NCBI GenBank assembly: GCA_964013565.1 | Contig: CAXGWU010000036.1 | Location: 1 to 29,227, forward strand | From: an uncultured Oligoflexia bacterium | GTDB lineage: Bacteria > Bdellovibrionota > UBA1018 > UBA6935 | Direction: 5' to 3' | Length of the DNA stretch: 29,227 bases | Part shown: positions 1-29,227 of the stretch, one piece after another | How positions within the stretch are numbered: the stretch's first letter is position 1 | Layout of the letters: every line of letters starts with the position of its first letter | The notes under the pieces: generated by a model | What the model saw: only the letters and a program-made list of their open reading frames with translations | What the model was told of the DNA's origin: nothing | The model's database searches: none | Program-made: the position numbers and the translations under genes

Positions 1-147
1 TCTATGGGATTTCTAGGAATTCCCTCATCTATGACGCGAATTATGCAACAACGCCCACTTTAGGATTTAACTATTTGAAATAATAAAAGATTTTAAAGTT
101 GAGTCTTTTTGGTTGCCTCTTGCTTCGAGTATTCGTAAAAAAAGAAA

Positions 148-1977
148 ATGATTTTTACTCGTTTAAAGCAAATGATTGTGGGTAAACCGATGCCGAGTCA
201 TCGATTGTCCGAAGAGAAGATCTCAAAATGGAAGGCATTGGCTGTTTTGTCTTCAGATGCCCTTTCTTCTGTTGCCTACGCGACTGAAGAAATTCTGATC
301 CCGCTTGCAGCCGTTTCAGCTGCGGCTCTCGCATGGTCTGTGCCCGTGGCGATCGCGATTGGTATTCTTCTTATTATTGTTTCTGCATCTTATCGTCAAA
401 CGATCGAGGCTTATTCAAATGGAGGAGGAGCTTATGTCGTTGCCAAAGAGAATATTGGTGTTCTTTCTGGATTGGTTGCAGGAGCTGCTTTACTTATTGG
501 TTATGTGTTAACGGTTTCTGTTTCAGTTGCTGCTGGAGTTTCTGCAATTACATCTGCTTTTCCTGAAGTGTATGAGTTTAGGGTGATGATCGCAGTGATT
601 GTTATCGGACTCATTACGTGGATGAATCTAAGAGGAATTAGGGAGTCTGCAACCGTTTTTGCTTTTCCAACTTATATTTTTATTATTTCTTTCTTTGTCA
701 TGATGGGAGTAGGAGCTTGGAAAATCTGGACTGGACAAGCTGTTCAGGCTCACCCTATTCTTCATGACAGTTATCCTCCAATAGCTATGTTTTTAGTTTT
801 TAGGGCCTTTTCTTCAGGCTGTGCGGCCTTAACAGGAATTGAAGCGATTTCTAATGGAGTGCCTAGTTTTAAAGCTCCTGCTCATACCAATGCAAAAATT
901 ACATTGACTTGGATGGCAGCTCTTTTGGTGGTTTTGTTTTTTGGTATTACTGCACTTTCTCATGTTTATGGAATTGTTCCTCGAGGTGGAGAAATGGCAG
1001 TGTCTCAATTGGCGAGAGCCGTTTTTGGGACAAACTGGTTTTACTATGTCATTCAAGTTTCAACAGCTTTGATTTTGGTTTTAGCGGCTAATACCTCTTA
1101 CAATGGATTTCCTTGGTTGGCAGCAGTCCTGGCACATGATCGCTTTTTACCTAGACAAATGGCTATTCTCGGAGATCGACTGGTCTATTCGAATAGTATT
1201 ATCTGGCTCAGTATTGCGGCTGCGATTCTAGTTATTTTATTCCAAGGAGAAACACATTCGCTTATTCCTCTTTATGCGGTCGGTGTATTTTTGGGATTTA
1301 CTCTTTCACAAGCGGGAATGTTAAAACATCATCTTAAACATAAGAAGCCAGGGTGGATGAGAGCGTTTGCTATTAATGCCCTAGGTGCGGTGACTACATT
1401 CATTGTAATGCTTGTTGTTGGAGCAACTAAATTTTCTGAAGGGGCTTGGATTGTTGTCCTTTTAATTCCGTTTTGTGTTTTTATCTTTTATAAAATTAAT
1501 CGACATTATCTGTCGATTGGAGCAGAGCTGTCTCTGATGGAGGAGAGTGCTCCAAGTAAAATGAATCCTGTTAAGCATACAGTCGTGATTCCTATTTCAG
1601 GTGTTCATAGAGGAGTTGTTGAAGCACTCCGATATGGAATTTCTATATCAGATGATGTTCGGGCGGTTTATGTTGAAATAGACCCTCAAGCAACAGAGCG
1701 CGTGAAACAAGCTTGGGAAGAGTGGGCGCATGAAATTCCATTTGTGGTATTAAAATCTCCTTATCGATCGATCATAAAACCCCTATTGGAATATGTTGAT
1801 GATTTATCTAATACGGTACACAGTGAAATCATTACAGTGATTGTTCCTGAATTTGTGACAGCTCATTGGTGGCATCAAATTTTGCACAACCAAACTGCTT
1901 TTTTGATTCGAGCAGCTTTGTTGTTTAAGAAAGGAAAAGTAGTGACAAGTGTTCGCTACCATATTAAAGGAATTTAA
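148..1977 (+). CDS. APC-superfamily permease (amino acid/polyamine-type) with soluble C-terminal domain
   Basis: 609-aa ORF with about 12 hydrophobic spans. The N-terminal motif LSSDALSSVAYATEEIL is typical of this APC subfamily. A hydrophilic tail of about 150 aa follows the last TM. Confidence 0.8.
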   Translation: MIFTRLKQMIVGKPMPSHRLSEEKISKWKALAVLSSDALSSVAYATEEILIPLAAVSAAALAWSVPVAIAIGILLIIVSASYRQTIEAYSNGGGAYVVAKENIGVLSGLVAGAALLIGYVLTVSVSVAAGVSAITSAFPEVYEFRVMIAVIVIGLITWMNLRGIRESATVFAFPTYIFIISFFVMMGVGAWKIWTGQAVQAHPILHDSYPPIAMFLVFRAFSSGCAALTGIEAISNGVPSFKAPAHTNAKITLTWMAALLVVLFFGITALSHVYGIVPRGGEMAVSQLARAVFGTNWFYYVIQVSTALILVLAANTSYNGFPWLAAVLAHDRFLPRQMAILGDRLVYSNSIIWLSIAAAILVILFQGETHSLIPLYAVGVFLGFTLSQAGMLKHHLKHKKPGWMRAFAINALGAVTTFIVMLVVGATKFSEGAWIVVLLIPFCVFIFYKINRHYLSIGAELSLMEESAPSKMNPVKHTVVIPISGVHRGVVEALRYGISISDDVRAVYVEIDPQATERVKQAWEEWAHEIPFVVLKSPYRSIIKPLLEYVDDLSNTVHSEIITVIVPEFVTAHWWHQILHNQTAFLIRAALLFKKGKVVTSVRYHIKGI

Positions 1978-1980
1978 AGT

Positions 1981-3003
1981 CTAGCTTTCAGTTTGATCTT
2001 TTTCTTCAGAAGATTGGTTGGGTTGAAAGTCTTTTTCAACCGGGGGAAAATAATCTTCTGGATCCTCAGGAAGTGGGACTTCCTCTGTTGGTCGATCTCC
2101 TTTAGCGAAAATAAAGGCAATAGACAAAACAAGGGCTGCTCCAGCACCAAGTTGAACATAGTTAAGCTGGGCTTTTAGATAAACCCAGTTTAGAATGACG
2201 GCGGTTACTGGAAAAATCATTTCAGCAAAAGCAGTGATATTTGCTTGAGTGTATTTAACTCCGTAGTTGTAAAGTGTCATGGCAAGTAAGCCCGGAATGA
2301 TTGCAATAAAAAGGATGGCTTGGACTGTCGAGATTTCTGATAGAAGTTCTAAAGAATGATTTGTTGGGCTTAGAAAAACAAATGGGATCAAGGTAATTAA
2401 TCCAAACCAGTATCTCCAAAATGTAGTTACAATCGGACTCACTCTTTTAAGGACGCTCTTTCCAATGACAGTCGCAACTGCCCATAGGCAGGCAGCAGTA
2501 AGAGCAAAGAGTACTCCTTTTGAATTTGCATCTAATTCTTCAGAAAATGACGGGAAATTTAATTCTGGAAATGAAAGAACAGCTGCTGAAGCTATCGCAA
2601 TAGGAGCCGCTATTAAAAACACCCGGCTTGGTATTTCCTGAAGAAAAATGAGCGCAAGTAAAGTGGTTAAAATAGGTTGTATTTTTTGAATGAGAATAGT
2701 GACGCTCGGATTAATGAGTTGAAAACTTTTTGTAAAAAGAAGAAGAGCGATGGCAGAGGCACCACTTCCAATCACCATTAATCCAATCCAGTCATAAAAC
2801 TTCAATTTGAAAAATTCTTCTCGTTTAAACCAGACGTAAGGCAAAAAGAGAAGAAACACCACAAGGTGTTCTAAGGCAACAATGAGAGAAGCGTCTATTT
2901 TTTGTAATGTAGGGACTCGAAAGAGAGCATCCGTTGCCCAAAGGGCTGCCGCAAGAGCGACAAGAAGAGGACCTAGAAAATTTTTTTTATAGTGAAAGGG
3001 CAT
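1981..3003 (-). CDS. EamA/DMT-family transporter
   Basis: 340-aa ORF with about 10 TM helices arranged as two EamA-like halves and an acidic/Pro-rich C-terminal tail. Its start overlaps the trmFO stop by 17 nt, so the two are co-transcribed. Confidence 0.8.
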   Translation of the reverse strand: MPFHYKKNFLGPLLVALAAALWATDALFRVPTLQKIDASLIVALEHLVVFLLFLPYVWFKREEFFKLKFYDWIGLMVIGSGASAIALLLFTKSFQLINPSVTILIQKIQPILTTLLALIFLQEIPSRVFLIAAPIAIASAAVLSFPELNFPSFSEELDANSKGVLFALTAACLWAVATVIGKSVLKRVSPIVTTFWRYWFGLITLIPFVFLSPTNHSLELLSEISTVQAILFIAIIPGLLAMTLYNYGVKYTQANITAFAEMIFPVTAVILNWVYLKAQLNYVQLGAGAALVLSIAFIFAKGDRPTEEVPLPEDPEDYFPPVEKDFQPNQSSEEKDQTES

Positions 3004-4372
3004 GTTTTTTTAGTTCCTGAAGTTGTGAAGACGTTACCGGAATCTTAGTCGAAGACCACCATTTTTTAAAATTAATTAGCGACTGTTGAGCCATTTTTTC
3101 TCTTACGGCTTTACGTTTCTGACCTGAAAGTCCGTCAAAGTAAAGGGGATCGAAGAGGCCAAAGTGGACATTCGTAGGTTGATAATTTTTGGAGTCTGAA
3201 TGAATGAGGTAGTGAAGCATAGCGCCAAGAGCTGTATTTGGAGGAGGAGCGTCGTGTTCAATTCCTTTGATTCGTTGAAGAATAAACATGGCCACAAGCA
3301 TGCCACAGCCAGCAGATTCAAGGTATCCTTCGACGCCTGTAATCTGTCCGGCAAGATACACTGAAGGAGCCCCTTTTAGAGAGAGATCAGGCCGAAAAAC
3401 TTTTGGGCCGCACACGTAAGTGTTTCTGTGGATTGATCCCAGTCTTAAAAATTCTGCATTTCTGAGTGCTGGAATCATTTTGAAGATTCTTTTTTGTTCG
3501 CCGTACTTTAGTTTAGTTTGAAATCCCACCATATTATAAGCGGTTCTACTTTTGTTTTCTGGGCGAAGTTGAACCACCGCATAGGCTTTTTCTTCAGGAC
3601 GATTTGGATTTTCTAAGCCTACTGGTTTCATCGGACCGAAGCGAAGAGATTCTCTTCCTGATGCGGCAATTGCTTCAATGGGTTGGCATCCTTGAAAAAA
3701 TTTTTCTTTCTCAAATGTTTTTGGAGTCACTTTTTCTCCCATTAGAAGTTCATCAATAAATTTTTCATATTCTTCTTTGTTCATCGGGCAGTTGAGATAA
3801 GCAACTTCTTCGCCTTTTCCGTAGCGATTTGCGAGAAATGAATATTCTGGATCGATTGAATCACTTTCAATAATTGGGGCGATTGCATCGTAAAAGTAAA
3901 GATCGTCAGTATCTGTTTGTGAAGCAATCCACTGACTCAACCCTTCTGAAGTGAGAGGGCCTGTCGCAAATAGGGTCGGAGCATCTTCAAAAGGTTCTGT
4001 GATTTCTTCTCCAAGACGGCGTTCAATATTTGGGTGACTTTCTAATTTTTGGGTGACTTGTTGAGCAAAAATATCCCGATCTACAGTCAGTGCTTCTCCG
4101 CCAGGAACTTGACTGGCTTCTGCACACTGAAGAATGAGAGAGCCAACGTGATTCATCTCTGCTTTGAGCATTCCTGGTCCAGAAATAGGATTTTTGGATT
4201 TAAGAGAGTTGCTGCAGACTAATTCTGCACATTGATCACTTTGGTGAGCTTCTGTCATTTTTTTTGGACGCATTTCATGAATACAAACTTTAATTCCTCT
4301 TTCGGCTAAAAAATAAGCAGCCTCTGAACCTGCAAGTCCGCTTCCAACGATATGAATCTGTACTTTTGACAT
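2987..4372 (-). CDS. trmFO: methylenetetrahydrofolate--tRNA-(uracil54-C5)-methyltransferase TrmFO (Gid)
   Basis: 461 aa. Carries the N-terminal FAD fold IVGSGLAGSEAAYFLAERG, then HEMRPKKMTEAH and the catalytic-Cys region AELVCSNSLKS. It is colinear with TrmFO throughout. Confidence 0.92.
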   Translation of the reverse strand: MSKVQIHIVGSGLAGSEAAYFLAERGIKVCIHEMRPKKMTEAHQSDQCAELVCSNSLKSKNPISGPGMLKAEMNHVGSLILQCAEASQVPGGEALTVDRDIFAQQVTQKLESHPNIERRLGEEITEPFEDAPTLFATGPLTSEGLSQWIASQTDTDDLYFYDAIAPIIESDSIDPEYSFLANRYGKGEEVAYLNCPMNKEEYEKFIDELLMGEKVTPKTFEKEKFFQGCQPIEAIAASGRESLRFGPMKPVGLENPNRPEEKAYAVVQLRPENKSRTAYNMVGFQTKLKYGEQKRIFKMIPALRNAEFLRLGSIHRNTYVCGPKVFRPDLSLKGAPSVYLAGQITGVEGYLESAGCGMLVAMFILQRIKGIEHDAPPPNTALGAMLHYLIHSDSKNYQPTNVHFGLFDPLYFDGLSGQKRKAVREKMAQQSLINFKKWWSSTKIPVTSSQLQELKKHALSL

Positions 4373-4402
4373 AAAGCATTATTTATCACAGATGTTGATA
4401 AT

Positions 4403-4496
4403 TGTGGATAAGTCTTTGATTTAGGAGTGAAAATCAATGGTTGCTCGTGGTTAACTTATTTAAAATGTGGATAAAGTGTGGATAAGTTGTGGATAA
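4403..4496 (-). promoter_or_regulatory. cluster of four perfect DnaA boxes (TTATCCACA read on minus strand)
   Basis: TGTGGATAA occurs at 4403-4411, 4466-4474, 4477-4485 and 4488-4496, all in the same orientation. The last three start exactly 11 bp apart. The cluster lies in the divergent trmFO/xer intergenic region, 36 nt upstream of the xer start codon. Confidence 0.6.
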
Positions 4497-4531
4497 CTGG
4501 ATGATCTTTGTTTTTTTGAGAAAATAAATCC

Positions 4532-5458
4532 ATGAATCTCGCTCAATTTACAGAACGTTGGTTGTCTGAGCTCAGGCAAAAGGGGAGGAGCTCGCATTCA
4601 CTAAGAGCCTATGAGCATGATTTAAATTCTTGGGTTCTTTTTTTAGAATCCAAACAAATTCAAACAGTTAAAGATCTGAATCAAATTGATCGGAAATTAA
4701 TTCGAACTTTCCTTTCAAATGAATTGGGTCATTGTGCATCTTCAACGCTCGCTCGAAAGGTATCGACCTTAAGACAATTTAGTCGTTGGTTACGAAGAAA
4801 TACCGATTTTGAACGAGACTTAAGTTTATTGTGGGCCTCTCCCAGAGTACAAAAACCACTCCCTCGTTTTTTTGGAATTGAAGAAATGCTTAGTCTTCTT
4901 GATTTGATGGATGAGTCCACATTTTTAGGAGTCCGAGATCGAGCTCTTTTTGAAGTGATGTATGGTGCTGGTCTTCGAGTTGATGAAGTGACTGGTTTAT
5001 TTTGGGATTCTATAGATTTTAAAAAAGGGTGGGTAAGAGTAATCGGTAAAGGGACGAAAGAGAGAGAGGTTCCTATTGGTTCCTCCGCTTTAGAAGCACT
5101 TGGCTCCTATCTGAATTGGTTAAAAAAATTAGAACAAGTGAATTTAAAAGTTTTTTTAAATTATAGATATAGCCCTCTTTCAAATAGGAGTGTTGCTCGA
5201 ATTCTTTCTAAATACCTTTTAAAGTTATATTCTTTATCTGATGAAATAGGTCTATTACCTAAAAATTTGAGTCCTCATTCGATTCGGCATAGTTTTGCTA
5301 CACATTTACTTGCAGGAGGGGCAGATTTAAAAGTCATTCAACAAATGTTAGGGCATTCACAATTATCAACCACCCAGCGCTATACTCATGTAGATTTAGG
5401 AACATTGGTAGACGAGTATCATCAAGCCCATCCTTTAGAGGATCTTTTGAAGAAATAA
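4532..5458 (+). CDS. tyrosine site-specific recombinase, XerC/XerD family
   Basis: 308 aa with an N-terminal SAM-like core-binding domain. Catalytic residues are visible: GLRVDEV (Arg), HSIRHSFATHLL (HxxR) and LGHSQLSTTQRYTHV (His, Tyr). I cannot separate XerC from XerD by eye. Confidence 0.85.
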   Translation: MNLAQFTERWLSELRQKGRSSHSLRAYEHDLNSWVLFLESKQIQTVKDLNQIDRKLIRTFLSNELGHCASSTLARKVSTLRQFSRWLRRNTDFERDLSLLWASPRVQKPLPRFFGIEEMLSLLDLMDESTFLGVRDRALFEVMYGAGLRVDEVTGLFWDSIDFKKGWVRVIGKGTKEREVPIGSSALEALGSYLNWLKKLEQVNLKVFLNYRYSPLSNRSVARILSKYLLKLYSLSDEIGLLPKNLSPHSIRHSFATHLLAGGADLKVIQQMLGHSQLSTTQRYTHVDLGTLVDEYHQAHPLEDLLKK

Positions 5459-5499
5459 CTTGGGTTGAGTTGTATGATTTGCTAATTCGAAAGGCTCAT

Positions 5500-6114
5500 A
5501 TGGAAAGTTTATTGAAGTTTCTTCTCGGTTTTAATGCTCCTATCCCTTATTTCTTCGTTTTTGGAATATTGCTTGCCTGTGGCTTGGGAATACCGATTCC
5601 TGAAGACATTACTTTATTTGCTGCAGGTGTGCTCTCCTATTATGGAAAGGCAAATGTATATGTCATGATTGCCATCGGCATGTTGGGGGTGATGCTGGGT
5701 GATTCAATGATTTTTTATCTTGGATCTAAGTATGGTGTTCGACTGACTGAAAACAAAAAGTTTCATAAAATCATTCCACCAGCTAAGTTTGAAAAAATGT
5801 CCGAAAGCCTTCGGGTGAGGGGAAACCGATTGATATTTTTTGCTCGATTTATGCCTGGATTTCGGGCCGCCGCTTTTTTCTCAGCAGGTACATTAGGTCT
5901 TCCTTATCGAGTGTTTTTTTTATTTGATGGAGTTGCGGCTTTGATTTCTGTTCCATCAATCATCTATAGCGTTTATTATTTTGGTGATCAGGTTGATCGT
6001 GTCATTCGTATTATCCAAGGGATTGAACATGGGATTGCAGGAGCAATCTTTTTGGGTATTTTATTTTTTGTAATGAAATGGATGATAAAGAAAAGGAAAC
6101 GACAGAGAGCTTAA
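5500..6114 (+). CDS. DedA/VTT (SNARE-associated) family membrane protein
   Basis: Shows the DedA pattern GLGIPIPEDITLFAAG ... FFARFMPGFRAAAFFSAG. I prefer the ATG at 5500 (MESLLKF) over the TTG at 5470 given in the ORF track. Confidence 0.8.
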   Translation: MESLLKFLLGFNAPIPYFFVFGILLACGLGIPIPEDITLFAAGVLSYYGKANVYVMIAIGMLGVMLGDSMIFYLGSKYGVRLTENKKFHKIIPPAKFEKMSESLRVRGNRLIFFARFMPGFRAAAFFSAGTLGLPYRVFFLFDGVAALISVPSIIYSVYYFGDQVDRVIRIIQGIEHGIAGAIFLGILFFVMKWMIKKRKRQRA

Positions 6115-6116
6115 GG

Positions 6117-7082
6117 ATGAGATTAATTTTAGTGTGCTTTTTTTTTATTTGTTTTTTTAATATGGGGTTTTCTTCGGGGCCAGCAAAACTAAAAGAAAAA
6201 ATAAAGTCGCTCGTGACTCCTAAAATGAGCTCTAAAGAGAAAAAACAATGGTGCCACTCTTTAGAACATTCGATTCATTTTTATCAATGGAAATGGGATT
6301 CTTGCAAAAAATTAGACTGGAAAGTTTTAGGTAAATCGGTTCAAAACCGTCCTCTCACTTATTTAACTTATGGTCCAGAGAATGCAAAAAATACAACTCT
6401 TATTTTTACGATGGTTCATTCTGATGAAATTACCCCGCTCTATATTGGTTTACGCCTGACCGATTGGTTGGAAGAACATGCTTCTTCGTTTACTAATCAA
6501 AGAGTGATTTTAGCACCTCTTGTTAATCCGGATGGTTTTTTTAGAAAAAGAAAAACTCGAGTGAATGCCAATAAAGTAGATGTAAATAGAAACTTTCCAA
6601 CAGCGGATTGGAATGATGATGCAATTGAATTATGGAAAAAAAAATTTCGTTCAAATCCACGTCGTTACCCTGGAAAACAAGCAAATTCTGAACCAGAAAC
6701 TCGGTTTCAGATTGCTTTGATTAAAAAATTTAAACCTCAAAAAATTCTTTCAGTTCACGCACCTCTAAATTTTATGGATTACGATGGACCGAATATTCTT
6801 TCACTTGCTAAATTTCCAAAAGAATACGTAAAAAAATGCCTTCAGCTTCGATCAAAGGTGAATGCGCGATCGGGAGGATTTTATCCAGGATCTTTAGGAA
6901 ATTACGCAGGACAAGAGCGATCCATTCCTACATTGACTCTTGAGCTACCTTCTGCAGATTACTCTAAAGGGTTAAAGTATTGGAATCAGTTTAAAAACGG
7001 AATTAAAACGGTGATTGAGTTTGAGGTTCCACCCACTTTACAAGGACTTCCTTCTAAAGAAAGTAAAAAACAATTTTTTTAG
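6117..7082 (+). CDS. secreted M14-family zinc carboxypeptidase/murein-peptide amidase-like protein
   Basis: M14 motifs appear in order: HSDE (HxxE zinc ligands), NPDG, VDVNRNFP, SEPET and SVHAP (third zinc His). A signal peptide (MRLILVCFFFICFF) follows the ATG at 6117, which has an AAGG Shine-Dalgarno. The track start at 6078 overlaps dedA. Confidence 0.75.
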   Translation: MRLILVCFFFICFFNMGFSSGPAKLKEKIKSLVTPKMSSKEKKQWCHSLEHSIHFYQWKWDSCKKLDWKVLGKSVQNRPLTYLTYGPENAKNTTLIFTMVHSDEITPLYIGLRLTDWLEEHASSFTNQRVILAPLVNPDGFFRKRKTRVNANKVDVNRNFPTADWNDDAIELWKKKFRSNPRRYPGKQANSEPETRFQIALIKKFKPQKILSVHAPLNFMDYDGPNILSLAKFPKEYVKKCLQLRSKVNARSGGFYPGSLGNYAGQERSIPTLTLELPSADYSKGLKYWNQFKNGIKTVIEFEVPPTLQGLPSKESKKQFF

Positions 7083-7090
7083 GTTAAAAA

Positions 7091-8557
7091 ATGAATAAAT
7101 CATTTATCTCTTTTTTATTTTTCTTTGGACTCGTTTTATTTGCCCACTCATTTTCATTAGGGCTTTCAGATGATGAAGCCTATTATTGGATTCTGTCACG
7201 ACAGTGGTCTTTAGGCAGTGAGTTTCACCCCCCCATGGTCGCCTGGTGGATTAAGATTGTGACTATGGTTTTTGGGGACCTTAGTGTGCGATTGCCGGCT
7301 ATTTTAACTTCTCTGTTTCTGGTCTGGGTTACTCGATTTTATGTACTCAATGAAGGGAAACCAGATCTTTTAAAGTTTTCTCATCAATGGATTTGGATAA
7401 GTTTACCTGGGCTTTTTGTGGGATCTTGGATGATGGTTCCTGATATTCCACTCTTTTTCTTTTGGGGAATTCTTCTTTTAGTTGGAAGAAAGTGGATCGA
7501 GCGTCGCTCTCTTTTACTTTTTTTTGTTATTCTTTTTTCATTTGCCGGGATGAATCTTTCCAAATTTTCTGGAGTTTTAATTCTACCTAGCCTTATTGCA
7601 TCATGGTTTTTTCTTTCTGACGAAACTCAGAGAGTTCGTACTACTTTTTATGGAGGGTTTGCCCTTTTCTTAGGCCTTATTTTTTCTTGGTCTATTATTA
7701 TTTATTGGAATTCAGCACATGAATGGATTGCTCTCAAATATCAGTTTATGGGGAGGCATGCGGGAGAGATCTCTTGGCTGAGGTATTTGAGGTTTTGGGG
7801 GATTCAGATCATTTTAGCTGGTCCTGTTCTTTTTCTTTTTAGCTTAAAGTTACCTGTATTTTTTTTAAAAAAGAAAAACAAAGGAGCTCTTTATTTATTG
7901 TTTTTAGCTCTCCCGCCTTTAATTGTTTATTTTCTACAGCCTCTTCGAGCAGAGTTTAAGCTTCATTGGACATTAGCTGCTTGGATTCCGTTATGGATTC
8001 TTTGGATTTTGGAAAATATCTCTAATCGGAGATGGTTTCGTATTCAAAATAGTTTTTCTGCTTTAGTAATTGTTTTTGTTTTTTTATCGGCTCATCTTCC
8101 GATTCTTCCGTTTTTTCATAAAGCTTTTTCAGATCGTCCTTGGAATCCTTTGTGGGACGTAACGGGTGATTTAGAAGGGTGGAGAGAGCTTCCTTCTCAT
8201 TTAAAGTCTTTAGGATATCAATTAGATGAGTGGGGCTTTGCAGGGAATCGTTATCAGACCGCATCACAAGCTGGATTTGCTTTGAGAGAGTATGGAGTTT
8301 CAGTTTGGGTGCCTCGGAAAGAAGGTGCACGATTTGATTGGTCAATTCCTCGTATTGTTAAAGATCCTGTATTTGATTTAACTCTTTTGAAAAAGACTCT
8401 CTTTTTTGGAGATCACCGATATAATGCTCCACCTTCTTTTTTGAAGGCCAGTTGTGAATCTATTCCATCTTTAGAGGTGAATCGGGGTTCCTATCGATCT
8501 AAAACGATTCTTATCTGGAAGTGTTTACCGAAGCTTTCTTTAGATGATCATTCCTAA
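7091..8557 (+). CDS. ArnT/PMT-like GT-C glycosyltransferase (family 39/83 type)
   Basis: 488 aa with at least 10 TM helices. The first loop motif LSDDEAYYWILSRQW...HPPMVAWWIK is characteristic of polyprenyl-phosphate-sugar-dependent GT-C enzymes. A soluble C-terminal domain is present. Confidence 0.7.
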   Translation: MNKSFISFLFFFGLVLFAHSFSLGLSDDEAYYWILSRQWSLGSEFHPPMVAWWIKIVTMVFGDLSVRLPAILTSLFLVWVTRFYVLNEGKPDLLKFSHQWIWISLPGLFVGSWMMVPDIPLFFFWGILLLVGRKWIERRSLLLFFVILFSFAGMNLSKFSGVLILPSLIASWFFLSDETQRVRTTFYGGFALFLGLIFSWSIIIYWNSAHEWIALKYQFMGRHAGEISWLRYLRFWGIQIILAGPVLFLFSLKLPVFFLKKKNKGALYLLFLALPPLIVYFLQPLRAEFKLHWTLAAWIPLWILWILENISNRRWFRIQNSFSALVIVFVFLSAHLPILPFFHKAFSDRPWNPLWDVTGDLEGWRELPSHLKSLGYQLDEWGFAGNRYQTASQAGFALREYGVSVWVPRKEGARFDWSIPRIVKDPVFDLTLLKKTLFFGDHRYNAPPSFLKASCESIPSLEVNRGSYRSKTILIWKCLPKLSLDDHS

Positions 8558-9350
8558 TCCAAGCGGTTTGATTTCGCCCAGAAAATGTGTTTTTAATTTG
8601 AAACCACCGATCTTTAAATGAAATCACTTCAAATGTAGTGCTGTCTTTGATTCGACTAATGACAGGATAGTGAAGTCCAGGTCCAGAACGCATTTTTACA
8701 TTTGGAACTGTTGTTTTTACAAAAAAACGGTTTTCAATTTTAGGGGATATCCTTTGTTTTTTTATTTTATTTTCAGTGTTTCTTTTAGAGCTTGCTTGTG
8801 TAGATTGAATTGTTTGAATGGGAGTATTTTTTTTGACTTCAGGAGTGAGTTCTACTCGACTCATTGAAATTTGTGGTTTTTCTGATTCAACTCTAAAAAT
8901 AAGATAAGCTCCGCTGATGATGGTCAAAGCAGCAGAAATACTGAGTGATACAGTGATGATATTTTTTTGGACCCAAGTTTGAATTTGATCTGTTTTTGAT
9001 GATTGCATGATATTAATTTCTGGTAATGGTTCAGGAAAAGAAGATTCTTTAGAAACAGACTTTACTTCTTTTTGGATTTTGGGTTTATTCATCCTTTCTC
9101 TAAAAGGAGGAGGGGTAGCTTTTGAAATTGTCCTTTTAGGTTGAGCAGGCTTTATTGTCGGTTGTGTACGAATTTCATGAAATTCCATGGGTTGTTTTAA
9201 ATTTGAATTTACTTTAATTGCCGTATGATTGGATTGTTTTATACATGAAAATCCGCCACATTGAATACAGCGTGTGAAAGTCCACCCATTAGGACTTTGT
9301 TTTTTTTCTACATGCATTTCACTTGAACAGTGAGGACAAGTCACTTTCAT
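8511..9350 (-). CDS. zinc-ribbon / single-TM / SH3b-domain protein
   Basis: N-terminal CPHC...CIQC (MJ0042-type zinc ribbon), a Pro/Lys-rich linker, the TM segment IITVSLSISAALTIISGAYLIF, and a C-terminal bacterial SH3-like sequence (VNVKMRSGPGLHYPVISRIKDSTTFEVISFKDRWFQIK). AAGGAG Shine-Dalgarno before the ATG. Confidence 0.6.
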   Translation of the reverse strand: MKVTCPHCSSEMHVEKKQSPNGWTFTRCIQCGGFSCIKQSNHTAIKVNSNLKQPMEFHEIRTQPTIKPAQPKRTISKATPPPFRERMNKPKIQKEVKSVSKESSFPEPLPEINIMQSSKTDQIQTWVQKNIITVSLSISAALTIISGAYLIFRVESEKPQISMSRVELTPEVKKNTPIQTIQSTQASSKRNTENKIKKQRISPKIENRFFVKTTVPNVKMRSGPGLHYPVISRIKDSTTFEVISFKDRWFQIKNTFSGRNQTAWIRNDHLKKASVNTSR

Positions 9351-9424
9351 TTTTTACTCCTTGCCAAAGATAGAAATATTCCTATAAATAGGATCTCTTA
9401 TTGTAAAAAGATCAACAATGGGCA

Positions 9425-10261
9425 TTAATTTCCGGAAGGAGTGGAGCTGATCTCTCTTTTTGGTTTAGAGGTCGAGTCAATGTTTTGAAGGGAAGGAGAG
9501 TCCCATGGAATATTTTCTACATGAGGTTCTAATACTTTTAAAACAACTCTACGATTTGTATCTAAAGCATTGATATCCCAACTTCCATCAGGATTACGTT
9601 CTTTTTTTTGTGGTCGAGTGGATCCATATCCAATTGCAAGAAGTTGAGTGGGATCAAATCCGGTGTCAATAAAACGTCTAAGTACTTGTGATGCGCGTGC
9701 TCCAGAAAGCTCCCAGTTCGATGGATAGATCCCGCTGAGAATAGGTCGACCATCGGTATGGCCTTCAACTACAATTTTATATTTTTTTTGTTCAGCGTCT
9801 TGACGTCCGAGTAGAGCGATCGTGAGCTTTTTTAAAATGTCCATTCCCTTTGGTTTGATGTTTGCACTCAAAGTATCAAAAAAGAACGTAGAATGAAAAG
9901 TGATCGTCGTTCCATTTGGATCTGAAAAAACAACAGCATCTTTTTCAATGCCTGCTTCTTGAATCACTTGTGATACAAATTTAGCAGTTTGTTCTCCCGC
10001 GGATTCATAATCTCCACCAAAGTGTTTAGCTAATCCTTCCTTTACTTTTTCATATCTAGGTGTATCAAAATTAGCTGTACTCATCATCATAATAAAAAAT
10101 GCACAAAGGAGTGTCATCAGGTCAGCGTATGAAGTTAACCAGATGGCTTCGTCCCCGTCCTCTCCTTTTCTCAAAGACTTCACTTCAGGTTTTTGGTGAG
10201 CGAGTTCTTCTTGAGTTTGTCGTGCTTTTTTTAAAAACTTTGAAATTGACAAGTTAAGCAA
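9425..10261 (-). CDS. motB: flagellar-type stator protein MotB (OmpA-like peptidoglycan-binding C-terminus)
   Basis: The plug/TM region AIWLTSYADLMTLLCAFFIMMM retains the channel Asp. The C-terminal OmpA-like motifs VEGHTDGRP...NWELSGARASQVLRRF are present. A TTG start overlaps the motA stop by 8 nt. Confidence 0.85.
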   Translation of the reverse strand: MLNLSISKFLKKARQTQEELAHQKPEVKSLRKGEDGDEAIWLTSYADLMTLLCAFFIMMMSTANFDTPRYEKVKEGLAKHFGGDYESAGEQTAKFVSQVIQEAGIEKDAVVFSDPNGTTITFHSTFFFDTLSANIKPKGMDILKKLTIALLGRQDAEQKKYKIVVEGHTDGRPILSGIYPSNWELSGARASQVLRRFIDTGFDPTQLLAIGYGSTRPQKKERNPDGSWDINALDTNRRVVLKVLEPHVENIPWDSPSLQNIDSTSKPKREISSTPSGN

Positions 10262-11036
10262 CCCTTCTCTCTATTCTTTCTTCTGGCATAAGAAAAGAAT
10301 TTAAACTTTCTTTCATTGCAAGTGGATTCACTTGTTTTTTTAATAAAATTGCACCTTCGACCATCATTCGTCGAAGAGCAATTTCTTCTTCAGTTCTTTC
10401 AGTCAAATTTTCTGCTATAGGAAGAAAAACTAAGTTAGCAATAGAGATTCCATAAAGTGTTCCAACTAGTCCAATAGACATTGCTGGCCCGATGAGTTTC
10501 TCACTCCCAGGTTTCCCTAGTTGTTGAAGAAGAGCGATCATTCCTAATGTGGTTGCAAGTAGTCCAAATGCAGGAGGAAATTTTCCAATGCTTTTGAACA
10601 TGTTTGCTTCACTCATATACTTTTTTTCAACTGTTTTTAATCTTTCTTCTAGAACTGAACGTATTTCTTGTTCTGTAAGAACTCCTGCTGCTACAAGAGA
10701 AACTCCTTCTTTTAAAAAAGGGTGACGAATACTGGGAATTGAATCTTTCAATGCGGATAGACCCAGTGAAGCTTTTTTATTAAGGTCTAGTAAGGTTTGA
10801 ACTGATTCTTGATAATTTACTTTATTTTTTCCTAAAACTCTAAAAAAGAAAATTTTTAAGAGAGAAATAATTTTTTTTATTGGAAAACTAATACTTGCTG
10901 CTGCTAGCGTTCCTCCACAAACAATGACTATCCCGTGAAAATTTAAGAAAAACATCAAGTCCATCCCGCTCTCTGCGAGAGATGCGACCATGACTCCAAC
11001 ACCTAGTAATACACCAAAAAGAGATGAAAAATTCAT
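10254..11036 (-). CDS. motA: flagellar-type stator protein MotA/PomA
   Basis: 4-TM MotA layout with a cytoplasmic loop of about 90 aa between TM2 and TM3. The conserved prolines are present (PPAFGLLATTLG and NLVFLPIA). I place the start at the ATG at 11036 (MNFSSLFGVLLG), 1 nt after the upstream stop. The track's 11120 start would overlap the cNMP gene. Confidence 0.85.
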   Translation of the reverse strand: MNFSSLFGVLLGVGVMVASLAESGMDLMFFLNFHGIVIVCGGTLAAASISFPIKKIISLLKIFFFRVLGKNKVNYQESVQTLLDLNKKASLGLSALKDSIPSIRHPFLKEGVSLVAAGVLTEQEIRSVLEERLKTVEKKYMSEANMFKSIGKFPPAFGLLATTLGMIALLQQLGKPGSEKLIGPAMSIGLVGTLYGISIANLVFLPIAENLTERTEEEIALRRMMVEGAILLKKQVNPLAMKESLNSFLMPEERIERRVA

Positions 11037-11037
11037 T

Positions 11038-11556
11038 TTATGCAGCCTCCTCGGAAGAGCCTTTTGTAGAAAGAGCTGTTTTCCAAAGTTGATATTGTGT
11101 AATGACGTAACTGTCATCAAGTTCCTTAAGTCGATTCACCACATGGTGAGCACAACTCTCGTAAAATTTAAGTTTTCTTTCGGTCGACTTGTTTAAAAAA
11201 GCCTGAAATGAATATTTTGAAATATAGAATAAAAGACATTCAGTGGTTGCTCGTACTGTTGCAGATCGAGGTCCGTCATCAATAAGTGAGAATTCCCCAA
11301 AAAAACCACCTCGATCAATTTGACCAACGTCGTAGGTATTTCCTGAGACTCGATTTGATTTGAATACGCCTACAGAACCATCCATGACAAGATACATTCC
11401 CCAACTCATTTCACCTTCGATTACAATGTTAGATAGAGCTTCGTACTGAATGAGTTTTCCTATTCCTAAAATTTCTTGGATTTCAGTTTCTGAAAAAATT
11501 TGCAAAAGACTGACTTCCTTAAGAGATTCAACTGACGGTTGTTTTTTGTTTACCAT
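11038..11556 (-). CDS. stand-alone cyclic-nucleotide-binding (CAP effector) domain protein
   Basis: 172 aa with the phosphate-binding-cassette-like segment GGFFGEFSLIDDGPRSATVRA inside a beta-roll context. There is no HTH or other output domain. Its start is embedded in the upstream stop (ATGGTAA). Confidence 0.8.
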   Translation of the reverse strand: MVNKKQPSVESLKEVSLLQIFSETEIQEILGIGKLIQYEALSNIVIEGEMSWGMYLVMDGSVGVFKSNRVSGNTYDVGQIDRGGFFGEFSLIDDGPRSATVRATTECLLFYISKYSFQAFLNKSTERKLKFYESCAHHVVNRLKELDDSYVITQYQLWKTALSTKGSSEEAA

Positions 11557-13871
11557 CCTGCCACCTTTTTAAATTCTTCATTGTTATTTGGATTTTGGCC
11601 TTCTGGTGTTAGATCTGCAGCAAACATTTTTTCATTAGTTTCAATGAGATTGATACTGCCATCGTTAGCCATTACTTTTACTCTGTTAAGTATTTTTCTT
11701 GAAATATTTTGATACTCATCTCTTGATACGTTATCAAGACCTTCAATTTCTTCTTGAAGTTCAATGACAAGCTCTTGAGGTGATTTAGCAAAAATCGCGT
11801 TTCGTACATGTTCGGTTGAACCTTTTAAGAAACGAATTAACTCTTCATGTTTTAATCCAAGAACGACTTCAAGAAGGTGGTTATCTCTAAGGTATGCAAG
11901 GGTGTCTACAGAAACTAACTTACTTTTTACTGCGTGAGCACTATCCGGATTTTTTGTATTTAGCATGCTCATTACACTTTTCTGAGTCTGGATATTTGCT
12001 CTTTCAAGAAGACTTACAAGTACGTCGGATCCTGGAAGTGCTTCTGTATTTAACTTAGGATTGTCACTTCTTTTCCGTTTTAACGCTACGGCTACGTTAT
12101 AGATATAGTCTTTTGGAAGGTGATCAATTCTTGAAAGCTCAGTAAGAAGTCGCATTTTGGTATCTTCATCCATTTGAGCATAGATTGCTGTTCTTTTCAT
12201 TGGGTCAGTCTGAGTAAGAACAATAGCTTTTACTGTTATTGATTCATTTCGAATCAACTCAAGAACTTGAAGTTTGTCCATTTCTGCAAGAAAGTCAAAT
12301 AGACTGGTGGATCGATGACCTAAGATAAACATTTTTGCTGCAATGGTTCTGTTGTGGAGACTTTTTAAAAGTTCTAGCTTATCGTTATCATCCATTTCTA
12401 CAGGGTTTTTAGCGTAATACTCCATCAAGTCTGATAGATCAGTTTGTAAGCTCGGGTCACGAAGCATGTCGACTACAATTGCTTCTCCAAAAAGTTCAAT
12501 GTAGCAAGCTGTAACTTCCACTCCTTCTTCCGTTAATATTCGGGAAAAAACTTGTTTCGCTACTCTCGGTTGTTCACCAAAAATCTGAGTTAATTCTGAT
12601 TGTAGTCTTTCAATTTCGTAACGAATTGCAACGGAATTGATATTCTCTAAACGCGAAGGAGGTTTAGCAAATGACTCATTTGTTTCTGGGGATTGATTTT
12701 TTCCATCTTGAATAAATCTGTGAATATTTTCATTAGGTCCTCTTTTAGGTCGATAGGTAGCCAGAGCAATGAAAATAAGAAGAGAGAGTACTGAAACTGC
12801 AAAAATAAGTGAGTAGATTTCAAATTCTTGAATTTGAGATTGAACAATATCTCCATCTTCAACACGCTCTATTTTTTCATAGTGTACAAACTTCTCACTT
12901 TTATTTTCTTTATTTTCATTTGTTTGATTGAGTTGAGAATTTGAATTAAACTTTTTTGAGCTGGTAAATAAATCCTGTTTGTTTTTAAAAAATTCTGAAT
13001 TGGACTGAGATTTAGAATCTTTACTTGTAGAAGAAGCAAGTCCTCGTCGTCCAGATACATTTACTCCAGAAGCAATTCCGTTAGTAAGTCCTTGAGGAAA
13101 AGAAATGGATTTGTGATCTAGGTATACATTTTTTAGAAATCCTGTTTTTAATTTAGCCATTTCTAAAAGACCATACTGTTCCTCTGGAGAAAGACTAGAG
13201 TCTGTAAGAATAGTTCCTTCAATCCTATTGATTTTTACTGCAACATCACCATCTTGTACAAATTCACCAATAGAACCATATTGGGCTTCTTCGGGATTGA
13301 CGGGATCTACTTTAACGTCATAATCACCGAGAAGACAGTGCTGAGGACAGAAACGTCCAATTAAGTCAGATAGGGCACTGGTAAATTCTTTACTTATTCT
13401 TTCTTTAATTTCGGCTACTTTTCTGGATGATGCAATGGGTTGAGGAAAGTGTGCTATTTTTGTTTCAATTTCTACTGGATATGGCAAGTCCTCAAAGTGT
13501 TGATCTATTAATTCAAGGAGTTTCTTTTTTGAGTTCGGTCCAACTAAATCACCAATGAGTAAATTTACTTTGACTTCACTTACTTCAATTTCTGGATTTC
13601 CACCATTTTGAAGATTAATGTCAAATCCTGGTTCGAGTTCATCAGGAACAGCAACAGTGACCTGAGCTTGTGAAGAAAGGAGTTTACATTGATCGTCACA
13701 GTATTTTTTTAAAATAGGTTCTATTACTTTTTTTACTTCAGAAATAGACTTTCTTTTGAGTTGGTCTGCATTTAAAGATGCACTTTGAGCAACTTTTGAT
13801 GTTCCCAAAATTATGATGAATAAAAATGACCATTGAGTTATTTTAATGAAGAAATTCCTTTTTCTTTTCAT
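11550..13871 (-). CDS. bitopic membrane protein: periplasmic tandem YscJ/FliF-like ring-building modules + TM + cytoplasmic FliG-like domain
   Basis: 773 aa. Residues 1-30 are a signal peptide or N-terminal anchor. Residues 44-129 and 154-246 are two internally similar modules, each with a CxxxC pair. Residues 270-330 form an S/N/K-rich linker, and residues 352-373 are a TM helix. Residues 432-745 are colinear by eye with the FliG N/M/C domains (for example LFDFLAEMDKLQVLELIRNESITVKAIVLTQTDPMKRTAIYAQMDEDTKMRLLTELSRI). The existence of the CDS is certain; the domain calls are inference. Confidence 0.6.
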   Translation of the reverse strand: MKRKRNFFIKITQWSFLFIIILGTSKVAQSASLNADQLKRKSISEVKKVIEPILKKYCDDQCKLLSSQAQVTVAVPDELEPGFDINLQNGGNPEIEVSEVKVNLLIGDLVGPNSKKKLLELIDQHFEDLPYPVEIETKIAHFPQPIASSRKVAEIKERISKEFTSALSDLIGRFCPQHCLLGDYDVKVDPVNPEEAQYGSIGEFVQDGDVAVKINRIEGTILTDSSLSPEEQYGLLEMAKLKTGFLKNVYLDHKSISFPQGLTNGIASGVNVSGRRGLASSTSKDSKSQSNSEFFKNKQDLFTSSKKFNSNSQLNQTNENKENKSEKFVHYEKIERVEDGDIVQSQIQEFEIYSLIFAVSVLSLLIFIALATYRPKRGPNENIHRFIQDGKNQSPETNESFAKPPSRLENINSVAIRYEIERLQSELTQIFGEQPRVAKQVFSRILTEEGVEVTACYIELFGEAIVVDMLRDPSLQTDLSDLMEYYAKNPVEMDDNDKLELLKSLHNRTIAAKMFILGHRSTSLFDFLAEMDKLQVLELIRNESITVKAIVLTQTDPMKRTAIYAQMDEDTKMRLLTELSRIDHLPKDYIYNVAVALKRKRSDNPKLNTEALPGSDVLVSLLERANIQTQKSVMSMLNTKNPDSAHAVKSKLVSVDTLAYLRDNHLLEVVLGLKHEELIRFLKGSTEHVRNAIFAKSPQELVIELQEEIEGLDNVSRDEYQNISRKILNRVKVMANDGSINLIETNEKMFAADLTPEGQNPNNNEEFKKVAGW

Positions 13872-13873
13872 TT

Positions 13874-14593
13874 TTAATTACTCCCTCTTAAGGTTAATTT
13901 TTTCTTTTTTGATTGTATAAATTTTTTGAGAGACTCATTATTAGGGTCAAATTCAACAGACTGTTCCCAAGATCGCATTGCTAATTCGGAGTAGCCAAGA
14001 CGTTCTAATAGCGTTCCTCTCATTTCATAAAGTTTGGGGTCAGTTGGGTAGCTTTTAATCATTTCATCTGTTTCTAGTAATCCAACTTCATATCGTTTGT
14101 TTCTATAGAGTTGCTTGATGTAGTCGATTTGAGCTAGATAGCTCGACTGACGTTTAGGTTGAGCTTCAGGAGGTGTAACAAGGCCTAGTTCATTTTCAAT
14201 ATTACTTCTCTTCCAGTCATTCTCTGGAATGCCTTCTGGAAGTTTTTCGATGATTTCGTGATCTGCAGTAGAGGGTTTTATTTTTTTATAGTCAGGGTTA
14301 ATTTGATTTTTTTGATTGGATGCAAGAGTCCTTTGTCCTACTAGAGTAGCATCCATTGGAACTACAAATTCAGTCATTTGATTTGTTTCTCTGGGAAGTT
14401 CAACTTCAACTGACTTCTGTCCTTCTTTTGATCTCAATATGATATTTGTCTCTTTTTCACCTTCGAAGAATGAATTACCAAAAGGATTTTCGATCATTGG
14501 AATGGTTTCAGTCTTTGTAGACGCACAAGAATTTCCAATAAGAATAATGAGAAGAGAAGTGATGCCTTTATTTAGATATTTCATCGATTTCAT
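13874..14593 (-). CDS. TPR-repeat putative lipoprotein
   Basis: 239 aa. The signal peptide ends IGNSC (Cys23), which is lipobox-like but non-canonical. C-terminal TPR repeats are visible (YRNKRYEVGLLETDEMIKSYPTDPKLYEMRGTLLERLGYSELAMRSWEQSVEFDPNN). Confidence 0.65.
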   Translation of the reverse strand: MKSMKYLNKGITSLLIILIGNSCASTKTETIPMIENPFGNSFFEGEKETNIILRSKEGQKSVEVELPRETNQMTEFVVPMDATLVGQRTLASNQKNQINPDYKKIKPSTADHEIIEKLPEGIPENDWKRSNIENELGLVTPPEAQPKRQSSYLAQIDYIKQLYRNKRYEVGLLETDEMIKSYPTDPKLYEMRGTLLERLGYSELAMRSWEQSVEFDPNNESLKKFIQSKKKKLTLRGSN

Positions 14594-14595
14594 CC

Positions 14596-15798
14596 TTAAA
14601 ATAGTGCGCTTACGCCCACGCCTCCTTCAATTCCAGTGAGGGTTCCTACAGCAGTTCCATCTAAAAATGCAGTTGCTGGTGGTCGGTACCCAATATTTGC
14701 ATTGACTCCCCAGTGTTTTCCAAGTCTCCATTCATATCCACCGCGAATCAATCCACCTAAAAACCCTGATGTGTAAGTTCCACCAATTCCAACAAATATA
14801 CTTCCTCGAATTTTGTTATAGTTTTCTAAATTTCCGATGAGATTCCAGGCGTGCATAAAAAGAAGAGAAAGATTAAATCCGTTCCACACATCAACAGTGG
14901 ATGTATCTGTAGAAGTGCTAAAGAAAGAGCTTGCACTTCTAAAGTAGTCTAATTCAAATCCAACTTCTTTTTTTCGATTATCGTAGCGTTCCATCATGCG
15001 GAAACCAAGACCAATAGTTCCGTTGTATTCGTTTAAATTTCTTTCAAACATATAATAGAGGATCACTCGGTACTGTAAAGTGGGTTCATAATCCGCTTGA
15101 TGTCTTGCTTGATCAACTTGTGAGTAATCAACTCCACGTCTAAAAGCAGCTGCACGAGAAGTTTCTGAATTATATGTTCTAGACCATATAATTGTTTGGT
15201 TTTCTGCATCAGTGATATAGAGAGAGAGTAAGAGTCCTGTGGGCAAATAGGCAAACGCAATATCTAAAAAATGTTTCACAGAGTGTTTTTTTGCAAGTCG
15301 AGCGAGTTGCTCAGGGTGACTTTCTGGAGACGAAATAACAACGTTATTTCCACTCAGACGAGCTGTTCTTGATCGACATGGAATACATTGAATCATTCTG
15401 GTTTGTGAGTTTTTTAGAATTCGCTCAGTTGTGAGTAACTCTAAATGACTCTTAAAGGATTCTGGAACATTTTCACTGGTGACGACATTTCGAACGGATA
15501 GATCAGTTAAGCCCCTTACATCGCCACTTTTGACATCATACTCAAAATCAGAAAGTACATCTTCAAGGACCTGGTAAAAACTTCTTTTCTTTTCGTCATC
15601 TTGTTCTTCGTTAGAAGAAATGAGCTTAGACTTCGTAGTTGGATCAGGAGTGATTTCTTTGTTCTCTGGTGATTCTTCTGCAAAAGTAGAGGTACTTGTT
15701 GTGAACAAGACGAGGAGAATTATCTTTCCCAAAAACTGAAAGGGGAGAGTCACTCGCTTTTTAATGAGTTTATCTGTTTTGTGGGTTTTTATATTCAT
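14596..15798 (-). CDS. putative outer-membrane protein (N-terminal soluble domain + C-terminal beta-barrel-like region)
   Basis: The signal peptide LGKIILLVLFTTSTSTFA-EE follows the ATG at 15798. The C-terminal 170 aa or so are Gly/aromatic-rich with alternating hydrophobicity and end in ...GVGVSALF, the terminal Phe signature of OM proteins. The start is uncertain: the track start at 15843 would give a 35-aa n-region. Confidence 0.5.
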   Translation of the reverse strand: MNIKTHKTDKLIKKRVTLPFQFLGKIILLVLFTTSTSTFAEESPENKEITPDPTTKSKLISSNEEQDDEKKRSFYQVLEDVLSDFEYDVKSGDVRGLTDLSVRNVVTSENVPESFKSHLELLTTERILKNSQTRMIQCIPCRSRTARLSGNNVVISSPESHPEQLARLAKKHSVKHFLDIAFAYLPTGLLLSLYITDAENQTIIWSRTYNSETSRAAAFRRGVDYSQVDQARHQADYEPTLQYRVILYYMFERNLNEYNGTIGLGFRMMERYDNRKKEVGFELDYFRSASSFFSTSTDTSTVDVWNGFNLSLLFMHAWNLIGNLENYNKIRGSIFVGIGGTYTSGFLGGLIRGGYEWRLGKHWGVNANIGYRPPATAFLDGTAVGTLTGIEGGVGVSALF

Positions 15799-15830
15799 AG
15801 TGGTATAAACGATTCCTTCCTCTAGATGAC

Positions 15831-15857
15831 TTTTCGGACACATCCCCTGTCTTTTTA
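15831..15857 (-). promoter_or_regulatory. sigma-28 (FliA)-type promoter candidate for the stator/FliG-like operon
   Basis: The minus strand reads TAAA-N15-TCCGAAAA against the consensus TAAA-N15-GCCGATAA. It has the same architecture as the fliC promoter at 19210-19236. It lies about 33 nt upstream of the ATG at 15798. Confidence 0.4.
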
Positions 15858-15922
15858 ATTATTTTTCGTTTTTTTTCATTTTTTGTTTCATAAGGTGAAA
15901 AATTTGCCGATAGGTAGGTGAA

Positions 15923-16753
15923 ATGTTCCACAAAAGAAGGAAAATAAATTTAAATAAGATAAAGAAGAGTGTTTTTTTGACGTTTTTTTCGGTTCTTCAT
16001 GTTCAGTGTTCGTCGACACCGGTGACTCCTATTGAGCCATTACCGGAAGTTCCAGAGTATCTTCATGCTCCTCATCCTGTTGGTTTTGATTTTGCAGATT
16101 TAGAGCTTATTTTTCATAAGGCTTCTTCTCCAACACCTGAAAAATTGGCAGGTTGTAATGAAAAGTTTGAAAGTCTAAAAGTAGTCACTCAAAAAAATGA
16201 AGACATATATAGAGTCACCAGAGAGTTCATTAAAAATGAACCAGTTGAGTTTCATTGGTGTTTTTATCATAAGATCTTCACTCTTCATGAGACATTAAAG
16301 AATACCCCTACTTGGCGTGGACGACAGAAAGAAGTTATTGAAGCTTTTGAGTTTTTAGTTCCAGTCGCTCGAGGGTTTCGTAAAGAATTTCATGATCCAC
16401 GCTATCTTCGATGGGCGTCTCGATATTATATTCAGTTAAGTAAAACTGTTTTTTATAAAAACTTAGTTCTTTCTCCACAAGCAGTATCAGATCAGTATGG
16501 TGAAATTTCTACTCCTTATGCTTTATGGAAAAAGTCAGAACCTCAAAAAGAGGCTTCTCAGGCAGAAATTAAAAATGTAGAAATACAAAGCAACACAAAT
16601 TTAAAAGAACCAAAAGAGGAACTTCGTGTTCCTGCTGGATTAGAAGATCAAATTGATGCTGAGTTAGAAACAGAGTTAAGTAGTGATCCTTTTTTAAATG
16701 AAGCCCTTCCAGAGTTAGATTCCAACAAATCAGCTGAGGTTATTGAAAAATAA
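15923..16753 (+). CDS. hypothetical secreted protein/putative lipoprotein with acidic C-terminal tail
   Basis: 276-aa ORF with an N-terminal hydrophobic segment ending at Cys29 (SVLHVQCSS). I recognised no family motif. It is divergent from the stator operon. Confidence 0.55.
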   Translation: MFHKRRKINLNKIKKSVFLTFFSVLHVQCSSTPVTPIEPLPEVPEYLHAPHPVGFDFADLELIFHKASSPTPEKLAGCNEKFESLKVVTQKNEDIYRVTREFIKNEPVEFHWCFYHKIFTLHETLKNTPTWRGRQKEVIEAFEFLVPVARGFRKEFHDPRYLRWASRYYIQLSKTVFYKNLVLSPQAVSDQYGEISTPYALWKKSEPQKEASQAEIKNVEIQSNTNLKEPKEELRVPAGLEDQIDAELETELSSDPFLNEALPELDSNKSAEVIEK

Positions 16754-16921
16754 CTAGAGTTTTAATTGAAATTAAAAATTGAGTGTTTTTCTATGGCTCA
16801 AGTTTCATTCGTATTTTCAAAAGATGTCTGATTGTTTGTAAACCTGTTCATCTCAAAGAGAATTTTATGTTACATCTACTCTAAGGAATAGTAATTCTCA
16901 GGAGGGCAAGAATTCAACTTC

Positions 16922-17887
16922 TTGTATTTATTGATGAATAAGAGTCTTTTTGACGTAAAAATGTGGGTTAAAGACATGCAGCAAGGGAAGCGCATAGCCC
17001 TTGCTCGAATCATTACGAAGATTGAGAACCGAGATGTCGAAGTTCCTGAGTTGATGAAAGAGATTTTTCCTCTGACAGGAAAAGCGGAGGTTCTTGGTGT
17101 GACCGGTCCTCCTGGAGCAGGAAAGTCTACCCTTGTTGATCAGTTGATCTATGCGAGTCGTGCCGAAGGTAAGAAAGTAGCGGTTATTGCTGTTGATCCC
17201 TCAAGTCCATTTTCTGGGGGTGCAATTCTTGGAGATCGCATTCGAATGCAAAGGCATTATGGTGATACAGGAGTTTATATTCGAAGTTTAGGAACTCGTG
17301 GAAAACATGGGGGACTATCGCATTCGACAAAAGAAGCAGTTATGGCTTTGGATGCAGCGGGATTTGATCGAATTATTGTAGAAACTGCAGGTGTTGGTCA
17401 GACCGAATTGGCAATTTTGAAATTAGCACAAACTGTTTTGGTGGTCCTAGTGCCAGAGAGCGGGGATTCAATTCAGGTCATGAAAGCTGGATTAATGGAG
17501 ATTGCAGATCTTTTTGTAGTGAATAAATCAGATCGACCTGCTGCGGATCAATTAGTAAGAGAGCTTGTCGTAATGGTGGGTATGAACAGTGACCATGAAG
17601 CAAAATGGTCTGTACCTGTATTGAAGACAGAAGCGGTTAAGTCTGTAGGAATTGATGCGGTAATGAAGAGTCTTTCAGAGCATCAATCCTATTTAGATGA
17701 GTCCCATTTGAGAAATCAAAAGAGAACTTCTTTTTTGTCTGAGGAAATCGAAGATATCTTGTTAGAAAAATTTACTCAAAAAATTAAAGAATCTCTTTCT
17801 TCAAAAAAAGGAAAAGAAATTCTTTCAGATTTAACATCAGGAAAAATCACTCCTTATGATGCGAGTGGTCTAATTTTCAAAATCTAA
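16922..17887 (+). CDS. meaB: methylmalonyl-CoA mutase-associated G-protein MeaB/ArgK (SIMIBI GTPase)
   Basis: P-loop GVTGPPGAGKSTLV, switch motif VETAGVGQ, and NKSD specificity motif. The length and order match MeaB. The start is uncertain (TTG 16922 versus ATG 16934). Confidence 0.85.
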   Translation: MYLLMNKSLFDVKMWVKDMQQGKRIALARIITKIENRDVEVPELMKEIFPLTGKAEVLGVTGPPGAGKSTLVDQLIYASRAEGKKVAVIAVDPSSPFSGGAILGDRIRMQRHYGDTGVYIRSLGTRGKHGGLSHSTKEAVMALDAAGFDRIIVETAGVGQTELAILKLAQTVLVVLVPESGDSIQVMKAGLMEIADLFVVNKSDRPAADQLVRELVVMVGMNSDHEAKWSVPVLKTEAVKSVGIDAVMKSLSEHQSYLDESHLRNQKRTSFLSEEIEDILLEKFTQKIKESLSSKKGKEILSDLTSGKITPYDASGLIFKI

Positions 17888-17968
17888 ACTTATTCGTAGG
17901 AATTTTATTTTTAACTTATTGAAATTTAAATAGAAACTATTAAAAAACAATACCTGACTAAAAAAGTC

Positions 17969-17996
17969 TAAAGTAATCTTAATACTTGACCGAATT
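17969..17996 (+). promoter_or_regulatory. sigma-28-type promoter candidate for flagellin 1
   Basis: cTAAAGTA-...-ACCGAATT. Its extended -35 (CTAAAGTA) is identical to that of the fliC promoter at 19209-19216. The -10 keeps the CCGA core, but the spacer is 1 nt longer than consensus and the 3' half is degenerate. Confidence 0.35.
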
Positions 17997-18283
17997 AGTT
18001 TATGTAACAAGAAGTGAATGGAAGACTCAAATCCTATAGGGAGTGAGTGTATTTCCTGAAGCTTTGGCAGGGGTGCAGCAATTCCTGTCACAATAAAACA
18101 GACCTCTGGTCGTTGGTTTCGCAATAAGAAATTTTCTCTTTTGCAAAGTCAGTGGGGATCTATAAGTTCGTTTGAATTTTTTCAAAATTGAACTTTGAAG
18201 GGGAGTCCTACGCCTTTTAGAAGAGAAAACGGGGTTTCTTATGGGTGATCCATCAGGAAGAGGTGCGCACTTAGGAGGAAACT

Positions 18284-19117
18284 ATGGGTATGCGTGTAAA
18301 TACAAATGTTCAGTCGATTGCGGCTCAACGGACGTTGGAAAAAAATAATATTTCTCAGCAAAAATCAATTGAGAAACTAGCAGCAGGTACTCGAATTGTT
18401 CGAGCGGCCGACGATGCAGCTGGTTTAGCAATTTCTGAGAGAATGAGAGCTAACATTGGTTCGATTCGTCAGAACGCAAGAAACGCTCAAGACGGAATCT
18501 CAATGATTCAGGTTGCTGAAGGATCTTTTAATGAAATTAATAACGTTTTAGTGCGTTTTAGAGAGCTTGCTGTTCAAAGTGCCTCTGACACTATTGGTGA
18601 TAAAGAGCGATCTTACATTGATAAAGAGGTTCAGCAATTGAAACAAGAGGTTGATCGAATCGCAAATGGTACTGAGTTTAATGGAAAAAATCTATTAAAT
18701 GGAAGTGGTGAGGTTCTACAGATTCAAGTAGGTCCGATGAATGATCCAGAGCTCGATCGATTTTATTTGGATACGTCTAAGACGAATTCAACGACTGATG
18801 CTTTAGGTCTTGCAGATTTCAATACGCTTTCAAGAGAAGCTTCCCAAGAGTCTCTTGCAGCAATTGATAACGCAATTGATATGGTTGTAGAAAATCGTTC
18901 TGATCTAGGTGCTCAACAAAATAGACTTGAGTCTACCATCAGAAACTTAAAAATCTATGATGAGAACTTATCAGCTGCGAGAAGTCGAATCTATGATGTC
19001 GATATTGCAAGTGAGACTGCTGAATTGACTCGTTCAAATATCTTAACTTCTGCAGGTGTGTCGGTTCTCAGTCAAGCAAATCAAAATAGTATGAGAGCGT
19101 TACAGCTTCTAGGATAA
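18284..19117 (+). CDS. fliC: flagellin (short, 277 aa)
   Basis: MGMRVNTNVQSIAAQRTL..., AADDAAGLAISERM, GISMIQVAEG, and the C-terminal SVLSQANQNSMRALQLLG. AGGAGG Shine-Dalgarno 7 nt upstream. Confidence 0.95.
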   Translation: MGMRVNTNVQSIAAQRTLEKNNISQQKSIEKLAAGTRIVRAADDAAGLAISERMRANIGSIRQNARNAQDGISMIQVAEGSFNEINNVLVRFRELAVQSASDTIGDKERSYIDKEVQQLKQEVDRIANGTEFNGKNLLNGSGEVLQIQVGPMNDPELDRFYLDTSKTNSTTDALGLADFNTLSREASQESLAAIDNAIDMVVENRSDLGAQQNRLESTIRNLKIYDENLSAARSRIYDVDIASETAELTRSNILTSAGVSVLSQANQNSMRALQLLG

Positions 19118-19150
19118 GCTTCAGAGAACAGATAACTTTCTTATATCATT

Positions 19151-19207
19151 CGTCTTTTGGGATTATGGGTAAAACCAGGTCTCAAAAGACGATAAATTTG
19201 TTTTTTT
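19151..19207 (+). terminator. intrinsic terminator after flagellin 1
   Basis: A 12-bp stem (cgtcttttggga at 19151-19162 pairing with tctcaaaagacg at 19180-19191, one G-U pair) is followed by ataaatttgttttttt. Confidence 0.55.
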
Positions 19208-19209
19208 AC

Positions 19210-19236
19210 TAAAGTATTTACGCAGTGCTCCGATAT
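19210..19236 (+). promoter_or_regulatory. sigma-28 (FliA)-type promoter for flagellin 2
   Basis: TAAA (19210-19213), a 15-nt spacer, then TCCGATAT (19229-19236), against the consensus TAAA-N15-GCCGATAA. It sits immediately after the upstream terminator T-run. Confidence 0.6.
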
Positions 19237-19514
19237 GCTTATTGTCAGCAAGGAAAGGTTCCTTGGTGACGGTCAAAGTCTCCGTGAATGCACGGGGAGG
19301 TGATGTCAGAAGCAGAGAAAAGCTTTCTTTCATCGATACGGTATAGCCTAAGTTTCGTCTTTTTCATTCGTAAAAAGCAGCTTAGTTTTTTCAATTCATA
19401 TTTTCTCAAGACCTTGATCTAAACAATAACTTTTGTTTCTAAGAGAACTTTGTCTCGGCCTTTTGGTTTCCAAAGCTTCTTTTTAGAAACGATAACCATT
19501 GAGGTACGTTTGTT

Positions 19515-20348
19515 ATGGGCTTGAGAGTAAATACAAATATTGCATCGTTAGCAGCACAAAGAGTTGTGCGAAATCGAAGTTTAGAGCAAGAAAAATCTTA
19601 TCAGAGATTGGCAACTGGGCGAAGAATTGTCAATGCAGGTGACGACGCAGCCGGTTTATCTATTAGTGAAAATCTGCGTGCACAGATTCGTTCAATGCAT
19701 CAGGCAGAAAGAAATGCGAATGACGGAATTTCTTTTGTTCAGGTTGCAGAAGGTGGCCTTAATGAAATAGCAAATATGCTCGTTCGTTTAAGAGAGCTTT
19801 CTATTCAGGCAGCTTCAGATACTGTCGGTGACCGTGAACGAGGTTTTATTCAAACGGAAGTAGAAAGCATTGTTGGTGAGATCGATCGCATCGCAAATGT
19901 AACCTCATTTAATGGAACAAATTTGTTAAATGGAGAAAGCGACAAAGGTGATCTTGATATTCAAGTGGGAATTCGAAATAAGGAACCCGACCGAGTCAAT
20001 TTATCAATAGACGAGAATGATGTGACTACGTCTGCTCTAGGAATTGATGGGATTGAGGCTTCAAGTATTGGCTCTGCAAGAGACTCTTTGGATTCAATTG
20101 ATAATGCAATTGATCGAGTGAGTGGATCAAGAGCTCGATTAGGTGCTGCACAAAATAAACTCAGATCAAGAGTGAATAATCTTTCTATTAATAGACAGAA
20201 TTTAGAAGCAGCAAGATCAAGAGTGATTGATACTGATATTGCAGATGAAAGTGCGAAATTGGTCACTCATAATATTCTAAAAAGTACTGGAATTTCAGTT
20301 TTGGCTCAGGCAAACGTCGCGCCAATGAAAGCTTTGGAATTAATCTAA
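19515..20348 (+). CDS. fliC: flagellin (short, 277 aa), paralog of 18284-19117
   Basis: MGLRVNTNIASLAAQRV..., GDDAAGLSISENL, GISFVQVAEG, and the C-terminal SVLAQANVAPMKALELI. Confidence 0.95.
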   Translation: MGLRVNTNIASLAAQRVVRNRSLEQEKSYQRLATGRRIVNAGDDAAGLSISENLRAQIRSMHQAERNANDGISFVQVAEGGLNEIANMLVRLRELSIQAASDTVGDRERGFIQTEVESIVGEIDRIANVTSFNGTNLLNGESDKGDLDIQVGIRNKEPDRVNLSIDENDVTTSALGIDGIEASSIGSARDSLDSIDNAIDRVSGSRARLGAAQNKLRSRVNNLSINRQNLEAARSRVIDTDIADESAKLVTHNILKSTGISVLAQANVAPMKALELI

Positions 20349-20361
20349 GTTAGGTACACTT

Positions 20362-20396
20362 AAGGGAAGAAAGGACATTGATGCCTTTCTTCCCTT
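20362..20396 (+). terminator. 13-bp hairpin just after flagellin 2 (terminator-like, weak U tract)
   Basis: aagggaagaaagg (20362-20374), a 9-nt loop, then cctttcttccctt (20384-20396). It is followed by ataaaagtttt rather than a clean T-run. Confidence 0.45.
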
Positions 20397-20464
20397 ATAA
20401 AAGTTTTAAAAATTGCGCCCAAATCCTTTTTGTAATAGTGCAAAAAGGGTTTAAGAAGCCCATT

Positions 20465-20501
20465 CCCCCTAGGATTGCCGAGAGCCTAGGGGGTTTTTTT
20501 T
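20465..20501 (+). terminator. canonical intrinsic terminator
   Basis: GC-rich 9-bp stem ccccctagg (20465-20473) pairing with cctaggggg (20485-20493), followed directly by T8 (20494-20501). Confidence 0.7.
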
Positions 20502-20563
20502 GTCAAAAATATGACTTCATTTTTCTTTTAAATATTCCGTAAAGCTATTAAGAGGGTTTTTAC

Positions 20564-20914
20564 GTGAAAATCGGCAATTTACTCATCAATTCAATTCATA
20601 AAATACAGTCTAAAAAAGACGCTCAAGACTCTTTTAAAGAACACCTTGAACAAGAACAAAAGAAACAAGACTCTGAACCAGAAAAAAAAGAATTATCAGA
20701 AGAAGAATTAACCGATGCGATTGAAAATTTTGAGAGCGCTAAGTTTGCAAAAGAAAGAGGAATTCACGCAAGTGTGACTCCAGGCTTAAGAGTAGTGTTA
20801 TCTGATTCTCAAGGAAAGCAAATACGTCAAATGAGTGGCGAAGAGTTTCTTGATTTACGAACCGCTGTTCAAGAACAAGTTTCTCAAGGAAAGTTAATTG
20901 ATAAAAAGATTTGA
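20564..20914 (+). CDS. flaG: flagellar protein FlaG
   Basis: 116 aa. The C-terminal FlaG-family pattern LRVVLSDSQGKQIRQMSGEEFLDL...GKLIDKKI is present. GTG start with an AGAGGG Shine-Dalgarno. It occupies the flaG-fliD-fliS synteny position. Confidence 0.75.
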   Translation: MKIGNLLINSIHKIQSKKDAQDSFKEHLEQEQKKQDSEPEKKELSEEELTDAIENFESAKFAKERGIHASVTPGLRVVLSDSQGKQIRQMSGEEFLDLRTAVQEQVSQGKLIDKKI

Positions 20915-20955
20915 TGCCTCTTGGATCTTTTTGATGTCTCAGTTATGTTCATTTT

Positions 20956-21708
20956 ATGGATGTCTATGTTATTTCTGATCTTCATATAGAATCTTCGAGA
21001 GACTCTATCTATCAAGATTTATTAAATTTAATCGAAAATGAACCAATGAGTGGGGACTTCTTTGTTTTTGCAGGAGATATTTTTGACCATTGGATCGGAA
21101 ACAAGCAATTTTATCAAAAAAATTTCGAAAAATTTATTTCTATCGTTCAAAAAAAATCAAAAGAGGGAGTGATCTTCTATTATATAGAAGGAAATCATGA
21201 TTTTCTTTTAAAAGGAATTTTTGGAGAAAGTTCTTCAATTAATATAGTGGATTCTTTTGTAGCTCTTGAGCATGATTCTCGAAAAATAATCATTACTCAT
21301 GGTGATCTGGCAAATCCTCACGATAAGTCTTATCTTTTGTTAAGAAAATTTTGGAGAAGTATTTGGATTAAATGTTTTGTAGCAATTTCATCAGGTCAAT
21401 TTATTGACTTTTTAGGAAGAACGCTTAGTCGCGGATCCTCTCAAACACGTATAGAAGAACGTCTTGCCCCTGATGAAAAGTCCATTTCTAGATTAAGAGA
21501 AATATATCATCAGTACGCAGAAAAGTTTTTTTCAAAAGGATTTGATTGTGTGGTGGCAGGCCATTGTCATGATCGTGACGAATATCGAAAAAAAATAGGG
21601 GAAAAAGAATTTCAATACATCAATGTGGGATTTCCTCGAGTTCATGGAGAGTACCTTGTTAAGTCGCAGGGGAGTATGTATTTTAAAAGAGTTCATTTCA
21701 CCAGGTAA
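20956..21708 (+). CDS. LpxH-like calcineurin-type metallophosphoesterase (UDP-2,3-diacylglucosamine hydrolase family)
   Basis: Ordered motifs VISDLHI, GDIFDHWIG, EGNHDFLL, THGD and GHCHD are colinear with LpxH as I recall it. Confidence 0.65.
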   Translation: MDVYVISDLHIESSRDSIYQDLLNLIENEPMSGDFFVFAGDIFDHWIGNKQFYQKNFEKFISIVQKKSKEGVIFYYIEGNHDFLLKGIFGESSSINIVDSFVALEHDSRKIIITHGDLANPHDKSYLLLRKFWRSIWIKCFVAISSGQFIDFLGRTLSRGSSQTRIEERLAPDEKSISRLREIYHQYAEKFFSKGFDCVVAGHCHDRDEYRKKIGEKEFQYINVGFPRVHGEYLVKSQGSMYFKRVHFTR

Positions 21709-21809
21709 ATTCTTCCGATTGGAAATCATTTCATCTCTTATCATAATAAAAAGACAAGTTCTCTTAGGATGAGAGGGCTTATTTTAGAAATAAAGGATCA
21801 GGAGGATCC

Positions 21810-23198
21810 GTGGGTTTGCGATTCGACCCTTCTGGAGGGCAATTTCAACAGGCTATTAATAAAATTATAGAGGCAGAGTCTCAGCCTATTCGTTCGCTTG
21901 AGGGTAGAAAAAAAACTCAAGAACAAAAACTCAAGCTTTTTAACGAGTTTAAAGGAATGTTCTCTGATTTCAAAAAAGAAATTAATGAAATATCTAATGT
22001 AAGAAAATTAAGAGAGTTGAAAGTTGATTTAGGAGATGGAGAAGGATTTATTAACGTCACTGTAGATAAAGAAGTGGCTCAAACAGGCACCTTCAATATT
22101 GAAATTGATCGTCTTGCGGGTAGAACAGGGGCAATTACAAATGGATTTGAAAACCCAGATGAAAAGTCTTTAGGAATTGGATTTATTGCGGTTAGTACTG
22201 TAGATCAAAACTATGAAATTTTCATAGATGAAGAGGAAAGTAGTTTACACGGTGTAGCTCGAAAAATTAATGATGATCCTAATGCTCCAATTACGGCATC
22301 AGTCATTAGGGATGTGTATGATCCAGATAATCCATGGAAGCTTATTTTTAACGCTAAAAACGACGGTGAACTCGTAGAAGTTGAAACTCCAGAGTTATAT
22401 TTTATGGATGGAAATTCTACTATCTGGATCGATAATGATCGTGAAGCACAAAATGCGTTTCTAACGGTAAATGGTTTTGAAGTAGATGCAGAATCTAATG
22501 ATATTTCAAATTTTCTACAGGGAGTAAATTTACAACTTTTAAAAGAAAGACCAGATTCTCCTATAACAGTGACTATTTCTGAAGATTTTGAAAAAATTAC
22601 TGGAAAAGTAGATGCAGTCGTAAAAAAAATAAATGATGTTTTAGACTTTATCAATAAACAAAACCAGGTCGATGATAGTTCAGATACCTCTTCAACTTTT
22701 ACTGGAGATACGGGTTTAACAAATATCGAATATCGTCTTAGGAACTTAATGCATGAAGGATTTCCAGTTCATTGGAAAGAAGATGGTGAATACGATATTT
22801 TTAATTTGAACAAACTTGGAATTTCATTCAATCGAAGTGGAAATTTAACTTTTGATAAAAATAAATTTAACAAGTTGATGGAAGAAGATTTTGGTGCAGT
22901 ATCAGAATCTTTAGCAGGTGAATATGGATTTGCCCATCAATTAGATTCTGTGATTTCTGGTTGGACTCGTCCAGTCGATGGATTTTTAAGTTCTAGAGAG
23001 AAGTCTTTAAAGAGACGAATTCAAAATATTGATGATCAGATTAATCGAAAAACAGACGCACTTGAAAGAAGGGCTCAAGCCTTAACTCAGCGTTTTGCGC
23101 GTTTACAGGGGAGCTTGGCGAGCATGCAGGCTCAACAAGCATATGTTCAAGCAAATTTAGGAGGTGGTGGTGATTTATTGGGCCAGCTCTTGGGATAG
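21810..23198 (+). CDS. fliD: flagellar filament cap protein FliD (HAP2)
   Basis: 462 aa. N-terminal GLRFDPSGG...IIEAESQPIRSLEGRKKTQEQKL and the C-terminal coiled coil ...RFARLQGSLASMQAQQAYV. GTG start with an AGGAGG Shine-Dalgarno. Confidence 0.9.
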   Translation: MGLRFDPSGGQFQQAINKIIEAESQPIRSLEGRKKTQEQKLKLFNEFKGMFSDFKKEINEISNVRKLRELKVDLGDGEGFINVTVDKEVAQTGTFNIEIDRLAGRTGAITNGFENPDEKSLGIGFIAVSTVDQNYEIFIDEEESSLHGVARKINDDPNAPITASVIRDVYDPDNPWKLIFNAKNDGELVEVETPELYFMDGNSTIWIDNDREAQNAFLTVNGFEVDAESNDISNFLQGVNLQLLKERPDSPITVTISEDFEKITGKVDAVVKKINDVLDFINKQNQVDDSSDTSSTFTGDTGLTNIEYRLRNLMHEGFPVHWKEDGEYDIFNLNKLGISFNRSGNLTFDKNKFNKLMEEDFGAVSESLAGEYGFAHQLDSVISGWTRPVDGFLSSREKSLKRRIQNIDDQINRKTDALERRAQALTQRFARLQGSLASMQAQQAYVQANLGGGGDLLGQLLG

Positions 23199-23207
23199 GA
23201 GAAAAAA

Positions 23208-23609
23208 ATGAGCAATGGATATGGAGCATATAAGCAAACAGCCGTAATGACAGCGAGTCCCGTTCAAATTTTATTAATGCTTTACGAGGCTGCCATTAAA
23301 TATGTCAAAAAAGCATCGATCGCAATTGATAAAGAGGATATGAAAATCAAAGGTGAATCAATAATCAAGGCACATGACATTGTGATCGAATTAACGACTT
23401 CTTTAGATCATGAAAAAGGTGGAAAAGTTGCTGAAGATTTAGAAGCCCTGTACAATTTTATGACAGAGAAGCTCGTAAGCGCTAATCTGAATAATAGCAA
23501 GGAAGATTTAGCTGCTGTTCAAAAATCTCTTGAAACTTTACTGGAAGGCTGGAGAGGTGCAGCAGAAAAAATAGCTAAAGGGATAGCCGATCAAGGAACG
23601 AATGGTTAG
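23208..23609 (+). CDS. fliS: flagellin-specific export chaperone FliS
   Basis: 133 aa. YKQTAVMTASPVQILLMLYEAAIKYVKKA is the typical FliS N-terminal helix, and the protein has the four-helix length. Confidence 0.92.
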   Translation: MSNGYGAYKQTAVMTASPVQILLMLYEAAIKYVKKASIAIDKEDMKIKGESIIKAHDIVIELTTSLDHEKGGKVAEDLEALYNFMTEKLVSANLNNSKEDLAAVQKSLETLLEGWRGAAEKIAKGIADQGTNG

Positions 23610-23612
23610 AGT

Positions 23613-24041
23613 ATGAATATCGTTGAACTCGTAGTACAGAAAAATAAACTTTTAAGAAAGTTTAGAGATTTAACTGTCCACTTTATTAATACACCACTGG
23701 ATCCTCAGTTAGTACAGCTTATACATTTACAAAATAAACGAGATTCTGTGATTAAAGCATGTGAAATTGTTGATGATCAGATCAATCGAAAATTAAAAGA
23801 AATAGAAAAACTAAAATTATCTGAATCTGATCGATTGCATTTAAAGTCTGAATTTGAAGAAAAAGAAAGAATTGTACAAGAAATAAAAGTTTTAGATGAA
23901 AAAGTAATTCAAATGATTCGAGAGGAACAAGATAAGGTTTCTTTAGAAATGACTAAAACTAAAGAAAAAACATCAAAAATGAATAAATTTAAAAGTAAAA
24001 ATGAAAAAGATCGAGGTCGGGAGTTAGATCAACAAGTATGA
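23613..24041 (+). CDS. coiled-coil protein in the FliT position (possible FliT/FlgN-like chaperone)
   Basis: 142-aa K/E-rich helical ORF starting 4 nt after fliS. The synteny flaG-fliD-fliS-fliT is known from Bacillus. I recognised no diagnostic motif. Confidence 0.4.
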   Translation: MNIVELVVQKNKLLRKFRDLTVHFINTPLDPQLVQLIHLQNKRDSVIKACEIVDDQINRKLKEIEKLKLSESDRLHLKSEFEEKERIVQEIKVLDEKVIQMIREEQDKVSLEMTKTKEKTSKMNKFKSKNEKDRGRELDQQV

Positions 24042-25165
24042 ATCAAAATGATTTAGACATTCAAAATAAAATTTTGGATACGATAAAAAACAAAACTGAT
24101 TTTAAAGATTCAACAGAGATTGATATGATTCGTTATGGAAAAGATCCAAACTCTGAATCATATCTTGTTACTGTAAATGATAAAATTAATGATAAAATAA
24201 TAAAGGAATTTGATGAAGAGCAAGAACAGAGTCGGCCTTATCGATCTTCCCCTAAGTTGAGACCTGCGTTTTCAAAGACAGGTACATTAGATATCGAGTT
24301 TTTATTTGAAAATGCAAAAATATTAGTAAAAGCAAAAGACTTTGATTTAGCGAGAAATATTTATAATGCCATTATTAAAAATGGAAGTCATTCAGCAGAA
24401 GGTCTGTTTGGAATAGCGATTACTTATGAAGGTGAGAAAGACTATGAAAAAGCACTTTCTTATTATGAAGAGTCCGCAGCATATCACCCTTCTTTTAAAA
24501 CTTTCAAAAGACTTTGTTCAGTATTGCAACGGCTTGGTCGTTGGACTTATGCAGCAGAAACTTATGAAAGAGCTTTGTTACTGAAAAACGTCGAAAATGA
24601 AGATCAAGTTTATCTCCATTTTCAGGCAGCTGAATGTTGGCAAAAAGCAGAACGGTTTACTGAAGCAGAAATTCACTATAAGCAGGTGACAAAAATCGCG
24701 CCTAAAGACTCAAGAAGTTATAATGCATTAGGATCATTAGAAATGAGCAGAAATCGTGTTCCTGAAGCTCTTGAGTATTTTAAAAAAGGAAGTCAGATAC
24801 ACTCAGAAGATGCATCTTCTTATTTTGGTATGGGCTCATGCTATTTAAGTCTAGGAAAAAGGCTTCAAGCAATGGATTCATTTGCAAAAAGTTTAGAAAG
24901 AAATATTCAAAATCCAACAGCTATTTTTTATTTAGTAAGATTGGGTTTTGAACTTAAACTTTACGAAAAAGCGGAAAAACTAGTTCAAAAGTATGTAAAT
25001 CAAGCACCGATTAATCCTAATCTTTTGTATAGCTTGGCTGCAATGCAATACCATATTCATCACTATGAAGATTCACTTAAAAATATACAAAAACTTTTAC
25101 AAATGAGAGCGGAACACGAAGGAGCTAAAAAACTCAAAAAGTTAGTTTTAAAAAAAATGAATTAA
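24038..25165 (+). CDS. TPR-repeat protein
   Basis: 375 aa. From about residue 95 onward it has at least 6 TPR-like units (for example AEGLFGIAITYEGEKDYEKALSYYEESAAYHP and SRSYNALGSLEMSRNRVPEALEYFKKGSQIHSE). Its start overlaps the upstream stop (ATGA). Confidence 0.8.
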   Translation: MNQNDLDIQNKILDTIKNKTDFKDSTEIDMIRYGKDPNSESYLVTVNDKINDKIIKEFDEEQEQSRPYRSSPKLRPAFSKTGTLDIEFLFENAKILVKAKDFDLARNIYNAIIKNGSHSAEGLFGIAITYEGEKDYEKALSYYEESAAYHPSFKTFKRLCSVLQRLGRWTYAAETYERALLLKNVENEDQVYLHFQAAECWQKAERFTEAEIHYKQVTKIAPKDSRSYNALGSLEMSRNRVPEALEYFKKGSQIHSEDASSYFGMGSCYLSLGKRLQAMDSFAKSLERNIQNPTAIFYLVRLGFELKLYEKAEKLVQKYVNQAPINPNLLYSLAAMQYHIHHYEDSLKNIQKLLQMRAEHEGAKKLKKLVLKKMN

Positions 25166-25206
25166 TTAAAAGCTAAGGATGGGCTTTTTTCTGTCAAGGA
25201 GGACGG

Positions 25207-25383
25207 ATGATTGTTGATACGAAGTGGTTGAAGGGACGAATTGTCAAGGACCCAGAAGTAAATACGAAAGATATCGAAGGACTAATAGAAGGATTTTTAG
25301 ATAATTTAATTTCAGAGAAAACTCTAGGAAAAGTTAAAATAAACTCTAGAGTTGATAAAACGATAAAGCCAAGGAGCAAATAG
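25207..25383 (+). CDS. unannotated small ORF (58 aa), hypothetical
   Basis: I translated it by hand as MIVDTKWLKGRIVKDPEVNTKDIEGLIEGFLDNLISEKTLGKVKINSRVDKTIKPRSK. A strong AAGGAGG Shine-Dalgarno ends 4 nt before the ATG. The stop is 2 nt before the next ATG, and the ORF's last codons supply that gene's AAGGAG Shine-Dalgarno. It falls below the 60-aa cutoff of the ORF track. Confidence 0.45.
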   Translation: MIVDTKWLKGRIVKDPEVNTKDIEGLIEGFLDNLISEKTLGKVKINSRVDKTIKPRSK

Positions 25384-25385
25384 GC

Positions 25386-27179
25386 ATGAATGAGCAAGGA
25401 TCGCTCGTTAATAAAAAAAATATAAAATGTTTAGTCGTACAATTGGGGCCATTATCAGACACAATACAGTCGCTCATGGCACTTCGAGCGGCCAAACAAC
25501 TCTATCCCAATGTAGACTTTTCAATGGTAGTCCGGAGTCAACACTCCGCTGCAGCAAGAAGAGTAGATTGGTTAGAGAATGTATTTACTCTACCTACAGA
25601 AGCTATTATCAATCAAATTGTCGATTCAGAAAAAACAATTAAAGAAGGGATGGCAGATTTAGGACTTTGGTTATCCCCTGTTGTTGGAAATGGATGGGAC
25701 TTTTTAGTTAATTGGACGTATTCACAAGCGAGTAGTTATTTGTCAAGTTTAATTCCTGCACAAATTAAATTAGGATATGTTCGGGAGAACAAACAGTCTC
25801 TTCTCTGTTCAGATGGTTGGAGTTGTTATATTCATGCAGCAGTTCAATCTGATATAAAACAAAATATACATTTAACAGATATTTTAACAACTCAGTTACT
25901 CACAACTTTCCAGATTCATCTGGGAGAGCCGGAAGATAACGGAGAAAAGGCTGTTACCTCTAAATCTTTTTTTGTTTTAGATTCTGGTGCTGTGGATTCT
26001 GCATGGGATTATCTTTATTCTTCAAAAAAATGGATATGTATTCACATCAGAAATGAAGAAAAACATAAGAATTGGTCAAGTCTAGAATGGAGTGAATTTG
26101 CTTCTTTTTTATTAAGACGTCATCCAGAATACAACATCGTTATTACTGGAGACGAAAAAGAGAAAAATTTTTCAAATGAATGTTATCAAAATTTAATCAG
26201 AGATCTTCCTGAATGTGAGAATAGAGTTTTATCTCTCGTAGGAGAAACTGATTTTGATTTATGGACGTCTATTGTTGGAAAATGTGCATGGTTAGTGTCT
26301 TCCGATATTACAGCTGTTCAGCTGGCAAGTGTATTAGGAACGAGAATTCTTCATCTTGCTCCTGGAGATGTTAAATATTATGAGATTGGTCCTTACGGGA
26401 ATAGTCACTATGTGGTTACATCAAACGAAAAGATTCGGGTAGAAGCAGCATATGCTGTCTGGTCTTACGCAAGTAGCGAGTGGGCTCATCATGGAAACAA
26501 AACAATCTACGAACACTTTCAACAACTAGGATATTCTGGACTTATTTCAAAAACCGATGTTTTAAGAACTAAAATTAGATCCACTCAAAATGGAGGCGGT
26601 GTTTTTTATGAGCGACTGATAAAAGAACATTACGAACTTTCAGATTTAGTTGCTAACGTTATTGGACAAATTGCTCGTGGTTGGTATTGTGGTTGGATCG
26701 CTCCCACAGGACAAGAAATTAATAGAGAGTTTATTACACCTGAACTGATTAAAGAAATTCGATTGATGCTTGAGTCTTCTCTGGTTTTGTACCGGGTTAC
26801 TTTAGAAGCAGTTAATGTAGCCACTGAACTGGTAGATGTTTCAGGAAGATTGAAGTCAGATAAAATCATGAGCCTGAATGAGCGAGATAAAATTCAATCG
26901 ATTGGAAAGAAGCTCATTGAACTCGATGCACTCATTGATCGTCTCGCTAAAGCCCAACCGATGCTGGCAATTTTCGCAAAAATGAGTCAAGTGCTTATTC
27001 ATAATTTAGAAAGTGAAAAATTATCTTCTGCAGCAAGAGACACCGCAGAAGTTTATCGTCAAATGAATGAAGGTGTTGCTGTTTTAAGAGAATGGCTTGA
27101 ACATACGATAGAAATTTCAAAACCCGTAATTGTTCAAAAGCGCCCTCTTCAATTAATCGAAGGACAACGTAAACTTTAA
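25386..27179 (+). CDS. GT9 (heptosyltransferase-family) glycosyltransferase domain fused to a ~200-aa helical C-terminal domain
   Basis: N-terminal KCLVVQLGPLSDTIQSLMALRAAKQLYPNVDFSMVVRSQH resembles the GT9 start (ILVIRL.SLGDV....P.L.AL...P.A.I..LV). Later, LVGETDFDLWTSIVGKCAWLVSSDITAVQLASVLGTRILHL resembles the GT9 donor-binding region. Residues about 400-597 are an extra helical region. Confidence 0.65.
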   Translation: MNEQGSLVNKKNIKCLVVQLGPLSDTIQSLMALRAAKQLYPNVDFSMVVRSQHSAAARRVDWLENVFTLPTEAIINQIVDSEKTIKEGMADLGLWLSPVVGNGWDFLVNWTYSQASSYLSSLIPAQIKLGYVRENKQSLLCSDGWSCYIHAAVQSDIKQNIHLTDILTTQLLTTFQIHLGEPEDNGEKAVTSKSFFVLDSGAVDSAWDYLYSSKKWICIHIRNEEKHKNWSSLEWSEFASFLLRRHPEYNIVITGDEKEKNFSNECYQNLIRDLPECENRVLSLVGETDFDLWTSIVGKCAWLVSSDITAVQLASVLGTRILHLAPGDVKYYEIGPYGNSHYVVTSNEKIRVEAAYAVWSYASSEWAHHGNKTIYEHFQQLGYSGLISKTDVLRTKIRSTQNGGGVFYERLIKEHYELSDLVANVIGQIARGWYCGWIAPTGQEINREFITPELIKEIRLMLESSLVLYRVTLEAVNVATELVDVSGRLKSDKIMSLNERDKIQSIGKKLIELDALIDRLAKAQPMLAIFAKMSQVLIHNLESEKLSSAARDTAEVYRQMNEGVAVLREWLEHTIEISKPVIVQKRPLQLIEGQRKL

Positions 27180-27189
27180 GGAGTCGATC

Positions 27190-27789
27190 TTGATTTATCA
27201 AATTTCACTAAATGGTGAGAAAAAAGAAATCCAACTGGGCGATAAATTACAAATTTTATCTCAGTTAGTTGAATGTATTGAAAGTAATTTAAATAAAGAA
27301 ACTCAAGTGATATCGGAACTTAAACTTGGTGGAATTTCTTATGATTGGAGTACGCATGGTTCTGATATTGAAATCAATTCAAATCAGCTTTCTGAAATAG
27401 AAGTTTGGACAAAGAATCCTAAAGAAATTGCAATTGAATCATTAGAGTATTTGAAAAAATATTGCTCAATTTTAATTCAGTTTTGTGATGACCTTAAACC
27501 TTTAGTTTTTGAACCTCAATTTGAACGATTTTATGTTCAACTGATCGATGGTCTAATGACTTTTTCAGAAACTTTAAGTGTTTCAAAAAAGATTTTATTA
27601 AAAGAATCAATTCAAAATTTAGATCTTTTAGAAAATGATTTAAAATCGATTATAAAAGATATGCATGATTCAAAAAGGGATTCAGAGTTAGAGTATTTTA
27701 AATTACTTTTAAGTAAGTATTTGCCTCAGAATTTACTTTCATGGCAGAATACGGGTATCAATCAAATTATTCGTCTACACGAAGTTTAA
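27190..27789 (+). CDS. hypothetical protein, coupled to the GT9-like gene
   Basis: 199-aa ORF with a TTG start 6 nt after an AAGGAG Shine-Dalgarno that overlaps the upstream stop. No motif recognised. Confidence 0.5.
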   Translation: MIYQISLNGEKKEIQLGDKLQILSQLVECIESNLNKETQVISELKLGGISYDWSTHGSDIEINSNQLSEIEVWTKNPKEIAIESLEYLKKYCSILIQFCDDLKPLVFEPQFERFYVQLIDGLMTFSETLSVSKKILLKESIQNLDLLENDLKSIIKDMHDSKRDSELEYFKLLLSKYLPQNLLSWQNTGINQIIRLHEV

Positions 27790-27846
27790 ATAAGTCCTGA
27801 AAGTTTTATAAAAAAACTCCCAGAACTTAACTTATAAATAATTAAT

Positions 27847-27865
27847 CACCAGATACTCTCTGGTG
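27847..27865. terminator. short hairpin between convergent genes (possible weak bidirectional terminator)
   Basis: caccaga, a tactc loop, then tctggtg (7-bp stem). The flanks are A/T-rich on both sides, with no clean U-run. Confidence 0.25.
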
Positions 27866-27982
27866 GAGTTGAGTTATTTTGAAACCATCGTTTGTATTTA
27901 ATTCGACAACCGTAAATTTTTGTTTGATTTCGTGCTACTGGTAATTAATGATTCGAAATAAATGAGTGACGACTGTTTCATC

Positions 27983-29227
27983 TTATTTTTTATTTTCTAG
28001 TTTAACTTTAATATGTTTTTCTAATCCGTTTTCAGTTGGAGTGTAGAATTTTTTATTTTCAATTTCTTTAGGAAGTAAAGGATGTGTCACTTTTTGATCG
28101 TGTGCATATTGATATCCGACTCCATATCCTTCTTTTTTCATAAGTGAGGTAGGAGCATTTTTTAAGTACATGGGTGGAGGTAGCGCTCCGCTTTTTCTTA
28201 CCTCACTTATTGCCTTATCAATGGCAAGGTAAGATGCATTGCTTTTAGGAGCACATGAGAGGTAAATTACCGCCTGAGAGAGCGGGATTCGAGCTTCTGG
28301 CATGCCTATGAGAGAAACGGCTTGTTGGGCAGCTATCGCAACTTGAAGGGCTTGAGGGTCTGCATTTCCGATGTCTTCAGATGCCAAAATAACAAGGCGT
28401 CTAGAAATGAAGACAGGGTCTTCCCCTCCCTCTAGCATTCGGGCTAAATAATAAACGCCTGCATCGGGACTTGAGCTTCGAATACTTTTTATAAAAGCTG
28501 ATGTGATATCATAGTGGGCCTCTCCTTTTTTGTCATATGAAAGAACTGGAGAGTGTTGGATTTTTTCACAAATGTTATCGTAGTCATCAAGATTTATTTT
28601 TTCAGAGGTGGATTGTTTATTTTGAATGATAGTTTCAATTTGTTCTAAATGCCCAAGCACAAACCGAGCGTCGCCTTGAGAGTTTTGAGAAATCAATTCA
28701 ATGACTTCTTTAGTTAATGAATAGGAAATTTTTTTTGAATTTTTTAAAGCTCGTTCGATGATTTTTTTTATTGCTTCTTTTGATAAAGCTTCGAGACGAA
28801 TTACATTTGATCTTGAAAGAAGTGCCTGATTGATCTCGAAAGAAGGATTTTCTGTAGTTGCTCCAATAAGAGTAAGTGTTCCATTTTCTACATGTGGAAG
28901 AAGGGCATCTTGCTGAGTTTTATTAAAACGGTGAATCTCATCAATAAAGAGAATGGTGGATTGGTTGTGGAGACTTTTGATCATTTTTGCTTTTTCAACA
29001 GCTTCTTTAATTTCTTTAATACCACCCATGACTGCACTGATATTTACAAAGTGATGAGCAGTTTTTTTTGCAATGATTTGCGCAAGTGAAGTTTTTCCGC
29101 ATCCTGGAGGTCCCCATAAAATTAATGAAGGGATGGAGTCCTTTTTAATCCATTCTAGCAAGGGAGAACCTTCTGAGAGGTGTTTTTCATGACCATAAAA
29201 ATTCTCTAGGACCATTGGTCTCATTTG
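27983..29227 (-). CDS. rarA: replication-associated recombination protein A (RarA/MgsA AAA+ ATPase), 5' end runs off the window
   Basis: Walker A LILWGPPGCGKTSLAQIIA, Walker B ILFIDEIHRFNK, GATTENPSFE, and the MgsA C-terminal domain (YDITSAFIKSIRSSSPDAGVYYLARMLEGGEDP). The reading frame is still open at 29227, and the MRP... residues match the internal ..RMRP.. of RarA, so the N-terminus is truncated. Confidence 0.9.
   Translation of the reverse strand, partial: QMRPMVLENFYGHEKHLSEGSPLLEWIKKDSIPSLILWGPPGCGKTSLAQIIAKKTAHHFVNISAVMGGIKEIKEAVEKAKMIKSLHNQSTILFIDEIHRFNKTQQDALLPHVENGTLTLIGATTENPSFEINQALLSRSNVIRLEALSKEAIKKIIERALKNSKKISYSLTKEVIELISQNSQGDARFVLGHLEQIETIIQNKQSTSEKINLDDYDNICEKIQHSPVLSYDKKGEAHYDITSAFIKSIRSSSPDAGVYYLARMLEGGEDPVFISRRLVILASEDIGNADPQALQVAIAAQQAVSLIGMPEARIPLSQAVIYLSCAPKSNASYLAIDKAISEVRKSGALPPPMYLKNAPTSLMKKEGYGVGYQYAHDQKVTHPLLPKEIENKKFYTPTENGLEKHIKVKLENKK

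What the first reader, a model, noticed from the sequence alone, without database searches (positions are those of the whole stretch)
9425..15857. Translationally coupled operon pairing a MotAB stator with a FliG-like membrane protein, a cNMP sensor, a TPR lipoprotein and an OM barrel candidate
**Seen in sequence.** Six minus-strand CDS run head to tail:
- OM-barrel candidate (15798-14596)
- TPR lipoprotein (14593-13874)
- 773-aa FliG-like bitopic protein (13871-11550)
- cNMP-binding protein (11556-11038)
- MotA (11036-10254)
- MotB (10261-9425)

The junctions are 2-nt gap, 2-nt gap, 7-nt overlap (ATGGTAA), 1-nt gap and 8-nt overlap. A TAAA-N15-TCCGAAAA element sits upstream. MotB keeps the channel Asp (SYADLMTLL) and an OmpA-like C-terminus. 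MotA has the 4-TM MotA/PomA layout with both conserved prolines. No fliF, fliM/N, flhA/B, fliPQR, rod or hook genes are in the window, and the filament genes form a separate cluster 2.4 kb away.

**Established knowledge.** MotA5B2-type complexes are ion-driven rotary motors. Their known outputs are FliG, TonB, TolA, GldM/PorM, GltG/J and the ZorA tail.

**Inference.** A stator encoded next to a protein that combines a periplasmic ring-like domain with a FliG-like cytoplasmic domain, plus OM-proximal partners and a cyclic-nucleotide sensor, suggests one of two things. It could be (a) a minimal, export-apparatus-free rotor/stator machine spanning the envelope. Or it could be (b) a lineage-specific stator scaffold and control module of the canonical flagellum, comparable in logic to MotX/MotY, PflA/PflB or FlgP. 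I do not recognise this gene combination as a described system.
Basis: partly seen in the sequence, partly recalled or inferred. Interest (0 to 1): 0.9.

Follow-up and report, generated by a model that had tools for sequence, protein, structure and literature searches.

The report
Flagellar-type motor module without a flagellum
An uncultured group of predatory-type bacteria carries a conserved operon with its own flagellar-type stator (MotA/MotB), a single membrane protein that joins FliF-like and FliG-like rotor parts, and two outer-membrane partners, which looks like an undescribed second motor derived from the flagellar one.

Summary
Six tightly packed minus-strand genes (9425-15798) encode:
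- an outer-membrane protein (an 8-stranded barrel plus a TolB-N/LpoB-like periplasmic domain);
- a TPR lipoprotein;
- a 773-aa protein, described below;
- a cNMP-binding protein;
- MotA and MotB.

The 773-aa protein has a signal peptide, two ring-building-motif-like modules whose best structural matches are the flagellar MS-ring protein FliF, one TM helix, and a FliG-like cytoplasmic part (FliG_M and FliG_C above Pfam thresholds).

The five-gene core (barrel, TPR, FliF/FliG-like, MotA, MotB) is syntenic in 88 species-level Bdellovibrionota genomes. It recurs, rearranged, in Silvanigrellales-type relatives. The cNMP gene is accessory.

Canonical stator-rotor charges are changed on both partners, and the FliM-binding EHPQR motif is lost. 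A FliA (sigma-28)-type promoter precedes the operon in 37/66 loci, as it does at flagellin genes.

The best reading is a dedicated rotor-stator pair that spans the envelope without an export apparatus, expressed in the motile phase. A role as an accessory ring of the flagellar motor is not excluded. I found no prior description; the closest precedent is the chlamydial FliF-FliG fusion.

The parts
15831..15857 (-). FliA (sigma-28)-type promoter-like element, TAAAAAG-N13-TCCGAAAA. It is followed by a GAGGAAGGA ribosome-binding region at 15814-15822.
   Evidence: The pattern [ACT]AAG-N13-17-CCGA[AT]N is found upstream of the first gene in 37/66 loci (5.1 expected) and upstream of flagellin genes in 27/52 loci (2.6 expected). 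It is at background before all other genes. It matches the B. bacteriovorus FliA consensus TTAAG-N16-CCGATA (PMC3627812).
14596..15798 (-). g1: 400-aa outer-membrane protein. It has a signal peptide, a periplasmic alpha/beta domain (about residues 74-210, with invariant C138xxC141) and a C-terminal 8-stranded beta-barrel (241-399) ending in Phe.
   Evidence: AF2 model with pLDDT 75. In Foldseek the barrel matches OmpW, OmpX, NspA and OmpA (TMt 0.5-0.66), and the N-domain matches TolB-N, LpoB-C and PelC. There is no Pfam family. It is 46-63% identical across loci. The Silvanigrellales-type locus has a homologue at 24% identity, E 7e-36.
13874..14593 (-). g2: 239-aa lipoprotein with a C-terminal TPR region.
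   Evidence: A lipobox (…GC[AS][ST]) is conserved in the family. The TPR hits are weak. The C-terminal part is conserved in L086 (32% identity, E 9e-11). The gene is syntenic in all loci.
11550..13871 (-). g3: 773-aa bitopic protein, laid out as follows.
- signal peptide
- two RBM-like modules (about residues 35-140 and 146-256), each with an invariant CxxxC
- a disordered S/N/K-rich linker (264-337)
- an invariant EKIERVExGD juxtamembrane motif
- a TM helix (about 352-375)
- a FliG-like cytoplasmic part (from about 474 to 745; FliG_M 535-604, FliG_C 636-742)
   Evidence: Pfam. PDB phmmer hits to FliG structures 1lkv, 3ajc and 3hjl. AF2 model. Foldseek top hits are FliF MS rings: 7bk0 at E 3e-6, 8zds, 6scn and 8z5v. 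Family invariants.
11038..11556 (-). g4: 172-aa stand-alone cyclic-nucleotide-binding protein. It is accessory. Its start overlaps the g3 stop codon by 7 nt.
   Evidence: cNMP_binding, E 7e-16. The phosphate-binding cassette FGE[ML]SL..D..PRSATV is invariant in 62 homologues. The gene is present in 60/71 loci and absent from the divergent subclade and from L086.
10254..11036 (-). g5: MotA, 260 aa, of the PomA/MotP flagellar stator type.
   Evidence: MotA_ExbB, E 1e-20. Best NCBIfam matches are MotP, MotA and PomA, all below the equivalog cut-offs. PDB: C. sporogenes MotA at E 3e-36 and PomA at E 9e-26. Both prolines are invariant. The PomA R88 and E96 positions are not conserved: S/A/G and N/K/S/Q.
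9425..10261 (-). g6: MotB, 278 aa. It has a TTG start, the channel Asp D47, a plug region and an OmpA-like peptidoglycan-binding domain.
   Evidence: MotB_plug, E 1e-13, and OmpA, E 1e-16. PDB: C. sporogenes MotB at E 3e-24. D47 is invariant in 66 homologues.
8511..9350 (-). g7, a possible accessory gene: 279-aa protein with an N-terminal zinc ribbon, a TM segment and a C-terminal bacterial SH3 domain.
   Evidence: SH3_3, E 1e-7, and a weak Zn_ribbon hit. A CPHC…C..C motif is conserved. The gene is downstream of MotB in 40/54 loci. No terminator-like site lies between MotB and this gene. It is absent from L086.
15923..16753 (+). A divergently transcribed 276-aa lipoprotein that is a conserved neighbour. 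Whether it belongs to the system is uncertain.
   Evidence: It is present upstream in 51/56 loci. The lipobox and a PEVPxYVxVPHPxG motif are conserved. It has no Pfam or NCBIfam family. It is not found in L086.

Best explanation
**What it is.** The operon encodes a self-contained, flagellar-derived rotor-stator module that spans the cell envelope and has no type III export apparatus.

**Shown.**
- MotA/MotB are a flagellar-type (PomA/MotP-like) ion-driven stator. They have the channel Asp, both prolines, a plug and a peptidoglycan anchor.
- g3 combines, in one polypeptide, FliF-like periplasmic ring-building-type modules, a TM helix and FliG-like domains that include the torque-helix domain.
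- g1 and g2 are outer-membrane-associated proteins.
- The five genes travel together across Bdellovibrionota, even when their order changes.

**Inferred mechanism.**
- Ion flow turns the MotA pentamer around the peptidoglycan-anchored MotB dimer.
- MotA pushes on the now acidic torque helix of the FliG-like domain. The interface is private and has diverged from the canonical MotA-FliG one.
- g3 oligomerises through its RBM-like modules, probably as a ring, and is turned or displaced in the inner membrane.
- Its periplasmic part couples this movement or force to the TPR lipoprotein and to the periplasmic domain of the OM barrel protein.
- Because the FliM-binding motif is lost, control is not through the CheY/FliM switch. 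In most lineages the translationally coupled cNMP-binding protein is the likely modulator.
- A FliA-type promoter places expression in the motile (attack) phase.

**Not known.** The cellular output. It could be outer-membrane or sheath dynamics, surface movement, or envelope work at the pole.
For: **Domain identities.**
- Pfam, NCBIfam and PDB sequence matches.
- g3 periplasmic model: two alpha-beta-beta-alpha-beta modules with pLDDT above 90. Top Foldseek hits are FliF rings from Salmonella and Vibrio, E 3e-6 to 6e-4, probability 1.00.
- g1 model: an 8-stranded barrel plus a TolB-N/LpoB-like domain.

**Linkage.**
- 88 species-level genomes carry the module and 80 loci were fetched. The order is the same wherever the contig allows.
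- Distant relatives of 603 and 969 aa also sit beside MotA-MotB, but in the order MotA-MotB-FliG-like. g1 and g2 homologues are present in L086.
- Junctions are tight or overlapping, and there are no internal promoter motifs.

**Private interface.**
- E. coli FliG R281 corresponds to D/E in 71/72 family members and in all distant long forms.
- D288/D289 are kept as E/D.
- R297 is S/G/N, or D/E in distant forms.
- The PomA R88 position is S/A/G. The PomA E96 position is N/K/S/Q, and Lys in both the window and L086.
- EHPQ…R becomes an invariant E-S-x-T…E.

**Other points.**
- A further MotAB-type pair lies beside the module in L059.
- FliA-type promoter.
- Engineered FliF-FliG fusions assemble rings and function (PMC4768692; titles).
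Against: - No oligomer or complex could be modelled, so ring formation and MotA-g3 contact are inferred.
- The FliF resemblance is structural only. There is no Pfam YscJ_FliF hit. No FliF appears among 154 profile hits in 1.84 billion proteins. hhalign against E. coli FliF gives E 0.14. The RBM fold is common, and OsmC-like folds also score near 1e-3.
- Whole genomes could not be inspected. It is therefore not shown that the carriers also have canonical fliF/fliG and another flagellar motAB.
- The FliA-type promoter and frequent proximity to flagellin genes (29/82 loci) fit a flagellar role equally well.
- The MotA loop alignment contains a one-residue gap. It also keeps nearby basic (K87, K88) and acidic (D/E98) residues, so loss of canonical pairing is not certain.
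- The output is unknown.
Confidence: 0.5

Rival explanations
1. The module is a lineage-specific accessory of the canonical flagellar motor. It would be comparable in logic to MotX/MotY, FlgP/PflA/PflB or spirochaete collar proteins.

The g3 ring, the TPR lipoprotein and the OM protein would form extra periplasmic and membrane rings around the basal body of the thick (probably sheathed) polar flagellum. They would recruit or hold this particular stator set, and the FliG-like domain would dock MotA.
For: - The FliA-type promoter is shared with flagellin genes.
- Flagellin genes lie within the held DNA in 29/82 loci, and next to the distant 603-aa variant.
- TPR proteins and OM-anchored PelC/LpoB-like folds are typical building blocks of flagellar disks and scaffolds (my own knowledge of Campylobacter and Vibrio motors).
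- Carriers FG-1 and FG-2 have a single thick polar flagellum (PMC13200544).
- In B. bacteriovorus, three motAB pairs all serve one flagellum (cited in PMC3526173).
Against: - In Bdellovibrio, FliA drives about two thirds of all attack-phase promoters, many of them non-flagellar. The promoter is therefore not specific.
- The proximity to flagellin genes is part of a long block of general synteny that also includes XerC, VTT, M14 and MeaB. It is absent in L086.
- A static FliG-like ring touching MotA on the side opposite the C-ring has no precedent.
- The interface residues of this MotA differ from those needed for canonical FliG.
Confidence: 0.3
2. The module is a regulatory decoy or brake. The membrane-anchored FliG-like protein would sequester or park stator units away from the flagellar rotor, under control of the cNMP-binding protein. 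This would tune swimming speed or stop the motor, for example on prey or surface contact.
For: - The cNMP-binding gene is translationally coupled to g3. Its binding cassette is intact.
- Known motor brakes and clutches (YcgR, MotI, EpsE; my own knowledge) act at the MotA-FliG interface.
- Expression is linked to the motile phase.
Against: - The cNMP gene is missing from 11 of 71 loci and from the distant modules, while the rest is kept.
- A decoy would not need conserved periplasmic RBM-like modules, an OM barrel protein and a lipoprotein.
- A decoy for flagellar stators should keep the canonical FliG charges, and these are changed.
- The module brings its own MotAB.
Confidence: 0.1
3. The module is a force transducer of the Tol/Ton/Agl-Glt type rather than a rotating ring. 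g3 would act as a single bitopic 'arm', like TonB, TolA or GltG/J. MotAB would pull or twist this arm through its FliG-like domain. That would energise the OM barrel protein and lipoprotein, for gliding, OM integrity or uptake.
For: - The overall parts list (IM motor, bitopic IM protein, TPR lipoprotein, OM barrel) resembles the Tol-Pal and Agl-Glt systems (my own knowledge).
- The g1 periplasmic domain matches the TolB N-domain and LpoB.
- A long disordered linker sits in the periplasmic part of g3.
- A second, analogous cluster in L059 has a bitopic protein and a small barrel-like protein.
Against: - The stator is flagellar-type with a plug, not TolQ/ExbB-type (TolQ E 0.047).
- g3 interacts through a cytoplasmic FliG-like domain, whereas TonB and TolA couple through their TM helix inside the motor.
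- RBM-like modules and FliG domains are ring-formers in every characterised case.
Confidence: 0.1

Closest known systems
Flagellar rotor-stator core (FliF MS ring + FliG + MotA5B2/PomA5B2)
   Same: - The stator is of the flagellar (PomA/MotP) type, with the channel Asp, both prolines, a plug and an OmpA-like anchor.
- FliG_M and FliG_C domains are present, with an acidic pair at the D288/D289 positions.
- The periplasmic modules are structurally most similar to FliF RBMs.
- The promoter is FliA-type.
   Different: - The FliF-like and FliG-like parts are one polypeptide, with a cleavable-looking signal peptide and a single TM. FliF has two TMs.
- There are only two RBM-like modules, and no sequence similarity to FliF.
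- The EHPQR (FliM-binding) motif is lost.
- R281 is D/E, and the MotA R90/E98 equivalents are not kept.
- No export gate, rod, hook or C-ring genes are in the operon.
- Dedicated OM barrel and TPR lipoprotein partners are present.
Chlamydiaceae FliF-FliG fusion protein (Bergeron 2016, PMC4768692)
   Same: It is a natural single polypeptide with two RBM-type periplasmic modules, followed by a TM and a FliG-like cytoplasmic region. It occurs outside a complete flagellar gene set.
   Different: - The chlamydial protein is about 330 aa and has only a FliG_M-like region, with no torque-helix domain.
- It keeps sequence similarity to SctJ/FliF RBM2.
- It has no MotAB partner, and is proposed to work with the injectisome.
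- The protein here has FliG M and C (and part of N), and a dedicated stator.
Engineered FliF-FliG fusions of Salmonella and Vibrio (PDB 8z4d/8z4g; Francis 1992, as cited in PMC4768692)
   Same: They show that covalent FliF-FliG fusion is compatible with ring assembly and rotation. The FliG part of 8z4d matches g3 residues 515-742.
   Different: They are artificial and made from canonical FliF and FliG. They work inside a complete flagellum.
Periplasmic scaffolds of high-torque motors (MotX/MotY, FlgT/FlgP/FlgO, PflA/PflB)
   Same: They are lineage-specific OM-associated and TPR proteins encoded with or near stator genes. The PelC/LpoB-like and TPR folds are of the same general kinds.
   Different: - None of them contains FliG-like or FliF-like domains.
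- None comes with a stator whose rotor-facing residues have diverged.
- No sequence similarity to them was detected.
Other 5:2 motor systems (TolQRA-Pal, ExbBD-TonB, AglRQS-Glt, GldLM, ZorAB)
   Same: In each, an ion-driven MotAB-family motor is coupled to an envelope-spanning partner set that includes OM proteins and TPR proteins or lipoproteins.
   Different: - Those motors belong to the non-flagellar branch, or have a long ZorA tail.
- Their outputs couple through TM or periplasmic contacts, not through a FliG-like cytoplasmic domain.
- PADLOC finds no ZorA, ZorC or ZorD.

Membership tests
Flagellar stator MotA/MotB (PomAB/MotPS type) | MotA_ExbB domain with a four-TM layout and the two conserved prolines (E. 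coli P173, P222) | tested here: met
   Pfam E 1e-20. P155 and P206 are invariant in 69 homologues. Full-length alignment to solved MotA/PomA chains.
Flagellar stator MotA/MotB (PomAB/MotPS type) | MotB channel Asp (E. coli D32), plug region and OmpA-like peptidoglycan-binding domain | tested here: met
   D47 is invariant in 66 homologues. MotB_plug E 1e-13 and OmpA E 1e-16. PDB MotB matches.
Flagellar stator MotA/MotB (PomAB/MotPS type) | Conserved cytoplasmic-loop charges that pair with FliG (E. coli R90/E98; PomA R88/E96) | tested here: not met
   The PomA R88 position is S/A/G and the E96 position is N/K/S/Q (K97 in the window). The neighbouring K87, K88 and D/E98 are conserved. The C. sporogenes MotA sequence gives the same register.
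Flagellar stator MotA/MotB (PomAB/MotPS type) | Score above the NCBIfam equivalog cut-offs for MotA/MotP/PomA and MotB/MotS/MotD | tested here: not met
   Best MotA model scores 156.9 bits against a cut-off of 394. Best MotB model scores 128.3 against 283.
Flagellar stator MotA/MotB (PomAB/MotPS type) | Drives rotation of the flagellar rotor | not testable with these tools
   This needs genetics or imaging in a carrier organism.
FliG (flagellar motor switch protein) | FliG_M and FliG_C domains | tested here: met
   Pfam scores of 32.7 and 54.2 bits, above the cut-offs of 25 and 23.3. phmmer hits to 1lkv, 3ajc, 4fhr and 3hjl, E 5e-12 to 1e-9.
FliG (flagellar motor switch protein) | Equivalog-level similarity (TIGR00207) and a soluble protein of about 330 aa | tested here: not met
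   61.6 bits against a cut-off of 226.7. The protein is 773 aa, with a signal peptide, a periplasmic half and a TM helix.
FliG (flagellar motor switch protein) | EHPQR motif that binds FliM | tested here: not met
   E125 is kept, but H126 is S, P127 is L/I, Q128 is T and R160 is E. All of these are invariant or nearly so in 72 members.
FliG (flagellar motor switch protein) | Torque-helix charge pattern K264, R281, D288, D289, R297 | tested here: not met
   K264 is K in 62/72 members. R281 is D/E in 71/72. D288/D289 are E/D and E. R297 is S/G/N. Distant relatives keep the acid at the R281 position.
FliF (MS-ring protein) | Sequence membership (YscJ_FliF domains) | tested here: not met
   No Pfam or NCBIfam FliF hit. 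No FliF among 154 profile hits. hhalign E 0.14.
FliF (MS-ring protein) | Periplasmic ring-building motifs (alpha-beta-beta-alpha-beta) | tested here: met
   Two such modules are predicted with pLDDT above 90. FliF chains are the top Foldseek hits, E 3e-6 to 6e-4. This rests on a predicted structure only.
FliF (MS-ring protein) | Three RBMs with a beta-collar, two TM helices and a C-terminal FliG-binding tail | tested here: not met
   There are two modules, no collar-like insertion, a signal-peptide-like N-terminus and a single TM. The FliG-like part is fused directly.
FliF (MS-ring protein) | Assembles into a ring of about 34 subunits | not testable with these tools
Zorya anti-phage system | ZorA with a long cytoplasmic tail, plus ZorC/ZorD or ZorE/F/G | tested here: not met
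   No PADLOC hit for MotA or for g1-g3. There are only generic ZorB/MotB matches.
Tol-Pal / TonB / Agl-Glt type motors | TolQ/ExbB-type A subunit | tested here: not met
   TolQ model E 0.047, 13 bits. Flagellar models score E 1e-46 to 1e-17.
Cyclic-nucleotide-binding (CAP effector) domain proteins | Beta-roll with a phosphate-binding cassette (G-E … R-[ST]-A) | tested here: met
   Pfam E 7e-16. The cassette is invariant in 62 homologues. Which ligand it binds was not tested.
Small (8-stranded) outer-membrane beta-barrels (OmpA/OmpW/OmpX-like) | Signal peptide, eight antiparallel strands and a C-terminal aromatic residue | tested here: met
   AF2 predicts eight strands across residues 241-399. 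Foldseek matches OmpW, OmpX, NspA and OmpA. The terminal Phe is nearly invariant. This rests on prediction only.

The most novel reading that the evidence does not exclude
This is a previously unrecognised kind of bacterial rotary machine. It would be a flagellar MS-ring/FliG-ring plus stator that has shed the export apparatus, axial structures and switch complex. It would use ion-driven rotation of a membrane ring to drive an outer-membrane-anchored output (g1/g2). That would make it a new output class for MotA5B2 motors and the mirror image of the injectisome, which kept export and lost the motor.
Probability: 0.35. Interest if true: 0.92.

Novelty: new variant of a known kind. Interest (0 to 1): 0.8.

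Why it matters
The known outputs of MotAB-family 5:2 motors are few: FliG, TonB, TolA, GldM, GltG/J and the ZorA tail.

A conserved module in which a flagellar-type stator is paired with its own membrane-embedded FliF/FliG-like partner and outer-membrane proteins would add to that list. It would be either a new output or a new layer of flagellar motor architecture.

It would also bear on how the flagellar motor evolved. Rotor and stator could exist, or persist, as a unit independent of type III export.

It offers a natural experiment in rotor-stator specificity, because the interface charges are changed on both partners. It also offers a compact system for reconstitution, since one gene encodes the whole rotor.

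All proteins of the operon are currently annotated 'hypothetical' or mis-annotated as 'FliG'.

Tried and rejected
TAAA-N14-16-NCCGANAN is found upstream of g1 in only 4/66 loci. Reading the upstream sequences showed that the conserved -35 is T(C/T/A)AAG, which led to the pattern tested.
- **E. coli MotA as reference.** It gave a misregistered loop alignment. I repeated the analysis with PomA-type references.
- **Sequence homology to FliF.** Rejected.
- **The ~600-aa hits of the periplasmic profile.** I suspected they were canonical FliF. They are shorter FliG_C-containing relatives.
- **The 578-aa protein of the second L059 cluster.** It shows no detectable similarity to the FliG-like family, so it is reported only as an analogous arrangement.
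- **Zorya or another defence system.** Rejected.
- **Provenance.** A look-up of the window's own contig by exact protein failed. Provenance came from cluster members instead.
- **Literature.** Morehouse 2011 on the three Bdellovibrio motAB pairs is not held.
- **Cultured carriers.** The last homology search found none.
- **Whole-genome census.** Counting fliF, fliG and motAB in carriers could not be done with the available tools.

Full report
**1. Observation**

The six minus-strand ORFs exist at the coordinates given. Their junctions are as described: 2-nt gap, 2-nt gap, 7-nt overlap, 1-nt gap and 8-nt overlap.

Pfam places these domains:
- FliG_M (535-604) and FliG_C (636-742) in the 773-aa protein, both above the gathering thresholds;
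- a cNMP_binding domain in the 172-aa protein;
- MotA_ExbB in the 260-aa protein;
- MotB_plug plus OmpA in the 278-aa protein.

NCBIfam ranks flagellar MotP/MotA/PomA and MotD/MotS/MotB models first, but all score below their equivalog cut-offs. The fliG equivalog scores 61.6 bits against a cut-off of 226.7.

The rest of the window carries two flagellin genes, fliD and fliS, but no basal-body, export or switch genes.

The window comes from a marine Tara Oceans MAG labelled Bdellovibrionaceae/Pseudobdellovibrionaceae. All six products are annotated there as 'hypothetical protein'.

**2. The 773-aa protein (g3)**

The cytoplasmic half matches solved FliG structures by sequence:
- T. maritima FliG middle and C-terminal domains, E 5e-12;
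- A. aeolicus full-length FliG, residues 56-327, E 1e-9.

For the N-terminal 396 residues I built a 21-sequence alignment and predicted the structure. Residues 40-260 have pLDDT mostly above 90. They form two tandem alpha-beta-beta-alpha-beta modules, which is the topology of ring-building motifs. After them come a disordered S/N/K-rich linker (264-337) and a helix that contains the TM segment.

The best Foldseek matches in the PDB are flagellar MS-ring FliF chains:
- 7bk0, E 3e-6;
- 8zds, 4.5e-6;
- 6scn, 1.3e-5;
- Vibrio 8z5v, 6.5e-4.

All have probability 1.00. The T3SS proteins YscD and PrgK/H rank lower. TM-scores are low because the relative placement of the modules differs.

There is no sequence-level link to FliF:
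- a profile of the periplasmic half finds only 154 proteins among 1.84 billion representatives, and none of those tested is FliF;
- hhalign against E. coli FliF is not significant.

So g3 is best described as FliF-like by predicted fold, fused through one TM helix to a FliG-like cytoplasmic part. It is not a FliF or a FliG orthologue.

**3. The other proteins**

- **g1.** It is predicted to have a periplasmic alpha/beta domain with an invariant CxxC, followed by eight beta-strands ending in Phe. In Foldseek the barrel matches OmpW, OmpX, NspA and OmpA. The N-domain matches the TolB N-domain, the LpoB C-domain, GNA1162 and PelC.
- **g2.** It has a conserved lipobox and a C-terminal TPR region.
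- **g4.** Its phosphate-binding cassette is invariant.
- **MotA.** It aligns over its full length with solved flagellar stators: C. sporogenes MotA at E 3e-36 and PomA at 9e-26.
- **MotB.** It matches C. sporogenes MotB at E 3e-24.

**4. Conservation**

The g3 family is large and uniform in the protein database. There are 169 hits, and the 120 listed are nearly all 730-840 aa with FliG_M plus FliG_C.

A scan of one genome per species found 88 carriers. All are Bdellovibrionota-type MAGs (a few are mislabelled), plus the magnetotactic FG-1 and FG-2 genomes.

tblastn of every window protein against the 80 loci shows the order g1-g2-g3-(g4)-MotA-MotB wherever the contig allows. Across loci:
- the cNMP gene is present in 60 of 71 loci, and missing from a divergent subclade;
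- a divergently transcribed lipoprotein gene is present in 51 of 56 loci;
- the downstream zinc-ribbon/SH3 gene is present in 40 of 54 loci.

The exhaustive profile search revealed two further size classes of the g3 superfamily. One is about 570-615 aa with one periplasmic module. The other is about 910-990 aa. Nine of the ten representatives tested have FliG_C, FliG_M or both.

Their genomic contexts again contain MotA and MotB, but in the order MotA-MotB-FliG-like. The 969-aa type is labelled Silvanigrellales. There, recognisable g1 (E 7e-36) and g2 (E 9e-11) homologues precede MotA, and there is no cNMP gene.

The core is therefore five genes. Their association survives rearrangement and identities as low as 24-32%. 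This is strong evidence that they work together.

**5. Rotor-stator interface**

In 72 family members:

| E. coli FliG position | In the family |
|---|---|
| R281 | D/E in 71 of 72 |
| D288/D289 | E/D and E |
| K264 | mostly K |
| R297 | S/G/N, followed by a nearly invariant Arg |
| EHPQ…R (binds FliM) | invariant E-S-x-T…E |

The distant long forms also carry D/E at the R281 position.

On MotA the PomA R88 position is S/A/G and the PomA E96 position is N/K/S/Q. It is Lys in the window and in the distant L086 MotA. Adjacent K87/K88 and D/E98 are conserved.

The channel Asp of MotB and both MotA prolines are invariant.

I read this as an interface that has changed on both partners. That fits a stator dedicated to g3 rather than to canonical FliG.

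**6. Regulation**

The upstream sequences do share T(C/T/A)AAG-N~15-CCGA(A/T), followed by a strong GAGGAAGGAGCC ribosome-binding region.

The common pattern occurs:
- upstream of g1 in 37 of 66 loci (5.1 expected);
- upstream of flagellin genes in 27 of 52 loci (2.6 expected);
- at background before every other gene, including g2 to g7.

It matches the FliA consensus TTAAG-N16-CCGATA that was mapped in B. bacteriovorus. There FliA controls about two thirds of attack-phase promoters, many of them non-flagellar (PMC3627812).

The operon is therefore probably one FliA-dependent transcript of the motile phase. This does not prove a flagellar function.

In the window the element lies inside the longer 415-aa ORF. 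That supports the 15798 start.

**7. Is the module's MotAB simply the flagellar stator?**

This could not be settled, because whole genomes could not be searched.

In L059 a second MotAB-type pair lies 8 kb away, between the divergent lipoprotein gene and g1. It is flanked by a TPR protein, a 578-aa bitopic protein and a small beta-rich protein. The 578-aa protein shows no detectable similarity to g3.

Published work reports three motAB pairs in B. bacteriovorus HD100, all serving the single flagellum, and one pair in H. marinus SJ. Neither species appeared among the carriers, but that scan only catches close relatives.

FG-1 and FG-2, which are carriers, have one thick polar flagellum.

**8. 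Comparison with known systems**

The closest natural precedent is the Chlamydiaceae FliF-FliG fusion. It has two RBMs and a FliG_M-like tail, is about 330 aa, and has no stator (PMC4768692).

Engineered FliF-FliG fusions assemble and function.

The module is not Zorya and not TolQ/ExbB-type.

I found no description of this gene combination in the held literature. That library is incomplete.

**9. Verdict**

The best explanation (confidence 0.5) is a dedicated, export-free, flagellar-derived rotor-stator module. It would couple ion flow to an outer-membrane-anchored partner set.

The main rival (0.3) is an accessory ring system of the flagellar motor.

Either way it is a new variant of a known kind of machine. 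It is conserved in about 90 species and currently unannotated.

Noticed in passing
L059:3668-8076: A second MotAB-type cluster sits between the divergent lipoprotein gene and g1. Its order is [197-aa TPR_16 protein][MotA-like 243 aa][MotB-like 284 aa with plug and OmpA][578-aa protein with signal peptide, TM and a helical cytoplasmic part][199-aa beta-rich protein ending in DFDF]. The layout is the same as the module's, but the 578-aa protein has no detectable similarity to the FliG-like family.
   Followed up: partly
window 11550-13871 (g3 residues 58-62 and 175-179); window 14596-15798 (g1 residues 138-141): The periplasmic parts carry invariant cysteine pairs: CxxxC at the end of the first helix of each g3 module, and CxxC in the g1 N-domain. 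In two homologues the first g3 pair is spaced CX9C. That argues for disulfides rather than a metal site. Their role is unexplained.
   Followed up: no
window 12830-12871 (g3 residues ~332-346): The most conserved periplasmic stretch of g3 is the juxtamembrane motif EKIERVExGDAVQxEL, just before the TM helix and after a disordered linker. It may be a contact site for the MotB periplasmic linker or plug, but this was not tested.
   Followed up: no
window 19210-19236 (+ strand): TAAAGTATTTACGCAGTGCTCCGATAT lies about 280 nt upstream of the second flagellin gene (19515). It looks like a FliA-type promoter. In related loci the first flagellin of each pair carries AAGTCTAAAG-N15-16-ACCGAWW about 150-200 nt upstream, which implies long 5' leaders.
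   Followed up: partly
window 10254-11120 and 14596-15843: Public annotation of the same MAG uses longer starts. MotA is given as 287 aa (the window's longest ORF is a 288-aa TTG ORF that overlaps g4), and g1 as 415 aa. Alignment to solved MotA chains and the promoter position favour 260 aa and 400 aa.
   Followed up: partly
L065 and L066 (Bdellovibrionota bacterium FG-1): The FG-1 assembly holds two copies of the g1-g2-g3 region on two contigs. Both are cut at the contig end inside g3. They could be two paralogous modules or two strains in the sorted-cell assembly.
   Followed up: no
window 4532-8557 and 16922-17887: A block of unrelated genes keeps its position around the module in many loci: a XerC-like recombinase, a VTT-domain protein, an M14 carboxypeptidase, a PMT_2 glycosyltransferase and a MeaB GTPase. 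The proximity of the module to flagellin genes is therefore partly general synteny.
   Followed up: partly
window 20956-21708 and 23613-27179: The filament cluster contains a metallophosphoesterase between the flagellins and fliD. After fliS it has a 142-aa protein with no family, a 375-aa TPR protein and a 597-aa protein with a glycosyltransferase-9 region. These may be flagellin-modification or filament-assembly factors.
   Followed up: no
one search hits P0345, P0348, P0355, P0359 (contig of P0345): Short relatives of about 600 aa have one periplasmic module and a weak FliG_C or MgtE_N signal. They sit after MotA-MotB and are followed by 311-aa and 178-aa proteins of unknown kind, with a flagellin gene next door. 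This is a third architecture of the same superfamily.
   Followed up: partly

Follow-up and report, generated by a model that had tools for sequence, protein, structure and literature searches.

FliGL, the FliG-like protein encoded at 11550..13871 (minus strand, complete including the stop) of the window, i.e., the whole 29,227-nucleotide stretch of DNA analysed here, is an inner-membrane protein of which we found no published description, and it unites two periplasmic ring-building modules and a complete copy of FliG, the rotor protein of the flagellum, in a single chain of 773 aa. The best explanation, to which we give a probability of about one half, is that FliGL forms the central subunit of an ion-driven machine that spans the envelope, has not been described before and is made of flagellar rotor and stator parts, without the type III export core, the rod or the switch. 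FliGL itself would most likely act as a FliG-based rotor or force transducer, driven by MotAB and linked to the outer membrane (OM).

Layout and topology of FliGL

The reading frame, first noticed from the sequence alone, proved to be real and lies on the minus strand, as do all FliGL features given below; a plus-strand reading of the same interval was rejected, its frame being full of stops. More than 120 full-length homologues were found, with 46-57% identity. From its N- to its C-terminus, the protein comprises a signal peptide, two modules with a CxxxC motif each, a spacer rich in S, N and K, one transmembrane (TM) helix and a cytoplasmic FliG-like region.

Residues 1-31 (13779..13871) consist of a KRKR n-region, a hydrophobic stretch (W14-S25, by hydropathy) and, next to it, AQS-A, and the N-termini of all homologues end in an AxA-like site. 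With an h-region of only 12 residues and an AxA-type site in all homologues, the segment reads as a signal peptide that is most likely cleaved. The earlier note had left the choice between a signal peptide and an uncleaved anchor open, and had derived from the anchor a FliF-type topology with two TM helices; the signal peptide is the more likely of the two, and the anchor is not supported. With the signal peptide cleaved, FliGL would most likely be a single-pass protein, as are SctJ and PrgK, and not a two-TM protein like FliF.

The modules are followed by a low-complexity spacer (residues about 262-325, 12897..13088) that varies in length and sequence across homologues and is modelled by AlphaFold at pLDDT <50, i.e., as disordered. 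Between the spacer and the membrane, still in the periplasm, lies a conserved juxtamembrane motif (E..EKIERVE.GD..Q.E, residues 326-349, 12825..12896), of which E332, E335, R336, V337, E338, G340 and D341 are invariant in the homologue alignment. Residues 352-373 (12753..12818) are the sole TM-length hydrophobic segment by hydropathy and are followed by a basic RPKRG on the cytoplasmic side; both the linker and this helix had been correctly placed beforehand. Since the FliG region lies downstream of the TM helix, on its positive-inside side, it is cytoplasmic. After a variable linker, the chain ends in a conserved tail motif, KKVAGW (11553..11570).

FliG homology of the cytoplasmic half

Three FliG regions follow one another in the cytoplasmic half: a FliG_N-like helical region (residues about 407-520, 12312..12653), recognised by Foldseek and PDB profile alignment, the middle, or ARM_M, domain (residues about 521-606, 12054..12311) and the C-terminal domain with an acidic torque helix (residues about 614-745, 11637..12032). 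The Pfam FliG_M profile (PF14841) matched residues 535-604 (E 9e-8, 32.7 bits against a gathering score of 25) and FliG_C (PF01706) matched residues 636-742 (E 2e-14, 54.2 bits against 23.3), and both did so in 44/44 family members. Of the three FliG profiles that the earlier note had suggested searching with, only FliG_N (PF14842) gave no match above threshold in FliGL; Foldseek alignments still span full-length FliG chains. All 16 best PDB fold matches of this half were FliG, full-length chains included, and 319 of the 321 columns of full-length Aquifex FliG aligned to the FliGL model, while the C-terminal domain superposed on 1qc7 at an rmsd of 1.8 Å. A profile search of the PDB matched FliGL to T. 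maritima FliG (E about 1e-12) and aligned residues 63-326 of the 3hjl chain with FliGL 484-744. The cytoplasmic half is, then, a genuine full-length FliG homologue, and the colinearity with FliG proposed from the letters holds. Against the flagellar fliG model TIGR00207, FliGL scored 61.6 bits, compared with a cut-off of 226.7, and covered model positions 108-327 only.

Within this fold, the alignments show the MotA-facing surface to be kept, by its residues, and the FliM-binding and hinge motifs to be lost. NESITVK stands in place of the FliM-binding EHPQR, as the earlier note had recognised (family consensus RNESLTVK, i.e., NES(I/L)TVK), and the MFXF hinge is gone, with E. coli MFLFENL aligning to KLVSVDTL (family consensus KLVSxDTL). 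The loss of both motifs argues against a FliM switch for FliGL. As for the torque helix, whose charges had been thought only partly retained, they appear better kept than that: E. coli K264 corresponds to K683, D288/D289 to E707/E708 and R297 approximately to R717 (offset by one), and only R281 is replaced, by the acidic E700 ([DE]700 in the family). Judged by alignment, four of the five charges are kept (K683, [ED]707, E708 and R717 are conserved in the family), and E700, E704, E707 and E708 form a conserved acidic torque helix.

FliGL resembles FliG in that its 370 cytoplasmic residues are colinear with the full-length protein and in that MotAB is encoded alongside. It differs in being covalently anchored to the membrane with 340 periplasmic residues, in lacking EHPQR and MFXF, in the acidic equivalent of R281 and in the extra KKVAGW tail; furthermore, FliG is soluble and stands in a fliE-fliF-fliG-fliH operon context, whereas FliGL bears both a signal peptide and a TM helix and lies outside such an operon. 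ARM-like domains of the FliG/MgtE_N type also occur outside FliG, in the E-ring proteins FlgY, FlbB and MotE, some of which are membrane-anchored (PMC13023049). In these proteins the domain is single and forms a periplasmic head on a coiled-coil, whereas FliGL has complete FliG N/M/C domains and a torque helix in the cytoplasm; an assignment of FliGL to this type was rejected, as its ARM/FliG region lies on the positive-inside side of the TM helix.

The periplasmic half has a ring-building fold

Module 1 (residues 32-140, 13452..13778) and module 2 (residues 146-257, 13101..13436) are similar to one another, as the earlier note had seen: hhalign aligned them with a probability of 96.7% (E 4.5e-10) and with their CxxxC motifs matched, and module 2 is a duplicate of module 1. 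C58xxxC62 lies at the helix/strand junction of module 1, which also carries an invariant PGF motif (81-83). Across 44 homologues, neither C58 and C62 nor their counterparts in module 2, C175 and C179, vary. AlphaFold models both modules, mostly at pLDDT >90, as a helix (long in module 1) followed by strand, strand, helix and strand, and this order and Foldseek together place the ring-building RBM fold (alpha-beta-beta-alpha-beta) in both.

The best PDB fold matches of this half were FliF MS-ring chains (Foldseek E 1.5e-6, for 7bk0_B, to 5e-5), RBM3 entries reached a TM score of up to 0.53, and YscD, PrgK and PrgH stood further down the list; the RBM fold is a small and widespread one, and OsmC, KH-like and ribosomal proteins matched as well. 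The model-based comparison proposed in the earlier note had thereby led to FliG with one half of the protein and to FliF with the other. At the sequence level, PF01514 (YscJ_FliF), likewise proposed there, gave no match in 44 family members at E up to 5, hhalign of the periplasmic half against E. coli FliF gave a probability of <1%, and the PDB profile search with this half returned nothing, FliF and SctJ chains included. Of the likeness to YscJ, PrgK and FliF, the fold is upheld and the sequence relation is not.

FliGL has tandem alpha-beta-beta-alpha-beta modules in common with FliF, SctJ, PrgK and EscJ, and with SctJ also the order of signal peptide, two RBM-like modules and C-terminal TM helix. 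What sets it apart from FliF and SctJ are first helices of 30 residues, an invariant CxxxC at each helix/strand junction, a long disordered spacer before the TM helix, the absence of export-gate genes nearby, and the absence of a lipobox, an RBM3 beta-collar and a second TM helix (AlphaFold and hydropathy gave two modules only, with no collar-sized insertion). The same chain order as in FliGL, i.e., periplasmic ring domain, TM helix and FliG, is found in engineered FliF-FliG fusions of Salmonella and Vibrio, which assemble rings (PDB 8z4d/8z4g; PMC11481574), so a fusion of this kind does not prevent a ring from forming. The engineered proteins were made in the laboratory from genuine FliF and FliG, whereas FliGL is natural and anciently conserved, with a non-FliF periplasmic sequence and OM partners of its own.

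The operon encodes a dedicated stator

FliGL lies in a minus-strand operon with the order OM barrel, TPR lipoprotein, FliGL, cyclic-nucleotide (cNMP)-binding protein, MotA, MotB and with intergenic distances of -8 to +2 nt. The probable OM beta-barrel protein (14596..15843, probable start M16 at 15798) has a signal peptide, an N-terminal domain with a CxxC and a C-terminus reading ...LF. The TPR lipoprotein (13874..14593, 239 aa) has a lipobox GC, a C-terminal TPR and a conserved NPF motif. The MotA/PomA-type stator A subunit (10254..11036, 260 aa, start probably M29 of the listed reading frame) has a MotA_ExbB domain with the TM3/TM4 prolines, those of PAFG and LPIA being kept, and a charged cytoplasmic loop with [KR][KR] at the position of PomA R88/K89. 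MotP, MotA and PomA models matched it at E 1e-46 to 1e-37, the best flagellar stator model, MotP, scoring 157 bits against a cut-off of 394; an ExbB/TolQ identity was rejected, TolQ reaching only E 0.055. The MotB-type stator B subunit (9425..10261) carries the conserved channel Asp in its TM helix (YAD), a plug and an OmpA-like peptidoglycan-binding domain. Two further genes flank the operon: a variable cassette member of 279 aa (8511..9350, minus strand) with a zinc ribbon, a TM helix and a periplasmic SH3 domain, found in about 45 loci and in locus L092, and a conserved lipoprotein of 276 aa (15923..16753, plus strand), divergent from the operon and kept in L092.

The adjacent MotAB of the earlier note is real, with the cNMP-binding gene in between (11038..11556, 172 aa; PF00027, E 7e-16; phosphate-binding cassette FGE...PRSAT intact) and in a 7-nt overlap with the FliGL stop. 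A cNMP-binding gene translationally coupled between FliGL and motA, together with a MotA-facing torque helix that is kept and FliM and, apparently, FliF interfaces that are lost, would suit a stator sink or brake, i.e., a membrane-anchored FliG decoy that captures MotAB under cyclic-nucleotide control and tunes flagellar torque, in functional analogy to brakes of the YcgR type or to clutch proteins. We consider such a role highly improbable: the gene is present in 53/64 cassettes and missing from 11, and a decoy would need neither two conserved periplasmic modules with invariant cysteines nor an OM barrel or a TPR lipoprotein, all of which have nonetheless been kept in lineages that diverged deeply.

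The cassette recurs in distant relatives

Dedicated MotAB are co-inherited with the FliGL gene. Among the informative loci, from Bdellovibrionota MAGs, MotA and MotB adjoin FliGL in 63/64, and the OM protein and the TPR protein do so in 64/64. FliGL is kept without adjacent MotAB in L092 and L004, and likewise in a distant relative (P0149), and there stators encoded elsewhere may serve.

An exhaustive search of 1.84 billion proteins with a profile of the periplasmic part yielded only 144 representatives, and in all ten of these that were checked by Pfam, FliG_C, FliG_M or the related MgtE_N model matched, whether weakly or strongly. The core of five genes (barrel, TPR, MotA, MotB, FliGL) recurs in distant, high-GC relatives with a single module, one of which is labelled Persicimonas (Bradymonadales). 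Across the distant two-module and single-module relatives, the OMP-TPR-MotA-MotB-FliGL operon was present in 10/10 loci with enough flank, and in one distant lineage the OMP and TPR parts are fused to a single protein. In the single-module (tier 3) relatives, MotA scored 77 bits against flagellar cut-offs of >300, and the spacer is Pro-rich. Their operons also hold several OM barrels, among them one that the myxobacterial OMP_myx_plus model recognises (E 8e-14), as well as a small protein whose match to the AgmX/PglI (GltJ/GltG) C-terminus is faint (E 0.012, far below the cut-off).

The 5:2 motors ExbBD-TonB, TolQRA-Pal and AglRQS-Glt span the envelope and resemble the cassette in that a membrane protein with a spacer is encoded together with an ion-driven motor of the inner membrane, with a TPR protein, with lipoproteins and with OM barrels; in the single-module relatives, the spacer is Pro-rich. 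The cassette motor, in contrast, belongs to the flagellar MotA/MotB type and has a plug and an OmpA domain, and coupling is predicted to occur through the cytoplasmic FliG domain, whereas in those systems it relies on a TM helix within or next to the motor.

The 60-100 disordered residues that link the modules to the TM helix fit poorly with a rigid MS-ring-like rotor: they could pass on tension, and torque only poorly. FliGL might be a force transducer of the Ton/Tol/Agl-Glt kind, in which the rotating MotA pentamer pushes single copies or small oligomers, without a rotor ring, and the pull runs along the spacer to periplasmic modules bound to the TPR lipoprotein and the OM barrel. The length-variable spacer, Pro-rich as in TonB in the single-module relatives, would fit such a device, as would their OM barrels with the OMP_myx_plus and AgmX/PglI matches, and the invariant juxtamembrane motif suggests a stator contact at the membrane. 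Nevertheless, we find such a ringless transducer unlikely, considering that FliGL has kept the complete FliG N/M/C, including ARM_M, helix_MC and ARM_C, with their role in ring polymerisation in flagella, that its periplasmic fold is the ring-building fold of FliF, SctJ and SctD, and that the AgmX/PglI match is so faint.

Relation to the flagellum

In the window, flagellin genes lie 2-5 kb from the cassette, with fliD and fliS a few kb away; flagellins were within 10 kb of the cassette in 30/80 loci (80 being listed of 91 found), and on one single-module contig a flagellin lies two genes from it. This neighbourhood, and a cassette MotA of the flagellar PomA/MotP type rather than ExbB/TolQ, would be expected of a flagellar accessory: the cassette MotAB would be the flagellar stator or share its pool, and FliGL, the TPR lipoprotein and the OM barrel would form the periphery of the motor, in roles likened to those of PflA/PflB, MotX/MotY/FlgT or the spirochaete collar. 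One such arrangement would be an outer ring, anchored in the membrane, by which the stator units around the C-ring are held, positioned or counter-engaged. The loci with FliGL and no adjacent MotAB point the same way, as do the cultured Bacteriovoracia Halobacteriovorax marinus and Bacteriovorax sp. HI3, for which only one motAB pair is reported (taken without regard to cassette carriage), and Halobacteriovorax genomes with two K02410 'FliG' genes.

However, the flanking housekeeping genes are as syntenic as the fliC region, so fliC may be close by through nothing more than a conserved order of genes. Moreover, none of the 10 distant cassettes has flagellin, FliF or FliG within 10 kb, the single-module MotA is remote from the flagellar equivalogs, motA occurs without flagellar structural genes in six Bradymonadales genomes (PMC7460792 Table S3; motA taken without assignment to the cassette), and Bdellovibrio bacteriovorus, whose sheathed flagellum is comparable, was not among the 80 cassette loci listed of the 91 found. 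On balance, a flagellar accessory is possible but doubtful, and we infer that the cassette would work independently of the flagellum.

A proposed ion-driven machine

In the preferred reading, a distinct machine with FliGL at its centre, cleavage of the signal peptide would leave FliGL as a single-pass protein in the inner membrane, where MotA, of the PomA/MotP type and encoded in the same operon, would engage the acidic torque helix with its basic loop (K87, K88), the stator being anchored to the peptidoglycan by MotB. Ion flow would turn the MotA pentamer, which would push the FliG-like domains. With two ring-forming devices in one chain, FliG ARM_M/ARM_C and the two RBM-like modules, FliGL would most likely oligomerise to a ring and be driven as a rotor.

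On the other side of the membrane, the periplasmic modules, carried on the long spacer, would dock to the TPR lipoprotein and the OM barrel, so that the energy of the motor may reach the outer membrane or the cell surface; the small cNMP-binding protein is likely a regulator. Inherited with its own MotAB, OM barrel and lipoprotein, FliGL thus probably marks a new ion-driven machine that spans the envelope and is built of flagellar motor parts.

Results

The earlier note had described a fusion of FliF-like and FliG-like parts at 11550-13871. A 773-codon open reading frame indeed occupies 11550..13871, on the minus strand, and its translation is identical to the protein quoted there; the plus-strand frame over this interval contains many stops. 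We found more than 120 full-length homologues (731-839 aa), all from metagenome-assembled genomes (MAGs) labelled Bdellovibrionota, Bacteriovoracia or Oligoflexia, whose fullest annotation is 'FliG C-terminal domain-containing protein'; a marine 'Bdellovibrionaceae' MAG encodes an identical protein. Their 46-57% full-length identity and the invariant motifs in every domain rule out a pseudogene or chance open reading frame.

In the C-terminal half, Pfam matched FliG_M at residues 535-604 (32.7 bits vs. a cut-off of 25) and FliG_C at residues 636-742 (54.2 bits vs. 23.3), and both were matched in 44 of 44 aligned homologues. The fliG model TIGR00207 aligned its positions 108-327 to residues 521-741 with 62 bits (cut-off 227), and a family profile search found the FliG structures of T. 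maritima, Aquifex and H. pylori at E 1e-12 to 1e-11. When an AlphaFold model of residues 395-773 (mean pLDDT 89.5, 22 helices) was compared to the PDB using Foldseek, the best 16 matches were all FliG, among them full-length Aquifex FliG, aligned over 319 of 321 columns, and Salmonella FliG within the C-ring; the isolated FliG C-domain matched at an rmsd of 1.8 Å. The colinearity with FliG drawn in the earlier note is thereby borne out, the cytoplasmic half being homologous to FliG over its full length. The alternative that the helical region is only MgtE-N-like was rejected, since FliG_M and FliG_C score far above MgtE_N and the best structural matches are all FliG.

The torque-helix charges had been called partly retained. 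Alignment and column counts showed that the equivalents of E. coli FliG K264 (K683), D288/D289 ([ED]707/E708) and, approximately, R297 (R717) are kept, whereas an acidic residue, [DE]700, stands in place of R281. Conservation extends to E704 as well, which gives the torque helix an acidic ridge. The FliM-binding EHPQR motif is absent, with NES[I/L]TVK in its place (the earlier note had read NESITVK), and the MFXF hinge is likewise absent, with LVSxD in its place. Thus, the MotA-facing surface of FliG is largely kept and the switch interfaces are not.

The adjacent MotAB pair was also confirmed in the same operon, with a gene for a cNMP-binding protein intervening. The cassette MotA belongs to the PomA/MotP/MotA type (E 1e-46 to 1e-37, vs. 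0.055 for TolQ), albeit under every equivalog cut-off of these models; it has [KR][KR] at the position of PomA R88/K89 and keeps the TM3/TM4 prolines, and the channel Asp, plug and OmpA domain are all present in MotB. At the position of PomA E96, which corresponds to E. coli E98 and pairs with FliG R281, the cassette MotA has N, K, S or Q. This change and the loss of the R281 equivalent would suggest co-adaptation, which we hold as a suggestion only because the alignment of this MotA loop is uncertain.

Hydropathy analysis established a single-pass topology: residues 352-373 are the sole TM-length segment of the FliG-like protein, and the basic RPKRG after this helix places the C-terminal half in the cytoplasm. 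The N-terminal hydrophobic stretch (W14-S25) is 12 residues long, with KRKR before it and AQS-A after it. As this short h-region and an AxA-like site are common to all homologues, we read the N-terminus as a probable cleaved Sec signal peptide rather than a first TM helix, and the FliF-like two-TM topology envisaged for an uncleaved N-terminus is not supported. Membership in the E-ring (FlgY/FlbB) was ruled out on topology. At the other end, a KKVAGW tail (residues 768-773; 11553-11570, minus strand) follows a variable linker and is kept across the family. It may be a docking peptide; distant FliG-like subfamilies have other C-termini, RRFRISxxxV or ..EVS.

The periplasmic half contains two similar modules with CxxxC pairs, as previously noticed. 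By hhalign the two are paralogues (probability 96.7%, E 4.5e-10), and C58/C62 and C175/C179 are invariant and aligned to each other at a helix/strand junction. In the AlphaFold model of residues 31-343 (pLDDT >90 for 205 residues), each module runs from a helix of 30 residues through two long strands to a further helix and strand, i.e., in the alpha-beta-beta-alpha-beta order of ring-building motifs (RBMs). Their best Foldseek PDB matches were Salmonella FliF MS-ring chains (7bk0_B, E 1.5e-6; 6scn_A; 8t8p_AA), with FliF RBM3/S-ring entries at up to TM 0.53 and YscD, PrgK and PrgH lower; OsmC, KH-like and ribosomal proteins also scored, so that this fold occurs outside ring builders too. Pfam gave no YscJ_FliF match in 44 family members, hhalign no relation to E. 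coli FliF, and a PDB profile search no solved chain for this half at E up to 10. The resemblance to RBMs thus holds for the modeled fold and not for a sequence link to FliF/YscJ, and the periplasmic half is, by its predicted structure, an RBM fold in a new sequence family. After module 2 comes a low-complexity spacer of 60-100 residues, which is variable among homologues and has pLDDT <50, and an invariant juxtamembrane motif, EKIERVExGD, lies between it and the TM helix.

In the window (36.5% G+C), the FliG-like gene belongs to an operon on the minus strand with gaps or overlaps of -8 to +2 nt. The operon begins with a probable outer-membrane (OM) beta-barrel protein (14596-15843; signal peptide, CxxC, C-terminal LF) and a TPR lipoprotein (13874-14593), followed by the FliG-like fusion, a 172-aa cNMP-binding protein with an intact phosphate-binding cassette (11038-11556), MotA (10254-11036) and MotB (9425-10261). 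A Zn-ribbon/TM/SH3 protein gene (8511-9350, minus) is set off from MotB by a 74-nt gap, and a conserved lipoprotein gene (15923-16753, plus) diverges from the operon. Two listed starts are probably too far upstream: in the MotA frame (10254-11120, minus) the most likely start is M29, whose ATG at 11036 is one base past the cNMP-gene stop, and in the OM-barrel frame it is M16 (15798). A scan for consensus promoters and terminators found nothing exceeding the shuffled expectation. Just before the lipoprotein gene, GCCGATAG (15908-15915, plus) resembles a sigma-28 -10 element (GCCGATAA); a properly spaced -35 is absent and CCGATA occurs at the equivalent place in only 7 of 40 related loci, so we rejected this promoter and did not use the site as evidence.

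Genes for an M14 carboxypeptidase and a PMT_2-type glycosyltransferase adjoin the cassette (6078-8557, plus). An M14 and GT22/PMT-like pair also flanks a distant FliG-like relative without adjacent MotAB (P0149, L087), so the association may exceed local synteny. On the other side, two flagellin genes, fliD and fliS lie 2.4-9.7 kb from the divergent lipoprotein gene, indicating that the host is flagellated. This late flagellar cluster (18284-27179, plus) comprises two 277-aa flagellins, fliD, fliS and unannotated 116-aa and 142-aa frames. Next in order are a TPR protein of 375 aa and a 597-aa protein that carries a glycosyltransferase family 9 domain and possibly serves flagellin or LPS modification.

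Of 91 loci found, 80 were fetched, and 64 had enough flank for neighbor counts. The OM barrel and TPR genes lay upstream of the FliG-like gene in all 64, MotA and MotB downstream in 63 and the cNMP gene in 53. One exception (L004) has the SH3 gene directly 3' of the FliG-like gene. Another (L092, 8518-13620; JGI Ga0486084_000181), whose flanks are syntenic with the window gene for gene, lacks, in comparison with 8511-16753, the OM barrel, MotA and MotB and keeps the divergent lipoprotein, TPR, FliG-like (720 aa), cNMP and SH3 genes, a natural 'deletion' variant of the cassette. The flanks of the 80 fetched loci contained no canonical fliF/fliG or second motA, save one weak ExbB-like frame.

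An exhaustive search of 1.84 billion proteins with a profile of the periplasmic part and TM helix returned only 144 representatives, in three tiers: the family itself, distant two-module proteins (717-986 aa) and single-module proteins (about 570-640 aa). The CxxxC and PGF(D/E) motifs persist through all three. The periplasmic module was accompanied by a FliG-type C-terminal region in the full-length examples tested, and 10/10 proteins put through Pfam gave a weak-or-better match to FliG_C, FliG_M or the related MgtE_N. Distant members encode OM barrel-like, TPR-like, MotA, MotB and FliG-like proteins in one operon, in another order (10/10 loci with enough flank). These five genes are therefore co-inherited even where similarity between the FliG-like proteins has fallen to E 1e-9 to 1e-3. 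In one 7.5-Mb high-GC contig (L085, 6055-8295), the OM barrel-like and TPR-like proteins form one 689-aa fusion just 5' of MotA-MotB-FliG-like; such a Rosetta-stone fusion supports a physical complex and hints that the barrel and lipoprotein may interact.

The single-module loci (52-67% G+C) share a conserved operon of 11 genes that encodes two more small OM barrels; the myxobacterial OMP_myx_plus model matches one of them (E 8e-14). One member is labelled Persicimonas sp. (Bradymonadales), the only informative label to come from cluster look-ups and a MotA homologue search for a cultured host, which otherwise gave MAGs or unnamed proteins. In this operon (e.g., L089:1009-13205; also L085, L090, L095, L096 and L097), the barrels are two of four extra upstream genes, and two extra genes lie downstream (about 317 and 180 aa), the last, ~180-aa one with a faint AgmX/PglI (GltJ/GltG) C-terminal match (E 0.012). 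Homologues of the cNMP protein (E about 1e-22) were seen 2-7 kb downstream of single-module cassettes, outside the operon (L094:11384-11863, L095:14029-14508, L097:13781-14374). The spacer of the single-module proteins is Pro-rich and TonB-like.

Discussion

The simplest reading of the cassette is that it encodes one machine. The MotAB stator, anchored to peptidoglycan, would act in the cytoplasm on the FliG-like domain, and the periplasmic end of the same membrane protein would join an outer-membrane complex. By analogy, we favor a ring (rotor) of the FliG-like protein, because both halves are built of elements that form rings in flagella or injectisomes and because engineered FliF-FliG fusions assemble rings (PMC11481574); one such fusion (PDB 8z4d) was among our PDB profile-search matches. 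Rigid transmission of torque is hard to reconcile with the long spacer, disordered or Pro-rich as it is, and we therefore keep a Ton/Glt-like pulling mechanism in play.

Such a machine could be autonomous and flagellum-independent, with a FliG-type ring driven by MotAB and linked to the cell surface via the RBM-like modules, the TPR lipoprotein and the OM barrel. It would include no type III export apparatus, rod or switch, and its hosts would be predatory lineages, Bdellovibrionota and probably Bradymonadales. We give this reading a probability of roughly 0.4. Its main rival, which we consider less likely, is that the cassette is flagellar, with its MotAB being the flagellar stator or sharing its pool and the other proteins being motor-periphery components. 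The flagellar type of the cassette MotA and the existence of MotAB-less variants fit this rival, as does the proximity of flagellin genes to the cassette, seen in this family and on one single-module contig. Yet the housekeeping genes around the cassette are equally syntenic, distant cassettes lack flagellar neighbors (no flagellin, FliF or FliG within 10 kb of the single-module ones), and the MotA of single-module relatives is far from flagellar models. A single motAB pair is reported for H. marinus SJ (PMC3526173) and likewise for Bacteriovorax sp. HI3 (PMC12827227), and both Halobacteriovorax genomes have two K02410 fliG genes (PMC7460792 Table S3), which also speaks for a flagellar cassette. 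Against it, six Bradymonadales genomes (TMQ1-4, B210 and SEH01) have one motA and no flagellar structural gene, i.e., no fliF, fliG, flhA, flg or fliM (PMC7460792 Table S3). The motA-only and two-K02410 patterns could be footprints of the cassette.

The novelty, as we rate it, lies in a FliG-MotAB rotor-stator pair in a new architecture. To our knowledge, FliG is known only as a soluble rotor and switch protein of flagella. Our full-text searches turned up engineered FliF-FliG fusions only; they yielded no paper describing this operon or a FliG that is naturally membrane-anchored. A recent stator phylogeny treats FliG-facing MotAB stators as flagellar, e.g., the FIT clade (PMC12505986).

If the machine is autonomous, a second architecture would make use of the FliG-MotA torque interface. 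This would constitute a sixth kind of 5:2-motor system and offer structural and single-molecule work a minimal rotor-stator pair without export gate, rod or switch. It would also be an evolutionary candidate for a stator-rotor module that stands without a type III secretion core, and would either have branched off from the flagellar module or be a survivor related to the pre-flagellar one. Even as a flagellar accessory, the cassette would add a new class of scaffold, associated with the stator, to the motors of Bacteriovoracia, which have been little studied. Finally, its confinement to predatory lineages may point to a function in surface motility or in contact with prey.
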